From: an uncultured bacterium
GTDB taxonomy: Bacteria > Zhuqueibacterota > QNDG01 > CAYUAG01
Direction of reading: 5' to 3'
Assembly (NCBI GenBank): GCA_964554015.1
Contig: CAZKMO010000003.1
Location: 127 to 64,126 of the forward strand
Length of the DNA: 64,000 bases
Of this stretch, positions 1 through 64,000 are shown piece after piece (within the stretch, counting starts at the first letter, position 1; each line of letters starts with the position of its first letter). The translations under genes were made by a program, and so were the position numbers. The notes under the pieces were generated by a model. The model saw nothing but the letters and a program-made list of their open reading frames with translations. It was not told the DNA's origin and did no database searches.

Positions 1-1379
1 TTTATTTCTCTGCTTCTTACTTGAGATAAAATACTTTCAATTGCTTTAAGAAGTTGGGCAGTTTCATCAAATCCGAACATTTGGGCTGAGGCATGCAAAA
101 GTTTACATGCCTGACGGGCTTCCAGAACAGCTCTTCTATTTTTAAAATCTTCCCGTAAGGACTGAATAGCTCTATCAAATCTTTGTAAATCTCCAGCTGC
201 TTCTTCTTTAAATATTTTATAAAAAATTAATCCTGACTGCTTGATTTTTTTTGAACTTCTATCTTCCCTATCTTCATCTATATCAGAATTGAGAATTGAT
301 TCTTTGATATTATACATATCTTCATTAAGAGCATCTGATGAAGATTTGGGGAAATCTTCTATAAGCTGGGATTCAGATTGAGACTGTACAATTCTTTCCT
401 CAATTTTTGTTTCTTTTTGTAATCCGCTTACAATCAACATTACTTTTAAAGTATTACGCAGATTCTTTTGTATAGTAGCACCCCAGATTATTCTGGCATT
501 GGGATCAAGTTTTTCCGTAACAATTTTGATAATTTGTCTTGCTTCTTGTAATTTTAAATTTGGTCCGCCGGTTATGTGAATTAACGCACTTTGGGCACCA
601 GAAATATCCTGTTCCATCATAGGATGTATAATCGCCCTTTGGATTGCCTCATGTATTTTATTTTCTGAATCACTTTCTCCAAAGCCGATAAAAGCATTGG
701 GGCCATCTTTCATTACAATGCTGATATCAGCAAAATCGAGATTTACCAATCCTCTTTTTAATACCATATTGGATAAACCTTCCAGGGCATTAATTAAAAT
801 ATCATCAGAAGCATTAAATGCTTTTTGTAAAGAAAGATCCGGGTAAAGATCAATTAGTTTATTATTCTCGAGTACGATGAGGGTATCCACATATTTCTTG
901 AGTTTTTCCAGCCCAATTTTAGCATTTTCCCATCTGATTATACCTTCTTCAGAAAATGGCATAGTAACAACTGCAACCGTTAAAATACCTTCTTCTTTTG
1001 CTAATTTACCGATAATAGGAGTTGCCCCTGTTCCTGTCCCACCTCCGAGTCCACAGGTTAAAAATAATAAATCGGTTTCCTGGAGCATATCAATTATATC
1101 TTGCTGTGATTCCCGAATAGCTCTTTCACCCAGTTCAGGATCTCCACCAGAACCTAAACCAGCAGTTATGTTTTTTCCGATCAATATTTTTTTATCCGAA
1201 CTCACATCTATTAAATGTTGAGCATCTGTATTAATAGCGATGGTTTCCAAACCTTTCAGCTTATTTTTCATAAGATGATTAATGGTATTATTACCTGCTC
1301 CGCCTATTCCCAACACTCGTATTTGGGTATTATAGGGATTAATTGAGGTTGAATCAGTTTGAAATTGTTGTGTAACCAT
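1..1379 (-). CDS. ftsZ: Cell division GTPase FtsZ, 3' end runs off the window edge. Start ATG at 1379. At least 459 codons are visible, so the C-terminal region is unusually long.
   Basis: Minus-strand translation from 1379 gives MVTQQFQTDSTSINPYNTQIRVLGIGGAGNNTINHLMKNKLKGLETIAINTDAQHLIDVS. The tubulin signature GLGGGTGTG is encoded around 1021-1060. The frame stays open to position 3. Confidence 0.88.
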   Translation of the reverse strand, partial: MVTQQFQTDSTSINPYNTQIRVLGIGGAGNNTINHLMKNKLKGLETIAINTDAQHLIDVSSDKKILIGKNITAGLGSGGDPELGERAIRESQQDIIDMLQETDLLFLTCGLGGGTGTGATPIIGKLAKEEGILTVAVVTMPFSEEGIIRWENAKIGLEKLKKYVDTLIVLENNKLIDLYPDLSLQKAFNASDDILINALEGLSNMVLKRGLVNLDFADISIVMKDGPNAFIGFGESDSENKIHEAIQRAIIHPMMEQDISGAQSALIHITGGPNLKLQEARQIIKIVTEKLDPNARIIWGATIQKNLRNTLKVMLIVSGLQKETKIEERIVQSQSESQLIEDFPKSSSDALNEDMYNIKESILNSDIDEDREDRSSKKIKQSGLIFYKIFKEEAAGDLQRFDRAIQSLREDFKNRRAVLEARQACKLLHASAQMFGFDETAQLLKAIESILSQVRSREI

Positions 1380-1391
1380 ATTTTATACTCA

Positions 1392-1790
1392 TTATTTTGA
1401 TTTATTCTTTTCTTTTAAAAAGGCATACACCAGCTTTCTAAGATCATTCATATCAAATGGTTTTTCTATATATCCTGCTTTTCCCCAGCGATTTAAAGCA
1501 TCAATAACTTCTATCGAACCATGGGCAGTCATTACAATTACTAAGGTGTCAGGATATTTCTTTTTTACTTTATTTAAAAGTTCCCAACCGTTTATTTCCG
1601 GCATCCTCAGATCAGTTATTAACAGATCAATATTCTCTTGAGAAAGTATATCCAGTGCACTTTTTCCAGAATTTGCACACAGTACTTTTATTTTATCATT
1701 ATCTCTTGATAATCTCCGGGATATACTCCAAGTAAGATCTTCTTCATCATCAACAATTAATATTTTTTTATATTCGTTTTTGTTTTGCAT
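1392..1790 (-). CDS. Single-domain CheY-like response regulator. The ORF track starts at a TTG at 1802; the ATG at 1790, preceded by GAGAGGAAAA, is the likelier start.
   Basis: KKILIVDDEED, phospho-acceptor LLITDLRMP, VMTAH and EKPF motifs. Only 12 nt separate it from ftsZ. Confidence 0.85.
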   Translation of the reverse strand: MQNKNEYKKILIVDDEEDLTWSISRRLSRDNDKIKVLCANSGKSALDILSQENIDLLITDLRMPEINGWELLNKVKKKYPDTLVIVMTAHGSIEVIDALNRWGKAGYIEKPFDMNDLRKLVYAFLKEKNKSK

Positions 1791-1832
1791 TTTTCCTCTC
1801 AACAGGTAATTTTATTTTCGTTATTATTTTCG

Positions 1833-1847
1833 GCAAATATTGTACCA
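1833..1847 (-). promoter_or_regulatory. Candidate sigma-54 (-24/-12) promoter driving the regulator-ftsZ unit
   Basis: Minus-strand sequence TGGTACAATATTTGC has GG-N10-GC spacing and a TTGC -12 box. It lies about 45 nt upstream of the ATG at 1790, directly downstream of a sigma-54 activator gene. Confidence 0.45.
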
Positions 1848-1996
1848 AGAATAGTAATCCAGTATACCTGTAAATACTATTTCTATAATTTACTGTAATT
1901 TATAAAGATAGATTGTTATATTAAAAATTTCTGATGTAAAAAATCGTATTTATATAACATTTTTTGGATTATTTCTGACCAATATATTTTATTCGA

Positions 1997-3364
1997 TTAT
2001 TTTAAATCATTCTCTGAAATCTTATAGCTTTTAAGTTTTTCTCGTAAAGTTGAACGAGATATATTTAGAATTCTGGATGCCTTTGATTTATTACCATTTG
2101 TAGTTTTTAAGATATGAAGGATATGCTGTTTTTCCATTTCCTGTAATGATACTTTACCAAAAGATTTGTTTGCTATGGGAAATTTTTCTTCTTGAAGTTC
2201 CATGGGTAAAAAATCCGGAGTTAAGGAATCATCATTACAAAGGATAATACTTCTTTCAATAACATTTTTTAATTCTCTCACATTACCGGGCCAGGAATAG
2301 TTTAAGAGAATATTTTCAGTTTTTTTATCTATTTTTTGGATGTTTTTATTAAACTCTTTGTTGTACAATTGAATATAAAACTTTGCCAATAGTAATATAT
2401 CTTCTTTTCTCTCCCGTAAAGGAGGCATATTAATTTCCATTACTTTTAATCGGTAATAAAGATCATCTCTAAATTTCTGTTGATTTACCAGATCACGCAG
2501 ATCAGTATTGGAGGCAGCGATTACCCGAACATCGATATTAATATCTGTAGTTCCCCCAATTCTTCGAAAAATTTGGGATTCAATAACCCGAAGAATTTTC
2601 GGTTGCAAAGAAAGTTTCATACTGGAAATTTCATCCAAAAATATAGTTCCGCCATGAGCAAGTTCAAAAAGACCCTTTTTAGTATTGCGAGCATCAGTAA
2701 AAGCACCCTTTTCATGACCAAATAATTCACTTTCTAGTAAATTCTCTGGAATTGCACTGCAATTTAATTTAATAAAGGGCTGGTTTGCTCTGTCACTAAG
2801 ATAATGAATAGCATTTGCAACTAATTCTTTACCAGTACCGCTTTCTCCCAGGATTAAAATAGATGTTTTGGGTGTTTTGGCAACAATATTGGTTAAATTT
2901 CTGACATTCTCGATGGATTCACTTTCACCATAAATTGCATTTTCGGGAAAATGCTCCTTATGTTCTTTTCTCAACCTATCAACTTCCCTCTTCAATTGAT
3001 GGGTTTCTAAAATTTTCTTGACATTTAATTTCAATTCATCAAGTTCAAAAGGTTTAACCAAATAATCGTGTGCACCTTTTTTCATGGCGTCAATAGCCGG
3101 TTTGGCATCTGTCATGGCTGTCATCATTAACACTAAAATATCCGGATCCAATTCTTTTATTTTTTCTAATAAATCTATACCATTAATATCGGGAAGTTTA
3201 ATATCTAATATGACCAGATCAATTATTTTGTTTTTAAGAATCGATAATCCCTTTTTTCCCTTGGTAGTAGAATTAACAATATATCCTTCTTTTTCCAAAG
3301 TTTTGGTTAAAGTAAATATCATGTCTTCATTATCTTCAATAATCAATATACTTGCTTTACTCAT
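1997..3364 (-). CDS. Sigma-54-dependent response regulator (NtrC/Fis family): receiver, AAA+ sigma-54 interaction domain and C-terminal HTH
   Basis: ILIIEDNED...ILDIKLP receiver; Walker A GESGTGKE; GAFTDA (GAFTGA variant); ESELFGHEKGAFT; C-terminal ASRILNISRSTLREKLK helix-turn-helix. Confidence 0.9.
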   Translation of the reverse strand: MSKASILIIEDNEDMIFTLTKTLEKEGYIVNSTTKGKKGLSILKNKIIDLVILDIKLPDINGIDLLEKIKELDPDILVLMMTAMTDAKPAIDAMKKGAHDYLVKPFELDELKLNVKKILETHQLKREVDRLRKEHKEHFPENAIYGESESIENVRNLTNIVAKTPKTSILILGESGTGKELVANAIHYLSDRANQPFIKLNCSAIPENLLESELFGHEKGAFTDARNTKKGLFELAHGGTIFLDEISSMKLSLQPKILRVIESQIFRRIGGTTDINIDVRVIAASNTDLRDLVNQQKFRDDLYYRLKVMEINMPPLRERKEDILLLAKFYIQLYNKEFNKNIQKIDKKTENILLNYSWPGNVRELKNVIERSIILCNDDSLTPDFLPMELQEEKFPIANKSFGKVSLQEMEKQHILHILKTTNGNKSKASRILNISRSTLREKLKSYKISENDLK

Positions 3365-5315
3365 TTAATTCTCCTTCAGGTAAAATTATAGTAAATGTCG
3401 TACCCTTATTCAGTTCACTCTGCACATCTATATCACCATGATGATCTTCAATAATTCTATAGACAATTGAAAGCCCCATGCCTAATCCATCAGATTTGGT
3501 GGTGAAAAACGGATCAAAGATTGATTCTAATTTGTCGGAATGAATTCCTTTTCCGGTATCGGTAATATTAATCTGAACAAATGAATCTTGTTTTATCCAT
3601 TTATCTGCTTTTTTTATTAATTTGGGGATGGAAAATTTAATTGGTTTTGCAGATACCGTTATGGATCCATTTTTATTGATGGCATCAATGGCATTAAGCA
3701 TTAAATTTAAAAATACTTGCTGTATTTGTTGGGGATCAATAATCACGATAGGGAGATCATCATCAATATCTTCTATATAATTAATATTATTGGTTTTAAA
3801 TTTTTTGATTATAAGATTTATTACTTCATGAATCACTTTTTTGATATCATATGACTTTCTATCTGGGGGTTTGGGTCGTGCGAAAGCAACGATCGCCTTT
3901 AATAATTCATCTAATCTGTTTACTTGGTTTATAATTCGGGTTAAATATTCTAATCTTGAATCATCCGGTTCAAATTCATCTTTACAGGTCTGGCTTAAAC
4001 TTTTTATTCCAGCCAAAGGATTTTTTATTTCATGAGCTATGCCGGAAGCCAATATTCCCAGGGAAGCCAGTCTTTCCATTCTCTTTACTTCATTATGCAT
4101 CTGTTTTAATTCCGATATATCCCGGAAAGAAATAATGGTTCCAACTTTATTATTTAGATTATCGATTCTATCGGTAGTCGTAAATCCTATGGAAATTTTT
4201 TCTCCGGATTTAACAGTTAATTGAGTTTCACGGCTATACGGTAAAGCTCCTGGCTTGGTAGAACTCATGAGAAGTATATCTACTTCCTTGGGGATAAGTA
4301 CGGATTTTATTTTTTCTCCCAATACTTCCTCAGATTTCCATCCCAATATTCTCTCACCACCGGTATTAAGTGACGTTATAAAACCATTTAAATCAACGGT
4401 GAGCAGACCAGCGTCCATACTCTGAATGATACTTTCGTTAAAATTTTTTAATTCTAAAATTTCATTTTCCATCATTTTTTGTTCTGTAACATCCCGGGCT
4501 ATTCCCATGGAGCCCACAATTGAACCATGTTCAAAAATGGGAGTGATATTAAAGGATAGAATATAACAATCAGAAATATTACTCATGATTTGAGCCTGAA
4601 ATATTCTGGCTCTTCCTTGATGCACCAGCTGATAATTTTTTATGGCTCGTTTACGGTCTTGTTCTAGAATTAATTCTGAAAAATCTCTTTGCAGCCATTC
4701 TTTCTTTTTAAAACCGGTTAAGGGTTTGAACCGATTATTTAAATATACAAATTTTCCATTCTGATCAAGAGTGAAAATAAAATCATTTGCATTTTCAAGT
4801 AAGTCTCTATATCTGTATTCAGATCGCTTTATCTCCTGGCTTAATTCTTTATTTTTTCTTACCGATTCATCTGCAACCATAATATTTTCTAAACACTCAC
4901 GAAACCGCTTAGTATCAGAAAAATAGCTAAACCAGCCGCTAATTCCTAAGGTATAAAATTCCTTACTGTATTTAAAACGAACTTCTCTATCTGAGATAAT
5001 AATAAAAGGAATATTATGATACTCGGCTAATGATTTACTTTGTCTAAACTGTTTAAAGACTGCACAGCCATCCATATCCTCGGTTACGTAATCAGAAATA
5101 ATTAGAGCAGGGCGAATTTGAGGAATTAGTTCAATAGCCTTTGATCCTGAAGATATGGTTATGATCTCAGAATTTGTCTTTTCTAATATTTCTTTTAATT
5201 GATTGGATATTGCCTTCTTTGATTCAATAACCAATAGTTTTTTTTGTTTGAAAAAATCATCCATACTATTCTCGTTTATTATTTCTTTCAACTCATATAT
5301 AGTATTAGTTAGCAC
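3357..5315 (-). CDS. Cytoplasmic sensor histidine kinase: N-terminal receiver-like domain, two PAS domains, HisKA and HATPase_c
   Basis: H-box ASGIAHEIKNPLAGI; N/G boxes NLMLNAIDA, DTGKGI, GLGMGL; PAS-like blocks. Overlaps the downstream gene by 8 nt. Confidence 0.85.
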   Translation of the reverse strand: MLTNTIYELKEIINENSMDDFFKQKKLLVIESKKAISNQLKEILEKTNSEIITISSGSKAIELIPQIRPALIISDYVTEDMDGCAVFKQFRQSKSLAEYHNIPFIIISDREVRFKYSKEFYTLGISGWFSYFSDTKRFRECLENIMVADESVRKNKELSQEIKRSEYRYRDLLENANDFIFTLDQNGKFVYLNNRFKPLTGFKKKEWLQRDFSELILEQDRKRAIKNYQLVHQGRARIFQAQIMSNISDCYILSFNITPIFEHGSIVGSMGIARDVTEQKMMENEILELKNFNESIIQSMDAGLLTVDLNGFITSLNTGGERILGWKSEEVLGEKIKSVLIPKEVDILLMSSTKPGALPYSRETQLTVKSGEKISIGFTTTDRIDNLNNKVGTIISFRDISELKQMHNEVKRMERLASLGILASGIAHEIKNPLAGIKSLSQTCKDEFEPDDSRLEYLTRIINQVNRLDELLKAIVAFARPKPPDRKSYDIKKVIHEVINLIIKKFKTNNINYIEDIDDDLPIVIIDPQQIQQVFLNLMLNAIDAINKNGSITVSAKPIKFSIPKLIKKADKWIKQDSFVQINITDTGKGIHSDKLESIFDPFFTTKSDGLGMGLSIVYRIIEDHHGDIDVQSELNKGTTFTIILPEGELNE

Positions 5316-6768
5316 ACTGCAAAGTAAAATAAAATATTGATCCTCTCCCTAAAGTACTGTTAACTTTAAGTTCGGAATTATGTTGATCAATAATTTCCTT
5401 GGTTAAAGCCAAACCTAATCCAGAACCAAATTCACTGTCTTCATCAGTATGATTAACCCGGTAAAATTTTCTGAATATTTTATCCAAAGAATCTTCCGGT
5501 ATTCCATATCCATTATCAATAACACTAATAGTTATAACTTTATCTTTTTGTTCCAGCTTAATAGTGATTTCAGAACCGGAAGGGCTGTATTTAATGGCAT
5601 TGGATATTAAATTCTGTATTACTTGTTCAATAAGTTGTTGATCACCATAAGCCAAACAAATATGGGGTAAACAAGTTTTCTCAATTTGTATGTTCTTGCT
5701 CTGGGCAGTTGACATATATGAAGTAATAATCTTATCAACCAATTGTTCAATATTAAAGGGATGGATTTGGATTTGAATTTTACCTTCTTCCAGTTTGGAA
5801 AGATCGAGAAATTTATTTACCAATTTAACCAATCGTGATGTTTCATTTAAAATGATTGTAGAATATTCTTTGACCTTAACATTCCTGACATTTAAATCAC
5901 GAAGCAGATCACTAAATCCATAAATAGAGGTTAAAGGTGATTTTAGTTCATGGGCAACCATAGTCACCAGTTCAGATTTCATTTTATTGGCTATATATTC
6001 ATTAGTAATATCTCTTATCACAGTGACGATTCCTACAAATTCATTATTATCACTATAGATTCTGGAACCTGATGCCTGAAAATATTTTTTTGTGGCTATA
6101 TTTTTAATCCGCAAATCAAATATAATATCTTCAGTTTGTTTTCCATCCCGCAATTTTTTAAAAAGATTTAAAATTTGTTTAATTTTGATAATTTTTTTTA
6201 AATTTTGATTAAATACTTCCTTTTCCGTAAAACCAAATAATGTTTCAGCAGCTGGATTCACCATTAAAATCCTATATTGAGTATCTGTTACAATAACGCC
6301 ATCTACAATATTGCGTAAAATTCCTTCAATTTTATTCTTGGCATTAATAATTCCAGATAGGTCTATTTTTTTTATTCTCTCCATTTCATGAGCCATATAG
6401 ATAAACATTTTCTGAATTCTGTCCATATATTTATTTTTAGTAGCAGGAAAATTATTATTAAATTTACCCCTGGCAATATCAGTTGTATTATAAATTAATA
6501 TTCCTAAGGATTTACTTAACAGCAGTAAACAAAAATAAGTTATAATGAAAGATAAAAAAATAAGGATAGGAAAAAATGTAATATAGTTTTTTAAGCCGCA
6601 ATCATTTATAAAAGAAAAAACTGTATCTGACTGGGTTTCAATAGGTATTATTTTTACATCTATTAAAAAAATGAATAATAGTATTAACAATAGTAAAAAC
6701 ACCAGGTTTATAAACCAGATTCCAATAAAGGTTAATTTGTTGTATTTTATTTTTTTAAAAAAATGCAC
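5305..6768 (-). CDS. Membrane-anchored sensor histidine kinase (transmembrane N-terminus, PAS, HisKA, HATPase_c)
   Basis: Hydrophobic N-terminus; H-box MVAHELKSPLTSI; NLISNAIKY, DNGYGI, GSGLGL. Confidence 0.85.
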   Translation of the reverse strand: MHFFKKIKYNKLTFIGIWFINLVFLLLLILLFIFLIDVKIIPIETQSDTVFSFINDCGLKNYITFFPILIFLSFIITYFCLLLLSKSLGILIYNTTDIARGKFNNNFPATKNKYMDRIQKMFIYMAHEMERIKKIDLSGIINAKNKIEGILRNIVDGVIVTDTQYRILMVNPAAETLFGFTEKEVFNQNLKKIIKIKQILNLFKKLRDGKQTEDIIFDLRIKNIATKKYFQASGSRIYSDNNEFVGIVTVIRDITNEYIANKMKSELVTMVAHELKSPLTSIYGFSDLLRDLNVRNVKVKEYSTIILNETSRLVKLVNKFLDLSKLEEGKIQIQIHPFNIEQLVDKIITSYMSTAQSKNIQIEKTCLPHICLAYGDQQLIEQVIQNLISNAIKYSPSGSEITIKLEQKDKVITISVIDNGYGIPEDSLDKIFRKFYRVNHTDEDSEFGSGLGLALTKEIIDQHNSELKVNSTLGRGSIFYFTLQCAN

Positions 6769-6787
6769 TGCACATCCTAATCTTACA

Positions 6788-7753
6788 TTAAAGAGTTTCG
6801 GATCGGTTTCTTCCCTTATTTTTTGCTTTGTAAAGTGCCTTATCTGCTAATTGAATTATCTGTTCTTCGTCCTCCACATCATCAGGAAAAGTGGCTATGC
6901 CTATACTAATGGTTATTTTTTCCCCCGGTAATCTGTTTCTTAAATGAAAATCATATTCTTCGACTAAAATGCGCAATTTTTCGGCTACTATACTAGAGGC
7001 CTTTTTATTAGTCCCGGGTAGGATTATGGCAAATTCTTCTCCTCCATAACGGGCAATGGTATCTACTTCTCTGAGATTTACAGTTAATAATTCAGCAAAT
7101 TGTTTAAGAACCCTGTCACCATTAGGGTGACCAAAAGTATCATTATAACGTTTAAAATGATCTATATCTATCATTAAAAGCGAAACCGGCAGTTTAAATC
7201 TCTTAGATCGTATGATCTCATAATGAATTTGATTTTTAAAAGCTCGGTAATTAAATAATTCTGTCAGTCCATCTGTAACTGCCAATTTTTTTAACTTTTC
7301 CTTAACAATTTCTAACTCATTATATTTTTGCTCTAGGGTTTTATGAAGATGTTTAATACGTATCAAGGATTTAACCCTGGTTATTAATTCTACCCGGTTA
7401 TAAGGTTTAGTAATGAAATCATCCGCTCCTGCACTGGTTCCCTTGATTCTTTCATCGTCTCCCCGTAAAGCCGTAACCAGAATTATGGGGATAAAACTGG
7501 TATTTTTAGATGATTTTAATTTTTTACAAATGGTAAATCCATCAGTATCCGGAAGAACTATATCTAAAATTATTATACTGGGAGAAAATTGATTCACTTT
7601 CTTTATTGCCTCAACTCCGGTTGAAGCCATTTCTATATCATATCCTTCGGAAGAAAGATAGGTTTTTAATAATAAACGATTATTGGTCTCATCATCAACA
7701 ACAAGAATAATATCTTTTTTATCTGATGAATTTTTATTTTTACTATCATTCAT
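6788..7753 (-). CDS. Response regulator with GGDEF output domain (PleD-like diguanylate cyclase)
   Basis: Receiver ILVVDDE...ILDIVLPDTDG; active-site RYGGEEF with an upstream RxxD I-site (REVD). Confidence 0.85.
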   Translation of the reverse strand: MNDSKNKNSSDKKDIILVVDDETNNRLLLKTYLSSEGYDIEMASTGVEAIKKVNQFSPSIIILDIVLPDTDGFTICKKLKSSKNTSFIPIILVTALRGDDERIKGTSAGADDFITKPYNRVELITRVKSLIRIKHLHKTLEQKYNELEIVKEKLKKLAVTDGLTELFNYRAFKNQIHYEIIRSKRFKLPVSLLMIDIDHFKRYNDTFGHPNGDRVLKQFAELLTVNLREVDTIARYGGEEFAIILPGTNKKASSIVAEKLRILVEEYDFHLRNRLPGEKITISIGIATFPDDVEDEEQIIQLADKALYKAKNKGRNRSETL

Positions 7754-7765
7754 GAAATTATGGTA

Positions 7766-9217
7766 TTAACTATCTTTCTGGAATTTGACATCCAGATCCC
7801 TGGCAGCCATTCCTTCATTCAAACGAAAAACAGGCGTTTTAGTAGGAGCATTCCTGACAATTTCAGGATTTTCCTCGGTTTCCCGGGCAATGGTGATCAT
7901 CGCATCGATAAACTTATCCAGTTCTTCTTTGGATTCGGTTTCAGTTGGTTCTATCATCAAAGCTTCTTGAACAACAAGAGGGAAATAAACAGTAGGTGCA
8001 TGAATGCCAAAATCCAGTAAATGCTTTGCCATATCCAGGGTTTTAACCCCTTTTTCTTTTTGCCAGTTTCCCGAAAGTACAAACTCATGCATGGCATGCT
8101 GGGTATAAGGAAGGAGGTAATACTTTTCTAATTTTCTCATAACGTAATTGGCATTAATTATGGCATTTTTGCTCACCTTTTTTAGACCTGTAGATCCAAG
8201 CATTCTTATATATACATAGGCTTTAACCATTATGTTAAAATTTCCAAAAAATTCATGTATTCTTCCAATTGATTTTGGTCTGTCATAGTCAAAAATAAAT
8301 GTATTATTTCTTTTGGATATTACGGGGACAGGGAGATAATCAGATAATTCTGAGGTAACCCCAACTGGTCCGCTGCCTGGTCCACCTCCCCCGTGAGGTG
8401 TGGAAAAAGTTTTATGAAGGTTAAAATGGACAATATCAAATCCAATATCTCCCGGACGCACAATTCCCAGCAAAGCATTTAGATTAGCTCCATCCATATA
8501 AAGAAGGGCACCAATGTCATGCATTAAGGAAGCAATTTGTTTAATATCCTTTTCAAATAACCCCAGCGTATTGGGATTAGTAACCATAAAACCAGCAACA
8601 TCCTTATTGAGTTTTTTCTTTAAATCATCAACATCGATGAGACCTTTATTATTGGATTTTACTTGAACCAGATCATAACCAGATACAGTTACATTAGCCG
8701 GATTAGTACCATGAGCTGAATCTGGAATGAGTATAGTTTTGCGAAGATTACCCTTGGTATCATGATAAGCTCGAATAATTTTAATACCGGTTAATTCGCC
8801 TTGAGCACCAGCTGATGGTTGTAAGGTAATCTCCTCCAATCCCGAGATGATCTTAAGATATTCACTAAGTTCACCCATTATCTGAATTGCTCCCCAGATA
8901 TCCTCTTGATGCTGAAATGGATGTATTTCTGTAAAACCTGGTAAAGAGGAAAGTTTATCATTAATTTTGGGATTATATTTCATAGTACATGAGCCCAAGG
9001 GATACATTCCCTTATCAATATGATAATTTAAGTTGGAAAGATGAATAAAATGCCTAATTACGTCAGATTCACTTATTTCAGGTAAGTCGGGATTTTCATT
9101 TCTAGAAAATTTTGAAGGGAGTATATCTTCCAGAGATTTTTCCGGAATATCCAAGGGGGGTAAAGTAAAACCACTTCGATTTTTCACACTAATTTCAAAT
9201 AAAAGAAATTCTGACAA
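7766..9217 (-). CDS. gcvPB: Glycine dehydrogenase (decarboxylating) subunit 2 (P-protein C-terminal half)
   Basis: N-terminal MSEFLLFEIS... is typical of GcvPB, and the length (483 aa) fits the family. Confidence 0.8.
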   Translation of the reverse strand: MSEFLLFEISVKNRSGFTLPPLDIPEKSLEDILPSKFSRNENPDLPEISESDVIRHFIHLSNLNYHIDKGMYPLGSCTMKYNPKINDKLSSLPGFTEIHPFQHQEDIWGAIQIMGELSEYLKIISGLEEITLQPSAGAQGELTGIKIIRAYHDTKGNLRKTILIPDSAHGTNPANVTVSGYDLVQVKSNNKGLIDVDDLKKKLNKDVAGFMVTNPNTLGLFEKDIKQIASLMHDIGALLYMDGANLNALLGIVRPGDIGFDIVHFNLHKTFSTPHGGGGPGSGPVGVTSELSDYLPVPVISKRNNTFIFDYDRPKSIGRIHEFFGNFNIMVKAYVYIRMLGSTGLKKVSKNAIINANYVMRKLEKYYLLPYTQHAMHEFVLSGNWQKEKGVKTLDMAKHLLDFGIHAPTVYFPLVVQEALMIEPTETESKEELDKFIDAMITIARETEENPEIVRNAPTKTPVFRLNEGMAARDLDVKFQKDS

Positions 9218-9338
9218 TTCAATCTCCAGTAAAAATTTTATACATTTCAGTTCTTATAATATCAAAATATTATCTTGTTTTGTCAAGTCTTTTCAGCTAT
9301 TATTTTTGCTTACCTTGGGAAAAAATAAGTATTTTTCA

Positions 9339-11123
9339 TCAGGCTATTTGTTTAATAACAGAAGGTACTGTTTGTTGTTTATTAGCTTGAATATGAAAAT
9401 CCCAAAGAATTTGAATTATTTTTCTGGCTGAGACATTTTCTAATATATCTTTGGCAATCTCTTCACATTCGGTAATTTTTAAAACTCTAATTCTTTCTTT
9501 CAGTTCTGGAATTAATAAAGGTATTAAACTGAAATTTCTTAAACCAAAACCCAATAAAAGACCGGTATATAAAGGATTGGCAGCAAGTTCTCCACATACA
9601 GAAACAGGTTTTCCATAGTTGTTTGCTACTTTGATAATATTATTTATCAATCTTAAAACAGCAGGATTATTAGGATTATAAAACTTTGCTACTTTTTCAT
9701 TGTTTCTATCCACTGCCAGAGTATACTGAATAAGATCATTAGTGCCAATACTAACAAAATCTGTAAATTTTATTATTTGATCAATTACAATAGCTACCGA
9801 AGGTACTTCTATCATTATACCTGATTTAATACTCTTATCAAAAGGAATATTTTCAGAAATCAACTCATCTTTAGTCTCTTCTACAATTTTATTTATTTTT
9901 ATAACCTCTTCATAACTTGAGATCATAGGAAATAATATGCGAACATTCCCAAATATGCTAGCACGAAGGATGGCTCTCAACTGTGCTTTAAATACATCTT
10001 CCTCTTGAAGAAATATGCGGATAGATCTCCATCCCAAAAAGGGATTTCTTTCTTCTTTTACATTCTGAAAAGGAAGAAATTTATCACCCCCTAAATCCAA
10101 GGTACGTATAGTAACGATCTTATCCTTCATTTTCGTAACTGCAGTTTTGTAAATTTCAAACTGTTCCTCTTCGGTAAGCAGTCTTCCGGCTATGAGAAAA
10201 GGTAATTCAGTTCGGAATAATCCTACTCCATCGGCTCGATATTTCAAGGCTAAATTTACATCTGAAATCATGGCAATATTTGCTTTTAATGATATCCAGG
10301 CACCATCGCTGGTTACAGGATCCAATTCCCGGTCTTTATCCAATCGCTGTAAATAAATATCAAAATTCTTTTTTCTTTGTTGATAGACTTTAAGTAGTTG
10401 TTTAGGAGGTTTTATGTGTAAGGTACCACTGTTCCCATCCACAATCACTTTATCGCCATTGTTTACTCGGTCAGTTAGTTTTTCTATTCCCACAATAGCA
10501 GGAATTCCCATGGATCGGGCCAGAATGGAGGTATGGGATGTCTCTCCTCCTAATTCTGTAATAAAAGCGACAATTTTTGATCGATCTATCCGTATAGTAT
10601 CAGAAGGTTTAAGATTATGTGAAACAATTTCTGAATTTTTTTGATGAGGTATTTTAACCTCTTCAGATTGCAGAAGAATTTTTAATATTCTTACTGCCAC
10701 ATCTTCAATATCTATGATTCTCTGCTGAAAGTAGTCATTATTCATTTTTTTAAATGAAGTTCGAAGTTTTTCAATCTTTTCCCGTAGTAAAAATTCAGCA
10801 TTTTTTTTAATTTTTTTTATAGCAGCCGGCATATCCTCCTGAAAAAAAGTATCTTTTAATATAGTCAATTGCGCTTCAAAAATTTGTGCTTCTTTGTCTC
10901 CGATATCTTTCTTAACTCTTTCCTGGTATTCAATAAGCTGCCGATTTACATCTTTCAATGCCAGGCGATAGCGGCTTATTTCCTCCTCAATGTTGCTTTT
11001 TTTTAAAGAGATTTCAATGATTTCATCCCACGGACTTTCCAGAATAACCACAGTTCCAATGGCTATACCTTCTGAAACAGGTAATCCTTGTACAGTAACT
11101 TCATTGTTAGTCTTATTATTCAA
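9339..11123 (-). CDS. ptsI: Phosphoenolpyruvate-protein phosphotransferase (PTS enzyme I)
   Basis: Phosphohistidine region GGETSHTSILARSMGIPAIVG and PEP-binding SIGTNDLIQYTLAVDRNN; 594 aa. Confidence 0.85.
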   Translation of the reverse strand: MNNKTNNEVTVQGLPVSEGIAIGTVVILESPWDEIIEISLKKSNIEEEISRYRLALKDVNRQLIEYQERVKKDIGDKEAQIFEAQLTILKDTFFQEDMPAAIKKIKKNAEFLLREKIEKLRTSFKKMNNDYFQQRIIDIEDVAVRILKILLQSEEVKIPHQKNSEIVSHNLKPSDTIRIDRSKIVAFITELGGETSHTSILARSMGIPAIVGIEKLTDRVNNGDKVIVDGNSGTLHIKPPKQLLKVYQQRKKNFDIYLQRLDKDRELDPVTSDGAWISLKANIAMISDVNLALKYRADGVGLFRTELPFLIAGRLLTEEEQFEIYKTAVTKMKDKIVTIRTLDLGGDKFLPFQNVKEERNPFLGWRSIRIFLQEEDVFKAQLRAILRASIFGNVRILFPMISSYEEVIKINKIVEETKDELISENIPFDKSIKSGIMIEVPSVAIVIDQIIKFTDFVSIGTNDLIQYTLAVDRNNEKVAKFYNPNNPAVLRLINNIIKVANNYGKPVSVCGELAANPLYTGLLLGFGLRNFSLIPLLIPELKERIRVLKITECEEIAKDILENVSARKIIQILWDFHIQANKQQTVPSVIKQIA

Positions 11124-11141
11124 AATAATTCCTATAAAGGT

Positions 11142-11639
11142 TTAGTGGGTAGAATAAATTTTTTCGAGTTTTTTTAATTTAGAGTTTATTACTGCTTTTT
11201 TAAGAGGAGAAATGTGATCAATTATAAGTATTCCATTGAGATGATCAATTTCATGCTGAAATACTTTGGCGGCTAAATTTTCCACATTTATTTCAGAAAT
11301 TTTATTATTTTCATCGGTAAATCTTACCTTTATTTTAATCGGCCGTAGGACAGGTACGGTTATATCCGGCAAACTTAAGCATCCTTCCTCAATTTCATCC
11401 TGTTCTTTACTCATTTCGATTATTTCCGGATTGAATAGAATTAAAGGGCCTTCACCGTAATCAACTATAATTATTTGTTTAGAAATCCCTATTTGGGGAG
11501 CGGCCAGACCGATTCCTTCATAGCTATACATGGTATCAACCATTTCATGGGAAATCTGCAGTATTTCTTTGGTGATTATATCAACCGGTGCCGCTTTTTG
11601 ACGTAAAATAGGATCAGGATATATTTTAATTTTATTCAT
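11142..11639 (-). CDS. def: Peptide deformylase
   Basis: GIGLAAPQIG, EGCLS and QHEIDHLNG motifs. Confidence 0.9.
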   Translation of the reverse strand: MNKIKIYPDPILRQKAAPVDIITKEILQISHEMVDTMYSYEGIGLAAPQIGISKQIIIVDYGEGPLILFNPEIIEMSKEQDEIEEGCLSLPDITVPVLRPIKIKVRFTDENNKISEINVENLAAKVFQHEIDHLNGILIIDHISPLKKAVINSKLKKLEKIYSTH

Positions 11640-11660
11640 AAAAACCTCTATTTACAGTAA

Positions 11661-12947
11661 TCATTTATTTTTTAATATTTTATTGACCATTTTTATAGCG
11701 CAGTATTCTCCACACATGGAACAGACATCTTGAGTATGTGGTTTGCCTTCCTCCCGTAACTTCTGAGCTAAATCTGGATCAAGGGATAAATCAATCTGTT
11801 TTTTCCAGTCAAGCTCTTTCCTGGCTTGGGAAATTTGGTTATCCCACTCAATTGCACCCGGTAATCCTTTACTTATATCCCCTGCGTGAGCAGCAATTCT
11901 GGCAGCAATGACTCCTTGTCTAACATCTTCTTTATTGGGAAGTTTTAAATGTTCACCCGGTGTTACATAACAGAGGAAATCAGCACCATTTGCAGCTGCA
12001 ATACTTCCTCCAATAGCTGAGGTGATATGATCGTATCCCGGTGCTATATCTGTTACTATGGGCCCTAAAACATAAAATGGAGCATTATCACATATTTGTT
12101 TCTGTAATTTAATATTTGTTTCAATTTGATGTAATGGTATATGCCCAGGTCCCTCAATCATGACCTGAACATTTTTATCACGGGCTTTTTTAGTCAACTC
12201 ACCCAGGATAATCAACTCTGTGATTTGGGCACGATCAGTGGCATCATGCACTGAACCTGGTCTTAATCCATCACCCAGACTTAAAGTAACATCATATTTA
12301 TAAGCAATTTTCAGTAAACGTTCAAATTCCTCATATAAGGGATTTTCCTTTTCATTAGCTATCATCCAGGTAGTAAGAAATGATCCTCCCCTACTGACAA
12401 TATTAGTCAATCTGCCCTGTTTAGTAAGTCTTTCTATGCTTGCCAGAGTAACGCCGCAATGTACCGTGAAAAAATCAACTCCTTCTTCAGCTTGCTGTTC
12501 TAAAACCTGGAAAATGTCATCAGAAGTCATATTAATAAGCGCACTTTTCTTTTCGATGGTTTCAATAACTGTTTGATAAATTGGTACGGTTCCAATCACC
12601 ACTGGTACCTGTTGCATTATTTTTTTTCTGATTTCCCTTAAATTTCCTCCGGTGGAAAGATCCATTATGGTATCTGTTCCTGCTTTCACTGCAACTTTTG
12701 CTTTTTCTACTTCTTTTATTATATCTGCATAATCCTGAGAAGTTCCAATATTAGCATTCACTTTGGTTCGAACTTGTTTCCCCACCGCCACCGGTTTTAT
12801 ATTGTTATGCTTTTTATTTTTTAATATAACCACTTCACCTTGGCTGATCAGCTTTATTAAATGATTTATTTCAATATTTTCATTTTTTGCCACTGCTTTC
12901 ATTTCTGAAGTAATTTTATTATTTCGAGCTGCTTCTAATTGTGTCAT
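11661..12947 (-). CDS. thiC: Phosphomethylpyrimidine synthase ThiC
   Basis: Radical-SAM ThiC family with C-terminal CSMCGEYCA cluster motif; 428 aa. Confidence 0.88.
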   Translation of the reverse strand: MTQLEAARNNKITSEMKAVAKNENIEINHLIKLISQGEVVILKNKKHNNIKPVAVGKQVRTKVNANIGTSQDYADIIKEVEKAKVAVKAGTDTIMDLSTGGNLREIRKKIMQQVPVVIGTVPIYQTVIETIEKKSALINMTSDDIFQVLEQQAEEGVDFFTVHCGVTLASIERLTKQGRLTNIVSRGGSFLTTWMIANEKENPLYEEFERLLKIAYKYDVTLSLGDGLRPGSVHDATDRAQITELIILGELTKKARDKNVQVMIEGPGHIPLHQIETNIKLQKQICDNAPFYVLGPIVTDIAPGYDHITSAIGGSIAAANGADFLCYVTPGEHLKLPNKEDVRQGVIAARIAAHAGDISKGLPGAIEWDNQISQARKELDWKKQIDLSLDPDLAQKLREEGKPHTQDVCSMCGEYCAIKMVNKILKNK

Positions 12948-13117
12948 CTTTTAAACCTTACCCTTCCCTATTAACTATTTTTGTATTTTAATGTACAAAA
13001 ATATCCCATCAAATTCAATACAAAATTTCTGGAATGATGATTGGCTTTATACTAAAAAATAGTTATTTTTAAGGTAGAGTTGATATAAATAATTATATAT
13101 AAATAAAGGAGGTACCA

Positions 13118-14803
13118 ATGAAAATTTTGAGAATATTTCTTATCAATCTTTTTCTTGTTACTCTGGTATTTGCTTCTGACAGAATTACCGGTAAAACCTT
13201 TGCTACCCGTTCCAGGGTTATGGCACAACAGGGAATGGCTGCAACCAGTCAACCCCTGGCTACCCAAGTAGCTCTAGATATTCTAAAACAAGGAGGAAAT
13301 GCTATTGATGCTGCCATCGCAGCCAATGCTATGTTAGGTCTGGTGGAACCTACTGGAAACGGTATTGGCGGTGACTTATTTGCCCTTGTTTGGCATGCCA
13401 AAACCCGAAAGCTTTATGGATTAAACGCAAGCGGGAGATCACCATATTCTCTTACTTTTGATTATTTTAAGGAAAATGGATATTCCCGAATTCCTGCGCA
13501 TGGTCCCTTACCAGTTACAGTTCCGGGATGCGTGGCTGGCTGGTTTGAACTTCATGATCGTTTTGGTAATCTTCCCATGAAAGATATACTATCACCAACC
13601 ATAGAATATGCCCGAAAAGGATTTCCGGTAAGTGACTTAATATCCTATTATTGGCAACTCAGTGCAAAATACCTGCAAGATTATCCTGGATTTAGAGAAA
13701 CTTTTCTGCCTGCTCCCCTACCGGGAGAGATATTTAAAAATCCCGCACTTGCTAATACTCTGGAAAAAATTGCAAATAAAGGAAGAGATGTCTTTTATAA
13801 AGGAGATATAGCACGAACCATAGCTACTTTCGTGCAGGAAGTAGGGGGATTTTTATCCTATAATGATTTTGCTGATCATGAATCGAACTGGGTGGAACCG
13901 GTATCCATACATTATCGAGAATATGATATTTGGGAATTACCCCCAAATGGGCAGGGAATTGCCACCTTACAGATATTGCAGATTTTAGAAAAATTCGATC
14001 TTAAAAAAATGGGCTTTGGTAGTAAAGAGTATATCCACTACTTTATTGAAGCCAAAAAACTTGCTTTTGAAGACAGGGCTAAATTTTATGCTGATCCTGA
14101 TTTCAATACAATTCCAGTTCAGGAATTGATTTCTGAAGAGTACGCAGCAAAGAGAAGAAGCCTTATTAATCCAAATAAGGCAGCCAAACAATATAATTCC
14201 GGGGATCCGATTCTGGATAAAGGTGACACTGTTTATTTAACGGTTGCCGATAAATATGGTAACATGGTTTCCCTGATCCAAAGTAATTATCGAGGTATGG
14301 GAAGTGGGCTCTGTCCCCCTGGATTAGGTTTCGGACTGCAGGACAGGGGAGAATTATTTAATCTTGAAGAAGGTCATTTTAATACTTATGCACCTCATAA
14401 ACGTCCCTTTCATACCATAATACCTGCCTTTATCACCCGAAATGGAAATCCCTTCCTGAGTTTTGGAGTTATGGGAGGTGCAACCCAACCCCAAGGACAA
14501 GCACAAATTATTATCAATATGATAGATTTTGGTATGGATGTGCAGGAAGCAGGTGATGCTCCCCGAATACTTCATCAGGGATCCTCACAGCCCACTGGAC
14601 AAATTATGCATGATGGTGGTATTGTTTCTTTGGAATCCGGATTTGATTATGAGGTAATCCGTGAACTGGTTACAATGGGACATACTATACAAATTAATGT
14701 GGGAAGCTTTGGTGGATATCAGGGTATTCAGTATGATTGGAAGCATAAAGTTTACTATGGTGCGTCTGAATCCCGGAAGGACGGTCAAGCTGCCGGGTAT
14801 TAA
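13118..14803 (+). CDS. ggt: Gamma-glutamyltranspeptidase with signal peptide
   Basis: Signal peptide MKILRIFLINLFLVTLVFA; nucleophile region DTVYLTVADKYGNMVSLIQSNY; strong RBS AAGGAGG upstream of the ATG. Confidence 0.88.
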   Translation: MKILRIFLINLFLVTLVFASDRITGKTFATRSRVMAQQGMAATSQPLATQVALDILKQGGNAIDAAIAANAMLGLVEPTGNGIGGDLFALVWHAKTRKLYGLNASGRSPYSLTFDYFKENGYSRIPAHGPLPVTVPGCVAGWFELHDRFGNLPMKDILSPTIEYARKGFPVSDLISYYWQLSAKYLQDYPGFRETFLPAPLPGEIFKNPALANTLEKIANKGRDVFYKGDIARTIATFVQEVGGFLSYNDFADHESNWVEPVSIHYREYDIWELPPNGQGIATLQILQILEKFDLKKMGFGSKEYIHYFIEAKKLAFEDRAKFYADPDFNTIPVQELISEEYAAKRRSLINPNKAAKQYNSGDPILDKGDTVYLTVADKYGNMVSLIQSNYRGMGSGLCPPGLGFGLQDRGELFNLEEGHFNTYAPHKRPFHTIIPAFITRNGNPFLSFGVMGGATQPQGQAQIIINMIDFGMDVQEAGDAPRILHQGSSQPTGQIMHDGGIVSLESGFDYEVIRELVTMGHTIQINVGSFGGYQGIQYDWKHKVYYGASESRKDGQAAGY

Positions 14804-15092
14804 GTTTTTGTTTGTTTAAACCTATTAGAGAGGGTCTGTAAAAAAGTAGGAAAAAATTTTAAACGCAGAACCCGACAAGAACGACATAAAAGCTGTAATA
14901 AATTAATAATTATAGATTTATTTTATGATGAACTTTATGACTTCTCTGCCCGCACTGCGTTTTTTTAAATGCCCCTTTTTCAATAAATGCAATTATAAAG
15001 TGTTTACTCTTCAAAAATTTATTTATTAATTCAATTTTAATAGAGTGCTATCGTAATAAAAAAACGGGCGTTTTTAATATTTAAGTGATCTT

Positions 15093-15659
15093 CTATAGTA
15101 ACATCAATTCTATTAGCTTATCTTTTATCTGATCCGGATTTAATACATAATCAACACATCCGGTTTCAATTGCTTCTTTGGGCATACCGAAAATAATACT
15201 TGAATATTTATCCTGAGCTATGGTTGTTCCATAGATATGGTTAATATGAATAATTCCTTCTCTTCCATCTCGTCCCATTCCTGTTAGAATAATTCCTATA
15301 ATTTTCATATTAATTTTACTAACAACTGATTTCATAGTGACATCAATGGAAGGACAAACAAAATTAACCTTTTCACCTTTATATAATTTTATATTGGTAT
15401 TATTAATTAATTCAAGATGGTATTCACTGGGTGCTATATATACTTTTCCGTTGGTAAGCTCTACCCCATCCTCAGGAATAATCACTTCCATCTTAGTCAA
15501 TCCATCTAACTCTTTGGTAAAAGATTTATTTACAAATTCAGGCATATGCTGAATAAGGACTATTGCTCCATTTAGTACTGGTAATTCGGAGAATATTTCT
15601 CTTAATATACGAGGACCTCCTGCTGAAGATCCAATTATTGCAATCTTTGATGCTGCCAT
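15093..15659 (-). CDS. cheB: CheB methylesterase catalytic domain. It is in the same reading frame as the upstream receiver ORF and separated from it only by one TAA.
   Basis: IAIIGSSAGGPRIL is the typical CheB methylesterase N-terminus. No RBS of its own. Confidence 0.8.
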   Translation of the reverse strand: MAASKIAIIGSSAGGPRILREIFSELPVLNGAIVLIQHMPEFVNKSFTKELDGLTKMEVIIPEDGVELTNGKVYIAPSEYHLELINNTNIKLYKGEKVNFVCPSIDVTMKSVVSKINMKIIGIILTGMGRDGREGIIHINHIYGTTIAQDKYSSIIFGMPKEAIETGCVDYVLNPDQIKDKLIELMLL

Positions 15660-15668
15660 AGTGTAATA

Positions 15669-16043
15669 TTATTCCAAATACGATAAATATTTCTTAATGA
15701 GTTTTATTAAATCCTCGGAATCAAAAGGTTTGCGGATATAATCCAGTACATACTCTTTTAAATTATCCATTTTTTCGCCAGGCTGATCCTTCCCGGTTAA
15801 CATAAGTATAATCACATTCTTTATATAGCCACGTTTAACAATTTCGTTTATAGTATCCCAGCCGTCCATTTCGGGCATTATTATATCCATTAATATTATT
15901 CCCTTAAATCCTTTTTCTAGCTCTTTCAGACATGCCTTACCACTTTCTGCAGTTCTAACCGTTAAGTTATTCCGGATAATAATTTTTTTACAGGTTTTCA
16001 AAACCGCTAAATCATCATCAACAATCATGACTTCTTTTTCCAT
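15669..16043 (-). CDS. cheB: CheB N-terminal receiver domain, ended by a TAA at 15669-15671
   Basis: VMIVDDD...ILMDIIMPEMDG...LMLTGK...RKPF receiver motifs. Confidence 0.8.
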   Translation of the reverse strand: MEKEVMIVDDDLAVLKTCKKIIIRNNLTVRTAESGKACLKELEKGFKGIILMDIIMPEMDGWDTINEIVKRGYIKNVIILMLTGKDQPGEKMDNLKEYVLDYIRKPFDSEDLIKLIKKYLSYLE

Positions 16044-16071
16044 AAAGATTTCTCCTTGAAAAAAATAAGAA

Positions 16072-16578
16072 TTATATAGTCAGCTTTTTCTTTGCTTTTT
16101 TAGGTTTTCTTCCAAATAATGGATAAATTTTAATATGTCTGTCTTTTCCCTCTTTTCCATAACTTTGAGTTTTTATACCATTTCTATTCTTTAAATAATC
16201 GTGGACAACAAATCTTTCATAAGCACCCATGTGTGGCAAGTTTATTATATTACCATTCATTATCACTTCTTGAGCTTTCTGTTCAGCTAGTCTTTTTAAA
16301 TTTCCTACCGGATATACTTTTAAGGTATAATCCTTTTCTCTTTTATAGGTTCTGACTTTATATTCTGAATCGAGTGAAAATTTTTTCTTTATTTGTTTAA
16401 TCTGATAAGAATTTATATTATTAATTACATAAGGCTGTATTGAATCTATTAATTCATTTTTAATTTTATCCATGAGTGTATCAAAATCTTTAATTGATTT
16501 ATTAGTATTATCATTTGATTTCAGGTTAGGTTTTATACTGCTTTGCATTACCAACTCCTTATTATTCAGCATAATCAT
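16072..16578 (-). CDS. R3H-domain (Jag-like C-terminus) nucleic-acid-binding protein with a lysine-rich tail
   Basis: GAYERFVVHDYLKN...IKTQSYGKEGKDRHIKIY resembles the Jag/R3H domain (YERRIIH...TES.GEG..R). Confidence 0.45.
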   Translation of the reverse strand: MIMLNNKELVMQSSIKPNLKSNDNTNKSIKDFDTLMDKIKNELIDSIQPYVINNINSYQIKQIKKKFSLDSEYKVRTYKREKDYTLKVYPVGNLKRLAEQKAQEVIMNGNIINLPHMGAYERFVVHDYLKNRNGIKTQSYGKEGKDRHIKIYPLFGRKPKKAKKKLTI

Positions 16579-16676
16579 AGTTAAAGGAAACTGTCAAGAA
16601 TCTTTAATAATTCTTTTAATTTAATTAAATTAAAAAATTAGATGGAATTTTGCAAGCATTTTGGATTCACATTAAA

Positions 16677-16722
16677 TAAAAAAGGGTTCATTAAAATTTT
16701 CTTCTATTCAATGACCCCTTAT
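16677..16722 (-). terminator. Rho-independent terminator after the outer-membrane/TPR gene
   Basis: Minus-strand stem AAGGGGTCATT / AATGAACCCTT (one mismatch) followed by TTTTTTATTT. Confidence 0.45.
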
Positions 16723-16739
16723 ATAAAAATGAATATAAT

Positions 16740-18098
16740 TTATAATCTGCCCAAATATCTCATTGCTTTGGGGGCATACTCACTGTCAGGATAATTTTGA
16801 ACAAGCTGTTGAAAATTCTTCTTAGCTAATTCGACTTCACCAATTTTTAGATAGGTAACTCCATTCATAATTAAGGCATCGTCAAATTTATAGGAATTAC
16901 TAAAGTTTAAGACTGCTTTGAAAGCCTTTAATGCCTGATTGTAATCACCTAAGGCATGATAACATTCTCCAATCCAGTATTGACAGTTACTTGCTAATTT
17001 ATTATTCGGATTGGAATTTAAAAGATTCTGGAATTGATTAATCGCTTGCGTATATTCTCTGTTATAAAATAACTGCAGAGCACTTTTGTAGGCAGCCGTA
17101 AAATTACCATTATCTACATAGTTACTATAAGTATCACTTTTTGTACTAACACCTTGACCGGAAATTTTTGAAATATATTCTTCATTTTTATTTACCTTTT
17201 GTCGTAATTCACTAATTATCCTGTCACGTTCATTAATTTTATCTCGTAAGTCATCAATTTCATTCTCAACAGATGATTTATTAGTACCTTTGGATTCAGA
17301 GAATAAATCATCTATTGCTCCGGAGCTGGATTCTTCTTCAGCTGCCTGAAAAAGTAAATCCAAGGCTTCATCTTCACTTATTGATTCTTGAGACTGACTA
17401 GTTTTTCCACCTTCTTCTGTATTGAAGATATCATCCAGGGCGATTTCATCTCCGGAAAAAGGATACTCTATTTCTTCTTTTTGTCTGGTATCGCGTCTCG
17501 GGGCATTATTCAAGGCATAACTTAATCCCATTTTCGCAAACCAAAATAAGGGTTTGGTTACTCCTTTGGGTACATCAGAAGTAAAAGTATAATTACCGCT
17601 TCCACTGGCATTAAAGGCTAATTGATCATTTAATTTATAACTCAATCCCAGCCCTCCGGATACAGCGGCATCAAATTTCATATCTTCTTCAATAGGCGGT
17701 ATTTTACTTTCATATTTGGATTTAAATCCAAGTATACCTGCGTTAAAATAGGTTGACAAATTATCTGCATTCATAAAATTATACCCGAGGTTGAATCTAA
17801 AAGCCGGAAACAAGGTTACTTTATTATTATCCCAACCAAAATATTTGTCAGTTGCAGTTATAAATCCAGTACCGGTATTAATAAACAGATTAGGATTAAT
17901 ATTATACTGAAAAAATAATTCTGCTCCCGGACCTAATCCTGCACCCGGACTATTACGAGATGTCCTATCCTGACGACAACCAATAATATTTCCCCCAATA
18001 ACATCGGGATGAACTAATCTTTCAAAGAAATTCTGACTATATACAGAATTTGTTATAAATAATATAGTCAGGAACAAAATTAACTTATTCCGAATCAT
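16740..18098 (-). CDS. Outer-membrane beta-barrel domain fused to an acidic linker, a coiled coil and a C-terminal TPR (CpoB/YbgF-like) domain. The real start is probably M25 (MIRNK...), right after GGAGGAGAGAG.
   Basis: Signal peptide MIRNKLILFLTILFITNSVYS; alternating aromatic/hydrophobic strands; DDLRDKINERDRIISELRQK coiled coil; TPR repeats YWIGECYHALGDYNQALKAF. Confidence 0.55.
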   Translation of the reverse strand: MIRNKLILFLTILFITNSVYSQNFFERLVHPDVIGGNIIGCRQDRTSRNSPGAGLGPGAELFFQYNINPNLFINTGTGFITATDKYFGWDNNKVTLFPAFRFNLGYNFMNADNLSTYFNAGILGFKSKYESKIPPIEEDMKFDAAVSGGLGLSYKLNDQLAFNASGSGNYTFTSDVPKGVTKPLFWFAKMGLSYALNNAPRRDTRQKEEIEYPFSGDEIALDDIFNTEEGGKTSQSQESISEDEALDLLFQAAEEESSSGAIDDLFSESKGTNKSSVENEIDDLRDKINERDRIISELRQKVNKNEEYISKISGQGVSTKSDTYSNYVDNGNFTAAYKSALQLFYNREYTQAINQFQNLLNSNPNNKLASNCQYWIGECYHALGDYNQALKAFKAVLNFSNSYKFDDALIMNGVTYLKIGEVELAKKNFQQLVQNYPDSEYAPKAMRYLGRL

Positions 18099-18150
18099 CT
18101 CTCTCCTCCATATATTTAGATAGCTTAACTTCATAATCACTCTATTACGT

Positions 18151-18166
18151 TGCAAATACTTTGCCA
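18151..18166 (-). promoter_or_regulatory. Candidate sigma-54 promoter for the outer-membrane/TPR gene. It lies inside the 5' extension of the longest ORF.
   Basis: Minus-strand TGGCAAAGTATTTGCA (GG-N10-GC, TTTGCA), about 55 nt upstream of the RBS/ATG at 18098. Confidence 0.55.
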
Positions 18167-18364
18167 TCAATATAAGATTAAATATAAATATAACGCTATT
18201 ACTTTGTTTCTAAAGGAATTACAGTATTAACAAATTTAAGGTATAACATTAACAAAATATATTGTGGATGAATTTTGACCATATATAAACATTGCAATAT
18301 TTAATGTTTATATTAAATATTAAACTCTTATATATATAAAAAAGGGGGAAGGTATTATTTAATA

Positions 18365-19420
18365 TTAAATGGAAGCATCCAAATCAAGCATTTTAGTCCC
18401 TTTGATGTATTCTTTGGAAACCGGTTTGGATATTCGAGCTAGTTTCTGGGTTATACTTTTAATTCTTAAGGCATTATCAATAATAATATTCAAGCGTTTT
18501 CGGATATCCTCATCAGTAATTCTCTCATCCTGAAGAAGAAACTGGGCATGTCCAAGTATCGGGACTAAAGGATTGTTTATGGCATGATTTACCGTAATTG
18601 CAGTTTCAAGAATGGTTGCTAATCTTTCTGAACGTTGTATAGATGAACTATCTACATCTTCCTTTTGGTGCATGGTAAGCGCTAAACAGCCGATTACATT
18701 CCCATTAATATCTTTCATTGGTGATAAAGAAAGACTAACTGGAATTTTATTTTTTGTTTTATCTATTAAAAATGTCTTATAATTGGTTAATTTTCCGTCT
18801 TTGTTGACTGTATTAAATATTTTTAACAGTTCTGAAGATCCATCATTTAATAACTCACTTATATTTAAACCTATTAATTCTTTGAATTTATATTTTAATA
18901 ATCGTATACTTGCTTTATTACAATAAGTAATATATCCCTTATTATCAGCAGTAAATATTGACTCTACTGAACTTTCAAGTACATTTTCCAGAAAATATTT
19001 ACCATTATTCATGGTTTTTTGAAATTTTTTATTGTTCTTGGAGACAACATTTGAAATTATAATTTTGTTAATAAAATTAATTAAATCATTGGTGTGGAAA
19101 GGTTTATTAAAATGTGAGTAGAAACCTTGTTTATTTAAGGTTGACTCGTTTGTTGTGCCATTGGAGGTTAAAAGAATAAAAGGAATATTTTTATGATTAT
19201 TTTGAGAATGTATCTTATTAATAAAATCTTCCGCACTCATGTCGGACAATCTTTCATCTACAAAAATAATATCAAATATATTATTTGAAGATTTTTTTAA
19301 ACCTGAGGATCCACTATCTGCAGTTATACAATGAAAAGATGAATTTGATAAAGTTTTCTGAACATCAGTGCATAGTGAATTATCACTATCAATATATAAT
19401 ACTTTTTTTAATGATTTCAT
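18365..19420 (-). CDS. Signalling protein with an atypical receiver, a PAS domain and a DHp (HisKA) domain, ending without any ATPase domain
   Basis: H-box ITVNHAINNPLVPILGHAQFL sits at the C-terminus with no N/G1/G2 boxes after it. The 4-nt ATGA overlap with the upstream regulator suggests translational coupling. Confidence 0.65.
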   Translation of the reverse strand: MKSLKKVLYIDSDNSLCTDVQKTLSNSSFHCITADSGSSGLKKSSNNIFDIIFVDERLSDMSAEDFINKIHSQNNHKNIPFILLTSNGTTNESTLNKQGFYSHFNKPFHTNDLINFINKIIISNVVSKNNKKFQKTMNNGKYFLENVLESSVESIFTADNKGYITYCNKASIRLLKYKFKELIGLNISELLNDGSSELLKIFNTVNKDGKLTNYKTFLIDKTKNKIPVSLSLSPMKDINGNVIGCLALTMHQKEDVDSSSIQRSERLATILETAITVNHAINNPLVPILGHAQFLLQDERITDEDIRKRLNIIIDNALRIKSITQKLARISKPVSKEYIKGTKMLDLDASI

Positions 19421-19794
19421 ACTCTTTTTTCTAATCTTTCCTCAACCAACTGTTTTAAAGTGAAAAGATCCCAGGGTTTGGATAAATACAAAGTACCATC
19501 TTCTTTATTCTCACTAATATTTCCAAATTTTAGATCAAGATAACCAGAAGTTAAAACTCTGATTGTTTCCGGATTTTTATTGCGAATATCGGTTAATAAA
19601 TCAGAACCTGAGTCATCCGGAAGTTTCAAATCAGTCAGTATAAAATCTACTTTATGTTTTTTCATAATATTTCTCGCCTCTTCTGCTTTCGTTGCTGTAT
19701 ACAATTCATACTCCTCATCTTTGAAAAGATCAACTAGAATGTCGAGTATTTCTTTTTCATCATCGACAAATAACAGGGATTTTACTTTTTTCAT
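19417..19794 (-). CDS. Single-domain CheY-like response regulator
   Basis: LLFVDDEKE, ILTDLKLPDDSG, LTSG and SKPW motifs; RBS GGAGGG upstream. Confidence 0.85.
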   Translation of the reverse strand: MKKVKSLLFVDDEKEILDILVDLFKDEEYELYTATKAEEARNIMKKHKVDFILTDLKLPDDSGSDLLTDIRNKNPETIRVLTSGYLDLKFGNISENKEDGTLYLSKPWDLFTLKQLVEERLEKRV

Positions 19795-19847
19795 TATACC
19801 CTCCGGTTTATAGTAAATATTACCTACTCAAATTCATTTCAAAAAAA

Positions 19848-19862
19848 GCAACATCTATGCCA
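19848..19862 (-). promoter_or_regulatory. Candidate sigma-54 promoter for the regulator / PAS-DHp operon
   Basis: Minus-strand TGGCATAGATGTTGCT (GG-N10-GC), about 50 nt upstream of the ATG at 19794 and directly downstream of a sigma-54 activator gene. Confidence 0.55.
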
Positions 19863-19994
19863 TAAATGTACTAACCGGATAAATATAATGATATCAGGTA
19901 TTTAGATACATTCTAATTACAAAAATTATACTTTAAATATTTTAATAAAAGGCAAGCTTTTCCTGCAGGATACGGATAGTTTTTCCGTTTTGAA

Positions 19995-21365
19995 TTATAT
20001 ATCTATTCCCTCTTTACGATATTCATTTAATTTATTTCGAAGTGTCCTAACACTTATTCCCAAGCTTTCTGCAGTTTCTGTCCTATTACCGTCAAACTGT
20101 TTTAACTTCTGTAGAATCATAACTTGTTCAATTGCTCGTAAAGTCATATCTTTGGAAAAACTATCTGTTTCTTCACGAACATATTGATCCTGAAGAGAAA
20201 AGTGTTTGAGTTCTAAGGTTTTACTCTGAGGACCGGATAATACGACTGCTCTTTCAACACAATTTTCAATTTCTCTCACATTACCCGGCCATTTTCTGTT
20301 GATTAAAATCTGTAATGCTTTATCAGAAATTTTCTTTTCTGCATAATTATTTTCTTTACAGTATAATTTTATAAAATGGTTGATTAATAAAGGAATATCT
20401 TCTCTTCTTTCCGCTATGACGGGTACTTTAATGGGAACAACATTCAACCTATAAAAAAGATCTTCTCTAAATCTATTTTCCTTAACTTCTTTTTTTAAAT
20501 CTTTATTCGTCGTAGCAATTATCCTCACATCAATAGGTATTACTTTACCACTCCCTACTCTTTCAATTTCCTTTTCTTGTAAAACTCGTAAAAGTTTTGC
20601 TTGAAGTCCGAAACTTATTTCAGAGATTTCATCCAAAAGAATAGAACCACCATCTGCCAGTTCAAATCGTCCTTTACTGGTTTTATATGCACCCGTAAAA
20701 GCTCCTTTTTCATGGCCGAATAGTTCGCTTTCCACCAAACTTTCTGGTAAGGAGGCACAATTCGTAGTAATGAAGGGTGCGTTTTTTCTATTACTGTTAT
20801 AATGAATTGATCTAGCAATAAGTTCTTTTCCAGTGCCACTTGGCCCTTGAATTAGTATAGTGGCTTTACTCTTGGCCACCATTTCAATAGTATTAAAAAT
20901 CTTGTCCATTGGTTTACTTTGGCCAATAATATTCTTAAAACTAAATTTTTTATTTAATTCCGACCGTAAATACTTATTCTCATCTTTTAAATCTTCAAAT
21001 TCAAAATATTTTTTTACCACAATTTTAATTTCGTCGATCTCGAATGGCTTGGCAATATAATCAAATGCACCATCTTTCATGGATTTTACTGCACTTTTTA
21101 TGGAACCATAAGCAGTAATCATAATAACACCAATTTCAGGATATTTTGATTTAATTTTTTCGAGAATTTCCATACCGCTAATATCCGGAAGCCGTATATC
21201 AGTTATAACAAGATCAAAGTCATCCGAACTTATCATTTTAAATGCTTGTTCACCATTCTCTGCAGTTTCCACGGTGTATTTTTCTTTCTCAAAGGTATCC
21301 TTTAACAATTCTCGAATCAATTCCTCATCATCAATAACTAATATGTTCTTATTTTTTTTCTTCAA
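19995..21365 (-). CDS. Sigma-54-dependent response regulator (NtrC/Fis family)
   Basis: Receiver ILVIDDEE...ITDIRLPDISG; GPSGTGKE; ESELFGHEKGAFTGA; C-terminal TAESLGISVRTLRNKL helix-turn-helix. Confidence 0.9.
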   Translation of the reverse strand: MKKKNKNILVIDDEELIRELLKDTFEKEKYTVETAENGEQAFKMISSDDFDLVITDIRLPDISGMEILEKIKSKYPEIGVIMITAYGSIKSAVKSMKDGAFDYIAKPFEIDEIKIVVKKYFEFEDLKDENKYLRSELNKKFSFKNIIGQSKPMDKIFNTIEMVAKSKATILIQGPSGTGKELIARSIHYNSNRKNAPFITTNCASLPESLVESELFGHEKGAFTGAYKTSKGRFELADGGSILLDEISEISFGLQAKLLRVLQEKEIERVGSGKVIPIDVRIIATTNKDLKKEVKENRFREDLFYRLNVVPIKVPVIAERREDIPLLINHFIKLYCKENNYAEKKISDKALQILINRKWPGNVREIENCVERAVVLSGPQSKTLELKHFSLQDQYVREETDSFSKDMTLRAIEQVMILQKLKQFDGNRTETAESLGISVRTLRNKLNEYRKEGIDI

Positions 21366-21376
21366 TGATTTTCCTA

Positions 21377-22036
21377 TTATATTTCGATTTTTAAAATATT
21401 AATTCCATCATTTTTTGATAACGCTGAATATTTTCCTTTTAACAAACCTACCATATTTTGGGTAATGGCAAAACATAATCTTGCATAAAGGTATCGGGAT
21501 TCCTTCATTAAATTTTTTATGTAGTCAGATATATCCGTATTATTTTTAATATCTTTTTCGAAATAAATTTTGATTGTAAGTTTTTTTCCCTTGGATAAAG
21601 TAACCAAGATTTTTTTTATTTTGCTATTAATTTCCTGTAAAAATTGTATTGCATTTCTAAAAAGTTCTTCCAAAATATCTTGATCAGATATTATTTCAAT
21701 ATACTTATCTTCAAGAGATTTATCAAAATCAAGCTTTTTTATTAAATCTTCATCATTACTGGATATATTTTTTAAAATTTCTCTAAACAAATATTCGATC
21801 TTCACTTTCTCTTCTTGAAGCTCTCTCATTCTAACCAGAGACATTAATTTTAAGGTTATTTCATTCACTCCAATAACACCATCATTAATTTTTTTTACAT
21901 ATCGCATTTTAGGATCATTAGAATTTAATTCTTTTTCCAGAAGAGTAGCATAGCCACCTATCCCTCCAAGTCCGTTTTTAATTTTATGGATTACATCAGC
22001 AATTAATTTATTAATAAATATATATTTAGTATACAT
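21377..22036 (-). CDS. Small DHp/HisKA-like protein with a degenerate or absent ATPase domain
   Basis: H-box-like ADVIHKIKNGLGGIGGYATLL; possible N-box LFRNAIQFL, but no DxGxG or GxGxG boxes. Wedged between a hybrid kinase and a sigma-54 activator (11-nt gap). Confidence 0.45.
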   Translation of the reverse strand: MYTKYIFINKLIADVIHKIKNGLGGIGGYATLLEKELNSNDPKMRYVKKINDGVIGVNEITLKLMSLVRMRELQEEKVKIEYLFREILKNISSNDEDLIKKLDFDKSLEDKYIEIISDQDILEELFRNAIQFLQEINSKIKKILVTLSKGKKLTIKIYFEKDIKNNTDISDYIKNLMKESRYLYARLCFAITQNMVGLLKGKYSALSKNDGINILKIEI

Positions 22037-22053
22037 AGTTAATTATATGCACT

Positions 22054-24516
22054 TTACTCATTAATATATGAACGAATTTTAGCAAGCAAGGGACGTATTT
22101 CAAAGGGTTTTTCAATAAATCCAGTCACTTTCCGTTTGTAAATATTTTCAATCTTTTCTTTTTCACCCTTTCTGGAAGTGGCAATAATTTTAACTTCAGG
22201 ATTAATTTTCTTAAACCAGGCTAACACCTTTTTTATGGGCATTCCTCTTAAGGCAATATCAAGAATTATCAAATCAATTCGACTTTTATATTTTTTATAT
22301 ATAGCAATTGCTTCTGAACTATTTTCAGCACTGATAACTTTATATCCATAACGGTTAAGCATCTTCCGAGCTGTCTCTCTGATAATTTTTTCACTATCGA
22401 CCAATAAAATAGTTTCTTTGCCCAGTGAAGGTTTAATATCCTTTTTTGTTTCTATATCAGTTGATTTTCTTTTTTGGGCTGATAGATGAATTTTAAATAC
22501 AGTACCTCTGTTCTTTTCACTAAAGACTGAAATAAAACCAGAATGCTTTCTTATTACATTCTGCACCATAGCCAATCCCATACCTTTACTATTTGAATCA
22601 ACATTTTTGGTAGAAAAATCAGGATCAAAAATTTTACTTTTTATTTCATTACTAATACCTTTTCCATTATCACTTATTTCAATCTGTACATATTTTCCTG
22701 GTTTGGCATTATACATTTTACAGACATTAGTATCATTTAATTCAATATTCCGAGTTTTAAAGAATATTTTACCACCATCAGGTATTGCATCCCTGGAATT
22801 TAAGGCAACCTGTAGTATGGCCTGTTGTATTTGACTTGCATCTGCCCTAATCAAATATACATCCGGATTTAATTCTGCATGTATAGATTTATTATTTTCT
22901 AGCGTTCTGGAAAGTATAGTGGCTACTTCTCTGATTAATTCGTTGACATCAAGAGAATCAACTATGTATGAACTTCCCTTTGAATACGCTGAAAGCCGTC
23001 CGGCCAATTCGGAAGCTTTTTCAGCGGAATTGGAAATTTGTATAATATCATCGTAAAATTGATTATCTTTAGATACTTCTTCTTTTAATAAAGAACTGAA
23101 TCCTAATATGGAAGCAAGCTGATTGTTGAAATCATGAACTATACCACCGGTTAAAATACCAAGAGATTCCATTTTTCTAGCTTGTATTAACTGATCTTTT
23201 AAACGTCGTTCATCACTTTGATTAATCCAATACCATAATTCTGATGTAACATTCTCATGTATTATTTTTGCAATTGAGCATTTTATTTCACATCGACTTC
23301 CATCACTGGTGATTATATTTATATCACAAATTTTATTTTTCTTTTCATTATTACTATTTCTTAACTTATTTATTTCCTCTTGTGATTCTGGAGTAAGAAA
23401 ATCAAATATTTTTCTCCCTTTTAGATTTTCTTGAGTGATTTCCAATATTTCACAAATCCATTCATTAACAAATTCAATTTTATCATTTTTTATGCATAAT
23501 ATACCTAAAAGAGGTGAATTATAAATTGATTTTGTTATATCGTCTGATTGGGGAGTTTTATTAATATTTAATTGAATAATTTTTTGAACAGATTGGACAT
23601 TATTTTCCAAGAAGGTAATATCTCGTTCCTCCCACATTTCTTGTTTTTTACCCAAAACGACTATATACCCTTTAATATTATTTTCTTCAGGTATTGGGAC
23701 AATTAGTGATGATTCATACTCAGTTAAAGAAACAAGATAATTTTTCAATTCCTCAGAGGTAATTCCCAAAACAAAATCAGATACGTTTTTTATTAAACAC
23801 ATACCATTTTTATTCACTGAAGCTGATGAAACTTCCGGGCAGGCATCGATCACTCTATTCCAAATTTGTGGACTCCAAAAAATATATTCATCTTTTTTAT
23901 TTTCATAAAGTTTATTGTCATGGGAAGATTTTTTTAAGAAGATATTTCCCAATGATTGTTTATCAGTTACTATCCCTATTTCCCAGGAATCTAAAATATT
24001 TTGAATATCAATCATGATTTTTTTAAGATCAGAGATGCTTACTTCATGATTTACAATTTTTTGAGCAATTTTATTAGAAAAGTCTCTCTCTTGTTCTAAG
24101 CAGGCAAGTTCAGTTATATCCTGAATATATAATCGAATAAATTTAGGTTTCCCGGAATCATCCAAATGTGCCAAACCATTAATTCTTACTGAAAAACTTT
24201 CTCCTTTCCCTTGCATGGTTGCTCTAATACTACGAATATATCCTTTATTGAGGCATTGTTTAAGAGAGTCTTGAATTATTTCTAAATCTTTTTCTATGAA
24301 AAAATCGATAAATTTTTTACCTAAAATCTCAATATCGGAAAAATTCATTTTTTCCTGGGCGGTAACATTACAGGATTCAATCTGATAAGTATCATTAATA
24401 AGAAAATAAAGAATATCAACTTTAGAATAAAATTCTTTATACACCCTTTCCGGAAGTTGGGAAAAATTAAGATTTTTATCAGTTATTTTGGGTTTTAATT
24501 CATCCATTTTTAGCAA
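22054..24516 (-). CDS. Cytoplasmic hybrid sensor histidine kinase (PAS/GAF-like sensory region, HisKA, HATPase_c, C-terminal receiver)
   Basis: H-box GGIVHDFNNQLASILGFSSLL; SDNGKGI, GMGLAM; C-terminal receiver ILLVDSE...ILDIALRGM. Confidence 0.85.
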   Translation of the reverse strand: MLKMDELKPKITDKNLNFSQLPERVYKEFYSKVDILYFLINDTYQIESCNVTAQEKMNFSDIEILGKKFIDFFIEKDLEIIQDSLKQCLNKGYIRSIRATMQGKGESFSVRINGLAHLDDSGKPKFIRLYIQDITELACLEQERDFSNKIAQKIVNHEVSISDLKKIMIDIQNILDSWEIGIVTDKQSLGNIFLKKSSHDNKLYENKKDEYIFWSPQIWNRVIDACPEVSSASVNKNGMCLIKNVSDFVLGITSEELKNYLVSLTEYESSLIVPIPEENNIKGYIVVLGKKQEMWEERDITFLENNVQSVQKIIQLNINKTPQSDDITKSIYNSPLLGILCIKNDKIEFVNEWICEILEITQENLKGRKIFDFLTPESQEEINKLRNSNNEKKNKICDINIITSDGSRCEIKCSIAKIIHENVTSELWYWINQSDERRLKDQLIQARKMESLGILTGGIVHDFNNQLASILGFSSLLKEEVSKDNQFYDDIIQISNSAEKASELAGRLSAYSKGSSYIVDSLDVNELIREVATILSRTLENNKSIHAELNPDVYLIRADASQIQQAILQVALNSRDAIPDGGKIFFKTRNIELNDTNVCKMYNAKPGKYVQIEISDNGKGISNEIKSKIFDPDFSTKNVDSNSKGMGLAMVQNVIRKHSGFISVFSEKNRGTVFKIHLSAQKRKSTDIETKKDIKPSLGKETILLVDSEKIIRETARKMLNRYGYKVISAENSSEAIAIYKKYKSRIDLIILDIALRGMPIKKVLAWFKKINPEVKIIATSRKGEKEKIENIYKRKVTGFIEKPFEIRPLLAKIRSYINE

Positions 24517-24536
24517 CTATTAAAAAATTTGCTTTC

Positions 24537-27005
24537 TTATTGAGATAAAATTTCATCTACTTTTTCAATAAACATCTCTGTCTGAAAAGGTTTTTTAATA
24601 AAATACTCTCCATTCAGCTTTAATAAATCTGGTCGGTCTTCCGGTCCATATCCACTGGTAAAAATTATATCAATCTCCGGTTTAATATTTCTTAAAATTT
24701 TACTTGTTTCCATTCCATCCATAACCGGCATAATAACATCAATAATAACTAATGCTATACTATCTATATTCTTTTTGAAAACTTCAACTGCTTCTTTTCC
24801 ATCTTTTGCTAATAAAACTTTATATCCACCTTTATTCAGCATTCGTTCACCGACTTCACGAATGACATCTTCATCATCAACAAATAAAATATATTTTGAA
24901 TTATCATTTATAACTTTCTTTTTAATATTCGTCTGATTTTCTTTTATACGTGGAAAAAATATTATTACATTGGTTCCCTTTCCAATCTCACTTTCAACCT
25001 TAATATATCCGTTGTGATTTTTGACAATTCCGTACACCATGGACATACCCAAGCCCGTTCCTTCACCTTGAGGTTTTGTGGTGAAAAAAGGTTCAAATAT
25101 TCTTAATTTTGTTTTTTTATCCATACCAAAACCAGTGTCACTAATGGTAATTTTTACATAATCTCCTTGTACTAAATTTGATATATATTCCTTATGAGAT
25201 TGATGCATTGTAATATTTTTAGTAATAATAGTTAATTTTCCACCTTCAGGCATTACATCTCTGGCATTTAAACAAATATTATGTAAAGTTTGGTGAATCT
25301 GACGCGAATCACCATAAATTGACCAAATATTTTTTTCAAGATTTGTTTCAATTATTACTGATTTATCCAAAGAATGGGAAAGAATAGCTACTACATCGTT
25401 TATTAAATTATTAATATTAATCTTAGTTACTTGATATTTTCCGCCTCTGGCAAAAGCAAGTATCCGGTTACTTAACTCTGCACCTCGTTTTGCAGTTTCA
25501 GCAATAGCTTGTATATCATTATAAAAGGGATGATCATCTGAGATTTCACTTAATAATAATGATGAAAATCCTAATATACCTCCTAGAAGATTATTAAAGT
25601 CATGGGCGATTCCACCAGCTAAGGTACCAAGTGATTTTAATTTTTGATTTTCAAGTAATTGTAATTCAAGATTTTTTCGTTCTGATATATCTATAATATA
25701 TCCAAATACTGCATTTTTTTGATTTAGAATTATATTGGATATGTATAATTCACACCAGCACATTTTACCATCTTTTCTAATTAAACGAATTTCATCTCTA
25801 AAGTTGGTTTTTTCACCTTTTTCTAAAAATTCATGATGACTAACAATTTTACTCCTGTCCTCAGCATCCACTAAATCATAAAATTCAATATCGTTCAGTT
25901 CATTCTCTGAATACCCGCTTATGGTTCTAAACATAGCATTGGTAAATTTTATTAATCCATTTTGTACTATGTAGATACCTAATATACTGGACTCAATTAA
26001 TATTCGATATTTTTCCCGGGATTCTCTTAAGATTGTTTCTAGCTCTTTTTTTCTGGTAATATCATTGATAAATGTCTGAATTACATTTTTTCCTTGGAAT
26101 TGAACTAAAGTACTTTTTAATTCTGCATAAAATTTTGTATTATCATTTTTTTTCAATATAGTTTCCAAGGATTCAACATTGTTTTTATTAATTACTTGTG
26201 AAAAATATTTTTTCTGTTTTTTGTACTCACTTTCTCCAGTTAAAAATTGAAATTTAGTATTTAGTAGTTTCTTTTTCTTTATTCCGAACAGTTTACAGGC
26301 TGCTTTATTAATTTCAACTATATCTCCATCTAGGGTATGGACTATAAGTCCATTATTGATACCATCAAATAAAGCATGATATTGTGCTTCTTTTTCTAAT
26401 AATTTTTTTGTGCCTAATTCGATCCTCTCCTCTACTTCTGAAGTCCATTTTTTTAGTTCCTCGTTTTTTTTCTTTAATTCATCGTACAATCGTGCATTTT
26501 GTAATGCGAAAGACAGAACCGAAGAAATAAAGGATATAAATTCACTTATTTTGGATTTATCTCTCCAACCAGAATAATTAATCAACAATAAGACATCAAT
26601 ATAGTCTTTTTTAATATTTATGGGACTAAATATTAGGGAATGACACTGATTATTTTTAAATTGTTCACTGATAAGTTTATCAACTGCAAAATCATCATAA
26701 AAAAGTATATCTTTTTTTACAAATCCTTTTTTTAATAAACTTAACTGAAGTCTGGAATTAATTATTGGTTCTTCATTTAAGGGTGCCGTAGAAATTATTT
26801 TTTGTTTCTTTCGTTTATTCCAATTTAATAATAAAATCTGTTCAGATAAGCTTCGTTTCTGCAGTTCGACTAATATTTTCTTAATTCTCTGCCAAGGATC
26901 CAAAGAGATTCGAAAAATATCTTTTCCACTAACCCAATTAATTAAAGATTGATTGATATCGGATGGTGAAATCGTATTATCTTTCTTTTTTATAAATAAA
27001 CCCAA
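24537..27005 (-). CDS. Cytoplasmic hybrid sensor histidine kinase (GAF/PAS, HisKA, HATPase_c, receiver). Apparent TTG start.
   Basis: H-box GGIAHDFNNLLGGILGFSSLL; SDTGFGM, GTGLGMSM; C-terminal receiver ILFVDDED...IIDVIMPVMDG. Confidence 0.85.
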   Translation of the reverse strand: MGLFIKKKDNTISPSDINQSLINWVSGKDIFRISLDPWQRIKKILVELQKRSLSEQILLLNWNKRKKQKIISTAPLNEEPIINSRLQLSLLKKGFVKKDILFYDDFAVDKLISEQFKNNQCHSLIFSPINIKKDYIDVLLLINYSGWRDKSKISEFISFISSVLSFALQNARLYDELKKKNEELKKWTSEVEERIELGTKKLLEKEAQYHALFDGINNGLIVHTLDGDIVEINKAACKLFGIKKKKLLNTKFQFLTGESEYKKQKKYFSQVINKNNVESLETILKKNDNTKFYAELKSTLVQFQGKNVIQTFINDITRKKELETILRESREKYRILIESSILGIYIVQNGLIKFTNAMFRTISGYSENELNDIEFYDLVDAEDRSKIVSHHEFLEKGEKTNFRDEIRLIRKDGKMCWCELYISNIILNQKNAVFGYIIDISERKNLELQLLENQKLKSLGTLAGGIAHDFNNLLGGILGFSSLLLSEISDDHPFYNDIQAIAETAKRGAELSNRILAFARGGKYQVTKININNLINDVVAILSHSLDKSVIIETNLEKNIWSIYGDSRQIHQTLHNICLNARDVMPEGGKLTIITKNITMHQSHKEYISNLVQGDYVKITISDTGFGMDKKTKLRIFEPFFTTKPQGEGTGLGMSMVYGIVKNHNGYIKVESEIGKGTNVIIFFPRIKENQTNIKKKVINDNSKYILFVDDEDVIREVGERMLNKGGYKVLLAKDGKEAVEVFKKNIDSIALVIIDVIMPVMDGMETSKILRNIKPEIDIIFTSGYGPEDRPDLLKLNGEYFIKKPFQTEMFIEKVDEILSQ

Positions 27006-27051
27006 AGTATACCTAAAAGTTTAATTCAAAAATAGTAATCATTTTTATTTT

Positions 27052-27067
27052 TGCAAAGTTCATACCA
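27052..27067 (-). promoter_or_regulatory. Candidate sigma-54 promoter for the hybrid-kinase operon
   Basis: Minus-strand TGGTATGAACTTTGCA (GG-N10-GC, TTTGCA), about 45 nt upstream of the start at 27005, inside a 400-bp AT-rich intergenic region. Confidence 0.45.
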
Positions 27068-27404
27068 ATTTTACCAAAATTCGTTAGTATATATCTTTTT
27101 TTATCCATAAATAAAATCAATCACTTATTTAAAAGATAAAAAAAGATTCAATACCTTATAAACTAAAAAAATTTAATTTAATATTAAGTCAATATAATAT
27201 TTACTAAATGTTTATTTTTATTGATATCGAAAACCAAAAAAATATGAAAATTTTTTCAAAAATATACCTGCATGGCTAAATTATATTATTATTAAAAATA
27301 AAAATTTACTGTTTTTAATAAGCCTGGATTGAAAATCCTACTATAACATCAATAGTAAATTGAAACTAACCATTTCAGAATGATATTGTATAGTACAATT
27401 CTCT

Positions 27405-28118
27405 TTACTTTCTAATCATGGGTACAAATCGGACAGGCAGCAATTTCTTTTTATAAATTTTCCCATTTACTTTTCGAATTAAAATCAACTCCTGAAAAAC
27501 CGATCCTTTGGGGAGAATCATTCTTCCTTCACTTGCTAATTGATTTACCAGTTTCTCCGGAATCTCAGGTGGAGCTGCTGTAACAATAATGGCATCAAAG
27601 GGTGCTTGTTCAGGCCATCCGTTGTAACCATCACCATATTTGCAATGGACATTATTATATCCCAGTTTGGTAAGAGTTTTTTGGGCTCTAATTTTTAATT
27701 CTTCAACTATTTCCATGGAATAAACGTCACATCCAATTTCTGCTAAAATAGCAGCTTGATATCCTGAACCAGTTCCAATTTCAAGAACTTTTTCACTTCC
27801 GTCAAGATGCAACATCTGGGTCATATAGGCAACAATATAAGGCTGAGAGATAGTCTGCCCATAGCCAATGGGTAAGGGTTCGTCATAATAAGCTTCTGAT
27901 CGATACTTTTCAGGAACAAATAAATGTCGCTTTACATTCTTAAACGCTTGCAATACTAATGAATCTTTAATACCACGACTTATTAATTGATTTTCAATCA
28001 TTGCTATTCTTTTTGCCATATACAGATCACCTGTTTGTTGTTCCGTAAACTTAGTGTTATCTGGATTGCACCGACAACTTAAGAAAAAAAATACTATAAT
28101 TATTCCTCTTCTGATCAC
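27405..28118 (-). CDS. pcm: Protein-L-isoaspartate O-methyltransferase
   Basis: VLEIGTGSGYQAAILAEI SAM-binding motif and LPIGYGQTISQPYIVA. Confidence 0.85.
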   Translation of the reverse strand: MIRRGIIIVFFFLSCRCNPDNTKFTEQQTGDLYMAKRIAMIENQLISRGIKDSLVLQAFKNVKRHLFVPEKYRSEAYYDEPLPIGYGQTISQPYIVAYMTQMLHLDGSEKVLEIGTGSGYQAAILAEIGCDVYSMEIVEELKIRAQKTLTKLGYNNVHCKYGDGYNGWPEQAPFDAIIVTAAPPEIPEKLVNQLASEGRMILPKGSVFQELILIRKVNGKIYKKKLLPVRFVPMIRK

Positions 28119-28675
28119 TTTTTATTCCAGGTTTGTTTGGGATAATTTTGCCAGTGTTGTCTTTGGATTTCATGAATTACAATTCCATATGCTACTGCAA
28201 CATTTATAGAATTTTTAAATCCTAACATAGGAATTTCAACAATATCATCAACTAATTTTAATACCTGGGGTGATATACCCAAGGCTTCATTACCAAGAAT
28301 AATAGATACGGGAAAAGGAAAATTGAAATTCCAAATTATTTTACTTTTATTTGTAGTTTCAAGAGCAATTACCGGTATACCCTGCTTTTGCTGTTTTTTA
28401 ACTGCATCCATCAAAAACGGTTCATATTCACATTGAACATAATCAAGAGTTCCAACAGCTGTCTTTTCCAATTTTTTATGGGGTGGATGCGCAGTTATTC
28501 CACACATAATAACTTTTTCAATTAAAGCACAATCAGAAGTACGAATAATTGATCCCACATTAAAAGCACTTCTTAAATTATCTAGGATCACAGTAATGGG
28601 TGCCTTTTTAATTTTTTTGAATTTTTTGATGGATATATTTGAATCCAGAGTTTTTATTTTTAACTTGGTTTCCAT
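28115..28675 (-). CDS. SpoU/TrmH-family RNA 2'-O-methyltransferase
   Basis: NLRSAFNVGSIIRTSD, ILGNEALGIS and NSINVAVAYGIV motifs; 4-nt overlap with pcm. Confidence 0.75.
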   Translation of the reverse strand: METKLKIKTLDSNISIKKFKKIKKAPITVILDNLRSAFNVGSIIRTSDCALIEKVIMCGITAHPPHKKLEKTAVGTLDYVQCEYEPFLMDAVKKQQKQGIPVIALETTNKSKIIWNFNFPFPVSIILGNEALGISPQVLKLVDDIVEIPMLGFKNSINVAVAYGIVIHEIQRQHWQNYPKQTWNKK

Positions 28676-28687
28676 ATCGCAAAAATT

Positions 28688-29371
28688 TTAAAATTTATTA
28701 TCACAATAATCTGTGACGTTCATTAAAATATCATCAAGATCATGAGTAGTAAATTCATGATTGTTTATTGCTTCCCAAACTGGAGGTCCCATGGAAACAT
28801 AACATTTGGCAAAAGGTTTTGGTATCATAAAATGACACCAGGTATTTAAAATCCATTTTCTATTGGCTGAATAAGTTAAAGGAATTATTGGATATAGTGA
28901 TTTTTTCGATAAAAAAATATTACCCTCTTTTGATTTATATCGCGGACCACGAGGACCGTCTACTGCAATTCCACCTGCCCATCCTTTCTCAAAAGCTCTT
29001 TTTAAATTTATTAATCCTCTGACACCCTGTCTTTTACTTGATCCCCTAACAACTTTATAACCGAATTTTCTACAAATACGGGTAATAATTTCACCAGACC
29101 AGCTTAAATCTATTAAGAGACAAACCGGCCATTGTTTGAAATAAGGTACCAGTAAAAAAAGTCTCCCATGCCAAAAACTATATATTGCCCGGGAACGATC
29201 AAAATTTTTCATCTCCGGATGAAGATAAAATTGGATCTTTAAGCTTTTTATATAAATTTGTATGATAAATACAGACAATGATGATATGAAATCTAAAAAA
29301 CCTTCAGAATAAGTTATCTTTCTGCGAAGCTTTTTTAATTTCTTTTTTATTTGAAATCCAGATATGGACAT
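28688..29371 (-). CDS. DUF374-family protein (lysophospholipid acyltransferase-like)
   Basis: RICRKFGYKVVRGSSKRQGVRGL...GIAVDGPRGPRYKSKEGNIFLSKKSLYPIIPL matches the conserved DUF374 blocks. Confidence 0.55.
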   Translation of the reverse strand: MSISGFQIKKKLKKLRRKITYSEGFLDFISSLSVFIIQIYIKSLKIQFYLHPEMKNFDRSRAIYSFWHGRLFLLVPYFKQWPVCLLIDLSWSGEIITRICRKFGYKVVRGSSKRQGVRGLINLKRAFEKGWAGGIAVDGPRGPRYKSKEGNIFLSKKSLYPIIPLTYSANRKWILNTWCHFMIPKPFAKCYVSMGPPVWEAINNHEFTTHDLDDILMNVTDYCDNKF

Positions 29372-29374
29372 AAC

Positions 29375-29971
29375 TTATAATAAAAATCCAAACTTAATAG
29401 TTAAAACCTGGGGTTTCGATTCCGGATGAAACAAAAGGTGCCATCGTATTTCAAATTGGGTAATATTTTTTCTTCCATAATTATTTGTTAATAATCCTAC
29501 GGTTAATCCGGAGGTGGTAAGGTCTTCCTTAGCATTATCAAATTGCTGAAACAGATTATAATATCCTATCCCTGGTGAAATATAGGAATCAGTATTCAGA
29601 GAAAATTTTAGTTTATAATCAAAACAAATATCACCCCAAAACAAATTAAATTTTAGTTTACTGTTATCTTGTATAACGGAACCTAAATTAAATGTGTATA
29701 ATCCATTTGCGCTTACCTGAAAAGCAAATCGGTTGGTAATTCCAAAATAGGTAACAATACCGCCGCATATTGCAATGGGAGTACGGTAATGGGATATAGG
29801 TATCTTCGGTATACCTATACCCAAATTAAATCCTGGGGTAAACAAATTAATTTTGGATCGAAAAGGATCTGCATAACTGGTTCGGGAAAAAAAGCATAGT
29901 AAAAGGAATATCAATACGACGGATTTTTTTTTCATCTGCTTATACCTGAAAAATTTATTATTAAATTTCAA
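29375..29971 (-). CDS. Small predicted outer-membrane beta-barrel protein with a signal peptide
   Basis: Signal peptide KKSVVLIFLLLCFFSRTSYA; alternating-pattern strands; C-terminal aromatic LTIKFGFLL. Confidence 0.4.
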   Translation of the reverse strand: MKFNNKFFRYKQMKKKSVVLIFLLLCFFSRTSYADPFRSKINLFTPGFNLGIGIPKIPISHYRTPIAICGGIVTYFGITNRFAFQVSANGLYTFNLGSVIQDNSKLKFNLFWGDICFDYKLKFSLNTDSYISPGIGYYNLFQQFDNAKEDLTTSGLTVGLLTNNYGRKNITQFEIRWHLLFHPESKPQVLTIKFGFLL

Positions 29972-30175
29972 TTGTAATAACTAAAGGTAATAAAATGAGT
30001 AATTCTTGTCAATAAAATTATAATATTTATTTTTTATGCAAAATTATTTTGAGATTTGAAAAGTTTGATTTATATTAAAACAAGTCTATGAAAAAAATTT
30101 TATTTGTTTAAAAAATTTATATTAAAAATAATAATTATTATTTTTCTATCATTATCAGTTGCCAAATTGTGATTT

Positions 30176-31105
30176 ATGAAAATATTTTTTACTACAAACT
30201 TTATATTAATAATAGTTATCAAAGTAATCTGTCAAACTATTTCTGTTCCCAACGATACAATTTCGAAACAATCCCCCCAAAAAGTACTATCTGAAAACAT
30301 TTCTTTTGCTGATTCTGTTATTTTTTATGATCCTGGAGCTTTGGGAGACAATACCGGAGAAGAACCTTCTAAACAATATCAAAATGCACAGAAGGCACTG
30401 GGTAAGCCTGATTGCATCTCAGATAAGGACACAGGATTTGTTTCTCTGGGTAACGGAGGAACCATAATTATTAAATTTACTGATAATATTCTTATAAACG
30501 GACCTGGTGCTGATCTGAAAGTTTGTGAAGTCGGTAATGACGAACCTATAAATATTTGGGTAAGTTCTGATAATAAGATATATCTACCCTTAAATAAATC
30601 TGCAGATTCAAACTATACATTTGATTTTGGCACTCAATCTCTAAATGAACATTTTTATACATTTGTCAAAATCAGAGATATTTATGACTTTAATCCCCTT
30701 CCGGATACCTCTGATCACGCCTTAGGCGCCGATATCGATGCTGTGGTAGCCTTAAATACTGCCAAGAGAGTAACTTTTAAAACCGATTCACTTTTCAGTT
30801 CTGAAATGATTGATCTTTCTGAATACGGGAAAAAAAAGTTAACTGACTTAGCCGATAAAATCAGAATTCTTTCTCAACCTGTAGTTATAATTAATGCTTA
30901 CTCACATCAAAAAGCAAGTGAAAGGTATTTGTCCTTGTCAACCTATATGCAAGCAGATATAATTCGTCAATACCTATTTAATAATCAAGAACTTTCCTTG
31001 ACTGAATATCATATTTCGGGTAAAGGATATGATGAGAACCTGAAATATTCAATAATTGAAATTTTAATACAGCAAAAAATAAATGAAAAATCCTTTAACC
31101 GATAA
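30176..31105 (+). CDS. Secreted hypothetical protein with a degenerate OmpA-like C-terminal region
   Basis: N-terminal signal peptide; C-terminus VIINAYSHQKASERYLSLSTYMQADIIRQYL...ISGKGYDEN weakly resembles an OmpA_C peptidoglycan-binding fold. Confidence 0.35.
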   Translation: MKIFFTTNFILIIVIKVICQTISVPNDTISKQSPQKVLSENISFADSVIFYDPGALGDNTGEEPSKQYQNAQKALGKPDCISDKDTGFVSLGNGGTIIIKFTDNILINGPGADLKVCEVGNDEPINIWVSSDNKIYLPLNKSADSNYTFDFGTQSLNEHFYTFVKIRDIYDFNPLPDTSDHALGADIDAVVALNTAKRVTFKTDSLFSSEMIDLSEYGKKKLTDLADKIRILSQPVVIINAYSHQKASERYLSLSTYMQADIIRQYLFNNQELSLTEYHISGKGYDENLKYSIIEILIQQKINEKSFNR

Positions 31106-32168
31106 GATTTATCATTCCCGGAAAATTCCCCGGACTCCTGATATCCGTGGTGATTACTTCCGTGACCAAACTGCTATCATTCATGCCACTCCTTTTCGGC
31201 GATTGAAGTATAAAACCCAGGTATTTTTTTCTCCCCAGAATGATCATATATGCACCCGGATAGAGCATGTACTGCATGTGTCAACCATTGCCAGTACCAT
31301 ATGCAAAGGGTTGAATCTGGATATTGAACTTGCTCAAGCTATTGCTCTGGGACATGATCTCGGACATGCTCCTTTTGGACATATTGGAGAACAAGCATTA
31401 AATAGTTTTACCTCTGATATCGGTGGATTTATTCATGAAATTCATAGTTTAAAAGTGGTGGATCAGATTACCCGTGACGGAAAAGGCCTGAATTTAACTT
31501 TTGCGGTGAGAGATGGTATTGTAGCTCATTGTGGTGAGGATTTTAAACAGACCATTGAACCTATCCGGTACTATCGTGATCTTGACACTATTACTGCCAG
31601 GTTACAATCTCCAGTCACTTTTGAAGGCTGTGTGGTCCGCTTTTCCGATAGAATTGCCTATTTGGGAAGAGATATTGAAGATGCCATAATTATTGGATTA
31701 ATAACTATAAATGATATCCCTACAATAATAAGAAAAAATCTGGGCAGTACCAATGGTGAAATTATTGATAGTCTGGTAAAGGATGTCATTAAAACCTCTC
31801 AGGGGAAAAACCTGATAAGCTTTTCAGATGATAAATACAATCTCATGGTGCAGTTAAAGGAATTTAATTATGGATATATCTACAATCATTCTTCCATTAT
31901 TAAGAATAATGAAATAATAACCCGGCTACTGGAGCAGCTTTATTTTAATCTAATAAAACTATTTAAAAAGGGCGGCTTTGAGGAAAAATTTTATAAAAGT
32001 ACTTCCTTGAATATTATGCAACATTTTGGAAATTTTATCATCAAACGCAAACATCTTTATGAAAAAACAGATCATCCGGAACGGTGTGTGGTGGATTTTA
32101 TTGCCGGGATGACTGATTCCTATGCCTATGAAGCAGCCAGAGAAATAATATTCCCCACACCTCTCTGA
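31083..32168 (+). CDS. HD-domain dGTP triphosphohydrolase-like protein (short-form Dgt)
   Basis: RTPDIRGDYFRDQTAIIHATPFRRLKYKTQVF...TRIEHVLHVSTIA...GHDLGHAPFGH. Confidence 0.8.
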   Translation: MKNPLTDKIYHSRKIPRTPDIRGDYFRDQTAIIHATPFRRLKYKTQVFFSPQNDHICTRIEHVLHVSTIASTICKGLNLDIELAQAIALGHDLGHAPFGHIGEQALNSFTSDIGGFIHEIHSLKVVDQITRDGKGLNLTFAVRDGIVAHCGEDFKQTIEPIRYYRDLDTITARLQSPVTFEGCVVRFSDRIAYLGRDIEDAIIIGLITINDIPTIIRKNLGSTNGEIIDSLVKDVIKTSQGKNLISFSDDKYNLMVQLKEFNYGYIYNHSSIIKNNEIITRLLEQLYFNLIKLFKKGGFEEKFYKSTSLNIMQHFGNFIIKRKHLYEKTDHPERCVVDFIAGMTDSYAYEAAREIIFPTPL

Positions 32169-32421
32169 TGAGATATTCTATTGCAGATTCAAACTATCCA
32201 ATAATATTTATGATTATATTTTTAAAAAGAATTATTTATTTTATTTAATTTATATGTTTATACAATGTAATTTATCTTGTATTTGATATAATCTATTTTA
32301 CCTATTAACGAAAATTACAATTTTTTTTTAAATAAGGTGAAAATAATATGGATACCTAAAAATATCAAGAGATCCTTTTAACCAGAATACATGAAATTAA
32401 ATGATTATTTAATTAAATTCC

Positions 32422-33579
32422 TTATTTTTTAGAAGCAGCTTTCTTTATAATATCCCGGGCAATAATCAAACGCTGAATTTCATTGGTTCCTTCATAAATT
32501 TGAGTAATTCTGGCATCTCGCATATTCTTTTCAATAGGATAAGCAGAAGTTACACCATATTCACCTAATATAGAAACTGCTTCACTGGTTGTCTTCATAG
32601 CAACATCAGAAGCATAAAGTTTACACATGGCTGAAGTACTGGAAAGGTCTTTTTCACCACTATCCATGGCCCGGGCTACAGAATATATAAGAGCACGGGC
32701 AGCTTCTATTTCAGTTGCCATATTTGCCAGTTTATATTGAACTCCCTGATAACCAGTAAGAGGATGTCCGGAATGTTTATGCTCACGGCAAAAAGCAACC
32801 GTATGATCAAGGGTGCCCTGGGCAATACCCAGAGCTTGAGAAGCTACTCCTGGTCTGGAATTATCAAATGTTTTCATAGCTAAAAGAAATCCCATTCCCT
32901 CTCTTCCGATAAGATTATCTTTATGAACCCGGCAATCTTCAAAAATTAATTCACCGGTCACTGAACCTCTTATACCTAATTTCTTCAATTTTTCTCCGTA
33001 GGATAATCCCGGTGTTCCATCTTCTACCCAAAAAGTCGATGCGCCTCTACTCCCTTTTTCCGGATTAGTTATGGCAAAAACTGACATATATTTAGCAATT
33101 CCACCATTGGTAATAAAATGTTTCATACCATTTAAAATATAATAATCACCATCTTTTTTAGCTCTGGTTTTTATAGAGGAAACATCCGAACCAGCATCTG
33201 GTTCAGTAAGACCATAGGCAGCTAATGCTTTTCCCGCAGCTATTTCCGGAAGATACTTCTTTTTCTGTTCCTCAGATCCTCCAATTTGAAGCGGCAATAT
33301 TCCTAAAGCAGTACCGGCAAATCCCAGGGCAATGCCCCCACAAGCCTTAGAGAGTTCTTCGGTCGCTAAAACCAATCCCATTGTACCCATACCCAGACCA
33401 CCATATTCTTTATCCACTAAAATTCTGAAAAAATCTTCTTTCGCCAATATTTCGATGATTTCCCAAGGAAACTTCTCTTCTTGATCACACTCCCTGGCAA
33501 TAGGATTAATTTTTTCTTGAGCAATCTGACGAGCCTTATTACGAATTTTAATTTCCTCTTCTGTCAATAAATAATTCAT
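32422..33579 (-). CDS. Acyl-CoA dehydrogenase (butyryl-CoA dehydrogenase-like)
   Basis: Full-length ACAD fold; C-terminal catalytic region QIYEGTNEIQRLIIAR. Confidence 0.88.
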   Translation of the reverse strand: MNYLLTEEEIKIRNKARQIAQEKINPIARECDQEEKFPWEIIEILAKEDFFRILVDKEYGGLGMGTMGLVLATEELSKACGGIALGFAGTALGILPLQIGGSEEQKKKYLPEIAAGKALAAYGLTEPDAGSDVSSIKTRAKKDGDYYILNGMKHFITNGGIAKYMSVFAITNPEKGSRGASTFWVEDGTPGLSYGEKLKKLGIRGSVTGELIFEDCRVHKDNLIGREGMGFLLAMKTFDNSRPGVASQALGIAQGTLDHTVAFCREHKHSGHPLTGYQGVQYKLANMATEIEAARALIYSVARAMDSGEKDLSSTSAMCKLYASDVAMKTTSEAVSILGEYGVTSAYPIEKNMRDARITQIYEGTNEIQRLIIARDIIKKAASKK

Positions 33580-33590
33580 TCAAAACTCCT

Positions 33591-34337
33591 TTATTTATTC
33601 CCCAAGCCAATTTTACTAATTGCAGCCTGAGCGGCATTTTGTTCTGCTTTTTTCTTACTTTTTCCCTTTCCGATTCCATAACTTCTACCTTCAACAAAAA
33701 CTTCCACTGTAAATGTTTTATTATGATCTGGGCCTCGTTCATTTATAATTCGATACTTGGGAATGGTTTGGGTGGTATCTTGAATATATTCTAACAACTT
33801 ACTTTTATAATTTATCGGTATTGGTTTGTTACGAAATTTTTTAACATCATTAATAATAAATTGTTTAATAAATTTTTTAACTTTATCTAATCCCTTATCC
33901 AGGTAAATAGCACCCACTAAAGCTTCCAAGGCATCGGATAAAATGGTATCCCTATTACGGCCTCCAGATTGGTCTTCCCCCTCACCTAATAGAATAAATT
34001 GATTCAGGTTCATTTGTCTGGCTTTGTTGGCCAAAGCTTCTTGATTGACAAAGAATGATTTGAGTTTGGTTAAATCTCCTTCATCTTTATCTGGAAACAT
34101 TTTATAAAATTCTTCGCAAACAATCAAATCTAAGACAGCATCTCCTAAAAATTCCAACCTTTCATTAGATTCATTTCGTTTCATATTATTATTGAGATAT
34201 GAACGATGGATTAATGCTTTGCGCAACAAAATTTTATTCTTAAATTTATAATGTAAGGTACGAGAAAAAAGATCAAGAATTTTTGTTTGATTTCTCGTAC
34301 CCTTTATAAAATATGTTCTTATAGATCTAAATATCAA
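33591..34337 (-). CDS. rnc: Ribonuclease III
   Basis: ERLEFLGDAVLDL signature plus C-terminal dsRBD (KSKKKAEQNAAQAAISKIG). Confidence 0.9.
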   Translation of the reverse strand: MIFRSIRTYFIKGTRNQTKILDLFSRTLHYKFKNKILLRKALIHRSYLNNNMKRNESNERLEFLGDAVLDLIVCEEFYKMFPDKDEGDLTKLKSFFVNQEALANKARQMNLNQFILLGEGEDQSGGRNRDTILSDALEALVGAIYLDKGLDKVKKFIKQFIINDVKKFRNKPIPINYKSKLLEYIQDTTQTIPKYRIINERGPDHNKTFTVEVFVEGRSYGIGKGKSKKKAEQNAAQAAISKIGLGNK

Positions 34338-34387
34338 TCTTAAATTAAATATTTTATCAAATTATTTTGAATATACCCTAAAAATAT

Positions 34388-35632
34388 CTATTCTACAAAA
34401 CGCTTCAACGCTAAACAGACATTATGTCCTCCAAAACCAAAAGAGTTGGAAAGCACTGCATCTACTTTTTGATCTCTTGCTTTATTGGGGACATAATCTA
34501 AATCACATTCAGGATCAGGATTTTCTAAATTCATGGTGGGAGGAATAATTCCCTGTTCAATAGTTTTTACAGCTGCCACAAATTCCGCAGCTCCGGACGC
34601 ACCTAAAAGATGTCCTATCATCGATTTATTTGAACTAACTGCTATTTTTTTAGCGTGATCACCAAACACACTTTTTATTGCCTTAGTTTCCATGGGATCA
34701 TTGGGAGGAGTAGAGGTTCCATGAGCATTAATATGTTGGATATCATCTATATTTAATTCCGCTGTTTCCAAGGCCCGTTTCATGGCCAGAGCAGCACCTT
34801 TTCCTTCCGGATGAGGGGCAGTAATGTGATAAGCATCACCAGTGAAACCAAAACCAGCCATTTCTGCATATATATTTGCTCCTCTCTTTTTAGCATGAGA
34901 AAGTTCCTCTAAAACAACTATGCCTGCTCCCTCACCTATAATAAAGCCATCTCTGTCTTTATCAAAAGGCCGACTGGCATGTTGGGGATCATCATTACGA
35001 GTTGACAAAGCTTTCATATTACTAAATCCGGCATAAGCCATTTCTGTCATGACACTTTCTGTACCACCGGTTATCATTACATCCGCATCCCCATGAATAA
35101 TATGAAGGTAAGAGACTCCGATACCATGCGATCCTGAAGCACAGGCTGATACAGTAGCATAGTTAGGCCCTAAGAAGCCATATCGCATGGAAACATAACC
35201 AGCTGTTATATCGGGAATCATCATGGGTATAAAGAATGGCGATACTCTATTCGGTCCCCGATTTATTAATTTCTCGTGTTCAATATGATAAACAACCATT
35301 CCCCCAATTCCTGAACTTATTATCACTCCTATACGGATTAGATCTTCTTTGTTCAGATCTAGACCAGCATCTGTAATTGCCATTTCAGAAGCACAAATTC
35401 CATACTGAGTAAACAAATCCATTCGCTTTACTCTCTTGGGTTCAATAAATTTATTCACATCCAAATTCTTCACTTCCGCACCGATTTGAGAAGCATAACC
35501 ATCAATATTAAATCGAGTTACCCTACTTATACCGCTTTTCCCCTTAATCAGAGAATCCCAATGTGAATCTGAATCATTACCGATTGCTGTAATTGCACTT
35601 AATCCTGTTACAACTACCCTGCGATTCGGCAT
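34388..35632 (-). CDS. fabF: 3-oxoacyl-ACP synthase II
   Basis: KAS II fold with active-site Cys in SACASGSHGIG, plus HGTSTP and GHLLGASG. Confidence 0.9.
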   Translation of the reverse strand: MPNRRVVVTGLSAITAIGNDSDSHWDSLIKGKSGISRVTRFNIDGYASQIGAEVKNLDVNKFIEPKRVKRMDLFTQYGICASEMAITDAGLDLNKEDLIRIGVIISSGIGGMVVYHIEHEKLINRGPNRVSPFFIPMMIPDITAGYVSMRYGFLGPNYATVSACASGSHGIGVSYLHIIHGDADVMITGGTESVMTEMAYAGFSNMKALSTRNDDPQHASRPFDKDRDGFIIGEGAGIVVLEELSHAKKRGANIYAEMAGFGFTGDAYHITAPHPEGKGAALAMKRALETAELNIDDIQHINAHGTSTPPNDPMETKAIKSVFGDHAKKIAVSSNKSMIGHLLGASGAAEFVAAVKTIEQGIIPPTMNLENPDPECDLDYVPNKARDQKVDAVLSNSFGFGGHNVCLALKRFVE

Positions 35633-35706
35633 TAATATACCCTCCTTATTGTTACGGAGTCCTGATTTTTTAACATCAAGACTCCTTTTTTCAGTTACTA
35701 ATTTCC

Positions 35707-35946
35707 CTATTTAGATGAAAGTTTTTCTTTTAAATACTCTTCTGCTTTTCCAACCGTGGTCAATTTTTCTGCATCTTCATCCGGAATTTCAATATCAAAT
35801 TCTTCTTCAAATGCCATTATCAATTCAACAGTATCAAGTGAATCAGCCCCTAGATCATCAATAAAAGATGCATCCTTGGTTATCTCACTCGGATCAACTC
35901 CTAAGCGATCAACAATAATCTCTTTGAATTTTTTTTCATCAACCAT
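35707..35946 (-). CDS. acpP: Acyl carrier protein
   Basis: [20 protein letters not shown] phosphopantetheine attachment site. Confidence 0.95.
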
Positions 35947-35997
35947 TGTGTAACCTCCTTTTTTAACTCAACCTTAATTTTGTTAATATTTTTATTT

Positions 35998-36744
35998 CTA
36001 TGCTGTTAGCATTCCACCGTCTATTTGTAAAACTTGTCCAGTTATATAATCTGACCAGGAAGATGCCAAAAACAATACTGCTTTTGCTACATCCTCAGGC
36101 ATGCCAGCACGATTCATAGGAATCTGGGCAAGATAGGCATCTTTTATCTCTTGAGGAAGATGATCGGTCATCTCTGTTTCAATAAAACCGGGTGCTATGG
36201 CATTGACCTGGATATTTTTCCCCCCTAATTCCTTAGCAATACTCCGGGTGAATCCTATCAACCCCGCTTTGGAAGCGGCATAGTTGGATTGACCAGCATT
36301 ACCCATAATACCCACTACAGAAGAAATATTAATAATTTTTCCCCTATTTTGTTTTATCATTCTGCGAATAATCTGTTTGGTACAATTAAAAGCTCCTTTA
36401 AGATTTACCTGTAACACCATATCCCAATCTTGTTCGGACATTCTCATTAAAAGTTTATCCCGGGTAATTCCCGCATTATTGACCAGTATATCAATATTAT
36501 TGAATTTTTCGAAACAACTATCCACCATTGATTTTACCTGTTCAACATCCACAACATCCACTTTTAGGGCAATTGCTTTTACACCTTGTTTTTTTGCTTG
36601 GGAGGCAGTAGATGTTGCGTTTTCTTCATCCAGATCAGCAACCACAACATCACAGCCATGTTGTGCCAAGGAAAGCACAATTGCCTTACCAATTCCTCTG
36701 GCAGCTCCGGTTACAATAGCTTTTTTTCCTTTTAAATCAATCAT
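35998..36744 (-). CDS. fabG: 3-oxoacyl-ACP reductase
   Basis: SDR family: TGAARGIGKAI, NNAGI, YAASKAG. Confidence 0.9.
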   Translation of the reverse strand: MIDLKGKKAIVTGAARGIGKAIVLSLAQHGCDVVVADLDEENATSTASQAKKQGVKAIALKVDVVDVEQVKSMVDSCFEKFNNIDILVNNAGITRDKLLMRMSEQDWDMVLQVNLKGAFNCTKQIIRRMIKQNRGKIINISSVVGIMGNAGQSNYAASKAGLIGFTRSIAKELGGKNIQVNAIAPGFIETEMTDHLPQEIKDAYLAQIPMNRAGMPEDVAKAVLFLASSWSDYITGQVLQIDGGMLTA

Positions 36745-36756
36745 TTTATTTCCTTA

Positions 36757-37674
36757 TTAAAACTTATTTAATTGATCAACCGTCCCGCATCTAACCGACT
36801 GAACCGTTTGGTTAATTCTTCTCAATAGTCCGGATAATACCTGACCTGCTCCCACTTCGATAAATTTTTCTGCTCCGTCTTCAATCATATTTTCAATGGT
36901 AGTAACCCATCTTACGGTATGAGTTAATTGATCATATAAAAATGTCTTAATTTGTTGTTTATTTTCTGTATAAGTTCCTGTTACATTCTGATAAACAGGA
37001 ACTTTACTCATAGAAAAAACAGTACTATTGAGTTTTTCATTGAATTTTTCTACGGCTTCACTCATCAAGGGAGAATGAAAGGCGCCACTTACCGGAAGTT
37101 TAACAATCCGCTTTGCACCCTTTTCTTTAGCTAATTCCATTGCTTTTGAAACACTATTTACAGAACCGGAAATAACTATCTGTTGCGGTGAGTTAATATT
37201 AGCAATTTGTACGATTCCATTTTCTGAAGCATTTTCACATATTCCTCTGACCTCCTCAAATAATAAACCAATTATGGCTGCCATAGCGCCGGGATTTTCT
37301 TCACCTGCTTTCTGCATTAAAGATGCCCTTTGCTTAACCAGCGATAATCCTTCGGCAAAAGAAAAGACTTCCCCGAAAGCCAAAGCGGAAAATTCACCCA
37401 AACTGTGACCCGCAGCCATATGGACTTCAATACCTTTTTCCCTTAATATCTGGGAAATAATAAAACTATGCACATATAGGGCTGGCTGAGTATATCGAGT
37501 TTGTTTCAAACTATCAGCTGGTCCATCAAAAGAAATCTGAGAAATTTTAAAACCTAAGATTTCATCAGCTTCCTGATAAATTTTTTGGGCAGTATCAAAG
37601 GAATCATAAAAATCTTTACCCATTCCCACTAATTGGGATCCCTGTCCCGGAAATATAAAAGCTGTTTTTCCCAT
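36757..37674 (-). CDS. fabD: Malonyl-CoA:ACP transacylase
   Basis: GHSLGE active site and FPGQGSQ N-terminal motif. Confidence 0.9.
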   Translation of the reverse strand: MGKTAFIFPGQGSQLVGMGKDFYDSFDTAQKIYQEADEILGFKISQISFDGPADSLKQTRYTQPALYVHSFIISQILREKGIEVHMAAGHSLGEFSALAFGEVFSFAEGLSLVKQRASLMQKAGEENPGAMAAIIGLLFEEVRGICENASENGIVQIANINSPQQIVISGSVNSVSKAMELAKEKGAKRIVKLPVSGAFHSPLMSEAVEKFNEKLNSTVFSMSKVPVYQNVTGTYTENKQQIKTFLYDQLTHTVRWVTTIENMIEDGAEKFIEVGAGQVLSGLLRRINQTVQSVRCGTVDQLNKF

Positions 37675-37702
37675 ATTTTAGACCATTAATTAAAATAAAC
37701 TC

Positions 37703-38671
37703 TTAATACCGGATCACATTAGCAGCCCAGGTAAATCCTCCCCCAAATGCAGCCAATAGCAGCAAATCACCTCTATTTAATTTTCCCTGATCTCTAGCTT
37801 CGTTCATAGCTATGGGTATGGAGGCAGCGGAAGTATTACCGTATTCAGCAATATTAGAAAAAACTTTATCTTCACTTACTTTTAGCCGGCTCCCAAGGGC
37901 TTTTATTATTCGCATATTTGCCTGATGAGTAATTAAAAGATCAATATCCTTTTTATCGATTTCAGCATATTTTAAAGCATTTTCTGCTGCCTGGGACATT
38001 GACTTCACTGCATGTTTAAAAGTTTCCCTTCCTTCCATCTTAATATAATGCATTTTCTGATCAACCGTATCATGAGAAGTTGGATGGGCAACTCCATTAC
38101 CGGGCATATAAAGCAGATGGGCTAATTTACCATTACTTTTCATATAACTGGATAAAATTCCGGAGGAACCATCAGAAGCTCCCAGAACTGCGGCACCAGA
38201 TCCATCTCCAAACAATACACACGTACTTCGATCTTCCCAGTCAGTAATTCGGGATAACACCTCAGTGCCAAGTACTAATATTTTTTTATTTGGATCATTT
38301 TTAATAATATTATCAGCCAGAATCAAACCGTATAAAAATCCGGAACAGGCAGCAGAAATATCAAATCCAGCAGCATTTTTTGCCCCGATTTTATCCTGAA
38401 TTATACAAGCGGTAGAGGGAAACTGTTGGTCTGGAGTAATACTGGCATTAATTATGATATCAATATCTTCAGCCGAAATTCCCGCATCCCCTAATGCCTT
38501 TATACTACTTTCAGCTCCCAAATCAGAGTTGGTTTTTCCTTTTTCCAAAATATGTCTTCTTTCTATTCCGGAACGCTCCTTAATCCACTGGTCAGATGTA
38601 TCCACCATTTTCTCAAGATCATGATTGGTGAGGACTTGATCTGGAACAGCATATCCCATACCTAAAATCAT
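37703..38671 (-). CDS. fabH: 3-oxoacyl-ACP synthase III. Likely start at MILGMGYAVP.
   Basis: KAS III fold; AACSGF active-site Cys; GFGGGFTW C-terminus. Confidence 0.9.
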   Translation of the reverse strand: MILGMGYAVPDQVLTNHDLEKMVDTSDQWIKERSGIERRHILEKGKTNSDLGAESSIKALGDAGISAEDIDIIINASITPDQQFPSTACIIQDKIGAKNAAGFDISAACSGFLYGLILADNIIKNDPNKKILVLGTEVLSRITDWEDRSTCVLFGDGSGAAVLGASDGSSGILSSYMKSNGKLAHLLYMPGNGVAHPTSHDTVDQKMHYIKMEGRETFKHAVKSMSQAAENALKYAEIDKKDIDLLITHQANMRIIKALGSRLKVSEDKVFSNIAEYGNTSAASIPIAMNEARDQGKLNRGDLLLLAAFGGGFTWAANVIRY

Positions 38672-38681
38672 TGTGGATGGC

Positions 38682-39704
38682 TTACTTTTCACCTATCTCT
38701 CCCTTCTTAACTTTTATCCGCTCATTAATTTGTTGAGTAATATTATTTTTAACCATATTATATGCTTCTTCTATAGCATTCCGGATTGCCCTGGCTGAGG
38801 AACTTCCATGAGCAACAACACAATTACCATTGATACCTAATAATGGTGCTCCTCCATATTCTTGATAATCAAACATTTTAAATATTTTTCTTAAGCTGGG
38901 ACGGAGTAGATACAACCCGATTGTACCCGGTAAATTGCCCCTTATTGTTCTTTTCATACTTTTGGAAAACATACTGGCAAGACTTTCAGCGAATTTAATC
39001 AGCACGTTGCCCACAAAACCGTTGCATACAACCACATCAGCACTCCCCTTCAGGATATCTCTCCCCTCGACATTTCCAATAAAATTAATCGCACTCTTGG
39101 ATAATAATTTATATGCTTGTTGAAGAATTCCTCCTCCTTTGGATTGTTCTTCTCCAATATTTAAAAGACCAACTTTGGGAGAGTGAATTCCTCTGATATA
39201 CTCCATAAATATCGATCCCATTACTCCAAATTGTTGAAAATTAGTAGGTTTAAGATTAACACTGGAACCAACATCCAATAAAAGTCCCGCCCCCTCTTCG
39301 TTGGGAATCAAAGTTCCTATTGCTGGTCTTTCTACCCCCTTTATAGATTTAAGATAGAAATAAGCATTGGTCATTATAGCGCCTGTATTACCAGCACTAA
39401 CAACAGCATTAACCTTATCATCTTTATGAAGACGCATAGCTACTGAAATGGAAGCATCTTTTTTTTCCTTGAAAGCCTTTACCGCTAATTCATCCATTTC
39501 TACATTTTGAGAAGCATGGGCAATAGAGATAGGTAATCTTTTTATAAAATGGTGATGTTTTAATTCTTTTTCCACAGCTTGCTTATCGCCTACTAAGACA
39601 ATTTCGAATCTTTTCGCTGATCTACGAGCTGCTTCAATGGCACCTGTTACTATCTCTTCAGGAGCTTTATCTCCTCCCATGGCATCTACAGCTATCCGTA
39701 TCAT
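38682..39704 (-). CDS. plsX: Phosphate acyltransferase PlsX. Likely start at MIRIAVDAMGGD.
   Basis: IAVDAMGGD N-terminal signature. Confidence 0.9.
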   Translation of the reverse strand: MIRIAVDAMGGDKAPEEIVTGAIEAARRSAKRFEIVLVGDKQAVEKELKHHHFIKRLPISIAHASQNVEMDELAVKAFKEKKDASISVAMRLHKDDKVNAVVSAGNTGAIMTNAYFYLKSIKGVERPAIGTLIPNEEGAGLLLDVGSSVNLKPTNFQQFGVMGSIFMEYIRGIHSPKVGLLNIGEEQSKGGGILQQAYKLLSKSAINFIGNVEGRDILKGSADVVVCNGFVGNVLIKFAESLASMFSKSMKRTIRGNLPGTIGLYLLRPSLRKIFKMFDYQEYGGAPLLGINGNCVVAHGSSSARAIRNAIEEAYNMVKNNITQQINERIKVKKGEIGEK

Positions 39705-39714
39705 TACCAAACCT

Positions 39715-39897
39715 TTATAATTCTCTGGGAACTGCTACTAATCTACCTTTATAATATCCACAATTCGGACAGGCCCGATGGGGAAGTTTTGGTTGATGAC
39801 AGTGTGAACAGGTTCCAATATGAGGTGCACGTAACTTATCGTGAGTACGTCGTTTGTTTCGGCGTGATTTTGAAATTTTTCTTTTTGGTAAAGCCAC
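39715..39897 (-). CDS. rpmF: 50S ribosomal protein L32 (zinc-ribbon form)
   Basis: MALPKRKISKSRRNKRRTHDKL N-terminus with a CxxC...CxxC zinc ribbon. Confidence 0.9.
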   Translation of the reverse strand: MALPKRKISKSRRNKRRTHDKLRAPHIGTCSHCHQPKLPHRACPNCGYYKGRLVAVPREL

Positions 39898-39917
39898 CTA
39901 TTTCTCCTTTAATGCTA

Positions 39918-40448
39918 TCAATCATCAAGCGTAATATTTTTTAATTTATTCCAACGGGGATCTGTAGAGTTATTTTGACACTTACAAGTAATCTTATTAA
40001 GATTAGCTCCGCATTTACTACAAAGGCCCCTGCAGTCTTGTTTACATAATACTTTTGGTGGTATAGAAAGTAATAATAAGTCAAGGATTTCCTGAGTAAT
40101 AGATATTACCTGTGAATGAGGATGTAAAATTTTTACCTCACCGTTTTCACCATTATCCCAGTTATATTTTTTTAAAGAACTTAAAACTGTAATCTTTTCA
40201 GCAATCTTTTTATTAAATATCTCACCACAACGATCACAAATCAAATGAGCAGTGGTAACTACTTCAATTCTAATTATATAATCTTTATCAGTTTTCTCAA
40301 CCTTTGCCTCTACTCTTATCGCCTCAGGAAATCTTTTATCACTCCCATTTGTTAATTGATCAAAAACTGTGGTGAAATCAAAATTTAATTGCCCTCTTTC
40401 TATTTCATGAAGAGCAATTGTTAAATTTTCATTAATTTTTAAAGCCAA
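39918..40448 (-). CDS. yceD: DUF177 / YceD family protein
   Basis: Cysteine-rich C-terminus CDRCGE...CKQDCRGLCSKCGANLN...CKC, in the conserved position upstream of rpmF-plsX. Confidence 0.75.
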   Translation of the reverse strand: MALKINENLTIALHEIERGQLNFDFTTVFDQLTNGSDKRFPEAIRVEAKVEKTDKDYIIRIEVVTTAHLICDRCGEIFNKKIAEKITVLSSLKKYNWDNGENGEVKILHPHSQVISITQEILDLLLLSIPPKVLCKQDCRGLCSKCGANLNKITCKCQNNSTDPRWNKLKNITLDD

Positions 40449-40503
40449 ATTTATTGATTTATTTAATAAGAAGCAAGTTAAAAAGTATAATTAATAATAT
40501 TTT

Positions 40504-41907
40504 TTACCACTTCCCATCTGTCAGATATTGATGAATTGCTTTCGCCGCTTTTCTTCCTGCCCCCATAGCGGAAATAACGGTTGCCGCTCCTGTGGCAACA
40601 TCACCTCCGGCAAACACTCCCTTTTTAGATGTTTTGCCGGTTTCTTCATCAATTATAACTGTACCTCTTTTGCTTATTTCAAGATCCTTGGTAGTATTGG
40701 GAATTAAGGGATTGGGACTATTTCCAATAGCCACCACCACTACATCAACAGGAACTTTAAAGTTTGATCCTTCCATGGGAATAGGCCTTCTTCTTCCCGA
40801 AGAATCTGGTTCTCCTAACTTCATACGAATACATTCAGCATATTTTACCTCGCCCCTGCTATCACCATGATAGGCCACCGGATTGGTGAGTAAATTAAAT
40901 TGTACACCTTCCTGCTCAGCATGATGGATCTCTTCATCCCGGGCAGGCATTTCTTTTCTGGATCGCCTATAAATTATTAAGGATTTTTCCGCTCCCAATC
41001 TTAAGGCAGTCCGGGCAGCATCCATGGCAACATTACCTCCCCCTACGGTAGCAACACATTTTCCCCGGGCAATGGGGGTATCATATTCAGGAAAAAGGTA
41101 TGCTTTCATTAAATTTGCCCGGGTTAAATATTCATTAGCGGAATAGATATTATTAAGATTTTCACCGGGAATGAACATGAACCAGGGAAGTCCGGCACCG
41201 GTACCTAAAAAAACTGCATCGTGTTCTTCTAAAAGTTCATCAACAGTTAATACGGTGCCTATAACAAAATTCTTTTTAAGCTCCACTCCCATCCTGCAAA
41301 GGAATTCAACCTCTCTTTTTACAATTTTTTTGGGTAAACGAAATTCTGGAATACCATATACCAACACTCCTCCAGCTTTATGTAATGCCTCATACATTGT
41401 TACCTTATACCCTAATTGAATGAGATCACCCGCCACGGTAATTCCAGCTGGTCCTGAACCTACCACTGCAATACTTTTTCCAGTAGATTTTTTTCTTTTC
41501 AGCAGAGGTGCCTCTCCCTGTTCAGCCTCCCAATCAGCCGCAAATCGCTCCAGTCTTCCGATTGCCACCGGTTCCATCTTTTTCCCCAGTACACACATTT
41601 TTTCACATTGTTCTTCTTGCGGACATACACGACCGCATACGGAGGGCAGTACATTTTTTTCTTTTAGAATATGAATAGCTTCGCTAAAATTCCCTTCCGC
41701 TATTTTTCCTATAAAACCGGGAATATTGATTTCCACCGGACAACCGTTAACACATAAAGGTTTTTTGCACTGAAGGCAGCGATTAGCTTCCCTAACAGCT
41801 TCTTTCTCAGAATAACCATAGGGCACTTCCAAATTGTTATGGATTCGTTCTTCCGGAGGTTGCTCCCGCATTTTGGTTTTTTTGTCTTGAATTTTCTTAC
41901 CCATCAT
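40504..41907 (-). CDS. GltD-like NAD(P)H-dependent iron-sulfur flavoprotein (NfnB / SudA family)
   Basis: N-terminal CLQCKKPLCVNGCPV cluster motifs; two dinucleotide-binding folds (VAVVGSGPAG, VATVGGGNVAMD). Confidence 0.8.
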   Translation of the reverse strand: MMGKKIQDKKTKMREQPPEERIHNNLEVPYGYSEKEAVREANRCLQCKKPLCVNGCPVEINIPGFIGKIAEGNFSEAIHILKEKNVLPSVCGRVCPQEEQCEKMCVLGKKMEPVAIGRLERFAADWEAEQGEAPLLKRKKSTGKSIAVVGSGPAGITVAGDLIQLGYKVTMYEALHKAGGVLVYGIPEFRLPKKIVKREVEFLCRMGVELKKNFVIGTVLTVDELLEEHDAVFLGTGAGLPWFMFIPGENLNNIYSANEYLTRANLMKAYLFPEYDTPIARGKCVATVGGGNVAMDAARTALRLGAEKSLIIYRRSRKEMPARDEEIHHAEQEGVQFNLLTNPVAYHGDSRGEVKYAECIRMKLGEPDSSGRRRPIPMEGSNFKVPVDVVVVAIGNSPNPLIPNTTKDLEISKRGTVIIDEETGKTSKKGVFAGGDVATGAATVISAMGAGRKAAKAIHQYLTDGKW

Positions 41908-41929
41908 TTATCTCTAATTTTTCTTCTAT

Positions 41930-42748
41930 TTAATGATTAATTTCTTCAGAGTTGGTCTCTTCTTTAATATAAATTCTTCTTCTAGTGAGGAGGAGATCCC
42001 AGTTTATTTGATGCCCATCAAAATCTGGTCCGTCTACACAGGCAAATTTTGTTTCCCCACCTACTTCAACCCGACAGGCGCCACACATACCAGTTCCATC
42101 TACCATTACCGGATTCAAGCTCACTATGGTTTTTATTTGGTCAGCTCTGGTTGCTTCTGATACATCATACATCATAAATGTACATCCAATGGAAATAATT
42201 CTGTCAATAGTTTTCTCCTGTAGAATTATTTCTTTCAGCCGATCAGAATTATGCCCTTTTTTACCTGCAGAGCCATCCATAGTGGAAATTATCAGATCAT
42301 CACTGACCTCACTTAATTTATCCTCCCAGTATAGCAGAAAACTGCTTCTTGCCTCAATTACACTTATTACTTTATTCCCACGACTTTTCATTGCTCTTGC
42401 TACTGGATAAATACTGCCAATTCCATAGCATCCCCCTACACAAACTACGGTACCGTAATTTTTAATTTCAATCATCTTTCCCAAAGGTCCCACAAAAGTA
42501 GGAATATAATCTCCCTTTTTTAATTCTGCCATTTTTCGGGAAGATCTTCCCACTTGCATAAAAACGCAGGTAACAGTACCTTGCTCTCGATCCCAATCAG
42601 CAACTGTCAAGGGAATTCGTTCCCCGTATTCATCAAGCTTAACAATTACAAAATGACCGGGTTGTATTTTTCGAGCAATAAAAGGGTCTTCAACCGTTAA
42701 CAAGTGGATATTAGGAACCAACATTTTCCGCTCAATTATTTTGTTCAT
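41930..42748 (-). CDS. PyrK-like FAD/[2Fe-2S] ferredoxin-NADP reductase-type subunit (NfnA / SudB family)
   Basis: PyrK-like fold; C-terminal cluster cysteines in GTGMCGACRVEVGGETKFACVDGPDF. Confidence 0.75.
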   Translation of the reverse strand: MNKIIERKMLVPNIHLLTVEDPFIARKIQPGHFVIVKLDEYGERIPLTVADWDREQGTVTCVFMQVGRSSRKMAELKKGDYIPTFVGPLGKMIEIKNYGTVVCVGGCYGIGSIYPVARAMKSRGNKVISVIEARSSFLLYWEDKLSEVSDDLIISTMDGSAGKKGHNSDRLKEIILQEKTIDRIISIGCTFMMYDVSEATRADQIKTIVSLNPVMVDGTGMCGACRVEVGGETKFACVDGPDFDGHQINWDLLLTRRRIYIKEETNSEEINH

Positions 42749-45266
42749 ATGTACCTTTCTCTATGTTAACCAGATTTACATTTCCTTTTACTAATCTTCC
42801 ATATACATCATTTCTTCCCAACCAGGTATAAAGAGTTTTATCTTTAACTCTGGAAGTGATCTTCACCATCCGATAAATCAATAATCCATCAGGAAATTTA
42901 AGCAAAACCGTTTCCCCATTCTTCACTCCTGCCTTTTTGGCATCCTCAGGGCTGATTTCAACCTTGCTCTCTGGTAGAACTTTTTCCATATCAGCAATAG
43001 TCTCTGTAAAGGCTCCATTACGATAACTTAAAAGATTCCAGCCAAACATCAAGGTATAAGGATATGACTTGCCCGCCTCACCGGATTTCCCCTTAATTGC
43101 GAAGGGGATAAACGTGCTGTCGGTATCTTTAATTTTGCTCCTGGCAAGATACTTTCCCCCTTTCCCCAATTTTTGGGAGGATAATCCCTTAAAGGCAGGA
43201 AAAGAACGTGCTATTTCCTTAAAAATTTCAGAAGTATTTTTATATTCGGGATCTGTCCTTTTAATTTTCTGGATAATTTTACTGCTGATCCACCAATCCG
43301 GTTTTGTATTGATGTGAGCTTTGACAGCACTTTTTACTCGCTGTACTCTTCCTTCCAAATTAATAATAGTTCCATCTCTCTCCATTAAATGAGAGGCAGG
43401 AAGTATAAGATCAGCTTCTTTTAGGTATGGAGGTGGAAAGACACTTTGAACAACCAGAAAATCCAGTTTGGCTATGCAATCCACCTGGGGGAGTTCACCT
43501 GCTGCATATAAACACTTAATTTTACCGGCTTCCATGTTATTAATAATATCAGTTATATTAGTATCAGTATCACCTATTTCCATCCACCCCCTCAGATTGC
43601 TCTCTCCCACCACGGGCAGAAGTTTACCTTTCTCTAAACTAAGCACTAAATCGCCAAGAGCTGTGAGGGTATCTTTAACTCCCTTCTGCAATGCTATATC
43701 CGGACCGATGAGAAAAGTGAGGGATGAACAAGTTCTTAAAAGAGCATCCAAATCTTCCAGAATATTCCCAGAAATTCCAGTTTTTTTGCTGACCCAGGAG
43801 AGATCAACTTTTTCGATTATTTTTTCTATTTTTTGGGATCCTTTTCCAGATAAATTATTCCGTTCCTTAATCATTTTTAGTAAACCGGCAATAAGGATTC
43901 TGTCTGAATCCGGGTGTATCTGCACAAATAAATCAGCTTTATCAGCAAGTTTTGATTTTCTAAAATCTACTACGATCAGTTTTGTTCCCGCATTTTGGGC
44001 CTGCGCAACCCGAAAAGCTGCAATGGGATGGGAATCGGAAATATCACCCCCCCATATCACCAGTAACTTAGATTTGACTAGGTCATCCCAGGTGGCCAAG
44101 GGGATATGTGCTCTTTGCAGTTCCAGCAGGGCAGTATGGAATTGATTTTGGCTACATAGGGATGAGAGGGCAATATTGCTACTGTGCATGGTTTCCCGGG
44201 TTAATTTGTGCAATAAAAACATGTCTTCAGTGGTATTATGAGGAGAAACAATACAGCCGAATTCTTCTTCCTTATAATTTAAAAATTTTTCCGCAATCAG
44301 AGATAAGGCCTTATCCCAGGAAGTTTCTATCCATCTTTCCTCTTTCTTGATCATGGGATTCTTTAAGCGATCAGAATGTTGCACCTGTTCAGTTATTCCA
44401 AAACGACCTCGCATACAAGCTTGTCCCAGATTTACGGATGAATTCAAAGTGGGGGTTGTGTTGATAAACTCACTGTCCTTGAGATTATAATCCAGAGAAC
44501 ATCCTACCGAACAATAAGGACACAGGGAGCTAATTGAGGTATCTATAACTCCTTCCCATTTACTTCTTTTATCATAAAGTGCACCCGTGGGACAGACATC
44601 CACACAGGCACCGCAAAATTCGCATCCTGCTTCCAGGTGAGATTTATGGAAGGCAGTACCTACTATGGTCCGATCTCCCCGGTTAATAAAGGTCAATACT
44701 CCCTTATTCCTGACTTCATTACATACCCGGACACATCGACCGCATAATATGCAGAGGTTGTAATCGCGGTCAAAAAAGGGATCATCCTGTTCAACCGGTA
44801 ATTTTCTATAGGAAATGGGAAATTCAATAGTATCCAATTTTAAATATTCTACTAGGTTCTGAAGTTCGCAGCTGCCGTTTTGGGGACAGTACTGACAACC
44901 GGTGGTTACTCCCACCTTCCTGATTGTTTTTTGATAGTCGTCGCAGTTATTCCGTTTATCACATACCAGACAGGTATAGGGATGTTCAGATAGGGTTAAT
45001 TGTAAGATATTACGTCTCAGGGAATTAAGCTGATCAGAATTAGTTTTTACCACCATACCATCCTCAACCGGAGTAGTGCAGGCAGTGGGATAGCCACGCC
45101 GTCCTTTAATTTCCACCATACAAAGTCTGCAGTTTCCGGCTGGTTCCAATAAGGGATGGTCACATAAGGTAGGTATATAAATACCGGCTTTTTTAGCAGC
45201 CTGCAGAACCATCATTCCAGCTTTTGCTTTCACTTTTTTGCCATCAATTTCTAAAACAATACTCAT
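42732..45266 (-). CDS. NuoG / formate-dehydrogenase-alpha-like molybdopterin-oxidoreductase-family subunit: N-terminal 2Fe-2S ferredoxin, 4Fe-4S domains and an MoCo-type domain. No obvious Sec or Cys Mo ligand.
   Basis: 2Fe-2S CDHPLLEPAGNCRLCMV; HxxxC...C cluster; two CxxCxxCxxxCP; CPYCSVGC Mop-type 4Fe-4S; VIWGGDISDSHPIAAFRV aligns with FdhF LVFVFGYNPADSHPIVANHV. No in-frame TGA. Confidence 0.65.
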   Translation of the reverse strand: MSIVLEIDGKKVKAKAGMMVLQAAKKAGIYIPTLCDHPLLEPAGNCRLCMVEIKGRRGYPTACTTPVEDGMVVKTNSDQLNSLRRNILQLTLSEHPYTCLVCDKRNNCDDYQKTIRKVGVTTGCQYCPQNGSCELQNLVEYLKLDTIEFPISYRKLPVEQDDPFFDRDYNLCILCGRCVRVCNEVRNKGVLTFINRGDRTIVGTAFHKSHLEAGCEFCGACVDVCPTGALYDKRSKWEGVIDTSISSLCPYCSVGCSLDYNLKDSEFINTTPTLNSSVNLGQACMRGRFGITEQVQHSDRLKNPMIKKEERWIETSWDKALSLIAEKFLNYKEEEFGCIVSPHNTTEDMFLLHKLTRETMHSSNIALSSLCSQNQFHTALLELQRAHIPLATWDDLVKSKLLVIWGGDISDSHPIAAFRVAQAQNAGTKLIVVDFRKSKLADKADLFVQIHPDSDRILIAGLLKMIKERNNLSGKGSQKIEKIIEKVDLSWVSKKTGISGNILEDLDALLRTCSSLTFLIGPDIALQKGVKDTLTALGDLVLSLEKGKLLPVVGESNLRGWMEIGDTDTNITDIINNMEAGKIKCLYAAGELPQVDCIAKLDFLVVQSVFPPPYLKEADLILPASHLMERDGTIINLEGRVQRVKSAVKAHINTKPDWWISSKIIQKIKRTDPEYKNTSEIFKEIARSFPAFKGLSSQKLGKGGKYLARSKIKDTDSTFIPFAIKGKSGEAGKSYPYTLMFGWNLLSYRNGAFTETIADMEKVLPESKVEISPEDAKKAGVKNGETVLLKFPDGLLIYRMVKITSRVKDKTLYTWLGRNDVYGRLVKGNVNLVNIEKGTYEQNN

Positions 45267-45276
45267 GAAATCCTCT

Positions 45277-47091
45277 TTATTCTATAACTATAGCATCAAA
45301 TTTACATACTTCTTTACAGCTTCCGCATTGGGTGCAGAGTGTTTTATCGATAACGTGAGGTTGATTTTTTTCTCCCTTGATAGCTTCAACCGGACATGCC
45401 TTCAGGCAGACCCTACAGCCAGTGCATTTTTGAGTATCAATTCGATAGGTAATCAGTGCCTTACATACACCTGCCGGACATTTCTTATCTTTTATATGCG
45501 CTTCATATTCTTCCGGAAAATACTGTATTGTGGTCAGCACCGGATTAGGGGCTGTTTGACCCAATCCGCACAAAGAACCATTTTGAATGGTTGTTGCCAG
45601 TTCCTTAAGACGGGTCACATCACCTTTCTGTCCCCTCCCTTCTGTGATGGCATTTAAAATTTCCTTCATTCTCTGCAGTCCTACCCGGCAGGGAGTACAC
45701 TTGCCACAGGATTCATCTGCCAGGAAGGATACAAAATACAGGGCAACATCAACCATACAGGTATCCTCATCCATAATAATGAGGCCACCGGATCCCATAA
45801 TAGCACCTGCTTTATTCAATTCCTCATAATCTATGGGCAGATCAATAAGTGAAGCGGGAATGCATCCACCCGAAGGGCCCCCTGACTGTACTGCTTTAAA
45901 TTTCTTACCATTCGGAATACCCCCTCCTATACTATAAATTATTTCCCGCAGAGTAATACCCATTGGTACCTCTACCAGTCCGGAATTATTAATCTTACCG
46001 ACCAGGGAAAAAACTTTTGTTCCCTTACTCTTTTCTGTTCCCAATCCGGAAAACCAAGCACTTCCCTTAAGAATAATCATGGGTACATTGGCCCAGGTTT
46101 CCACATTATTGATATTGGTAGGCTTTCCCCATAAGCCCTTCTCAGCCGGATAAGGAGGTCGTGATCTCGGTCTTCCCACTTTTCCTTCAATGGAAGCCAT
46201 GAGTGCCGTCTCCTCCCCGCATACGAATGCTCCTCCTCCCCGAATTACTTCAATTTCAAAATCAAATCCTGTATTAAATATATTTTTACCCAACAGGCCG
46301 TATACAGTTGCTTGTTGAATTGCCTTCTTAATCCTGTCAACGGCAAGGGGATATTCGTCCCTTACATAGATAAATCCCTGATGTGCTCCCATAGCTTTGG
46401 CCCCAATAGTCATTCCCTCTATTATAGAATGGGGATCAGCTTCCAGGAGAGATCTATCCATATAGGCTCCCGGATCTCCCTCATCTGCATTACAGATCAG
46501 ATATTTTACTTTTCCCTTAGATTTTCGACATAATTCCCATTTCAATCCAGTAGGAAAGCCAGCTCCTCCCCTGCCCCGCAGTCCGGAAGTTTTTATCTCA
46601 GATAGTATCTTTCCAGGAGTCATTGAGGTTAATGCCTTAGCTAAGGCGGCATATCCATCAAAACTTATATATTCATCAATGCTTTCCGGATCCATTCTTC
46701 CCCTGTTCCTGAGTACAACCAAACGTTGATATTTGAAAAATTCAACATCCTGCATAGTGGGAATTTGTTTTTTTTCTTCCGGGGGAATATACATTAACTT
46801 TTTTACAGGATTACCTTTTAAAAAATGTTCTTCCACCAACAAGGGAATATCCTTTTCTTGGAGTTGTTGATAGAAGATATTATCCGGTTGTACAACTGCA
46901 ATTGGTCCCCGTTCGCAGAATCCATGACAATCTGTTTCCCTGACCTGCACTTTATTCTCAAGTCCTTGTTTTTTAATCTCTTGAATAAAAGTATTCTTGA
47001 TATCCCGGGATGCATGAGAATGACAGGATGTCCCTGCACAAATTAGTACTTGGATTTTAGGGGTCGCTTTTTTTGTTTTCATTCTATTCAT
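45277..47091 (-). CDS. NuoF-like NAD(H)-binding FMN iron-sulfur subunit (HydB/HndC/FdhB type) with an N-terminal thioredoxin-like 2Fe-2S domain and a C-terminal 2x[4Fe-4S] ferredoxin
   Basis: GGAGFPTGLKW, CGKCTPCRVG, C-terminal CTGCRVCLKACP and CTQCGSCKEVC. Confidence 0.85.
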   Translation of the reverse strand: MNRMKTKKATPKIQVLICAGTSCHSHASRDIKNTFIQEIKKQGLENKVQVRETDCHGFCERGPIAVVQPDNIFYQQLQEKDIPLLVEEHFLKGNPVKKLMYIPPEEKKQIPTMQDVEFFKYQRLVVLRNRGRMDPESIDEYISFDGYAALAKALTSMTPGKILSEIKTSGLRGRGGAGFPTGLKWELCRKSKGKVKYLICNADEGDPGAYMDRSLLEADPHSIIEGMTIGAKAMGAHQGFIYVRDEYPLAVDRIKKAIQQATVYGLLGKNIFNTGFDFEIEVIRGGGAFVCGEETALMASIEGKVGRPRSRPPYPAEKGLWGKPTNINNVETWANVPMIILKGSAWFSGLGTEKSKGTKVFSLVGKINNSGLVEVPMGITLREIIYSIGGGIPNGKKFKAVQSGGPSGGCIPASLIDLPIDYEELNKAGAIMGSGGLIIMDEDTCMVDVALYFVSFLADESCGKCTPCRVGLQRMKEILNAITEGRGQKGDVTRLKELATTIQNGSLCGLGQTAPNPVLTTIQYFPEEYEAHIKDKKCPAGVCKALITYRIDTQKCTGCRVCLKACPVEAIKGEKNQPHVIDKTLCTQCGSCKEVCKFDAIVIE

Positions 47092-47539
47092 ACTTTTTTA
47101 ATACTTTCTCTAGTTTTTTCTGATTCAGTTTTCCATGAAAATCTCCATCTATCACTACCACCGGTGCCAAGCCACAACAGCCAACACAGCGCACCGCCTC
47201 CAAGGTAAAACGCTTATCTTTGGTGGTTTCACCTGGATTAATCTCTAAATCCCGCTTTAGTTTATCCAGCAGTTTTGCTCCTCCTTTTACATGACAGGCA
47301 GTACCCAGACATACATTAATGGTATGACGTCCCCGGGGAGCCAGACTGAAAACTTTATAAAAGGTTGCCAGCGAATATAAACGTGACAAAGGTACTTTAA
47401 GTTCTTTGGCAACAAGGGATAGTTCCTCTTGAGGAAGATATCCCTTATGTTTCTGAATATCCTGGAGAATGGGAATTAATCCTGATTGCTTTTTTCCGTA
47501 TTGCTCCATGATTTTATTAATTGCTGACAAAAAAAACAC
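47084..47539 (-). CDS. NuoE-like thioredoxin-fold 2Fe-2S subunit (HydC/HoxE type)
   Basis: CLGTACHVKG...VRCVGCCGLAPVV cluster motif. Confidence 0.85.
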   Translation of the reverse strand: MFFLSAINKIMEQYGKKQSGLIPILQDIQKHKGYLPQEELSLVAKELKVPLSRLYSLATFYKVFSLAPRGRHTINVCLGTACHVKGGAKLLDKLKRDLEINPGETTKDKRFTLEAVRCVGCCGLAPVVVIDGDFHGKLNQKKLEKVLKKYE

Positions 47540-47563
47540 CTCCCAGAATTAGTAATAAAATTG

Positions 47564-48076
47564 TTATTCCTTAGGGTAATCATGTATGTTAGAGAGAATT
47601 TTATCCTTGATTGTTTCAATTATTGCCGGCAAAGAAGATTTTATTTCCGGAGTGCAATTCTCATTAAAAGTCGAAATATCCTTGACTACCACTCCGTAAA
47701 TGGTGATATCACCGGTTATATTCATATTTATTTTCCTGGCTAAGCTAATTGCTTCCTTTAAGGATACCTGGTGTCTGGTCCAGGCAGAACCGCCTTTGAC
47801 ATCATTTAAGTTCATTTCAATTAAAGAACCGATGGATTCATCATTAGAAAGAACGGAATCGATTAAAATTACCCTTTTATAATCTGCCATAACATCTATC
47901 AGTTCCAATCCACCCATACTTGCCTCTTGGGTAACAATGTCGGGATTATCCAGGACTTTTTCAAGCTCTCTTACAATATAAATCCCCACACCATCATCAG
48001 AAAGTATGGTATTACCCAGTCCGATAATGAGTGTTTTCCCTTTTCTGTCTTCTGTAGTTAACAAGGAATGCCTCAT
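47564..48076 (-). CDS. NiFe-hydrogenase maturation endopeptidase (HyaD/HybD/HycI family)
   Basis: TLIIGLGNTILSDDGVGIYIV N-terminal family signature; 170 aa; 4-nt overlap with the fumarate hydratase beta subunit. Confidence 0.7.
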   Translation of the reverse strand: MRHSLLTTEDRKGKTLIIGLGNTILSDDGVGIYIVRELEKVLDNPDIVTQEASMGGLELIDVMADYKRVILIDSVLSNDESIGSLIEMNLNDVKGGSAWTRHQVSLKEAISLARKINMNITGDITIYGVVVKDISTFNENCTPEIKSSLPAIIETIKDKILSNIHDYPKE

Positions 48077-48630
48077 ACCTTTTGATATGTATCGATACCG
48101 ACCTTATATAAATCTCCACCCCGAACATCATTGACCACTACTGCAGGAAAATCAACCACTTCCAAACGGCGGATGGCTTCCGGACCCAGATCTTCATAGG
48201 CAACAAACTCAGCTTTTTTTACTGCTTTGGCCATTAAGGCTGCTGCTCCTCCAATAGCGCCAAAATAAACTGCTTTATATTTTTTCATGGCTTCTATAAC
48301 TTCCTGTCCCCGGTTTCCTTTGCCTATCATACCTTTCAGCCCATATTCAATAAGTCGGGGAGCAAAAGGATCCATTCTATAACTGGTGGTGGGACCGATT
48401 GAACCAATCGGTTTACCCGGTTTTGCCGGTGCCGGACCAGCGTAATAAATAATTTGATTTTTCAGATCAACCGGTAAATCCTTCCCCTTGTCCAAGGCAT
48501 CAATTAATCTTTTATGGGCTGAATCTCTACCGGTAAAAATTACACCTGTGATCAAAACGGAATCACCTATGGTAAGATCTTCAACTATTCCATTGGTCAA
48601 GGGAGTAATGATTTTTTTTATCGTTGACAT
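48073..48630 (-). CDS. Class I (Fe-S) fumarate/tartrate hydro-lyase, beta subunit
   Basis: FumA/TtdB C-terminal-domain family: DLTIGDSVLITGVIFTGRDSAHKRL. Confidence 0.85.
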   Translation of the reverse strand: MSTIKKIITPLTNGIVEDLTIGDSVLITGVIFTGRDSAHKRLIDALDKGKDLPVDLKNQIIYYAGPAPAKPGKPIGSIGPTTSYRMDPFAPRLIEYGLKGMIGKGNRGQEVIEAMKKYKAVYFGAIGGAAALMAKAVKKAEFVAYEDLGPEAIRRLEVVDFPAVVVNDVRGGDLYKVGIDTYQKV

Positions 48631-48655
48631 AGTATACTCCTCGATAAATATATAT

Positions 48656-49498
48656 CTAAATTATCACTTCTTTATGACGGGCAACATGGCACTGCATATT
48701 GACTGCGACCGGAAAACTGGCAATATGACAGGGATGCACTTCTATATGTACAGCCAGAGCAGTGGTGCTGCCTCCGAAACCCTGGGGTCCTATTCCCAAC
48801 TTATTAATCATTTCCAGGAGTTCATCCTCAAGATCAGCATACATTTTATCCGAATTTTTTGAACCCAGGGGTCTAAGCAGAGCTCGTTTAGCAATTTCTG
48901 CGCATTTATCAAATGTTCCGCCAATTCCAACGCCAACCACCACGGGTGGACAGGGATTGGCTCCTGATTTTCTCACTCTTTCCACTACAAATTCTTTAAT
49001 TCCTTCAATTCCAGCAGCCGGAGCCATCATCTTCACCTCACTCATGTTTTCACTACCTCCTCCTTTGGGCGCAAAGGTAATTTTGATTTTTTCTCCGGGT
49101 ACAATGTCAGTATGAATGACAGCCGGAGTATTATCACCAGTGTTATTTCTCTTCAGGGGATCGGCAACCACAGATTTACGAAGATATCCTTCTTGGTAAC
49201 CTTGTCTGACTCCTTCATTTATAGCTTCGATAAAATCTCCTCCGGTCAGGTGAACCTCCTGACCTAATTCAATAAAAAAAACTGCATATCCGGTATCCTG
49301 GCATAACGGTACCTTATCATTCTTGGCAATCTCAATATTTTCCAGTATTTTGCTTATTACTTCCCTGCCGGTGGGTGATTCTTCTTTTTTTTCTCTGTCT
49401 TGCAATGTTTTTATAACAACATCATCCAAATAATAGTTAGCGTCGATACAGAGTTTTTTAACTGCCTGGGTAATGACTGAAACATCAATTTCTCTCAT
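48656..49498 (-). CDS. Class I (Fe-S) fumarate/tartrate hydro-lyase, alpha subunit
   Basis: CQDTGYAVFF motif with cluster-ligating cysteines. Confidence 0.85.
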   Translation of the reverse strand: MREIDVSVITQAVKKLCIDANYYLDDVVIKTLQDREKKEESPTGREVISKILENIEIAKNDKVPLCQDTGYAVFFIELGQEVHLTGGDFIEAINEGVRQGYQEGYLRKSVVADPLKRNNTGDNTPAVIHTDIVPGEKIKITFAPKGGGSENMSEVKMMAPAAGIEGIKEFVVERVRKSGANPCPPVVVGVGIGGTFDKCAEIAKRALLRPLGSKNSDKMYADLEDELLEMINKLGIGPQGFGGSTTALAVHIEVHPCHIASFPVAVNMQCHVARHKEVII

Positions 49499-49690
49499 GT
49501 ATTACTCCTTTATATACTTGAAGGTACCTTAATTTTTCTTGTTTAGTCTATTATTGTTCCATCGGAATCGGGATCGATATCGCAATCGTTATTATGATTA
49601 ACTTAATGACTAGGAAATTTTTCTTATGCATGAAATATTTTTCCTTTTTTCAATGCCGATTCCGATACCGACTTTAAATTAAAAAATATT

Positions 49691-51379
49691 TCAAACCGCT
49701 TTATACGGAATATATTCCGGTTTATACATTTTGCTTTTCATAAACTCAAGAATATCTTTTGGTTCTTTCTCCCAGGCTAATCCCTGAGAATAGGCAACTT
49801 GGGCCACTGAAACCGCAATATGGGCCGATATTTCCCGAATATCATCTAAATCAGGATATACCTTTCCTTTTAGCAATGATTTTTTTTCTACCCTTCCTGC
49901 CAAGGTTTTGGCTGCCGCATAAAACATGGAATTGGTAATTCGAGTTGCTTCACATACTATTGCTCCTAAACCCAGTCCAGGAAAAATATACATGTTATTT
50001 CCTTGACCGGTTTCATAGGTCTTTCCCTTATATTTTAGGGGCGGAAAAGGACTCCCGCTGGCATAGATTACCTTCCCATTTGTCCATTTATAGGCTTGTT
50101 CCGGAGTGCATTCACTTTTCGAGGTCGGGTTTGATAAAGCAAAAATTATGGGCCGGTCCACATGCTTATTCATTTCACTTACTACTTCCTGATTGAATGC
50201 TCCTGTTTGGGTGCTAACTCCGATTAAAACCGTTGGCTTAACCGTCTTGACTACCTGTAACAGGTCCAGAGTGTCCAAATCATTTCTGGCATAAGGAATT
50301 TTATGTTCAGCCAGTGTTCCCTTTCGTTTCATACTGACCAATCCTTTGCTATCCAATAACCAGAATTGTTTGCGGGCATCTGCTCGGCATAATCCTTCTT
50401 CCACCATGCCGGCAACAATAAGATCTGCAATACCAATGGAAGCAGATCCAGCCCCATAGAAAACAATTCTTTGATCCTTAAGTTTCTGATCAGTAATCCG
50501 CATGGCCGCCAATAAACCAGCCAGGGCTACGCTACCGGTCCCCTGAATATCATCATTGAAGCAGAGAAGCTTATTCCGGTAACGATTGAGGAGTAAAAAA
50601 GCATTGTCATTGCTAAAATCTTCAAACTGAACCAGGGCTCGAGGCCATCTGTCATGTATGGTTGCCATACATTCATCCATAACTTCAAGAAAATCATTAC
50701 CGGTTAAGCGGAGATGCTTTTCACCCAGATATAAAGGATCATGAAGGAATTTCTCATTATTGGTACCGACATCCACCACAATGGGAAGTGTTTTGCAGGG
50801 ATATAATCCAGCACAGGCAACATAAAGAGCCAGCTTGCCAATGGGAATCCCTATTCCATTTACTCCCAGATCACCTAACCCTAATATCCGGCTTCCATCT
50901 GTTATGACAATTATATCAATTCTATCTTCTGGCCAATTATTTATTCTTTTTTTAATATCACCCTTGGCATTAGATGATATATACATTCCCCGGGGTCTTC
51001 TGTATATATGTCCGTATTCCTGACAAGCTTCACCTACAGTGGGTGTATAGATTATGGGAGTCATTTCTTCCAAATTCTCCAAAATCAACCGGTAATACAG
51101 AATCTCATTACGATCATGAAGTGCTTCTAAGAAGATATATTTTCCCAGATTAGTATCTTTACGGTTATAATTTTCCTTGGCTCGATTCAATTGTTGTTCT
51201 ATAGTGGACTGATGAGGAGGAATCAAACCAAACAAATTTAGTTCTTCCCGTTCGGAATTTGAAAAAGCAGTTCCTTTATTCAGCAGAGGATCTCTGATTA
51301 TATCCAATCCTCGTCTAGTAATAGGAAAGTACTTTAGCCTCTGTTCATCAACTTCAAATCTTTTTAATTCTTGGTTCAT
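49691..51379 (-). CDS. NAD(P)-dependent malic enzyme
   Basis: IYTPTVGEACQEYG, FNDDIQGTGSVALAGLL. Confidence 0.9.
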   Translation of the reverse strand: MNQELKRFEVDEQRLKYFPITRRGLDIIRDPLLNKGTAFSNSEREELNLFGLIPPHQSTIEQQLNRAKENYNRKDTNLGKYIFLEALHDRNEILYYRLILENLEEMTPIIYTPTVGEACQEYGHIYRRPRGMYISSNAKGDIKKRINNWPEDRIDIIVITDGSRILGLGDLGVNGIGIPIGKLALYVACAGLYPCKTLPIVVDVGTNNEKFLHDPLYLGEKHLRLTGNDFLEVMDECMATIHDRWPRALVQFEDFSNDNAFLLLNRYRNKLLCFNDDIQGTGSVALAGLLAAMRITDQKLKDQRIVFYGAGSASIGIADLIVAGMVEEGLCRADARKQFWLLDSKGLVSMKRKGTLAEHKIPYARNDLDTLDLLQVVKTVKPTVLIGVSTQTGAFNQEVVSEMNKHVDRPIIFALSNPTSKSECTPEQAYKWTNGKVIYASGSPFPPLKYKGKTYETGQGNNMYIFPGLGLGAIVCEATRITNSMFYAAAKTLAGRVEKKSLLKGKVYPDLDDIREISAHIAVSVAQVAYSQGLAWEKEPKDILEFMKSKMYKPEYIPYKAV

Positions 51380-51532
51380 GTAACTCCTTTAAAATAGAGT
51401 GAAAAATTATTTATTATGCCACGGTTTGATACAGATAAAATTCAGAAATAATATTAAAGAATAAATAATTACAGAATAAATCCCTGTACATCTGTGGCAA
51501 ATTCACAAAAATTATATATAGAGCGAACATTT

Positions 51533-52195
51533 TTACAACCATTCCACCACTTTTTTTACTAATTTCTCAATTCCTGGGGCAATATCAGCTATTCCGGGAC
51601 CAAGCATATAGGCAGGTGTGGATACAATTCTGTGGTTTTCATCAACAGCTATCTCATCAACTTTACATGGTTTATGTTTTGCCCGAAAAAACTCTATATC
51701 TGAAGCTGTTTTACTGTCATTACCAATAGTAAGTAGAGGATGAATATCAGTATCTTTTAAGGCAACTGCTACTAAAATGGGAGCGATACACATTACTCCC
51801 AGAGGTTTTCTTGCTAGCACGGTATTATGAATGATATTTTTAACATCAGGATCAATAATACAATTGCGTCCTTTCACATCATAATCACTTAAATTTGTAG
51901 CTGCTCCTGCTCCACCGGGCAGAATTAAACCATCGAAATCATTAACGGATACTGAAGTTAAATTCCGTACCTCACCCCTGGCTATTCTGGCTGATTCTAT
52001 CAGTGTATTTCGCTTTTCCGACATTTCATTTTTGGAATTATGATTAATTACCTGGAATTGATTTTTATCTGGTGCAACGGGAATAACATCAACAATTTTT
52101 TTATTCAAAAAATATAAAGTCAGGGTTGCTTCCTGAATTTCTGATCCATCAAAAACTCCACAACCACTTAATAAAACACCAACTTTTTTATTCAT
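51533..52195 (-). CDS. DJ-1/PfpI superfamily protein, ElbB-like
   Basis: VGVLLSGCGVFDGSEIQEA N-terminus typical of ElbB. Confidence 0.7.
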   Translation of the reverse strand: MNKKVGVLLSGCGVFDGSEIQEATLTLYFLNKKIVDVIPVAPDKNQFQVINHNSKNEMSEKRNTLIESARIARGEVRNLTSVSVNDFDGLILPGGAGAATNLSDYDVKGRNCIIDPDVKNIIHNTVLARKPLGVMCIAPILVAVALKDTDIHPLLTIGNDSKTASDIEFFRAKHKPCKVDEIAVDENHRIVSTPAYMLGPGIADIAPGIEKLVKKVVEWL

Positions 52196-52235
52196 AACCT
52201 TTATCTCTATTAAAAAAATTGTTTTCTAAATATAT

Positions 52236-52265
52236 AAAGCCTAATATTCCAAACTATTAGGCTTT
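52236..52265 (-). terminator. Terminator hairpin closing the Hdr-like operon
   Basis: Perfect 11-bp inverted repeat AAAGCCTAATA / TATTAGGCTTT with an 8-nt loop, followed by a T-rich tract; 29 nt downstream of the last MvhD stop. Confidence 0.5.
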
Positions 52266-52293
52266 ATTTATGCTTATCCCTTTTTCGCTTATT

Positions 52294-52719
52294 TTAAATA
52301 AAAATTTTTCTTTTTGCCGGATTTTCACCCATATTTTTTATTTTTTGGGTAAATTCGGTAGTAACTTTGACAAATCGAGCCCCTTCTGCAGCAGAAATCC
52401 AGGCTAATTTCAGTCGTTCAGATTCCAATCCCAGGCACTCAAAAATTTTAGATAAAATAATAAATCTCCGTCGTGTATGGTAATTCCCGGATTGATAATG
52501 ACAATCTCCCGGGTGACATCCTCCGATTAATACCCCATCTGCTCCATGAAAAAACGATTTCACCAGAAAGACCGGATTCACTCTGCTGGAACACATAACC
52601 CGGATTGGTAAAATGGAAGGAGGGTATTTCATACGACTGGTTCCGGCCAGATCGGCTCCAGAATATGTACACCACTTACATAGAAAACTTACTATTTTTG
52701 GCGTAAAATCTGATGTCAT
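52294..52719 (-). CDS. MvhD-like (methyl-viologen-reducing hydrogenase delta subunit / FlxD-type) [2Fe-2S] protein
   Basis: FLCKWCTYSGADLAG...IRVMCSSRVNP...GADGVLIGGCHPGDCHY. Confidence 0.8.
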   Translation of the reverse strand: MTSDFTPKIVSFLCKWCTYSGADLAGTSRMKYPPSILPIRVMCSSRVNPVFLVKSFFHGADGVLIGGCHPGDCHYQSGNYHTRRRFIILSKIFECLGLESERLKLAWISAAEGARFVKVTTEFTQKIKNMGENPAKRKIFI

Positions 52720-52763
52720 TATTATTTATCTCCTCTAAATACGTTAGTTAATAAAATTTATTC

Positions 52764-53891
52764 TTATTCTTCTCCGATTTCTTCAAATTCCTCTTCTTTG
52801 AATATAGTTACCGGCACCTGTTCATTTACATCTCTTCCCGGTATATATTCAAATATTTCCGCTACTTTTTCACCACATTTTCTAAAAATTACTGAAACTG
52901 GTATATCAGACGGGCATACTTCCGTACATTGACCACAGCCAATACAAGAAAAACTCATATGGCTTAATCTTCCTATTTGATACAATATGGTATCCGAGGG
53001 AAGCCGCAGTCCTCCCTTGCGGGATAATTCCTGTTCCATTATAGTATTGTCATAGTCATAGGTAGAGGACTCAAAATCGCAGAGTACACAATAGCATATG
53101 GGACAGACCCGGCTGCAGGCATGACATCCAATACATCTGCCAAATACATCTATCATACCGTCTAACCCGGTATCTTGTATTTTAATCTGTTTAAAAAGCT
53201 CCTCTTTATATTTTTTTCTTCTTTCCCTAATCTGATCATAACCAGTTCTATCAAATTCATCCTCTGTTTTTTCTACTTCAAATCCCTGAAGTATTTCTTT
53301 GGCCTTATCCGAATGTAAAAATATCTTGCAGGTACTATCAGCACCTGTTTCTCCTAGCAGGGAAACCGTTGCATCAGCATTAAAGGGAACAAAATATTCA
53401 CACGCTTTGCATATTTCTCTGATATGCTCAAACTCATTACCGGCGGCAACCGTTTTCCCATAATCAGGGAGCATGGTATCGACTTTATTTTCAACCGTTG
53501 CGGTTAAGGGTAAAGCTCCTCCGCAGGTATAAGAAATTAAGAGAAAATTTTCTAATTTTCCCTGGGAGCGCTTCACTAGTTCAATAAAAGAACGCAGTTC
53601 ACAGGGTTTTATCACTGCTGCTACCGGCATTTCCATTTTAATCATATTGGAAAGCATTTTACCAGCATTAACCGGCATCAAAGGATGTAAAGGTACTACA
53701 TCATGCAATAATTCCGGATCTGTTATCAGGGCATAATCAAATTTGCCCTGTTTTTTTGTTTTACGCAAACTACACACGCCACTCACTTTCTTATTTTTCA
53801 GCAGGTAGGTTAATAAATCAATTAATCCCGCTTCCGTACTCTTTTTTATGGTTAACACCTGATCCATACCTAATCTCCTATGCTTCTGCAT
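52764..53891 (-). CDS. FrhB/FdhB-like flavo-iron-sulfur subunit with a C-terminal 2x[4Fe-4S] ferredoxin (paralog 2)
   Basis: Paralog of the next gene; CKACEYF block comparable to FrhB CKICKDY; CIGCHACSRVCPICYC and CIGCGQCTEVCP. Confidence 0.55.
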   Translation of the reverse strand: MQKHRRLGMDQVLTIKKSTEAGLIDLLTYLLKNKKVSGVCSLRKTKKQGKFDYALITDPELLHDVVPLHPLMPVNAGKMLSNMIKMEMPVAAVIKPCELRSFIELVKRSQGKLENFLLISYTCGGALPLTATVENKVDTMLPDYGKTVAAGNEFEHIREICKACEYFVPFNADATVSLLGETGADSTCKIFLHSDKAKEILQGFEVEKTEDEFDRTGYDQIRERRKKYKEELFKQIKIQDTGLDGMIDVFGRCIGCHACSRVCPICYCVLCDFESSTYDYDNTIMEQELSRKGGLRLPSDTILYQIGRLSHMSFSCIGCGQCTEVCPSDIPVSVIFRKCGEKVAEIFEYIPGRDVNEQVPVTIFKEEEFEEIGEE

Positions 53892-55026
53892 CCTCTACCA
53901 GCTCTTGAATTCCTTTAACTTCCTCCAGTTTAAACGTTTTGAGAGGAATAGGTTCACCCTTATTTTCCCCGCTGGAATAACTGAATTGCTTCTGGGTATT
54001 ATGAGCTACATAACTGAAAATTTCTGCAACCGGAATTGATACTGGACAGGCATCTGTGCATAAACCGCAGGAAACACAGGAAAGACTCATATGCGACATT
54101 CGTCCCACCTGAAACATTATTCTGTTTTGCGGTAAAGAGATACTCCCTCTTTTTTTTGCCTTTAACATCGTTAAGTCGGTTCCAGAAGTTACCGATTCTG
54201 AATCAAAATAACACTGACGGCAGTAACAAATCGGACAGGCACTTTGGCAATTATGACATCCTATACAATCAGAAAAAGTGGCAAGCAAACTGTTGAATCC
54301 TTCCACCATCTTTTTTATTTGGGTAAACCTTCCTTTTTTCTGAGCTGCACGTTTATCTTTTATTTCTTGGATACCGTTAGCCCATGCTGATACAGTGTGG
54401 GAAGCTTCCATACCAATTTCTTTTAATACCAGATTACCTCTATTACTATTGGCTATTAAAAACATAGTATTATTTTGATCATGAAATAAGGTAAAATGCA
54501 GATCACTGACCGGCAGTAGAGAAAATTGATCGCATATCTTACATACTGGTTTTATGGATTTATTCTGAAAATCCAATTTTTTTAAAATATCGTTAAATTT
54601 TTTCTCCCCCTTTTCCGGATCATTCAGATAATCTTCCATGGGTAAAGCACCCGGACAATCATAACTAATGAGAGTAACATTTTCCAAATTAACCTGATTC
54701 AATTTTGAAAGTTCGATAGTTGCCCTGATTTCACACGGCCTCATTAAGGCAGCAATTTTAAGCATAGATTGTCCTTTACGGGAAAAGCTGCTCAAGGCCC
54801 TGGCTCCCTGTATAGGCATTATGGGCGCTGCTGGATCAGCTTCAGTCAGTAATTTTTCATCTTTTACCAGAATCCAGGCATAGGAATCCTTAGCCGGTAC
54901 TCTCATAGGAACCAGTACGGCATCAACAGATTTACTCTGTAGCATCTTTTTTAAAATATCCACTATGGAATCTCTATAATCCTTATTTGAAGAAATTTTC
55001 ACTCCCTTAGTTTGGATTTTCTTCAT
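53878..55026 (-). CDS. FrhB/FdhB-like flavo-iron-sulfur subunit with a C-terminal 2x[4Fe-4S] ferredoxin (paralog 1)
   Basis: N-terminal SIVDILKKMLQSKSVDAVLV resembles FrhB GGIVTGLL...GAVV; CKICDQF as in FrhB; CIGCHNCQSACPICYC and CVSCGLCTDACP. Confidence 0.55.
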   Translation of the reverse strand: MKKIQTKGVKISSNKDYRDSIVDILKKMLQSKSVDAVLVPMRVPAKDSYAWILVKDEKLLTEADPAAPIMPIQGARALSSFSRKGQSMLKIAALMRPCEIRATIELSKLNQVNLENVTLISYDCPGALPMEDYLNDPEKGEKKFNDILKKLDFQNKSIKPVCKICDQFSLLPVSDLHFTLFHDQNNTMFLIANSNRGNLVLKEIGMEASHTVSAWANGIQEIKDKRAAQKKGRFTQIKKMVEGFNSLLATFSDCIGCHNCQSACPICYCRQCYFDSESVTSGTDLTMLKAKKRGSISLPQNRIMFQVGRMSHMSLSCVSCGLCTDACPVSIPVAEIFSYVAHNTQKQFSYSSGENKGEPIPLKTFKLEEVKGIQELVEDAEA

Positions 55027-55037
55027 CGAGTGCTCCT

Positions 55038-56726
55038 TTAACTGATGGCTTCTTTCATTTCTTGGTGTATCTGAATAGTAGTAAAATGTTTAGCACGAAT
55101 AGCACCGGAGGGACAACTCCCCACACAATTACCACATCCCCGACAAATTGCCTCATTAACAACACATATTCCCCGCTCAGGATCAAAAGTAATGGCTCCG
55201 TAACAACATACCTCCCTACAGGTCTGGCATCCCATACAGAAATCTGGGATAATTTCAGAAACCTTTACTTCAGGAATTATCTTCTCACCCGGTATCAATT
55301 GAGTCACTATCTTTCCCTGTACTGCTTTGGCCTGCAATACTGACTCTGATATGCCCTGGGGTCCATGACATCCTCCGGCTATATAAATTCCTTCTAAGGA
55401 AGTTCCTATCGGATTAAGCTGAGAATGCGCTTCCTGAAAAAATTTTGTTGGATGTAAAGGTACATTCAAAAGTTCGGCTAATTCTTCTGTGCCTTCTGCA
55501 GGTACCATGGCAGGGGCAAGAATAATCATATCCAGATCCGCTTCTTTTTTACTCCCATTGACTTCTGTATAGGTGATGTGGGTTTTTTTAGTTGTTATAT
55601 CACTGATGCGTATAAAATCCACCTTCTTTTTTGCCATAGTATCAAAATATTCCTGATCGTATTTATGGGGAAGACATAGATCCTTATAAAAATCTTTGAT
55701 TAAAATAGTATCAGACTGATCTTTTAAATAGGATATAATTTTTAACATATAATTACAGCAAATCCGAGAGCAATACCCTCTATCCTCTCTTCCCACACAA
55801 TGTATCAATCCCACGGATTTGGGCTCTTTTCCTGATTTAAGCACAATTTTACCCTTTGCTTTCATCATTTGTTCAATTTCCAGGGCAGTATAGACATTAT
55901 CATCTTTACCATAAGCATGCTTTTTCAATTTTTCTGTTGGCATTAAGGCAAAACCAGTAGCAAGCACAATAGCACCGACTACAAATTCATTTGCGGTTTG
56001 ATCCTTTTTTGTACTTTTTACTGTTACTTCGAAATTACCAAAAAAACCTACGGCATTTTCTAATTTTGAGTCAGTAAAAACTTCTATATTTTCATTTTCC
56101 TGTATGGCAGTAATTTTCTTTGCCACCAAATCAGTATTATTCTCCTGACGGGGCAATAAATTTTTAAATGACTGGGCATTACCCCCTAAAATAGAATTTT
56201 TCTCAACCAGATACACTCTTCTTTGTTTACTGGCCAGAGAAAGTGCTGTTTCCATTCCCGTTATTCCACCTCCGATAACCAGAACATTGGGATTACTGTC
56301 CAGTTGTTTCTCTATAAGGACAGATTGATGTAAAACCCGGTTTATGGCAGCTTTAATGTAACTAATTGCTTTCTCAGTAGCTTTCTTTTTATCAGGTATC
56401 ATCCAGGCGCATTGTTCCCGGATATTAACCATTTTATACAAATAAGGATTTAACTTGGTTTTTTTGCAGATATTAATAAAGGTAATCTCATGATCCCGGG
56501 GAGAACAGGCGGCAATAACCAGGTGAGTTAATTCATTATCTTTTATCTCCTTTTCTAGATACTCCTTGCCTTCATTAGAACAAAGCAGTTTATAGGGTTT
56601 GATAATTAATTGTTTATTTTTATAATCTTCCGATGATGATATTCTTTCTATAACTTCATCTATATTAATATTATCTGCGATATTGGGACCGCATTCACAT
56701 ATATAAATACCGATTTTCGTACTCAT
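55038..56726 (-). CDS. HdrA-like FAD flavoprotein, long form (N-terminal Cys domain, thioredoxin-reductase-like FAD domain, CSRICC motif, two C-terminal 4Fe-4S motifs)
   Basis: IGIYICECGPNI N-terminus; VLVIGGGITGMETALSLA; GYCSRICCNYM; CMGCQTCREVC and CRGCGNCVGSCP. Confidence 0.8.
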   Translation of the reverse strand: MSTKIGIYICECGPNIADNINIDEVIERISSSEDYKNKQLIIKPYKLLCSNEGKEYLEKEIKDNELTHLVIAACSPRDHEITFINICKKTKLNPYLYKMVNIREQCAWMIPDKKKATEKAISYIKAAINRVLHQSVLIEKQLDSNPNVLVIGGGITGMETALSLASKQRRVYLVEKNSILGGNAQSFKNLLPRQENNTDLVAKKITAIQENENIEVFTDSKLENAVGFFGNFEVTVKSTKKDQTANEFVVGAIVLATGFALMPTEKLKKHAYGKDDNVYTALEIEQMMKAKGKIVLKSGKEPKSVGLIHCVGREDRGYCSRICCNYMLKIISYLKDQSDTILIKDFYKDLCLPHKYDQEYFDTMAKKKVDFIRISDITTKKTHITYTEVNGSKKEADLDMIILAPAMVPAEGTEELAELLNVPLHPTKFFQEAHSQLNPIGTSLEGIYIAGGCHGPQGISESVLQAKAVQGKIVTQLIPGEKIIPEVKVSEIIPDFCMGCQTCREVCCYGAITFDPERGICVVNEAICRGCGNCVGSCPSGAIRAKHFTTIQIHQEMKEAIS

Positions 56727-56743
56727 ATTGTTTACCTCTCCCT

Positions 56744-58030
56744 TTATCCTAATAATGAAAATACTTCTCCGACTGCAGATTCTGCCTGAATAACAGAATC
56801 CTCAATATCTTTGGGCCCTTCTGCGCAGCCAACAGTGAAAATTCCATCCACAGAGGTTTGAACCGTACCGATATACCCTTTCCGGGTTTGAAAAAATCCC
56901 TTGCGGTCACGTTCAATGCCTAAGATATCGGCAAGCTCTTTTGATGTTTTTGCCGGAACCAGAGCACAGGAAAGAATTACCATATCTACGTTCAGGGAAT
57001 TCTTAGAACCTTTGCCAGCAGTTAATTTAACCTGTAATTTTCCGTTATTCCCGGCTATTTGTACAATATCCGGGGCAGACTGAAAAATAAAAGTACTATT
57101 GGAATCTTTTATTTTATTATAAAAGCTCTGATAGCTTTTATTAGGAACACATATATCAGAATAAATATTATATACCGTTGCCTCCGGCAATTTATCTTTT
57201 ATAAAATGGGCATATTTAAAGGAATACATACAACAGACCCCGGAACAATACCCCAGCTCTTTTCTGCCTATACAATGGACTATTGCTACTGAATCAGGTA
57301 ATTTTTTCCCTTTCCGGAGTAACAGTTCACCTGAAGTGGGGCCATTAGAAGCATAGAGTCTCTCGAATTCCATGGAGGTGTAAACATTAGGTAATGTACC
57401 ATATCCAAAAGCAGAAAGTAGCTTACCTCCATATAAATCAAATCCGGTGGCGATTATAATTGCCCCAACCTCGATTTTTACCTGTTCATCCTTATCAGAA
57501 AAATTAATAGCCCCAAACATACAAGCTTCCGCACAGGCATTACAGCTTTTTTTTCCGGATAATCGTAAACAATGCCCGGAATTAATAGCAGGGACATTAG
57601 GAAGGGAACCGTCACAGGGTACATAAATAGCCTTCTTTTTGCCCAGATTTTCTTCCCATTCATTCTGTAAACTAACCGGACAGGGTTCATAGCAGGCTCC
57701 GCATCCAATGCATTCTGTCAAACTTACATATCTAGCTTTTTTATTGATGGTGACAGTAAAATTGCCAACTTGACCGTTAACAGCCTTAACTTCACTTAAA
57801 GTCATAACTTCAATATTATCATTTTGCAGTACATCCTGCTGTACAGGGGCTACCATACAGGTTGAACATTCTAAATTGGGAAAGCTTTCCTCGTTTTTTA
57901 TGGTATTTCCTCCAATGATGGGAAGTTTTTCAACCAGGACAACTTTCTTGCCGGCCTTGGCAAGCATAAGACTTGCCTGCATACCGGCTATTCCTGCTCC
58001 AATTATAAGAACATTATTTGAGTTACTCAT
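56744..58030 (-). CDS. HdrA-like FAD flavoprotein, short form (QmoA-like, inserted ferredoxin only)
   Basis: VLIIGAGIAGMQASLMLA; CIGCGACYEPCP; GYCSGVCCMYS. Confidence 0.75.
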   Translation of the reverse strand: MSNSNNVLIIGAGIAGMQASLMLAKAGKKVVLVEKLPIIGGNTIKNEESFPNLECSTCMVAPVQQDVLQNDNIEVMTLSEVKAVNGQVGNFTVTINKKARYVSLTECIGCGACYEPCPVSLQNEWEENLGKKKAIYVPCDGSLPNVPAINSGHCLRLSGKKSCNACAEACMFGAINFSDKDEQVKIEVGAIIIATGFDLYGGKLLSAFGYGTLPNVYTSMEFERLYASNGPTSGELLLRKGKKLPDSVAIVHCIGRKELGYCSGVCCMYSFKYAHFIKDKLPEATVYNIYSDICVPNKSYQSFYNKIKDSNSTFIFQSAPDIVQIAGNNGKLQVKLTAGKGSKNSLNVDMVILSCALVPAKTSKELADILGIERDRKGFFQTRKGYIGTVQTSVDGIFTVGCAEGPKDIEDSVIQAESAVGEVFSLLG

Positions 58031-58047
58031 TTTAAAATCTCCCTTTT

Positions 58048-58497
58048 TTAATAATAGGGATTTTCATTCAAAGGATTGGGACCTAACTTTTTAATTTTTT
58101 CCGTAAAACTGTTAACTACATCAGCATATCTATTACCTTCTGAGGCTGATATCCAGGCTAATTGAAGCCGCTCCGGATCAATTTTAAGTGTTTTAAACAC
58201 ACTCTTCAACATTGCATATCTGCGGCGGGTATAATAATTCCCCTTATCATAATGACAGTCACCTGGATGACATCCACCAATTAATATACCATCCGCTCCA
58301 TTGAAAAAAGTGGTTAATACCAAATTAAAATCAATCCGACTGGAACACATTACCCGAATAACAGTTAAATTAGGAGCAATCTCCAATTTGGAAGAGCCTG
58401 CTAAGTCCGCGGCTGCATAAGTACACCAATTACATAGGTACCCTACTATTTTGGGAGTAAATTTTTCTTTTCCATTAGATTCCATTTTAAATCCCAT
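58048..58497 (-). CDS. MvhD-like [2Fe-2S] protein
   Basis: YLCNWCTYAAADLAG...IRVMCSSRID...GGCHPGDCHY. Confidence 0.8.
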   Translation of the reverse strand: MGFKMESNGKEKFTPKIVGYLCNWCTYAAADLAGSSKLEIAPNLTVIRVMCSSRIDFNLVLTTFFNGADGILIGGCHPGDCHYDKGNYYTRRRYAMLKSVFKTLKIDPERLQLAWISASEGNRYADVVNSFTEKIKKLGPNPLNENPYY

Positions 58498-58597
58498 TTA
58501 AAAATAAATTAAAATTATATTTCAAACTATTATTTAGTTACAAGAAAGAATCCTTCTTTTATGAAATATATAATATACAGGGTTAATTTATCGTATA

Positions 58598-58822
58598 TTA
58601 AATTTGTATTTGTGCTTTATGTTTTCCCTCGGCATCAGTGGTGCACATCAGTAATGTTTTTCCTGTCTTTTGACACCAGGCTTTAATATCATTGGGAAAG
58701 GATTCACAATCTGCTTGAACTTCCAGAGTATCACCCGGATTTAACTGAGGGAGCATGGCTGCCACTTTTAAAATTGGTTGGGGACATTTTAATCCTAAAG
58801 TATCAAGTGTCTTTACTGCCAT
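58598..58822 (-). CDS. tusA: TusA-like sulfur carrier
   Basis: LDTLGLKCPQPILK carries the canonical CPxP motif; 74 aa. Confidence 0.8.
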   Translation of the reverse strand: MAVKTLDTLGLKCPQPILKVAAMLPQLNPGDTLEVQADCESFPNDIKAWCQKTGKTLLMCTTDAEGKHKAQIQI

Positions 58823-58993
58823 TTTGCCTATCTCCTTTTTTAAAAATTAATTTCATACATGACTGTGAAGGTTATAGGTTCAGGGTTCCCGGTTAATGTT
58901 CGAAATTCTTGATTTAATATAATAACATTTTTTAATCATTATTACAAACTTTTAAGCTGGAAACTTTTAAACCTTAACCCTTAATATATCTGT

Positions 58994-59386
58994 TTAAAAC
59001 GAAAAAGTCAAAGTTGCATCTTTGGCTTCATTGATAAAGGTGGTCGCACCGACTACTTCAATCCCGTCATTTAAATCCTCCCGGGTAAAATCATGCACAT
59101 CAAAGGCTAATTCACACACCAGTAACCTTCCTCCTAAGTTGAGAAAACCTTTGTATAATTCTTCCAGATCCGGAAGTGATGGTGCAGCTTGGTTTAATTC
59201 TTGAAGTTTTCCTTTTTTCATAGCTGGTGCTCCCCCCGGACAAAAGAAAATAATAACGTCATCCCCGCTGGCAACAGCTGATGACCCCAATATAAAAGGG
59301 GGATACACATTTTTGGTTTCTGAACCATTTACGGTAATTGCCATTTTTGCCATCTTTTTACCTCCACTGTTTTTCAGCAGATACAT
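58994..59386 (-). CDS. DsrE/DsrF-like (COG2210-type) sulfur-relay protein
   Basis: KMAITVNGSE...VYPPFILGSSAVASGDDVIIFFCPGGAPAMKKG matches the COG2210 pattern (AII.SSG...A...A.A...G..V..FFTFWG); candidate active Cys in FFCPGG. Confidence 0.55.
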   Translation of the reverse strand: MYLLKNSGGKKMAKMAITVNGSETKNVYPPFILGSSAVASGDDVIIFFCPGGAPAMKKGKLQELNQAAPSLPDLEELYKGFLNLGGRLLVCELAFDVHDFTREDLNDGIEVVGATTFINEAKDATLTFSF

Positions 59387-59459
59387 TGAATATACACATA
59401 ATACAATATTTTCTCAAAAAAAATTCATTCCTTTTCTTACCATTTCTGATTAATTATGA

Positions 59460-59852
59460 TCAATACACTATTGGTCCCAGATTATTTATATCATCAACAA
59501 AATTATTTACAATCTGCTGCAATTTTGCTGATTCCCCTTTATCAACCCATTCCAGTCTCAATCTGTCCGGATTAATACCGATTTGGTAAAGCATCATTTT
59601 TAATAAGGTAATTCTCCCCACAGTTTTATAATTTCCATCATGCTCACATTTTTCCTCAGGACAGGCGGTTATTAACACACCACTCACACCTTTCTGAAAG
59701 GTTTGTAAAATTAATTCCGGTGAAATACGACCGGAACACATGCTTACCAGAAATTTATGCTGATTATCAGTTTGCTGGGATAAGGTTCGGGAAAATTGCA
59801 ATCCCGGATAAGTAGACCAGTTACAATAAAACACAACAGTCTTTGTTTTCAT
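59460..59852 (-). CDS. Divergent MvhD-like protein (first motif CNWS instead of CNWC)
   Basis: VVFYCNWSTYPG...SMCSGRISPE...ITACPEEKCEHDGNY; start overlaps the upstream stop (ATGA). Confidence 0.6.
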   Translation of the reverse strand: MKTKTVVFYCNWSTYPGLQFSRTLSQQTDNQHKFLVSMCSGRISPELILQTFQKGVSGVLITACPEEKCEHDGNYKTVGRITLLKMMLYQIGINPDRLRLEWVDKGESAKLQQIVNNFVDDINNLGPIVY

Positions 59853-60412
59853 TCATTAACTCCTTCCAGAAATTCTTCTACCTGTTCATATAATTCTTTC
59901 TGACTTAAGCCAAATCCTTCCCGGCTGTAGGCTGCACCAGAGGGGCAGGCTGCCACACAGCAACCACAACTCTGGCATTTAACTCTGTCCACTACGATTT
60001 TATCGTTTTTTTCATCATAGGATCTGGCTTCATGTTTACAGACTGAGATACAAATCCGGCAACGACTGCACAGATCATCATTGGTTCGGGAGGTAGTTCC
60101 CAAAGCTTCAAATCCTGCCTCTACAAAATCAGCTTTGGCATCATTTAAAATATCGGTAATATCAACTTTAGCTGAACAGGCAGCATCACAGCGTTTGCAC
60201 ATATAACATTCAAATATTCTTTCAACTATTTCTTCATCCGGTTTGATATTACCCTGAAGCATACCATACAGCATGATTAATTTCCCCCTGGGAGTATCTG
60301 ATTCCCATCCGGTTATTTTAAAAATATGACAGTTTTCAAAACAATAGCCACAGCGTATACATACATGTAATTTATCCTGCCATTTTTTCAAACTTTCAAA
60401 TTTCATTTTCAT
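59849..60412 (-). CDS. HdrC-like polyferredoxin with four CxxCxxCxxxC motifs
   Basis: CIRCGYCFENC, CYMCKRCDAAC, CSRCRICISVC, CQSCGCCVAAC; TGA stop. Confidence 0.7.
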   Translation of the reverse strand: MKMKFESLKKWQDKLHVCIRCGYCFENCHIFKITGWESDTPRGKLIMLYGMLQGNIKPDEEIVERIFECYMCKRCDAACSAKVDITDILNDAKADFVEAGFEALGTTSRTNDDLCSRCRICISVCKHEARSYDEKNDKIVVDRVKCQSCGCCVAACPSGAAYSREGFGLSQKELYEQVEEFLEGVNE

Positions 60413-60430
60413 TCCTCAGTTTTGAATAAA

Positions 60431-61498
60431 TCAATTTAATGCTTCCGCCACTAAATCAAGTACATTTAATACCTTTATTTTTCCATTGTATTCAGCAGCC
60501 ATATTCTTAAGATTTAATTCACAAGTAGGGCATAAGGTTACTAAATAATCTGCCTTGGTCTCCACTGCTTGTTTAACCCGATTGAAAGCTAACTGTTGAG
60601 ATAATTTTTTATCCGTAACCAGTAATCCCCCTCCTCCTCCACAGCAGGTTGCTTCCTTACCAAAGGTAGACATTTCAATAACTTCAGCACCTATTTCATT
60701 CAACAACCATCGTGGTTCGTCAACCATATCCAAACCTCTGGCCACATTACAGGGATCATGATAGGTTACTTTCAGGTTAAGTTTTTTAATCTTATTTTTA
60801 TAATTCGGAAGCAGTTTCACAATTTCATTTATAATATATTTTGCCTTCAAATCAGGATATTTCTTCTTAATGAAAAATACACAGGTAGTACAGGCGCATA
60901 TAATTTCATCATTGGTATCAGGAATAGACTCTCTGAATGTATTTTGCTGTTCAGAAAAACCTTTTTTATTTCCTAAAACCGCAAAGGGCATACCACAGCA
61001 GGTTTCTTCAAAAGTTTTTGGTTTAACTCCTAATTTCTCCAAAATATGAAGATATTTTTCCGAATCCTGTTTTCTCTCCAATAATCTGCACCCTAATAAA
61101 ACAGTTTTTTCCCCTTTAAATTCAGGAGCAGTTAAGTTTTGATTAAAAATATTACCACTCTGTTGAATTTTATCTAAAAGGAGATCGTGTGCTTCATAAT
61201 GATAACCAGCCTCATACAAATCAGCCCGCACGGCCGATATGATATCCGGTATGGAAACATTGGCAGAACATCTTTCTACACAATCCTTACAAAACGTGCA
61301 TTCATATAATTTCTGGGCAATAAAATCGGAAGGTTCTAATTCATCATATAATAAACCATAACTAAGCACAATCTTGCCCCGAGCTCCATCGACTTCCCAC
61401 CCTTGTTCCTGAAATACCGGACATCCTTCAAAACAGTAACCACAGCGTATGCAGCGATTGAGATCATCAACCCAATTTTTTAGATTTTTTGTTTCCAT
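60431..61498 (-). CDS. HdrD/GlcF-type iron-sulfur subunit: 2x[4Fe-4S] ferredoxin plus two CCG domains
   Basis: CIRCGYCFEGCPV, CTFCKDCVERC; CCG domains ...CCGMPF...CTTC... and ...CCGGGGG...CPTCE. Confidence 0.8.
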   Translation of the reverse strand: METKNLKNWVDDLNRCIRCGYCFEGCPVFQEQGWEVDGARGKIVLSYGLLYDELEPSDFIAQKLYECTFCKDCVERCSANVSIPDIISAVRADLYEAGYHYEAHDLLLDKIQQSGNIFNQNLTAPEFKGEKTVLLGCRLLERKQDSEKYLHILEKLGVKPKTFEETCCGMPFAVLGNKKGFSEQQNTFRESIPDTNDEIICACTTCVFFIKKKYPDLKAKYIINEIVKLLPNYKNKIKKLNLKVTYHDPCNVARGLDMVDEPRWLLNEIGAEVIEMSTFGKEATCCGGGGGLLVTDKKLSQQLAFNRVKQAVETKADYLVTLCPTCELNLKNMAAEYNGKIKVLNVLDLVAEALN

Positions 61499-61532
61499 TC
61501 CACCTTTCCCAAAATAGTATTAAGGTAAAAGA

Positions 61533-62975
61533 TTAATTAACGTTATACCGTAATTTAGTAGCAGTAACCCAATCATCAGGAGCATCCATCATCTTCCCTG
61601 GATTTAAAATATTATTAGGATCAAGTGCATTTTTGATGGCTTTCATATAAGGAAGTGAATCCTTTTTTTCCCGTTTAAAGGCAGGGGCTTTAGATAATCC
61701 GATTCCGTGTTCAGCTGAAGTAGTCCCACCCATTTCCATTACATAGTCATAAATTTCCTGCACCGCTTTTTTGGCATTATACCACTGTTTTCCTTTGGTT
61801 GCATCCATAAGAATTTTTGTATGCATACAACCGGAACCGCAATGGCCATAAGCAGTCATTATAACATTATTCTTTTTGGCAATCTCATGAATCCTGCGGG
61901 CCATTTTAGCCATTTTGGAATAAGGTACTGCCATATCATCAGCAAGAGAGGTGCAGGAATACAGATCCTTATACTTTGACAAGGCTGGAAACAGTTTTTT
62001 TCTTCCGGCAAAAAGTTTGGTTCGCGTTTCTGTATCATAGCTGTACTGTATCCCGCTTCCCTTATGTTCTTGACAAATCTTTTTCATTTTTTCAATCTCG
62101 AAATCTACTGCCTCTTTTACCATCCCATCAGCTTCAAACATTAAAATTGCTTCCACATCCGGTAATCCCATATCCATGGCTTTATTCACTGCAGTAATAG
62201 CAACATTATCCATCAGTTCCAGCAGGGAAGGCTGACACCCCCCGGCCATAATGGCAGCTATGGTATCGCCGGCATCTTCTAAGGTATTAAAATTTGCTAC
62301 TCCCAGACAGCGGAATTTGGGAAGGGGAACAAATTTCAACATTGCCTCTACAATGACTCCCAGGGTACCTTCTGAGCCTACTATTAATCTGTCCAATTGA
62401 TATCCAGCTGCTTCCACTCTGGTCCGGGAGCCCAGGTGTACTAAACTTCCGTCAGCCATTACCACTTCCATTCCCAGCAGGGAATCTCTAACAGCACCAT
62501 ACTTCACTGATCGTACTCCGCTGGCATTATTGGCAATTTCACCACCAATGGTCGCCACTCGGCTGGAAGCAGGGGCCACCGGATAAAAAACACCATAGGG
62601 TTTCAAAGCCCTGTTCAAGTCATCATCAATCACTCCCGCTTCTACTCGGCAATATCCATCCTGGAGATTTATTTCCAGAATTTTATTCATCTTTTTTAAA
62701 TCCAGGACAATACCCCCTTTAATAGGTACTGCCTGTCCTGACATTCCTGAACCCGATCCTCGAGGGGTAACAGGAATTTTCTCTGAGTTGGCATAACGGA
62801 CAATCTTCTGTACCTGTTCTTTTGTTTCCGGACGAATCACTACCCAGGCAAATGCCTCATGCACAGATGAATCTGAGCCATACACATATCTGGTTGCCGG
62901 ATCATCCCTGATATTATCTTTTCCTACAATTTTGCTTAATTTGTTAATATCTACTTTTGCCATAATTTTCCTCAA
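61533..62975 (-). CDS. FAD-linked oxidase of the GlcD / D-lactate dehydrogenase family
   Basis: PVTPRGSGSGMSGQAVP...GGIVLDLKKMNKI FAD-binding PCMH domain; C-terminal AEHGIGLSKAP...LDPNNILNPGKM. Confidence 0.85.
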   Translation of the reverse strand: MRKIMAKVDINKLSKIVGKDNIRDDPATRYVYGSDSSVHEAFAWVVIRPETKEQVQKIVRYANSEKIPVTPRGSGSGMSGQAVPIKGGIVLDLKKMNKILEINLQDGYCRVEAGVIDDDLNRALKPYGVFYPVAPASSRVATIGGEIANNASGVRSVKYGAVRDSLLGMEVVMADGSLVHLGSRTRVEAAGYQLDRLIVGSEGTLGVIVEAMLKFVPLPKFRCLGVANFNTLEDAGDTIAAIMAGGCQPSLLELMDNVAITAVNKAMDMGLPDVEAILMFEADGMVKEAVDFEIEKMKKICQEHKGSGIQYSYDTETRTKLFAGRKKLFPALSKYKDLYSCTSLADDMAVPYSKMAKMARRIHEIAKKNNVIMTAYGHCGSGCMHTKILMDATKGKQWYNAKKAVQEIYDYVMEMGGTTSAEHGIGLSKAPAFKREKKDSLPYMKAIKNALDPNNILNPGKMMDAPDDWVTATKLRYNVN

Positions 62976-62996
62976 TAAATTATAATTTTATTACAC

Positions 62997-63410
62997 CTAT
63001 TTTAACAATACTATTTTTGCTCTGGCTTTCGCATATATCTTGTCGTTTTCATCTTTTAGAGTGCTCTTTCCTATTAGCAATTTACCTTTATCTTCCAGTA
63101 TTTCCCCCTGAACAATAAATTCCTTTTTTATAAGAACCGGTTTCAAAAATCGAATCTTCAGTTCTGCAGTCAATCCTAAGGTTTCTTTGGCAGCATATAA
63201 TGCCCATATTATAGCATCATCTAAAATGGCACTGATAATACCGCCATGAACCATATTTTCATATCCGAGATGCTGGCTGCCACCCTGAAACCTAGTTTCC
63301 GATTTTCCCTTGTGCAAGGAAAATTTCAACTGTAATCCACAGGGATTATCCTGTCCGCAGACAAAGCAGTTGGGAAAGGTTGGGATAGATGTGGGTTCAA
63401 TTGTTTGCAT
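62997..63410 (-). CDS. Hotdog-fold thioesterase (PaaI/YdiI family)
   Basis: N-terminal CFVCGQDNPCGLQLKF and HGGIISAILDD. Confidence 0.7.
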   Translation of the reverse strand: MQTIEPTSIPTFPNCFVCGQDNPCGLQLKFSLHKGKSETRFQGGSQHLGYENMVHGGIISAILDDAIIWALYAAKETLGLTAELKIRFLKPVLIKKEFIVQGEILEDKGKLLIGKSTLKDENDKIYAKARAKIVLLK

Positions 63411-63427
63411 TTGATATAATTATAATT

Positions 63428-64000
63428 TTAAGCTGACTTCAGCACTTTTTGCATAGTTATTCCTATATCGGCCGGTGAATCAGTCACAGTTACTCCGCAT
63501 TTGCGTAAAGTATCTATCTTTTCTTTCGCAGTTCCTTTTCCTCCTGCTATGATAGCACCGGCATGTCCCATCCGTTTCCCGGGAGGTGCAGTTCTCCCTG
63601 CAATAAAACCTACTACCGGTTTATTAAATTCCTCTTTTATATATGCAGCTGCTGCTTCTTCATCACCTCCTCCTATTTCACCAATCATTACCACGCCTTC
63701 TGTTTCCGGATCATTTTTAAAAAGTTTTAAGGCATCAATGAATCTGGTGCCTATAATGGGATCTCCTCCCAGACCGATGCAGGTTGTCTGTCCTAATCCT
63801 TGTTTGGTAAGCTGATCAACTGCTTCATAGGTTAAAGTACCGCTTCTGGATATTACTCCGATTTTGCCCGGAGAATGAATAAAACCTGGCATTATGCCAA
63901 TCTTGCATTTTCCGGGAGTAATGACACCAGGACAATTAGGTCCAATCAAACGAACCTTTTTACCCTGTAAAAAGGTAATAACCTTAATCATATCCAAAGT
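63428..64000 (-). CDS. sucD: Succinyl-CoA synthetase alpha subunit; 5' end lies beyond the right window edge
   Basis: [23 protein letters not shown]...[12 protein letters not shown], plus phosphohistidine loop GHAGAII. Confidence 0.85.

Follow-up and report, generated by a model that had tools for sequence, protein, structure and literature searches.

Two recurrent gene modules, one GlcD/HdrD-like and one HdrA/FdhB-like with TusA and DsrE, lie side by side in an uncultured bacterium

Introduction

Do twelve adjoining minus-strand genes for HdrA, MvhD, FrhB-like, GlcD/GlcF-type and sulfur carrier proteins encode one new electron-transfer complex? They lie in a 64,000-nucleotide stretch of DNA from an uncultured anaerobic bacterium (the window), and an earlier note read them as a single new 12-subunit operon, coupling lactate/glycolate-type oxidation or sulfane-sulfur handling to ferredoxin and NAD(P)H. 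Part of the arrangement, which the note held to be previously unknown, had already been noticed in Cloacimonadota metagenome-assembled genomes (MAGs) (PMC8542988).

Results

All twelve open reading frames are present at the coordinates first given, and the families proposed for them were borne out by Pfam and NCBIfam searches and, for the FrhB-like pair, by profile matches to PDB chains (Table 1). Spacing is mostly tight, with overlaps of up to 44 bp, as described, but three gaps are larger: MvhD1–DsrE (73 bp), DsrE–TusA (171 bp) and TusA–MvhD2 (100 bp). These may hold internal promoters; a promoter scan found 47 candidates against 42.9 expected from shuffles, i.e., no excess. The string does not begin at position 62,975 as supposed, for a thioesterase gene lies 21 bp upstream of GlcD on the same strand, with a succinyl-CoA synthetase alpha gene 17 bp beyond it, an order common to relatives L010 and L090. 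At the other end, the “clean terminator” at 52236–52265 proved to be a real hairpin (−16 kcal/mol, z = −4.13, 0 of 200 shuffles equally stable) but not a clean one, being AT-rich, with G-C pairs at 3 of 13 positions, and having an imperfect coding-strand T-run; it is a probable terminator, possibly bidirectional.

Table 1. Features of the locus, in order of transcription, with the basis of each assignment.
Feature	Length	Coordinates	Strand	Basis
Module A (GlcD, HdrD-like, polyferredoxin, MvhD)		59460–62975	-	
GlcD-like FAD-dependent D-2-hydroxyacid dehydrogenase	480 aa	61533–62975	-	Pfam, PDB
HdrD/GlcF-like iron-sulfur subunit	355 aa	60431–61498	-	Pfam, motifs read from translation
Four-cluster polyferredoxin	187 aa	59849–60412	-	HdrC-type dicluster + classical dicluster domain
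MvhD1, divergent MvhD/FlpD [2Fe-2S] connector of the GlcD module	130 aa	59460–59852	-	FlpD 8.7e-34
Module B (DsrE, TusA, MvhD, short HdrA, long HdrA, two FdhB/ElpB-like, MvhD)		52294–59386	-	
DsrE-family sulfur carrier	130 aa as listed	58994–59386	-	Pfam
TusA sulfur carrier	74 aa	58598–58822	-	Pfam TusA 1.8e-18
MvhD2, MvhD/ElpC-type [2Fe-2S] connector	149 aa	58048–58497	-	Pfam FlpD 4.6e-50
Short HdrA	428 aa	56744–58030	-	Aligns to residues 141–555 of solved HdrA
Long HdrA	562 aa	55038–56726	-	Aligns to HdrA 12–244 and 325–653
FdhB/ElpB-like Fe-S protein 1	382 aa	53878–55026	-	Profile vs PDB, AF2 model
FdhB/ElpB-like Fe-S protein 2	375 aa	52764–53891	-	Paralogue of protein 1
MvhD3, MvhD/ElpC-type [2Fe-2S] connector	141 aa	52294–52719	-	Pfam FlpD 6.5e-51
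Hairpin after MvhD3	13-bp stem	52234–52267	-	Pattern scan, fold

The reading as one idiosyncratic operon did not survive comparison across genomes. The genes do share a strand, but they form two modules, each recurring independently, within a longer co-directional string. Module B is common, a relative being encoded in 183 stretches of a species-representative genome collection, and its gene order is kept, far beyond chance, in dozens of MAGs whose labels span more than ten phylum-level groups. Of the synteny hdrA-mvhD-tusA-dsrE-glcD/glcF, the core with TusA/DsrE is what recurs; a GlcD gene no more than 10 kb from module B is seen in only 6 of 80 species loci. GlcD/GlcF and the core occur together in four different arrangements: that of the window, L010 and L090; that of L013, with GlcF directly upstream of DsrE-TusA; that of the Cloacimonadota loci L032, L036, L044 and L045; and that of L089. 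Module A is also found free-standing, and genes for lactate racemase or Mvh [NiFe]-hydrogenase often accompany it there; at L086 it adjoins Mvh hydrogenase genes without any HdrA, which argues that it can work in other contexts. CCG proteins are rare within 10 kb of the core (GlcF at 4 and HdrB at 7 of 80 loci), so the core with TusA/DsrE would have to do without an HdrB-type site close by, or else rely on one from another part of the genome.

GlcD, which probably starts at the ATG at 62963, carries the Pfam domains FAD_binding_4 (6.6e-46) and FAD-oxidase_C (6.1e-59) and matches TIGR00387 glcD at 8.8e-121, below the cut-off of that model. Its PDB matches are glycolate oxidase (9qgz, 4.7e-74), LctD (7qh2_C, 6e-70) and D-LDH (8jdc, 1.6e-65). 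Within the lactate/glycolate-type oxidation first suggested, lactate is favored: a gene for the lactate racemase LarA adjoins GlcD-GlcF in four other loci (L086–L089), and the substrate is probably D-lactate.

The HdrD-like subunit joins an HdrC-like N-terminal part with 2x[4Fe-4S] (Fer4_8, 3.3e-12) to two complete CCG motifs, C136..CC167/168..C203xxC206 and C250..CC285/286..C323xxC326 (CCG, 1.5e-26, two stretches). Its best NCBIfam match, to residues 129–487 of TfrB (4.6e-47), is below cut-off; against the PDB it matches HdrB (3.5e-8) and HdrC (3.3e-7), and the family is 56–81% identical across MAGs. For archaeal HdrD/GlcD pairs, a coupling of lactate oxidation to heterodisulfide reduction has been proposed (PMC10667645). 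The polyferredoxin (Fer4_8, 3.8e-16; Fer4_7, 7.1e-14; two stretches each), whose gene overlaps that of MvhD1 by 4 bp, accompanies GlcD/GlcF/MvhD in L010, L013, L036, L044, L045, L086, L088 and L090.

In module B, both HdrA forms match NCBIfam HdrA2 models (5e-118 and 6e-125). That two different forms are present was correctly noted; more specifically, the two complement each other as halves of a single HdrA architecture. [quoted passage not shown] The long form (8rvu_a, 2.4e-97) possesses the N-terminal cluster, FAD and C-terminal 2x[4Fe-4S] ferredoxin domains, and lacks the inserted ferredoxin domain and a Cys197-type cysteine; the short-form ‘LECSTC’ aligns opposite ‘QENNTD’ of the long form. 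Each form keeps its own conserved cysteine set in orthologue alignments, with the Cys197-type pair confined to the form without the N-terminal domain. At L089, a single 974-aa protein fuses a short-type HdrA to a long-type one behind it, in the same order; genes for MvhD and the FdhB-like pair come next. These complementary domain losses point to an obligate heterodimer; from the same Cys197/N-terminal-domain pattern, heterodimers were inferred for the tandem HdrA genes of ANME archaea (PMC9012536).

The FrhB-like pair gave weak Pfam signals, with only the 375-aa protein matched, at the borderline (FrhB_FdhB_C 6.7e-5, 23.2 bits against a 23.3 cut-off; FrhB_FdhB_N 4.4e-3, 17.6 bits against 22). 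The assignment was secured by full-length family profile matches to solved FdhB/ElpB chains (9t1s_M, 3.3e-41; 8rvu_E, 7.9e-34; 7bkb_E, 2.2e-29) and by superposition of an AF2 model of the 382-aa protein (pLDDT 76.9, pTM 0.80) on ElpB (8rvu_E, TM 0.69) and FdhB (7bkb_E, TM 0.70) using Foldseek. The two proteins are 31% identical (3e-67); their genes overlap by 14 bp and stand side by side in 74 of 80 loci. Both have the same 15 invariant cysteines (81 sequences for protein 1), to be compared with the four [4Fe-4S] clusters of ElpB. The GG[AV]VT motif common to FdhB and ElpB is absent from both, rendering a flavin/hydride site doubtful. None of the twelve proteins showed a detectable NAD(P)H-binding domain either, and the sequence thus lends the proposed NAD(P)H coupling no support.

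MvhD2 and MvhD3 possess five invariant and five conserved cysteines, respectively; MvhD1 keeps four of the five, with CNWS in place of CNWC. In Cloacimonadota and Delongbacteria orthologues of MvhD2, a TGA codon (selenocysteine) stands at the position of Cys76. In most loci that reach far enough, the core ends downstream in an MvhD, copies with in-frame TGA included.

The embedded TusA-DsrE pair is real, and belongs to the HdrA/FdhB module rather than to the GlcD/GlcF module: TusA lies upstream of the core in 25 of 35 loci, and DsrE adjoins TusA in 18 of 23. TusA possesses the active-site Cys13-Pro-x-Pro and three further conserved cysteines (across 43 orthologues, Cys13 100%, Cys39 93%, Cys50 91% and Cys60 86%); core-adjacent copies are 60–91% identical to it across phyla. 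DsrE (DrsE_2, 1.8e-15; DsrE, 3.3e-6; NCBIfam DsrE2, 5.3e-14, below cut-off; PDB 2qs7, 3e-5, and 3mc3, 1.7e-3) has a Cys91 invariant in 30 orthologues. Its conservation starts near residue 12, and its start is likely Met12 (59353) or Met15 (59344).

Discussion

Among characterized relatives, the methanogen Elp-Hdr and Fdh-Hdr complexes come closest, but the system described here has neither ElpA/FdhA nor HdrBC; tblastn with the HdrB of a related locus gave no match within the window, in keeping with the earlier claim of no HdrB or HdrC besides the HdrD-like subunit. In Elp-Hdr, electrons run from ElpB via the MvhD homologue ElpC to the HdrA flavin (PMC12350162). As claimed, the system is distinct from canonical FlxABCD-HdrABC, Qmo, sHdr and LldEFG, each rejected as its identity.

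A bifurcating or confurcating role remains plausible. Gene content, domain complementarity, cofactor-binding cysteines, Elp/Fdh-Hdr homology and conserved synteny come directly from the data, and from them we infer the heterodimer, partner docking, substrates and direction of electron flow. Jointly, the two modules may form a soluble, ferredoxin-coupled HdrA-type hub with lactate and carrier-bound sulfur as partners, a reading that we rate somewhat short of an even chance. Such a hub would most likely link D-lactate/pyruvate to TusA/DsrE-bound sulfane sulfur or disulfide. The short HdrA would contribute one FAD domain together with the Cys197-position pair and the inserted dicluster domain, which would face ferredoxin; from the long HdrA would come another FAD domain as well as the N-terminal cluster domain and the C-terminal dicluster domain. 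Two MvhD [2Fe-2S] proteins would connect this heterodimer to the two ElpB/FdhB-like multi-cluster proteins. One N/C-terminal “mobile arm” per heterodimer against three encoded MvhD means that docking cannot simply copy Elp-Hdr.

GlcD would oxidize D-lactate or a close 2-hydroxyacid and pass electrons to the HdrD-like subunit, whose two complete CCG motifs would give the locus its one HdrB-type site for reducing a disulfide or persulfide. The polyferredoxin and the module's own MvhD (MvhD1) would dock module A to HdrA. At the HdrA flavin, electrons from lactate (about −190 mV) would be combined with, or separated from, those of ferredoxin, and the carrier-bound sulfur couple would be the third partner. 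Of the papers found, one mentions a related cluster, which it interprets as sulfur oxidation. In the bifurcating or confurcating hub that we favor, DsrE and TusA would carry a persulfide or a Cys-S(n)-Cys bridge as the thiol/disulfide-type redox partner, in the place of CoM-S-S-CoB of methanogens. This unusual relative of the methanogen Hdr machinery recurs in many candidate phyla, usually beside TusA and DsrE, which could be the long-sought substrate of bacterial heterodisulfide-reductase-like enzymes.

Among other neighboring genes, those for YedE-type transporters, rhodaneses and a porin are found upstream in 10–12 loci, and an ArsR-type regulator adjoins DsrE in L010 and L090.

Gene content and surroundings of the cluster

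Twelve minus-strand open reading frames, running from 62975 down to 52294 in a region of low G+C content (~36–40%), make up the cluster. The upstream part, termed module A, encodes a GlcD-type flavoprotein, an HdrD-like iron–sulfur subunit, a polyferredoxin, and MvhD1; the downstream part, termed the core, encodes DsrE, TusA, MvhD2, a short and a long HdrA, two FdhB-like proteins, and MvhD3. Pfam and NCBIfam domain scans of all cluster ORFs upheld the family calls of an earlier note, detecting the GlcD-type FAD dehydrogenase, three MvhD/FlpD proteins, a DsrE-family protein, TusA, HdrA homologues of 428 and 562 aa, and two paralogues of ~380 aa with a dicluster domain at the C-terminus. The absence of HdrB apart from the GlcF-like subunit was likewise borne out, as domain scans and tblastn turned up neither HdrB nor HdrC as a separate protein in the window. 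The genes are mostly tightly packed on one strand, as had been described, apart from gaps of 73 bp (between MvhD1 and DsrE), 171 bp, and 100 bp around dsrE and tusA. The closing hairpin was confirmed (13-bp stem, −16 kcal/mol, z = −4.1). An operon start at 62975 did not hold: a thioesterase gene lies 21 bp upstream and the succinyl-CoA synthetase alpha gene 17 bp further, both on the same strand, and in L090, a relative's locus, the strand goes on via succinyl-CoA synthetase beta, two 2-oxoacid:ferredoxin oxidoreductases, and an FrdA-like flavoprotein. A promoter scan (47 sites against 42.9 expected) was uninformative on internal promoters. Two listed gene starts are probably too far upstream; for GlcD, the ATG at 62963 is favored over the TTG at 62975, the orthologues measuring 476 aa, and conservation of DsrE begins near Met12/Met15 (59353 or 59344).

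Downstream of the cluster, the order of the fumarate hydratase, malic enzyme, and DJ-1-like genes and the cluster itself is conserved in four relatives' loci (L006, L007, L010, and L090); the cluster therefore belongs to a gene island of the C4-dicarboxylate/TCA branch. The adjoining 40504–48076 region, where Pfam was run on 40504–45266, holds further genes of bifurcation type. Its HycI-type protease gene suggests that a hydrogenase is encoded elsewhere in the genome; within the window, neither a large nor a small hydrogenase subunit was found. Searching the window by tblastn with the families that neighbor the core in relatives returned no YedE, rhodanese, porin, HdrB, FrdA, LarA, or MvhA/G, so that the window gives no basis for ascribing to this genome the sulfur-import and hydrogenase contexts of relatives. 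By the same method, the only HdrA genes within the 64 kb are the two of the core. In L010 and L090, MvhD1 and DsrE are separated by a gene for an ArsR-family regulator (86–93 aa), and in L013, a further relative's locus, such a gene stands upstream of the HdrD-like gene; the window has no ArsR-family gene.

Features of the window and of relatives' loci, with coordinates
Feature	Location	Coordinates	Strand	Basis or remark
Gene cluster	window	52236–62975	minus	
Module A	window	59460–62975	minus	
Core	window	52294–59386	minus	
GlcD, as listed	window	61533–62975	minus	
DsrE, as listed	window	58994–59386	minus	
TusA	window	58598–58822	minus	
Cys codon in MvhD2	window	58270–58272	minus	counterpart of TGA in relatives
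NfnB-like gene	window	40504–41907	same as cluster	Pfam
NfnA-like gene	window	41930–42748	same as cluster	Pfam
NuoG-type 2Fe-2S/4Fe-4S protein fused to molybdopterin (formate-dehydrogenase-like) domain, 844 aa	window	42732–45266	same as cluster	Pfam
NuoF-like gene	window	45277–47091	same as cluster	reading of translation
NuoE-like gene	window	47084–47539	same as cluster	reading of translation
HycI-like endopeptidase (protease) gene	window	47564–48076	same as cluster	clustering with annotated relatives only
Fumarate hydratase beta and alpha, malic enzyme	window	within 48073–52195		relatives' annotation
DJ-1/PfpI-like gene	window	within 48073–52195		weak match, E = 0.0039
GlcD-HdrD-like-polyferredoxin-MvhD-MvhG-MvhA-HycI, preceded by LarA and three intervening genes	L086 (Fermentibacteria MAG, GCA_014728175.1)	8563–15040		
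LarA-PEPCK-GlcD-HdrD-like-Ldh-Ldh-LarA	L087 (Marinimicrobia)			
GlcD-HdrD-like-MvhG-MvhA-GlcD-polyferredoxin-MvhD-LarA	L088	8420–16425		
HdrA fusion, 974 aa	L089	10896–13820		
Complete window order	L090			
Second gene set, example	L004	12662–19831		downstream of core
ArsR-family regulator	L010	5430–5690		
ArsR-family regulator	L090	12051–12332		
ArsR-family regulator	L013	4259–4534		

The core recurs across bacterial phyla

In a large protein collection, a search with the FdhB-like protein gave 841 relatives at E ≤ 1e-5, labelled there in generic terms ("4Fe-4S binding protein" or "formate dehydrogenase subunit beta", for example), and relatives are encoded on 183 stretches of one-genome-per-species contigs. 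We mapped the twelve window proteins onto the best 80 of these 183 stretches, from which the locus counts below are taken. A core order emerged, namely MvhD, short HdrA, long HdrA, FdhB-like 1, FdhB-like 2, MvhD, with the FdhB-like genes adjacent in 74 of the 80 loci. TusA lies directly upstream in 25 of the 35 loci with enough upstream sequence, and DsrE is beside TusA in 18 of 23. The 80 loci carry the labels Cloacimonadota, Neomarinimicrobiota, Krumholzibacteriota, Eisenbacteria, Fermentibacteria/Aegiribacteria, Delongbacteria, WOR-3, Dehalococcoidales, Verrucomicrobiota, Acidobacteriota, Armatimonadota, and unclassified bacteria. The synteny that the earlier note asked about thus recurs for the core with TusA/DsrE, and in full order also in L010 and L090, but only rarely with the dehydrogenase: GlcD lies within 10 kb of the core in 6 of the 80 loci, and the HdrD-like gene in 4.

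Several other gene sets accompany the core in relatives. Upstream, loci such as L004 and L015 have a YedE-type transporter, a porin, and as many as three rhodaneses, the corresponding clusters being seen in 10–12 loci. A second set lies downstream of the core in 22–29 loci from many phyla; its members are a ~1000-aa HdrA-like protein that includes an NfnB-like part, a second DsrE along with MvhD, a distant FdhB-like protein of 321 aa, and AsrA-like (Fer4_22), AsrB-like (FAD/NAD/2Fe-2S), and HdrC-like proteins. The set resembles Flx and does not occur in the window. The core of L085, a Dehalococcoidales locus, is flanked by an MvhG-MvhA hydrogenase and an FdhA-like gene. A Cloacimonadota locus (L045) holds a paralogous core copy without TusA, with HdrC-HdrB-HdrA-MvhD upstream and FrdB-FrdA-GlcD-polyferredoxin-MvhD-HdrD-like-HdrA-MvhD downstream.

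Complementary domains in the two HdrA paralogues

Both HdrA paralogues of the core align to solved HdrA at 1e-92 to 1e-97, and the [4Fe-4S] cysteine motif (C..C..CC) by the FAD-binding, thioredoxin-reductase-like domain is invariant in each (Cys253/262/266/267 in the short, Cys310/319/323/324 in the long paralogue). An exact look-up of the long HdrA found no record. The four domains that one polypeptide of the homodimeric, methanogen-type HdrA unites, namely the N-terminal cluster, FAD, inserted ferredoxin, and C-terminal ferredoxin domains, do not occur together in either paralogue. The short HdrA corresponds to residues 141–555 of solved HdrA, that is, the FAD domain and the inserted ferredoxin domain, and the long HdrA to residues 12–244 and 325–653; the domains are divided over two genes, and the full set is reached in the short/long pair or in the fusion found in L089. 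In the methanogen HdrA, the N-terminal cluster of one protomer is ligated by Cys197 of the other, and from the complementarity of Cys197 and the N-terminal domain Chadwick et al. proposed heterodimers for tandem and fused ANME HdrA genes (PMC9012536). The cysteine pair at the methanogen Cys197 position (LECSTC) is 98% conserved in the short HdrA of the core; the long HdrA has QENNTD there. The L089 fusion consists of short-type HdrA at residues 6–406 followed by long-type HdrA at residues 426–964, keeping the gene order of the window pair; it stands between LarA-GlcD-HdrD-like-HdrC-HdrB-HdrA genes on its upstream side and MvhD plus the two FdhB-like genes on its downstream side. From the domain complementarity, the Cys197 rule, and this fusion, we infer with good support that the short and long HdrA form a heterodimer. 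Such complementary halves would make a naturally one-armed form of the symmetric enzyme known from methanogens, which would aid dissection of the conformational gating of bifurcation.

The FdhB-like pair resembles Hdr-linked FdhB and ElpB

Pfam and NCBIfam alone did not place the two ORFs that had been called FrhB-like. The 375-aa protein scored below the gathering score (FrhB_FdhB_C, 23.2 against a cut-off of 23.3; FrhB_FdhB_N, 17.6 against 22), and the 382-aa protein had no Pfam FrhB_FdhB match. Their family assignment was settled by comparison with solved structures, by profile and by fold. A family profile of 32 members searched against the PDB matched full-length Hdr-linked FdhB/ElpB chains (9t1s_M, 3.3e-41; 8rvu_E, 7.9e-34; 7bkb_E, 2.2e-29). 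For an AlphaFold2 model of the FdhB-like protein (pLDDT 76.9, pTM 0.80), the top Foldseek matches were ElpB of the Methanothermobacter Elp-Hdr and FdhB of the Methanospirillum Fdh-Hdr-Fmd (TM 0.69–0.70), followed by FrhB, Fsr, and HCAR. The two window paralogues are 31% identical, and each has 15 invariant cysteines, 16 being expected for four [4Fe-4S] clusters; these include the extra-Cys motif CPxCxCRxC that the proteins have in common with FdhB. ElpB holds FAD and four [4Fe-4S] clusters, and a flavin hydride-transfer site is usual in the FrhB family (PMC12350162). The GG[AV]VT stretch near the N-terminus of FdhB/ElpB (GECGGAVTA) aligns with a non-conserved charged stretch in the window proteins (KDYRDSIVD). 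We take this motif to be part of the flavin site; with the motif absent, F420/FAD chemistry in the FdhB-like pair appears doubtful.

These proteins bear on the suggestion of the earlier note that a new complex couples lactate/glycolate-type oxidation to ferredoxin and NAD(P)H, taken here to unite all twelve products and to use the FrhB-like subunits for nucleotide binding. The single strand, mostly tight spacing, and closing hairpin agree with such a complex, as do the identical twelve-gene order in L010 and L090, the flavin site that is normal in the FrhB family, and the fact that LctD, from the confurcating Ldh-Etf complex, ranks with the best GlcD relatives of solved structure. The proposed NAD(P)H coupling, however, found no counterpart in the proteins: no NAD(P)-binding domain was detected in the twelve by Pfam and NCBIfam scans, and GG[AV]VT is missing from the FdhB-like pair. 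Module A and the core are, moreover, apart in most genomes, the gene string runs upstream past 62975, and TusA and DsrE would be left without a role. We consider such a complex, with NAD(P)H coupling, quite unlikely.

TusA and DsrE as candidate sulfur-based redox partners

TusA was identified at 66.6 bits against a Pfam cut-off of 28.6 and has the Cys-Pro-x-Pro active site (LKCPQP). Across 43 core-adjacent orthologues, Cys13 is invariant and Cys39, Cys50, and Cys60 are kept at 86–93%; in well-studied TusA proteins, to our knowledge, only the active-site cysteine is conserved, sometimes with one more. The extra conserved cysteines hint at disulfide or trisulfide chemistry instead of simple persulfide carriage. 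Core-adjacent TusA proteins are 60–91% identical to that of the window across phyla, which exceeds the conservation of HdrA and the FdhB-like proteins. The DsrE-family protein has a single invariant cysteine, Cys91, aligned with the conserved cysteine of two solved DsrE-like proteins. It scored 52.7 bits against the 210 of the DsrE2 equivalog, DsrF/DsrH partners are absent, and it is predicted to be a stand-alone member of the family.

Two other roles have to be weighed for this pair. The YedF selenium-metabolism models also match window TusA (5.8e-8 and 2.4e-5), YedE-type transporters lie upstream of the core in about 12 loci, and the YedE-bearing lineages have probable selenocysteine MvhD; TusA and DsrE might accordingly be accessory factors that supply sulfur or selenium for cofactor and cluster assembly of Fe–S-rich, sometimes selenocysteine-containing proteins. 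Yet both are kept where all MvhD use cysteine and no YedE is nearby, the window included. The rank of TusA among the most conserved proteins of the cluster and its three extra cysteines fit a stoichiometric redox partner better, and the up to three rhodaneses per locus and the porin point to bulk sulfur traffic. An accessory role is, in our judgement, highly improbable.

The second role is sulfur oxidation, in which sulfane sulfur delivered by TusA/DsrE would be oxidized to sulfite, yielding reductant for carbon fixation. Among the papers found, one alone concerns the bacterial cluster: in Cloacimonadota MAGs (Ca. Stygibacter and Ca. Tenebribacter), Williams et al. (2021) reported Hdr genes clustered with TusA, a sulfur transporter, and a thiosulfate sulfurtransferase, and by analogy to sHdr read this cluster as sulfur-oxidizing (PMC8542988); the core is present on a Ca. 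Stygibacter contig (L033). The sHdr system (HdrC1B1A-hyp-HdrC2B2 with LbpA and DsrE3/TusA) also joins Hdr-like genes to TusA, DsrE-family proteins, and rhodaneses, which are reported always to accompany it (PMC11094781). The window cluster nevertheless differs in its parts. HdrB1/B2, HdrC1/C2, and the lipoate-binding LbpA are missing from the window and the flanks examined, MvhD and FdhB-like subunits are present, and HdrA is of the methanogen type with extra Fe–S (ferredoxin) domains and not the 349-aa sHdrA (6tjr, 3e-26). The hosts look strictly anaerobic and fermentative, with no electron acceptor for sulfur oxidation evident. Identity with sHdr was rejected, there being no HdrB, HdrC, or GcvH-like ORF in the cluster and no HdrB match in the window. 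The parts of the cluster do not fit the sHdr analogy, and sulfur oxidation seems a very unlikely function.

Module A and its link to the core

Module A has a GlcD/GlcF-type architecture, in which a flavoprotein with FAD_binding_4 and FAD-oxidase_C domains adjoins a 2x[4Fe-4S] + 2xCCG subunit. In the domain scan, the latter, a 355-aa HdrD-like protein, comprises an HdrC-like dicluster domain and two CCG stretches, both with C..CC..CxxC complete in the translation; it resembles HdrC fused to HdrB in solved-structure searches and carries the only CCG motifs of the cluster. The 187-aa polyferredoxin has two dicluster domains. Relatives of the HdrD-like protein share 56–81% identity among the best 120 of 2390 (E ≤ 1e-10). 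Scores fell short of the NCBIfam equivalogs (GlcD, 403.6 against 567.9 bits; GlcF, 74.1 against 333), so the GlcD substrate was not assigned by homology, and the closest solved relatives, glycolate oxidase (4.7e-74), LctD (6e-70), and D-LDH (1.6e-65), cannot by themselves tell substrates apart. Because LarA (lactate racemase) genes lie by GlcD in four loci (L086–L089), lactate is the most likely substrate in module A.

In L086 and L088, GlcD, HdrD-like, polyferredoxin, and MvhD genes occur together with MvhG-MvhA and LarA, an arrangement suggestive of a lactate dehydrogenase/[NiFe]-hydrogenase unit that has yet to be described; no HdrA was called in the 21-kb locus of these genes.

Judging by gene content across these loci, the GlcD module is a unit of its own. 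GlcD/HdrD-like genes stand beside the core in four gene orders: that shared by the window, L010, and L090; that of L013, with GlcD-polyferredoxin-MvhD 2.5 kb downstream of the core and the HdrD-like gene alone directly upstream of DsrE-TusA; that of Cloacimonadota; and that of L089. In L087, the lactate genes and a core locus share one 63.7-kb contig and are separated by at most a few tens of kb. The four orders and the L013 placement argue for a functional link and against accidental adjacency. Since adjacency is rare, a reading as independent neighbors stays a serious rival: module A would be a self-contained lactate dehydrogenase for another partner (an Mvh [NiFe]-hydrogenase, or HdrA elsewhere) that merely sits beside the core in a central-metabolism redox island. 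Consistent with independence, GlcD is within 10 kb in just those 6 of the best 80 loci, the L086 module is followed by MvhG-MvhA-HycI with no HdrA, L088 being similar, and the window string also has succinyl-CoA synthetase, thioesterase, fumarate hydratase, malic enzyme, NfnAB-like, NuoEFG/Fdh-like, and HycI-type protease genes, the last again suggesting a hydrogenase elsewhere, with 2-oxoacid:ferredoxin oxidoreductase genes added in relatives. Independence is opposed by the spread of the four gene orders over locus groups with widely diverged proteins, by the lone HdrD-like gene of L013, and by MvhD, which is known only as an HdrA adaptor (PMC12350162), the window's only HdrA genes being those of the core. 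We regard independence as unlikely.

A working model for the cluster

Gene content, conserved cofactor ligands, homology to components of Elp-Hdr and Fdh-Hdr, and synteny are observed directly; from these we infer a model in which the parts of the cluster share one hub. The short/long HdrA heterodimer would be the bifurcating or confurcating center, with the inserted ferredoxin domain of the short HdrA as its ferredoxin side. The FdhB-like proteins and MvhD would serve as Fe–S arms, as in Elp-Hdr, and TusA and DsrE would carry a sulfur-based redox partner. In this lineage, the GlcD/HdrD-like/polyferredoxin/MvhD module would connect the hub to lactate oxidation and to the only CCG (HdrB-type) site. 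We hold this joint reading tentatively, at somewhat short of an even chance. Three weak points are apparent: i) most core loci lack a CCG protein in their vicinity, ii) three MvhD proteins would face a dimer with a single N/C-terminal arm, and iii) the twelve proteins single out none of NAD(P)H, F420H2, H2, and formate as the mid-potential two-electron partner.

HdrA-based flavin electron bifurcation is central to methanogen energetics, and genes for HdrA, MvhD, and HdrD-like proteins also abound in bacteria that are not methanogens and produce neither coenzyme M nor coenzyme B. What substrates such bacterial Hdr complexes use is an old question, to which the window cluster offers a concrete candidate answer. 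A highly conserved TusA with extra cysteines and a DsrE are tied genetically to a split HdrA, two FdhB-like, and two MvhD proteins under MAG labels of more than ten phylum-level groups, and in several locus groups the core also adjoins a lactate dehydrogenase carrying the only CCG site. The cluster is widespread in MAGs under generic annotation. Its hosts (Cloacimonadota, Marinimicrobia, Fermentibacteria, and others) are abundant uncultured fermenters of anoxic sediments, lakes, and digesters, whose carbon fermentation the system may connect with sulfur cycling.

In a more specific proposal, TusA/DsrE would play in bacteria the part of CoM-S-S-CoB, as a redox couple of protein-bound disulfide, persulfide, or trisulfide type. 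This couple would be reduced with D-lactate at the HdrD-like CCG site and cycled by an asymmetric HdrA heterodimer/ElpB-like complex that bifurcates or confurcates with ferredoxin. We think this unlikely; if true, it would name the physiological substrate of bacterial Hdr-like complexes and reveal a widespread, non-methanogenic "protein heterodisulfide" form of energy coupling in fermentative candidate phyla.

Comparison with described systems

In its presumed working, the window cluster appears most like Elp-Hdr and Fdh-Hdr, and its HdrA organization follows the ANME tandem pattern. ElpABC-HdrABC of Methanothermobacter marburgensis (PDB 8rvu/8rvv; PMC12350162) likewise has an FdhB-like subunit without catalytic FdhA (ElpB, the best fold match of the window protein at TM 0.69, with a profile match of 7.9e-34), an MvhD homologue (ElpC), and a methanogen-type HdrA. 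The window cluster, in contrast, has two FdhB-like paralogues instead of one, without the GG[AV]VT motif, and an HdrA split into complementary paralogues instead of a homodimer; its host is bacterial, and TusA and DsrE are attached. ElpA, HdrB, and HdrC are missing, so membership in Elp-Hdr was rejected. No FdhA/ElpA-like gene was found in 52236–62975, and the molybdopterin protein at 42732–45266 is of the NuoG-fusion type beside NuoEF-like genes. With FdhAB-MvhD-HdrABC(-Fmd) of Methanospirillum hungatei (7bkb; related 9t1s), the cluster has the FdhB-MvhD-HdrA electron path in common; it lacks the molybdopterin FdhA, HdrBC, and Fmd.

The tandem and fused ANME HdrA genes (HdrA5/6, 12/13, and 3/4) obey the same rule, the copy with the N-terminal domain lacking Cys197 and the other keeping it, and ANME-1 have FdhB-only clusters as well as fused HdrA versions (PMC9012536). 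The ANME pairs are archaeal and tied to CoM/CoB and F420, with no TusA/DsrE or GlcD association reported there (PMC9012536); all of the best 80 of the 183 loci have bacterial record titles. Archaeal HdrD/GlcD pairs show the same pairing of a GlcD flavoprotein with a 2x[4Fe-4S] + 2xCCG subunit, and for these lactate-driven heterodisulfide reduction was proposed and heterodisulfides beyond CoM-S-S-CoB were thought possible (PMC10667645). The window pair differs in having its own polyferredoxin and MvhD adaptor and in adjoining HdrA, TusA, and DsrE. The GlcD/HdrD-like pair is presumably also comparable to the Dld-II-type D-lactate dehydrogenase of sulfate reducers.

FlxABCD-HdrABC (also Hdr-IFO) and QmoABC are, like the window cluster, bacterial HdrA/MvhD electron-transfer complexes, and Qmo has two different HdrA paralogues. 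Flx was rejected for want of a FlxA-type NAD(P)H subunit in the cluster, an AsrB-like query matching weakly only the NfnA-like gene (42002–42676). Qmo was rejected since the cluster has no membrane protein (QmoC) and no fused MvhD, and aprAB is not among the genes typed in 40–64 kb. Despite its LctD-like GlcD, Ldh-EtfAB (LctBCD) was set aside because no Etf occurs among the ORFs typed in the window. The cluster is neither canonical FlxABCD-HdrABC nor LldEFG, each lacking a defining subunit here. Searches of the open-access full-text literature found no description of a tusA-mvhD-hdrA-hdrA-fdhB-fdhB cluster, and the open-access papers containing both "TusA" and "MvhD" included none on it.

Probable selenocysteine in MvhD of related clusters

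All three window MvhD proteins belong to the MvhD/FlpD family (116.6, 169.2, and 171.9 bits against a cut-off of 22.3), with five conserved cysteines for the [2Fe-2S] cluster in MvhD2 and MvhD3 and four in MvhD1. In Cloacimonadota, Delongbacteria, and two Armatimonadota-labelled MAGs, the first cysteine codon of the MvhD motif G-C-HPGDC is TGA. Across loci, this position has 71 TGA against 93 Cys codons; the HdrA Cys197 position has 0 TGA against 101 Cys codons. Examples include TGA at 6754, 12424, and 16279 in L004/L015, 3294 in L018, 6590 in L019, and 686 in L065, with many more. About 19 nt downstream of the TGA lies a conserved 7-bp hairpin with a GGU loop (AUUACCA-GGU-UGGUAAU), which is absent from the Cys-type MvhD gene of the window. 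The TGA-bearing MvhD are probable selenocysteine proteins. Gene callers split or truncate them, leaving FlpD fragments of 65–66 aa in the relative's locus L005, and the in-frame TGA accounts for the apparent absence of MvhD from many Cloacimonadota loci.

Follow-up and report, generated by a model that had tools for sequence, protein, structure and literature searches.

The window (the whole 64-kb stretch of DNA that was analysed) carries on its minus strand two tandem genes for FdhB-like proteins, here called FdhB1 and FdhB2. The FdhB1 gene (ORF1, 53878..55026, 382 aa) starts 11 nt past the end of a 562-aa HdrA gene (55038..56726), which itself follows a 428-aa HdrA gene (56744..58030). For FdhB2 (ORF2), two start codons were considered. 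The first ATG gives a 375-aa protein (52764..53891), whereas the second, at 53867, has AGGAG 7 nt upstream and gives a 367-aa protein (52764..53867), a length that agrees with the 97%-identical proteins P0125 and P0126 and with orthologues of 364-369 aa. The 14-nt overlap between the two genes in the original prediction therefore holds only with the first ATG; with the second, the genes lie 10 nt apart, and the ribosome-binding site of ORF2 overlaps the stop codon of the upstream gene. As this prediction had it, the two proteins are paralogues, with 31% identity across an alignment of 362 residues (E 3e-67), and their genes come directly after those for HdrA; the motifs it had listed (DSIVDILKK...VDAVLV, CKICDQF, CIGCHNCQSACPICYCRQC, and CVSCGLCTDACP) were all found. 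A recent tandem duplication was rejected as the origin of the pair, since about 45 other clusters at 50% identity are closer to the FdhB1 profile than FdhB2 is.

The two HdrA proteins, also encoded on the minus strand, have complementary domain sets. HdrA-long (562 aa) consists of an N-terminal domain, a thioredoxin-reductase-like FAD domain, and a C-terminal ferredoxin domain; compared with archaeal HdrA, both the DCSMC cysteines and the inserted ferredoxin domain are missing. HdrA-short (428 aa) has just two domains, the FAD and the inserted ferredoxin domain, corresponds to residues 141-555 of archaeal HdrA, and keeps a Cys pair. On the same strand, these genes are preceded by genes for a DsrE/DsrE2-like sulfur carrier (58994..59386, 130 aa), a TusA-family sulfur carrier with a GLKCPQP motif (58598..58822, 74 aa, missed by the 80-aa ORF list), and an MvhD connector (58048..58497, 149 aa), and a second MvhD gene (52294..52719, 141 aa) is the final gene of the module. 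Four minus-strand genes further upstream (59460..62975) are recurrent partners and encode a GlcD-like FAD oxidase (61533-62975), an HdrD/TfrB-like CCG protein (60431-61498), an HdrC-like ferredoxin (59849-60412), and a third MvhD (59460-59852).

An inverted repeat with a 13-bp stem, detected by pattern matching only (52234..52267, between the last MvhD gene and elbB), possibly marks the end of the operon. Sigma-70 promoter and terminator scans of the window showed no enrichment over shuffled sequences (46 vs. 42.7 and 11 vs. 9.2, respectively), and no operon boundaries were thus drawn from them. Neither Rfam models nor a tRNA scan gave a match in the window, which thus has no taxonomic marker of this kind.

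Conservation of the Gene Module

The core module, DsrE-TusA-MvhD-HdrA(short)-HdrA(long)-FdhB1-FdhB2-MvhD, was compared over 85 loci, with denominators that differ by gene. In 77 of 78 loci, FdhB2 came directly after FdhB1. Upstream of FdhB1, HdrA-long was found in 67 of 70 loci, HdrA-short in 58 of 61, MvhD in 54 of 58, and TusA in 37 of 51, and an MvhD gene lay downstream in 65 of 74. Carriers include Cloacimonadota, Marinimicrobia, Krumholzibacteriota, KSB1, and others, together with one contig labelled Methanomassiliicoccales; in all, the module was found in roughly 183 genomes and in at least 10 candidate phyla as named in MAG records, whose labels may include binning errors. The closest locus among GTDB representatives was 71% identical.

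Homology of FdhB1 and FdhB2 to Archaeal FdhB and ElpB

In the Pfam and NCBIfam scans, FdhB1 and FdhB2 gave generic Fer4 matches alone. The original prediction had proposed a search with the Pfam FrhB_FdhB models, and neither protein passes their cut-offs: ORF1 had no match to them at E ≤ 0.01, and ORF2 fell under the gathering scores of FrhB_FdhB_C (PF04432, 23.2 vs. 23.3 bits) and FrhB_FdhB_N (PF04422, 17.6 vs. 22 bits). PF04432 was nevertheless matched at E ≤ 0.01 by 26 of 34 ORF1 orthologues (best 7e-08). Homology was therefore established through PDB sequences and folds, where it is solid (E 1e-40 to 1e-25). ORF2 matched FdhB 9t1s_M (7e-32), ElpB 8rvu_E (8e-28), and FdhB 7bkb_E (1e-25) collinearly, and a profile of the ORF1 family matched the same three chains at 1e-40, 9e-33, and 4e-29, against merely 1e-5 to 1e-3 for Fsr and other FrhB-like chains. 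In agreement with these matches, the AF2 models of both proteins (pTM 0.80) had ElpB and FdhB as best Foldseek matches (E 2e-15 to 2e-14, TM 0.64-0.65), followed by FrhB, Fsr, and HCAR. The C-terminal domains were modelled with low confidence (pLDDT 33-60). The FrhB fold was recovered with a probability of 1.00 throughout (FrhB 4ci0_C at 1e-6 and 4e-7, 6qgr_B, Fsr, and HCAR). The originally predicted membership of both proteins in the FrhB/FdhB superfamily is supported.

FdhB1 and FdhB2 are moreover full-length homologues of the archaeal Hdr-associated FdhB and ElpB (9T1S, 8RVU, and 7BKB; 380-414 aa). Since the collinear similarity includes the C-terminal CxxCxxCxxxCPxCxCxxC ... CxxCxxCxxxCP domain, this Cys-rich region is the normal architecture of FdhB/ElpB and not an extra 2x[4Fe-4S] domain as had been supposed, and it contains 11 conserved Cys instead of eight. 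In FdhB1, its Cys run from C254 to C327; FdhB2 has the same architecture.

Membership in the AsrA and sulfhydrogenase beta families was not supported, as the scores against TIGR02910, NF040833, and NF040829 (21.9, 16.4, and 17.5 bits) are far from the cut-offs of 323, 750, and 690, and these sub-threshold matches cover the local ferredoxin motif alone. A remote full-length match to sulfhydrogenase-beta/AsrA-like proteins was obtained with hhalign (98.3% probability, E 1.6e-14), and Foldseek matched SHI beta 9nf0_B. A FlxB/FlxC-type assignment of the pair was rejected: this role is filled by the AsrA-like and 321-aa proteins of related superclusters, and FdhB1 and FdhB2 are just remotely related to the AsrA-like protein.

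Cluster Ligands Are Conserved and the Flavin Site Is Replaced

In each of the two families, 15 alignment columns are Cys with a conservation of 95% or more, and all 15 are Cys in FdhB 9t1s; one His is also conserved and shared. Four of these Cys form an invariant [4Fe-4S] site in the FrhB-type domain (C98, C124, C162, and C165 in FdhB1; C89, C115, C153, and C156 in FdhB2, 367-aa numbering), which aligns with the PC(D/Q), xxC, and CxxC elements of FdhB/FrhB-like proteins.

In FrhB, the FAD is held by loops 23-30 (with 24-QDGG at the pyrophosphate), 71-77, and 131-138, and the subdomain 128-188 forms a wall of the F420 channel (PMC3930138). Two of the three FAD-contacting loops are replaced in both window proteins. 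The GG motif was found in 1 of 76 FdhB1 and 0 of 73 FdhB2 sequences, and the G[ST] loop (G73-T77 of FrhB) in none of either set, where P-x-x-P-x-M is found instead; both elements are kept in 11 of 11 canonical bacterial FrhB-like and 3 of 3 archaeal FdhB/ElpB sequences. With a single exception, the 149 orthologues lack the pyrophosphate and adenine loops, and 117 of 120 related clusters show the same picture. In addition, 38 residues separate the second and third Cys, compared to 59-62, so that the lid of the F420 channel is 24 residues shorter, and in the AF2 models this segment is all helices, without the three-stranded sheet. From the sequences and the AlphaFold models, which carry no ligands, we infer that neither protein has a flavin.

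Both proteins have either exchanged or lost the elements with which FrhB holds its FAD and builds the substrate channel. It is therefore unlikely that either contains a site for hydride transfer with F420 or NAD(P)H, and the sequence features argue against oxidation of F420H2 at a bound FAD. The question of whether the genome encodes F420 biosynthesis, raised in the original prediction, loses most of its bearing because the F420/FAD site itself is gone.

It is conceivable, albeit unlikely, that a flavin or another two-electron cofactor sits in the remodelled pocket and that the pair is an entry or exit site for NAD(P)H or another hydride carrier. The FrhB fold is kept overall, and so is the third FAD-contacting loop with its cluster Cys (SYDCPG in FdhB1, SYTCGG in FdhB2). 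The replacement loops are also strongly conserved (P65, M70, P71, and W51 in FdhB1; P59, P62, and M64 in FdhB2), as would be expected of a functional site, and for this reason the former flavin pocket may bind something else. This reading has to be set against the near-universal loss of the two loops and the shortened lid. Moreover, no Rossmann or NAD-binding match was obtained with Pfam or NCBIfam for either protein, and dedicated NAD(P)H-binding proteins are encoded apart from the pair: in the window these are NfnAB and NuoF, in related loci AsrB/HydG-like proteins and HdrL. Of the earlier proposal of an NAD(P)H- or ferredoxin-interacting module, the NAD(P)H part is therefore not sustained, while an HdrA-linked electron-transfer arm stands and a ferredoxin-type relay role is plausible.

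A Predicted Flavin-Free Relay in an HdrA/MvhD Complex

Flavin electron bifurcation by HdrA-based systems plays a central part in the energy conservation of anaerobes. ElpB contains a FAD and four [4Fe-4S] clusters, and electrons pass from its clusters EB1, EB2, and EB4 to the N-terminal clusters of HdrA and then to the [2Fe-2S] cluster of ElpC (MvhD) (PMC12350162). Homology to these proteins supports the view that FdhB1 and FdhB2 would form the electron-transfer arm of an HdrA/MvhD complex (PMC12350162). We propose, with a probability of about 0.6, that they are bacterial descendants of FdhB/ElpB acting as flavin-free [4Fe-4S] relay subunits and not as F420 or NAD(P)H sites. Flavin-free, one-electron wires are predicted because the clusters are kept, whereas the FAD-binding and F420-channel elements are lost.

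Under this proposal, an FdhB/ElpB-type subunit, which in methanogens serves as the electron-donor arm of the bifurcating HdrA-MvhD complex, would be the ancestor of both proteins. Each of them would be a wire of about four [4Fe-4S] clusters, made up of the FrhB-type site and the 11-Cys domain as in ElpB and FdhB, and the pair would be produced together with the split HdrA, two MvhD connectors, and the sulfur carriers TusA and DsrE. HdrA-short supplies the FAD and inserted ferredoxin domains, and HdrA-long the N-terminal docking, FAD, and C-terminal ferredoxin domains. If the complex is built like those of the Elp-Hdr and Fdh-Hdr structures, one or both of the FdhB-like subunits would sit on HdrA-long at its N-terminal domain and pass electrons through the [2Fe-2S] cluster of MvhD to the flavin in the other HdrA. 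At its far end, the wire would connect to ferredoxin or to exchangeable partner modules: the GlcD-like/HdrD-like dehydrogenase in the window, and in the sulfur superclusters HdrL with a module of AsrA/AsrB type for NAD(P)H. It counts against such a wire that a canonical docking domain is found in HdrA-long only, compared to two FdhB-like and two MvhD proteins.

The neighbourhood raises the further question of whether the pair could itself be catalytic, with the former flavin pocket next to the first cluster acting on sulfane sulfur bound to TusA or DsrE, in place of the missing HdrB/CCG subunit, as a persulfide reductase or oxidase of a novel type. In the window, as in most loci, the genes for TusA and DsrE indeed lie directly upstream. 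One locus (L087) consists of the eight-gene unit alone, without any CCG gene. The module also often lies within thiosulfate/sulfur-trafficking superclusters that encode a YedE/TsuA-like transporter, rhodaneses, and a porin, with no CCG gene within 10 kb. However, no conserved Cys was found besides the 15 cluster ligands in either family, the pocket residues of FdhB1 are unlike those of FdhB2, the window and the type II/III loci do encode an HdrD-like CCG protein, and the Cys pair of HdrA-short could serve instead. A catalytic role of the pair in sulfur chemistry is thus decidedly improbable. In a broader form, which we regard as quite unlikely, the eight genes would encode a self-contained, HdrB-independent enzyme of a novel type coupling ferredoxin to the redox chemistry of protein-bound sulfane sulfur, with add-on modules for the oxidation of NAD(P)H or 2-hydroxyacids and with either the former flavin pockets or the Cys pair of HdrA-short as the sulfur-reactive site. 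If so, it would provide a cytoplasmic thiosulfate/sulfur electron sink in many uncultured fermenters of sulfidic habitats.

It is very improbable that FdhB1 and FdhB2 are the beta subunits of a formate dehydrogenase-like enzyme encoded 7.5 kb downstream by an FdhA/NuoG-like gene (42732-45266, 844 aa), which would make the locus a bacterial Fdh-Hdr complex. The family is named "formate dehydrogenase subunit beta" in JGI/KEGG, bacterial hdrA-mvhD-fdhB-fdhA clusters exist (PMC2702500, PMC5736913), and the gene lies on the same minus strand. Nevertheless, a hairpin and six unrelated genes (elbB, malic enzyme, fumarase A/B, hydrogenase maturation protease, NuoE, and NuoF) are located in between, the 844-aa protein scores below the cut-offs of the NuoG and Fdh-alpha models and has its own NuoEF partners, and L085 was the only labelled locus with an FdhA-like ORF, which is not adjacent there. 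That the proteins are genuine F420-dependent subunits, as their JGI and NCBI family names imply and as the F420 reactivity of their nearest solved relatives might suggest, is scarcely credible given the lost FAD and F420-channel elements, the absence of the host lineages from a list of carriers of F420-biosynthesis genes (PMC8498797), and the lack of any match to F420-biosynthesis Pfam families among ORFs of at least 120 aa in the 64-kb window.

Comparison with Related Systems

The best sequence and fold matches of the pair, ElpB of Methanothermobacter marburgensis (8RVU) and FdhB of Methanospirillum hungatei (7BKB; 9T1S), share with it their length, the collinear FrhB-type and 11-Cys architecture, 15 cluster Cys and one His, and are encoded with HdrA and MvhD. 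They differ in that the archaeal proteins bind FAD and oxidise F420H2 (PMC12350162), whereas in the window the pyrophosphate and adenine loops for FAD have given way to other sequence, the lid is shorter, no FdhA/ElpA gene adjoins the pair, the paralogues are two, divergent and in tandem, HdrA is split in two, and no HdrBC genes are adjacent. FrhB of the Frh hydrogenase (4CI0, 4OMF, 6QGR), Fsr, the FwdI/ACDS zeta proteins of Ethanoperedens, and HCAR match the pair in their core fold (Foldseek E 1e-6 to 1e-5) and in the [4Fe-4S] site of four Cys, but lack the C-terminal three-cluster domain and conserve the QDGG motif, the G73-T77 loop, and the lid (PMC3930138).

FdhB-like genes beside bacterial hdrA and mvhD were already noted in 2009. 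In sulfate reducers and Chloroflexi, "FdhB" genes adjoin those for MvhD and an HdrA-type flavoprotein (hdrA or hdrL), with or without FdhA (PMC2702500, PMC5736913), as in Desulfobacterium autotrophicum loci V-VIII, Desulfobacula toluolica, DscP3, and Desulfosalsimonas propionicica (L086). There, a single copy lies next to fused HdrL proteins and to HdrBC, whereas the window has the FdhB1-FdhB2 pair, a split HdrA, two MvhD, TusA, and DsrE. The GG and G[ST] motifs are missing too in the representative (P0279) of the 50% cluster of the D. propionicica protein. New here are the lost flavin site, the obligate pairing of FdhB1 with FdhB2, and the splitting of HdrA; a limited open-access search of the literature found no description of the pair or of the module. 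The Cloacimonadota cluster was read by Williams et al. as one for sulfur oxidation, and the FdhB-like subunits were not analysed (PMC8542988). The sHdr systems resemble the module in context only, as an HdrA-type flavoprotein is encoded with TusA, DsrE, and rhodaneses (PMC11094781); they contain HdrB1C1B2C2 and LbpA and no FdhB-like protein or MvhD, whereas the present module mostly lacks CCG subunits and is found in fermentative anaerobes.

These data correct the widespread annotation "F420 formate dehydrogenase beta", with 230 clusters (50% identity) that match at E ≤ 1e-30: the iron-sulfur wire is kept and the F420/FAD site is lost, which explains the occurrence of an apparent F420 enzyme in lineages for which no F420 synthesis is known. 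Through the eight-gene module, sulfur-carrier proteins may be connected to bifurcation in uncultured anaerobes that abound in digesters and sulfidic waters. In favour of the proposed relay, relatives without a flavin exist: AsrA and the sulfhydrogenase beta subunits HydB and ShyB (Flx-like NAD(P)H modules) relay electrons alongside a flavoprotein that is a subunit of its own. They resemble the pair by the remote full-length homology described above, but the pair falls outside their families, and no AsrB/HydG-like partner adjoins it in the window. In QmoAB, too, two unequal HdrA paralogues work together.

The FdhB1-FdhB2 Pair and Its Conserved Neighbourhood

Two paralogous ORFs follow the HdrA-like genes on the minus strand, as originally predicted: FdhB1 (53878..55026, 382 aa) and FdhB2 (52764..53891, 375 aa from the first ATG), which share 31% identity across 362 residues (E 3e-67). 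All of the motifs quoted for them were found. The 14-nt overlap reported between the two genes is probably an artefact of choosing the first ATG of FdhB2, because a second ATG at 53867 has AGGAG 7 nt upstream, and the resulting length of 367 aa agrees with that of a 97%-identical relative and with orthologues of 364-369 aa.

The order in the window, all on the minus strand, is MvhD (58048..58497), HdrA-short (56744..58030, 428 aa), HdrA-long (55038..56726, 562 aa), FdhB1, FdhB2, and MvhD (52294..52719), with TusA-family (58598..58822, 74 aa) and DsrE2-like (58994..59386) genes directly upstream. A perfect inverted repeat with a 13-bp stem (52234-52267), between the last MvhD gene and elbB, may mark where the transcript ends or form a regulatory hairpin. 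We used phmmer to label ORFs in 85 loci and counted neighbours among the loci with enough sequence. FdhB2 was directly downstream of FdhB1 in 77 of 78 loci and HdrA-long directly upstream in 67 of 70; HdrA-short (58/61) and MvhD (54/58) were also found upstream, and MvhD followed FdhB2 in 65/74. TusA and DsrE were upstream in 37/51 and 27/48 loci, respectively. The eight-gene unit, from DsrE to the last MvhD, is isolated in a 437-kb Methanomassiliicoccales-labelled contig (L087).

HdrA-short and HdrA-long are complementary, HdrA being split into two proteins (55038-58030, minus strand). HdrA-long corresponds to residues 12-244 and 325-653 of archaeal HdrA (N-terminal, FAD, and C-terminal ferredoxin domains), and both the inserted ferredoxin domain and the DCSMC cysteines are absent from it. 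HdrA-short corresponds to residues 141-555, comprising the FAD domain and the inserted ferredoxin domain. In related loci, the two types are fused in an HdrL of ~1016 aa.

FdhB/ElpB Homologues with Replaced Flavin-Binding Loops

Pfam and NCBIfam scans of both proteins returned only generic 4Fe-4S matches; in the Pfam scan, FdhB1 had no FrhB match and FdhB2 reached 23.2 bits on FrhB_FdhB_C, for a cut-off of 23.3. The predicted FrhB/FdhB relationship was thus missed by the Pfam FrhB models, but was recovered from solved structures and folds. FdhB2, as a single sequence, matched archaeal FdhB (9t1s_M, 7e-32), ElpB (8rvu_E, 8e-28), and FdhB (7bkb_E, 1e-25) over its whole length, and an FdhB1 profile built from 34 sequences matched the same chains at 1e-40, 9e-33, and 4e-29, compared with 1e-5 to 1e-3 for Fsr and other FrhB-like chains. 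The AlphaFold2 models (pLDDT 77 and 76, pTM 0.80) had ElpB and FdhB as top Foldseek matches (E 2e-15 to 2e-14, TM about 0.65), followed by FrhB, Fsr, Ethanoperedens F420-reductase subunits, and HCAR. Some relatives with this fold are flavin-free: sulfhydrogenase-beta/AsrA-like proteins, which the FdhB2 profile matched at full length (hhalign 98.3%), and SHI beta (9nf0_B), matched by the FdhB2 model in Foldseek.

In the Elp-Hdr complex (8RVU), ElpB contains FAD and four [4Fe-4S] clusters and oxidizes F420H2, electrons passing from its own clusters to the HdrA N-terminal clusters, the MvhD-type [2Fe-2S], and the bifurcating FAD (PMC12350162). Because of the full-length FdhB/ElpB matches and these four clusters, the C-terminal cysteine-rich domain, previously regarded as an extra 2x[4Fe-4S] domain, is normal FdhB/ElpB architecture. 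It is shared with archaeal FdhB/ElpB, but two of the three FAD-contacting loops are replaced in FdhB1 and FdhB2.

In the cryo-EM structure of FrhB, FAD is held by loops 23-30 (24-QDGG around the pyrophosphate), 71-77 (G73-T77, adenine), and 131-138, the last including cluster ligand Cys134, and the F420 channel is walled by subdomain 128-188, a helix and a three-stranded sheet (PMC3930138). We aligned 76 FdhB1 and 73 FdhB2 sequences with archaeal FdhB/ElpB and 11 canonical bacterial FrhB-like proteins taken from the same superclusters as the module. The GG motif, present in 11/11 canonical and 3/3 archaeal sequences, was found in 1/76 FdhB1 and 0/73 FdhB2; the G[ST] loop, again in 11/11 and 3/3, was found in 0/76 and 0/73. 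It is replaced by P-x-x-P-x-M in 65/76 FdhB1 and 69/73 FdhB2, a motif seen in none of the 11 canonical proteins nor in the one full-length archaeal sequence (9t1s). In separate HMMER alignments, the GG and GS motifs fall at the same residues. The median spacing between the second and third cluster-1 cysteines is 38 in both families, versus 59 in canonical and 62 in archaeal proteins, and the shortened segment is predicted by AlphaFold2 to contain only helices. Fifteen cysteine columns are conserved at ≥95% in each family, all also cysteine in 9t1s, together with one shared histidine. From the replaced loops, the shortened segment, and the retained cysteines and histidine, we infer that the four-cluster wire survives in both proteins while the flavin/F420 site is gone.

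Proposed Role

We favour, with a probability of about 0.6, a role of FdhB1 and FdhB2 as relay subunits. As FdhB/ElpB donor-arm homologues minus the F420 branch, they would be one-electron [4Fe-4S] relays of an asymmetric HdrA/MvhD core, and may connect ferredoxin, or exchangeable donor/acceptor modules, with the bifurcating flavin. Protein-bound sulfur may be one substrate of the whole system, since TusA and DsrE belong to the module. The original prediction of tandem subunits is real after these corrections, and its interpretation, a ferredoxin- or NAD(P)H-interacting module, is partly right: a ferredoxin link is part of the relay reading, and a remodelled pocket for a cofactor or NAD(P)H is unlikely in proteins with replaced FAD loops and a shortened F420-channel segment, even though the replacing motif is itself conserved. 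A sulfur-reactive pocket is more doubtful still: TusA and DsrE are frequent neighbours, but neither family conserves any cysteine other than the 15 cluster ligands. There is little to recommend the two proteins as beta subunits of a distant FdhA-like enzyme: the window encodes an 844-aa NuoG/FdhA-like molybdopterin protein (within 40504-48076, minus strand), under the cut-off of both models. True F420 dependence is very improbable despite the FdhB/ElpB homology, no F420-biosynthesis family being found within the 64-kb window, and Cloacimonadota and Marinimicrobia are not among the lineages with F420 genes in a review (PMC8498797).

FdhB-like genes near hdrA/mvhD were already known: a 2009 study described FdhB genes adjoining hdrA/hdrL-mvhD in Desulfobacterium autotrophicum, with or without fdhA (PMC2702500), and Chloroflexi and Desulfobacula have HdrBCA-MvhD-FdhBA clusters (PMC5736913), whereas the window has HdrA-short/HdrA-long with FdhB1-FdhB2. 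In Cloacimonadota, 'Hdr' clusters that include TusA, a sulfurtransferase, and a transporter have been interpreted as sulfur oxidation (PMC8542988). We found no report in the open-access literature of the FAD-loop loss, the obligate pair, or the split HdrA; the main value of this work lies in a corrected annotation and a conserved, testable module.

Distribution and Locus Types

Among representatives of 50%-identity clusters, the FdhB1 profile had 1432 matches at E<=0.001, of which 230 reached E<=1e-30; Desulfosalsimonas propionicica and a Methanomassiliicoccales-labelled MAG are among the named members. Of the best 150 representatives, 120 are full-length, and 117 of these lack both GG and G[ST]. 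A genome scan found a relative in 183 species-representative genomes. The 80 loci kept are all from MAGs, labelled in majority Cloacimonadota, then Neomarinimicrobiota, Krumholzibacteriota, Eisenbacteria, Fermentibacteria/Aegiribacteria, Delongbacteria, WOR-3, and a few others. MAGs at 71%, 68%, and 67% identity are closest to the window and share its flanking genes.

Partner genes differ among four locus types. Type I is a collinear supercluster of ~20 kb, common across phyla (L001, L003, L004, L005, L020, L029, L041, L053, L055, L062, L068, and L078): regulator, TusA, YedE/TsuA-like transporter, three rhodaneses, anion porin, DsrE, TusA, and the module. Next come a 1016-aa HdrL, in which the short and long HdrA types are fused, MvhD, a third FdhB-like paralogue of 321 aa (hhalign 99.7%), NAD(P)H proteins of the AsrA/HydB-like and AsrB/HydG-like kinds, an HdrC-like protein, and a canonical FrhB-like protein whose FAD loops are intact. 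No CCG/HdrB gene was found in this supercluster, which resembles a cytoplasmic redox system for thiosulfate/sulfane sulfur. Three MvhD genes of L001 (6550-6978, 12217-12426, and 16081-16281) carry an in-frame TGA at GG-TGA-HPGDCH, as do many Cloacimonadota/Delongbacteria loci; the window MvhD reads GGCHPGDCH, with cysteine. Judging from these sequences, the TGA-containing genes probably encode selenocysteine forms, because 75 short MvhD ORFs terminate at TGA.

In Type II, that of the window, the upstream genes encode a GlcD-like FAD oxidase, an HdrD/TfrB-like CCG protein, ferredoxin, and MvhD, and the downstream genes ElbB, malic enzyme, and fumarase, with a NuoF-like gene after them. In the window, genes for C4-dicarboxylates and 2-hydroxyacids lie on both sides of the module, on the minus strand: succinyl-CoA synthetase alpha, a thioesterase, the GlcD-like oxidase, and the TfrB/HdrD-like CCG protein (59460-63997), and glyoxalase ElbB (287 bits, above cut-off), malic enzyme, and class I fumarase A/B (48073-52195). 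Further downstream (40504-48076, minus strand), the NuoG/FdhA-like gene is accompanied by NuoE, NuoF, NfnAB/sulfide dehydrogenase-like genes, and a hydrogenase maturation protease, for which no matching hydrogenase large subunit was found in the window. Type III, found in Cloacimonadota as a second copy, is fused to the GlcD/HdrD set without TusA, this set adjoining FdhB2 in L032, L036, L044, and L045. Type IV has the order HdrL-MvhD-FdhB1-FdhB2-MvhD.

The cultured sulfate reducer Desulfosalsimonas propionicica (L086, JACDUS010000004.1) has the order HdrL(1146 aa)-MvhD-FdhB-like-HdrL(1152 aa)-HdrC-HdrB, with a single FdhB-like protein of the same clade in contrast to the pair in the window, and is a tractable organism for the function of this clade.

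Elsewhere in the window, signalling genes are unusually dense (1392-7753 and 15093-27005), with several hybrid PAS histidine kinases (two of ~820 aa in tandem), two sigma-54 activators, a GGDEF response regulator, a CheB methylesterase, and single-domain receivers.

Follow-up and report, generated by a model that had tools for sequence, protein, structure and literature searches.

A possible D-malate-like dehydrogenase with split Dld-II architecture and two proposed electron outputs in an uncultured bacterium

DldII-A and DldII-B of the anaerobe D. vulgaris (DVU3027-DVU3028) comprise an adjoining FAD subunit and a subunit with a dicluster module and two CCG domains, without GlcE; what accepts their electrons in the cell is unknown (PMC4481167). 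Ever since the first description of Dld-II enzymes, it has been an open question where the CCG-type 2-hydroxyacid dehydrogenases of anaerobes send their electrons. Moreover, how anaerobes lacking quinone-linked enzymes oxidise substrates at -170 to -190 mV is a problem of bioenergetics in general. In Shewanella Dld-II and E. coli YdiJ these modules are fused in one protein and follow each other in the identical sequence, FAD-FeS-CCG. E. coli GlcDEF includes a GlcD-type catalytic subunit and a GlcF-type dicluster/2xCCG subunit. The Ldh-EtfAB complex of Acetobacterium woodii (LctBCD) contains a GlcD-family dehydrogenase, LctD, and handles its donor of -190 mV by coupling to a flavin-based bifurcating/confurcating module, EtfAB. 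Human and Pseudomonas D2HGDH, which oxidise D-malate as well, pass electrons to ETF or other acceptors and not to an Fe-S subunit. In the Mvh/Fdh-HdrABC supercomplexes, MvhD is the [2Fe-2S] bridge into the FAD of HdrA and receives electrons from hydrogenase or formate dehydrogenase. Methanosarcina HdrA2 is an HdrA-ferredoxin-MvhD fusion.

Here we analyse a gene pair in a 64-kb stretch of DNA from an uncultured bacterium (the window). A sequence-only reading had likened the pair to Dld-II, LldEFG and GlcDEF. The split Dld-II of DVU3027-28 fits; LldEFG is unfit as a comparator because it has no GlcD subunit. DVU3027-28 lies in a lactate operon that also includes a lactate permease, PFOR and pta-ack, whereas the window contains no permease and places the pair among sucCD, fumarase and Hdr genes; the family of the window further differs in a second, alternative partner and in a Tyr/Lys pocket. 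Taken as a whole, a D-malate-like dehydrogenase of split Dld-II architecture with dual electron outputs is our tentative reading, held at slightly less than an even chance. The GlcD family offers a testable system with one highly conserved catalytic subunit and two output subunits that can be swapped: one carries MvhD, known only as a bridge to HdrA, and the other co-occurs with lipoyl or sulfur carriers.

The dehydrogenase pair and its gene string

The genes of interest are listed in their order of transcription.

63428-63997, minus strand: sucD, succinyl-CoA synthetase alpha subunit (NCBIfam 303 bits, profile positions 103-290), cut off by the window edge
62997-63410, minus strand: hotdog-fold (PaaI-like) thioesterase (Pfam 4HBT 4.5e-07)
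61533-62963, minus strand: predicted GlcD-like FAD- and metal-dependent D-2-hydroxyacid dehydrogenase subunit (Pfam, conserved residues, fold)
60431-61498, minus strand: HdrD/GlcF-like subunit (CCG protein), proposed output A (Pfam, cysteine motifs, fold)
59849-60412, minus strand: polyferredoxin, proposed output B part 1 (similarity to the CCG protein and HdrA)
59460-59852, minus strand: MvhD, [2Fe-2S] adaptor to HdrA, proposed output B part 2 (Pfam FlpD 8.7e-34)
58994-59353, minus strand: DsrE-like small protein, possible sulfur carrier (Pfam DrsE_2 1.8e-15; NCBIfam DsrE2 52.7 bits, below cutoff)
58598-58822, minus strand: TusA-family sulfurtransferase, 74 aa, CPxP motif (Pfam TusA 66.6 bits, cutoff 28.6)
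58048-58497, minus strand: second MvhD (Pfam FlpD 4.6e-50)
56744-58030, minus strand: short HdrA-like flavoprotein, 428 aa (NCBIfam HdrA2 395 bits, below the cutoff of 1100)
55038-56726, minus strand: second HdrA-like protein, 562 aa (NCBIfam HdrA2 418 bits, below the same cutoff; Pfam Pyr_redox_2, Fer4_7)
52764-55026, minus strand: two FdhB/FrhB-like Fe-S proteins, 382 and 375 aa (Pfam Fer4 in both)
52294-52719, minus strand: third MvhD (Pfam FlpD 6.5e-51)

The pair had been placed at the head of an operon, but it is internal to a gene string. The PaaI thioesterase and sucD, both named in the sequence-only reading, lie upstream on the same strand with gaps of 17-33 bp, and in the relatives L046, L091 and L092 the same string opens with subunits of a 2-oxoacid:ferredoxin oxidoreductase and sucC. 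The thioesterase occupies the same position in L002, L003, L005, L006, L008, L009, L046 and L091. A promoter and terminator scan gave nothing beyond the level of shuffled sequence. An ElbB glyoxalase gene lies downstream in the window. For comparison, about 90 related loci were assembled, and a partner census was carried out on 80 genome loci with a GlcD ortholog.

The GlcD-like ORF covers 61533-62975 if it begins with TTG; an ATG at 62963 is the likelier start and yields a protein of 476 aa, 100% identical to the database protein P0001. As the sequence-only reading had proposed, it is an FAD-linked oxidase, encoded on the minus strand and carrying FAD_binding_4 (6.6e-46) and FAD-oxidase_C (6.1e-59). 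Subsite A is complete, its arginine, His-His-Glu metal ligands and catalytic histidine all being present: R321, H374, H381, E418 and H419, which align with R323, H371, H378, E415 and H416 of PdG-D-LDH, are kept in comparison with PdG-D-LDH, LctD and mLDHD and are invariant among the GlcD orthologs. The best solved relatives are 9qgz (253 bits), LctD (239) and mLDHD (225), followed by D2HGDH (164) and the alkyl-DHAP synthase ADPS (99); the first three are characterised D-lactate dehydrogenases (PMC12724367). A structure model of moderate quality (pLDDT 71) has TM values of 0.83-0.86 to mLDHD and LctD (LctD 0.86) and 0.83 to D2HGDH, and Foldseek gave 1e-36 to dehydrogenases versus 1e-23 to alkyl-DHAP synthase. 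Clustering with alkyl-DHAP synthase had been named as the result that would speak against a dehydrogenase; since the dehydrogenases surpass that enzyme in scores (225-253 versus 99 bits) and E-values, this objection falls. Judged by these comparisons, the protein groups with D-lactate/D-2-hydroxyacid dehydrogenases, in the 2-hydroxyacid dehydrogenase subfamily (GlcD/LDHD/D2HGDH) of the VAO/PCMH flavoproteins, apart from alkyl-DHAP synthase and VAO-type oxidases. Its family, with 68-91% identity over several phyla, forms a separate clade in an NJ tree with an unclear sister group.

The CCG protein (355 aa) consists of an HdrC-like 2x[4Fe-4S] module (residues 1-100; Pfam Fer4_8 3.3e-12) and two CCG domains (1.5e-26). 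Both dicluster motifs are complete (C16xxC19xxC22xxxC26, C67xxC70xxC73xxxC77), as are the CCG-domain motifs with their ten cysteines (C137..C167C168G..C203xxC206, C250..C285C286G..C323xxC326), and all 18 cysteines are invariant across 30 homologs. The top NCBIfam match is the C-terminal half of TfrB (160.7 bits, cutoff 385), and HdrB scores 41 bits against a cutoff of 345. An AF2 model (pLDDT 87.7) has EtfD 9ojn, LutA and HdrB as its nearest folds. In a six-frame search of the window, E. coli GlcE matched only the GlcD ORF, and no second FAD_binding_4 ORF was found there. Pfam, cysteine motifs and the six-frame search thus bear out the earlier description of a 2x[4Fe-4S]+2xCCG subunit without GlcE. 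The pair is very probably a D-2-hydroxyacid dehydrogenase that depends on FAD and a metal and consists of a catalytic subunit and its Fe-S partner, without GlcE.

Substrate pocket, racemases and metabolic context

In subsite B, the positions His1-2 and His2+2 of the GlcD-like protein are Y372 and K383. Neither residue varies among the 81 orthologs taken from the loci or in 120/120 database homologs, and the two occur in only three of 150 diverse representatives. The equivalent residues are I/L in PdG-D-LDH, V/I in mLDHD, V/L in EcGlcD, Y432/N443 in human D2HGDH and F/R in E. coli YdiJ; LctD, with an otherwise hydrophobic pocket, has a Y at His2+2. Read by homology, the Y372/K383 pocket suggests a substrate other than lactate or glycolate and points towards a dicarboxylic D-2-hydroxyacid. 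On balance, residue comparison and gene context favour a polar or dicarboxylate, non-lactate substrate.

The pocket also bears on glycolate. The top NCBIfam match of the GlcD-like protein is TIGR00387 glcD, several sources label its homologs 'glycolate oxidase', and the pair shares with E. coli GlcDEF the two subunit types, which would make it a GlcDEF relative having lost GlcE. However, every score is below the equivalog cutoff (TIGR00387 403.6 versus 567.9 bits, NF008408 286 versus 897, and for the CCG protein GlcF NF008434 74 versus 333), the two subunits are 33% and 22% identical to EcGlcD and EcGlcF, respectively, and Tyr/Lys is unlike the shallow hydrophobic pocket of GlcD. With GlcE and a glcB/glcG context absent as well, a glycolate dehydrogenase is disfavoured and highly improbable.

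A LarA-family homolog adjoins GlcD in 46 of the 80 loci; none was found in the 64-kb window or its closest relatives. All 50 homologs analysed have the G-x-H-K motif and 49 of them the Q-K pair, as in the malate racemase Mar2, and the NQT motif reported for 2-hydroxyglutarate racemases is absent. The Mar signature comprises Y-K in the loop, a Q before the catalytic K, and a K in helix alpha14 (the GHK motif). The loop of the homologs, H-Y-F, is intermediate between Mar2 (H-Y-K) and LarA (H-F-F), and among PDB entries Mar2 scores best (207.8 bits versus 192 and 179 for lactate racemases). These partly Mar2-like signatures match LarAH group 4, for which a context of COG0247/COG0277/COG1908 is recorded (PMC7583248). 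Group 1, the true LarA, occurs with ETF and lactate permease, unlike the homologs beside GlcD. The succinate link raised by the sequence-only reading is borne out by synteny, as a link to succinate and C4 metabolism: across the loci the context includes sucCD, fumarase, malic enzyme and FrdAB-like genes, in the window sucD, thioesterase, Hdr, fumarase and malic enzyme, and in L089 and L090 the gene order is FumA-FumB-GlcD-CCG. A homolog of the lactate permease LldP was not found in 90 loci, nor was a C4-dicarboxylate transporter in the searched loci.

Among dicarboxylates, D-2-hydroxyglutarate would make the pair a split analogue of YdiJ, its product 2-oxoglutarate yielding succinate and ATP via the upstream 2-oxoacid:ferredoxin oxidoreductase and SucCD. 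The gene order OFOR-sucC-sucD-thioesterase-GlcD in the clade of the window accords with this, and YdiJ has the same FAD, Fe-S and CCG domains, likewise stands beside a hotdog thioesterase and carries a cationic residue, Arg, at the position of K383. D2HGDH has the same fold and subsite A, a polar/cationic subsite B and, in Y432, the Tyr of Y372. However, K401 and T390 of D2HGDH are replaced by A341 and F325, the positive charge instead occupies the place of N443, and the YdiJ model of NCBIfam gives 213 bits against a cutoff of 1350, with 27% identity to the N-terminal part of YdiJ. The adjacent racemases are of the GHK type and not the NQT type, and fumarase is immediately upstream in L089 and L090. 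We consider this function improbable.

The sequence-only reading corresponds to an ordinary Dld-II D-lactate dehydrogenase that, like DVU3027-28, forms pyruvate and here feeds an Hdr/MvhD module. The three nearest solved relatives in sequence and fold are D-lactate dehydrogenases, and the architecture is the same as that of DVU3027-28, genetically tied to D-lactate (PMC4481167). LarA-family racemases are frequent neighbours, PFOR adjoins the module in several Desulfobacterium loci, ElbB glyoxalase is a potential source of D-lactate, and Ldh-EtfAB is a precedent for lactate oxidation that needs confurcation. Against this, the methyl-binding hydrophobic positions of PdG-D-LDH and mLDHD are the invariant Tyr/Lys in this family, the neighbouring LarA homologs carry largely Mar-type and not LarA-type signature residues in a context other than that of group 1, lactate permease is missing from the 90 loci, and C4-dicarboxylate metabolism dominates the surroundings; the window does not show the lactate-utilisation context of permease, PFOR and pta-ack. 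D-lactate is a serious but doubtful candidate. If it were the substrate, the finding would shrink to a further Dld-II member with an Hdr-linked variant partner.

We regard a dicarboxylic D-2-hydroxyacid as a more likely substrate than D-lactate or glycolate, with D-malate as the first choice and D-2-hydroxyglutarate as the second; D-malate by itself is proposed with reserve, at about one chance in three. Dicarboxylate specificity, if true, would provide a function for LarA-homolog group 4 and a physiological purpose for malate racemisation.

Two alternative partners and proposed electron routes

Next to GlcD, the 80 loci contain polyferredoxin and MvhD only in 52 cases (43+9), the CCG protein only in 16 (11+5) and both partners in five, the arrangement seen in the window. 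One locus, L041, has two GlcD copies, one for each partner type. HdrA lies within 10 kb in 19 polyferredoxin-type loci. Locus L002, 91% identical, has no CCG gene, and output A would therefore be dispensable. From this census, the conserved link to Hdr is the polyferredoxin and MvhD gene pair and not the CCG subunit. The earlier proposal that the dehydrogenase feeds an Hdr module remains plausible; a conserved link through the CCG subunit does not hold, given the absence of that subunit from L002 and the 52 loci.

The polyferredoxin and the CCG protein have paralogous N-terminal modules (46% identity over 99 aa, E 1e-32; family-wide median 49%, compared with about 30% to E. coli GlcF) but different output ends. 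In the polyferredoxin, the C-terminal 2x[4Fe-4S] domain is similar to the ferredoxin domain at the C-terminus of HdrA (PDB match, HdrA residues 583-640) and matches NCBIfam HdrA2 positions 569-640, and MvhD (59460-59852) is collinear with positions 649-774. The two genes overlap by 4 bp and are fused into one in Desulfobacterales; the fusion was seen in L001 and about 40 other loci. Polyferredoxin C-terminus and MvhD together are collinear with HdrA2 positions 569-774, the C-terminal part missing from the short HdrA-like protein, which covers only positions 139-560 and has no C-terminal ferredoxin domain. The second HdrA-like protein has an N-terminal domain and a C-terminal ferredoxin domain. 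As in the Mvh/Fdh-HdrABC supercomplexes, MvhD (FlpD) and HdrA-like genes are encoded together (three and two, respectively) with FdhB-like subunits; the top PDB matches of the 382-aa protein (53878-55026) are FdhB of Fdh-Hdr supercomplexes (9t1s_M, 8e-29), and a weak Pfam FrhB_FdhB_C match is seen in the 375-aa protein only. The locus differs from these complexes in that the donor of MvhD would be a 2-hydroxyacid dehydrogenase, in the fusion of HdrB and HdrC in the CCG protein, and in that CoM/CoB metabolism is not expected in a bacterium. In contrast to Ldh-EtfAB, the coupling module would be polyferredoxin-MvhD-HdrA.

Could the CCG protein belong to the HdrA complex instead, as the HdrBC-equivalent terminal (di)sulfide reductase acting on DsrE/TusA-bound sulfur, with GlcD serving polyferredoxin-MvhD only? 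Domain-wise it is an HdrC+HdrB fusion, and the operon includes DsrE-like and TusA genes. Two loci have it without GlcD, beside HdrA in L087 and beside a thioredoxin-reductase-like gene in L086, and in L006 and L022 its gene follows MvhD and not GlcD. However, the 16 loci with GlcD-CCG contain no polyferredoxin/MvhD and in most cases lack a nearby HdrA, a scan that started from the CCG protein found GlcD immediately upstream in 6/8 informative loci, and L002 retains DsrE without the CCG gene. Moreover, its N-terminal module is paralogous to that of GlcD's other partner, and natural GlcD::CCG fusion proteins exist (P0242 with 835 aa, P0256 and P0364). Such fusions, among the nearest relatives of the family, recall the layout of Shewanella Dld-II and YdiJ, from which the window differs by its separate genes. 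An exclusive role of the CCG protein with HdrA is thus unlikely, and dual alternative electron outputs are the probable arrangement.

For these dual outputs we propose that hydride passes from the D-2-hydroxyacid to FAD, from which electrons would enter the HdrC-like module common to both partners. In output A, the CCG protein would hand the electrons on to quinone or to a carrier of the thiol, persulfide or lipoyl kind; candidate carriers are the DsrE-like protein and TusA in the window and a GcvH-like protein in WOR-3. CCG domains are able to feed quinone and not disulfides, as in EtfD 9ojn, a point against disulfide output. In output B, polyferredoxin and MvhD would plug into an HdrA-like flavoprotein, where mid-potential electrons (about -170 to -190 mV) would join those of reduced ferredoxin in a confurcation. 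The window would carry both outputs. A physical complex and its bifurcating or confurcating activity are inferred from gene order and from the collinearity of polyferredoxin and MvhD with the HdrA2 C-terminus, and the direction of electron flow is likewise a proposal.

In many relatives, a Mar-like nickel-pincer racemase could supply the D-hydroxyacid. Dehydrogenase and malate racemase together might then circumvent the NAD-dependent oxidation of L-malate (L-malate to D-malate to oxaloacetate), with electrons leaving via a dedicated polyferredoxin-MvhD adaptor to a confurcating or bifurcating HdrA complex or via the CCG subunit to lipoyl/persulfide carriers. We put this bypass forward as a speculative possibility. 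If true, it would give a role to the widespread, physiologically unexplained malate racemases and add a new electron-donor class for Hdr-type flavin-based bifurcation in uncultured anaerobes (Cloacimonadota, WOR-3, Marinimicrobia-like lineages, Desulfobacterales).

HdrA-like and CCG proteins together with TusA and DsrE-like carriers presumably resemble the sHdr systems (TusA, DsrE, LbpA), and the GcvH/LbpA-like lipoyl protein that co-occurs with GlcD-CCG in WOR-3 loci recalls what we take to be its counterpart, sHdr LbpA. Unlike in sHdr, the order hdrC1B1A-hyp-hdrC2B2 is absent, a GlcD dehydrogenase and MvhD adaptors are present, and no sulfur-oxidation genes were seen. Read from its M12 start, the DsrE-like protein has 119 aa, as in L002 and L091. 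The TusA gene, which the sequence-only reading had not noticed, sits in an apparent 496-bp gap.

GlcD and its gene neighbourhood

Every gene across 42.7-64 kb of the window is located on the minus strand.

Genes around GlcD in the window (position, strand, product)
63428-63997, minus: sucD, cut by the window end
62997-63410, minus: hotdog-fold thioesterase, upstream of GlcD
61533-62963, minus: GlcD, with FAD_binding_4 and FAD-oxidase_C
60431-61498, minus: CCG protein, with Fer4_8 and two CCG domains
59849-60412, minus: polyferredoxin, with four [4Fe-4S] motifs
59460-59852, minus: first MvhD, overlapping the polyferredoxin gene by 4 bp
58994-59353, minus: DsrE-like protein
58598-58822, minus: TusA (Pfam TusA)
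58048-58497, minus: second MvhD
56744-58030, minus: short HdrA-like protein, 428 aa, covering HdrA2 positions 139-560 only
55038-56726, minus: HdrA-like protein, 562 aa
52764-55026, minus: two FdhB-like proteins, tandem paralogous Fe-S proteins of 375-382 aa
52294-52719, minus: third MvhD
51533-52195, minus: ElbB, glyoxalase equivalog
47564-48076, minus: HycI-like maturation protease
42732-47539, minus: NuoE/NuoF-like proteins and an 844-aa NuoG/FdhA-like molybdopterin protein
40504-42748, minus: NfnAB-like genes

The GlcD open reading frame (ORF), 61533-62975, opens at a TTG; translation from the ATG at 62963 yields 476 aa identical to the database protein P0001, with the Pfam domains FAD_binding_4 (6.6e-46) and FAD-oxidase_C (6.1e-59). 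Its best solved relatives are PdG-D-LDH (9qgz, 253 bits), Acetobacterium woodii LctD (239 bits) and mouse LDHD (225 bits), all of them biochemically characterised D-lactate dehydrogenases, even though 9qgz was deposited as 'glycolate oxidase' (PMC12724367). D2HGDH follows with 164 bits. An AF2 model of GlcD (pLDDT 71) matches mLDHD, LctD, PdG-D-LDH and D2HGDH with TM 0.83-0.86 and E values of about 1e-30 to 1e-36, as compared to about 1e-23 for VAO-type oxidases and AGPS. Subsite A is complete and invariant in orthologs (R321; metal ligands H374, H381 and E418; catalytic H419). The sequence-only reading had named clustering of GlcD with alkyl-DHAP synthase or other non-dehydrogenase FAD-linked oxidases as an outcome that would speak against it. 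Since all subsite A residues are present and the lactate dehydrogenases score 225-253 bits against 99 bits for alkyl-DHAP synthase, such an assignment, including that to VAO-type oxidases, was rejected on sequence scores and fold search.

Concerning the pair of GlcD and CCG protein, both ORFs were recovered at exactly the coordinates first proposed, and their domains, their cysteine motifs and the absence of GlcE were confirmed; an E. coli GlcE query matched GlcD alone, hence the window is without GlcE. GlcD reaches none of the NCBIfam equivalog cutoffs (score/cutoff: glcD 403.6/567.9, E. coli GlcD 286/897, YdiJ 213/1350). Membership of the pair in GlcDEF was therefore rejected on the scores and the missing GlcE. 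In a neighbour-joining tree with few characterised sequences, the GlcD family forms its own tight clade whose sister group is not resolved. Residues 460-473 (about 61545-61586) form a conserved C-terminal tail, DAPDDWVTATKLRY, with W465, R472 and Y473 invariant. This tail is poorly modelled, is absent from PdG-D-LDH, mLDHD and LctD, and may be a docking peptide for Fe-S partners.

The hotdog thioesterase and the truncated sucD are indeed present ahead of the pair. The proposed place of the pair at the head of the operon was not confirmed: gaps of 17-33 bp separate it from these upstream genes, and a matching gene string, opening with 2-oxoacid:ferredoxin oxidoreductase subunits and sucC, is found in three compared loci (L046, L091, L092). 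A consensus promoter and terminator scan of the window (51 sites versus 43±7 in shuffles) performed no better than chance and is uninformative, so we claim no operon boundary. The TusA gene, overlooked by the sequence-only reading, lies where the 496 bp separating the DsrE-like and second MvhD genes had seemed empty; it encodes 74 aa with a CPxP motif (Pfam 66.6 bits, cutoff 28.6) and makes up a putative sulfur-relay pair with the DsrE-like protein within the Hdr-like operon. Neither FdhB-like protein has an NCBIfam match. The 382-aa copy best matches the FdhB subunits (9t1s_M, 8e-29) that link formate dehydrogenase with HdrA in supercomplexes of methanogens. ElbB, located after the Hdr module, scores 287 bits against an equivalog cutoff of 180; it is also found in L005-L007 and L009, in L007 and L009 directly after GlcD-polyferredoxin-MvhD. 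Glyoxalase III enzymes produce D-lactate or glycolate. Past ElbB follow malic enzyme, a two-subunit class I fumarase, the HycI-like protease and the NuoE/NuoF/FdhA-like and NfnAB-like genes; no hydrogenase large subunit is found in the window.

Two candidate electron-accepting partners of GlcD

ORFs were called in 80 genome loci and labelled using the window proteins, and each locus was classified by the gene or genes immediately downstream of GlcD.

Partner genes immediately downstream of GlcD
Polyferredoxin and MvhD (split or fused): 43 loci and 9 short loci
CCG protein only: 11 loci and 5 short loci
Both partners: 5 loci
Neither partner: 2 loci
Too truncated to classify: 5 loci

The window belongs to the class with both partners, and its 91%-identical counterpart L002 is without the CCG gene. 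The two loci with neither partner may be an ORF-calling artefact, because the 'long' GlcD and LarA ORFs of L045 proved to be upstream ORF extensions; their interpretation as fusions was rejected. In an independent scan that used the CCG protein as its seed, six of the eight informative metagenome loci had GlcD directly upstream; in the other two, the CCG protein is located beside HdrA, or beside an aminotransferase and a TrxB-like gene. Over approximately their first 100 residues, the CCG protein and the polyferredoxin of the window share 46% identity (E 1e-32); the family-wide median is 49%, as compared to about 30% to E. coli GlcF. By this comparison, a paralogous HdrC-like dicluster module is common to both partners, whose output ends differ. 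Moreover, the representatives of the nearest 50%-identity clusters include natural GlcD::dicluster::CCG fusions (P0242, P0256, P0364, P0314, P0302); P0242, of 835 aa, is 45% identical over the GlcD half and 39% over the CCG half. L041 carries two tandem GlcD copies, one per partner type (GlcD477-CCG351-GlcD480-fused polyferredoxin/MvhD310). Census, seeded scan, shared module, fusions and tandem arrangement support a physical pairing of GlcD with either partner.

The CCG protein (355 aa) combines two CCG domains (1.5e-26) with a Fer4_8 dicluster domain; it has two CX2CX2CX3C and two complete CXnCCGXmCXXC motifs, whose cysteines are invariant in 30 homologs. The nearest solved folds to its model (pLDDT 87.7) are mycobacterial EtfD (TM 0.76), LutA and HdrB. 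As menaquinone is the recipient of EtfD electrons, a CCG domain alone is no proof of disulfide chemistry. A GcvH-like gene is located between the LarA homolog and GlcD in 12 of the 16 CCG-only loci (L043, 9528-9959, and 11 others) and in none of the 64 others; its lipoyl lysine is kept (Pfam 129.9 bits). Together with the DsrE-like and TusA genes of the window clade, this co-occurrence hints that the CCG protein may act on thiol-based carriers, such as a lipoyl protein.

The polyferredoxin ends in a dicluster domain that matches residues 583-640 of 8rvu_a, the ferredoxin domain at the HdrA C-terminus. The model of Methanosarcina-type HdrA2 is collinear, over positions 569-774, with polyferredoxin C-terminus and MvhD; this is the part missing from the 428-aa HdrA-like protein. 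An HdrA2-like polypeptide seems to have been broken up and its pieces spread over genes of the operon (59849-60412; 56744-58030). MvhD is known solely as a [2Fe-2S] bridge into the HdrA flavin (Mvh-Hdr structures, e.g. 5odc). In 19 loci of the polyferredoxin type, but just two CCG-only loci, an HdrA-like gene is located no more than 10 kb away. In Cloacimonadota loci, the module is bordered on one side by FrdAB-like genes and on the other by an MvhG/MvhA-type [NiFe] hydrogenase, sucCD and fumarase; in Desulfobacterales, it adjoins a MetF/HdrA/MvhD cluster or PFOR. Collinearity and HdrA proximity make it plausible that, as initially suggested, GlcD is a substrate-oxidising arm feeding the Hdr module, with the polyferredoxin-MvhD pair and not the CCG protein as the adaptor.

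We infer a scheme in which a D-2-hydroxyacid would bind at the metal, Arg and His site of GlcD and transfer a hydride to FAD, from where single electrons would exit via the HdrC-like dicluster module of the partner. In the first route, they would end at the two CCG-bound clusters and then pass to a carrier or quinone; in the second, they would run through two further [4Fe-4S] clusters and the MvhD [2Fe-2S] cluster to the FAD of the HdrA-like protein. A donor at about -170 to -190 mV would by itself be unable to reduce NAD(P)+, protons or CO2; it would be thermodynamically sensible to couple it either to a high-potential acceptor, for example fumarate, or, by confurcation of the Ldh-EtfAB kind, to reduced ferredoxin. 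The nearby FdhB-like, NuoEF/FdhA-like and NfnAB-like genes are candidate electron exits.

Predicted substrate

In crystal structures, the side chain of the substrate is held by subsite B, formed by the positions Arg+4, the Ser/Thr/Lys position, His1-2 and His2+2. It is hydrophobic in mLDHD (W351, S365, I407) and PdG-D-LDH (Y327, I369, L380), and polar and cationic in human D2HGDH (T390, K401, Y432, N443), whose subsite B takes up D-2-hydroxyglutarate (D-2-HG) or D-malate by the distal carboxylate (PMC10589216, PMC7801405, PMC12724367). The GlcD family of the window has F325, A341, Y372 and K383 at these positions. None of the 81 orthologs from the loci departs from Y372 and K383, and motif-anchored extraction of the pocket columns gave both residues in 120/120 database homologs; the fusion P0242 keeps the pair. 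Among 150 diverse superfamily representatives, dominated by V/L, F/N and F/T pairs, only three have Y/K and three more Y/R; in the D-2-HG dehydrogenase YdiJ of E. coli, the position of K383 is taken by Arg.

A homolog of the nickel-pincer racemase LarA is found near GlcD in 46 of the 80 loci. Among solved proteins it best matches malate racemase Mar2 (207.8 bits, versus 192 and 179 for lactate racemases). The 50 homologs analysed carry the G-x-H-K (50/50) and Q-K (49/50) motifs of Mar2; their loop reads H-Y-F, that of Mar2 H-Y-K and that of LarA H-F-F. LarAH 'group 4' was predicted from Mar2-like motifs to racemise malate or a close analogue, and its gene context (Table S1 therein) includes COG0247 (39%), COG0277 (17%) and COG1908/MvhD (17%), while group 1, the true lactate racemases, has ETF and lactate permease (PMC7583248). 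Neighbours in the census loci include sucD (19), fumarase (13), FrdA-like (13) and malic enzyme (6) genes. In L089 and L090, class I FumA-FumB is directly upstream of GlcD-CCG, followed in L090 by a Cache sensor histidine kinase, a sigma-54 activator and, farther downstream, malic enzyme, a layout of the kind seen in C4-dicarboxylate regulons. Homologs of LldP, DctA and DcuB were found neither in 90 loci nor in the window, which leaves every substrate without positive support from transporters.

Based on homology and synteny, namely pocket residues, Mar-like racemase neighbours and C4 context, we rank a dicarboxylic D-2-hydroxyacid above D-lactate as the predicted substrate, with D-malate first and D-2-HG second. 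For D-lactate speaks that the closest characterised GlcD relatives are lactate enzymes. Counted against the dicarboxylate ranking are also the lack of a LarA homolog in the window and its closest relatives, PFOR adjoining the module in some Desulfobacterium loci, and the ElbB glyoxalase equivalog (287 bits) downstream. We consider the full D-malate/Hdr reading of the GlcD family less likely than not.

Known systems and distribution

The GlcD and CCG pair alone is of an already known kind, having the same makeup as the split Dld-II type DVU3027-28 (PMC4481167). E. coli ydiJ (L093), a fused FAD/Fe-S/CCG D-2-HG dehydrogenase gene, overlaps the hotdog thioesterase gene menI, which echoes the thioesterase-GlcD adjacency in the window; as BLAST shows no similarity between MenI and the thioesterase of the window, this parallel is limited to the fold level. 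The literature searched, which was incomplete, does not describe a GlcD-polyferredoxin-MvhD unit; a supplement (PMC7583248) gives raw COG co-occurrence and nothing more. What appears to be new is a single catalytic subunit for which the window encodes two paralogous output subunits as alternatives, and a polyferredoxin-MvhD adaptor dedicated to linking a 2-hydroxyacid dehydrogenase with HdrA. The Tyr/Lys pocket, which with Mar-like racemase neighbours predicts a non-lactate substrate, and the co-occurrence of the CCG partner with lipoyl and sulfur carrier proteins likewise appear new.

The GlcD family is conserved at 68-91% identity in metagenome-assembled genomes labelled Cloacimonadota, WOR-3, Stahlbacteria, KSB1, TA06, Armatimonadota, Desulfobacterales and Myxococcota. 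One locus with a 72%-identical GlcD and a fused polyferredoxin-MvhD (L032) is binned as a Thermoplasmatales archaeon, a label which reflects either horizontal transfer or mis-binning.
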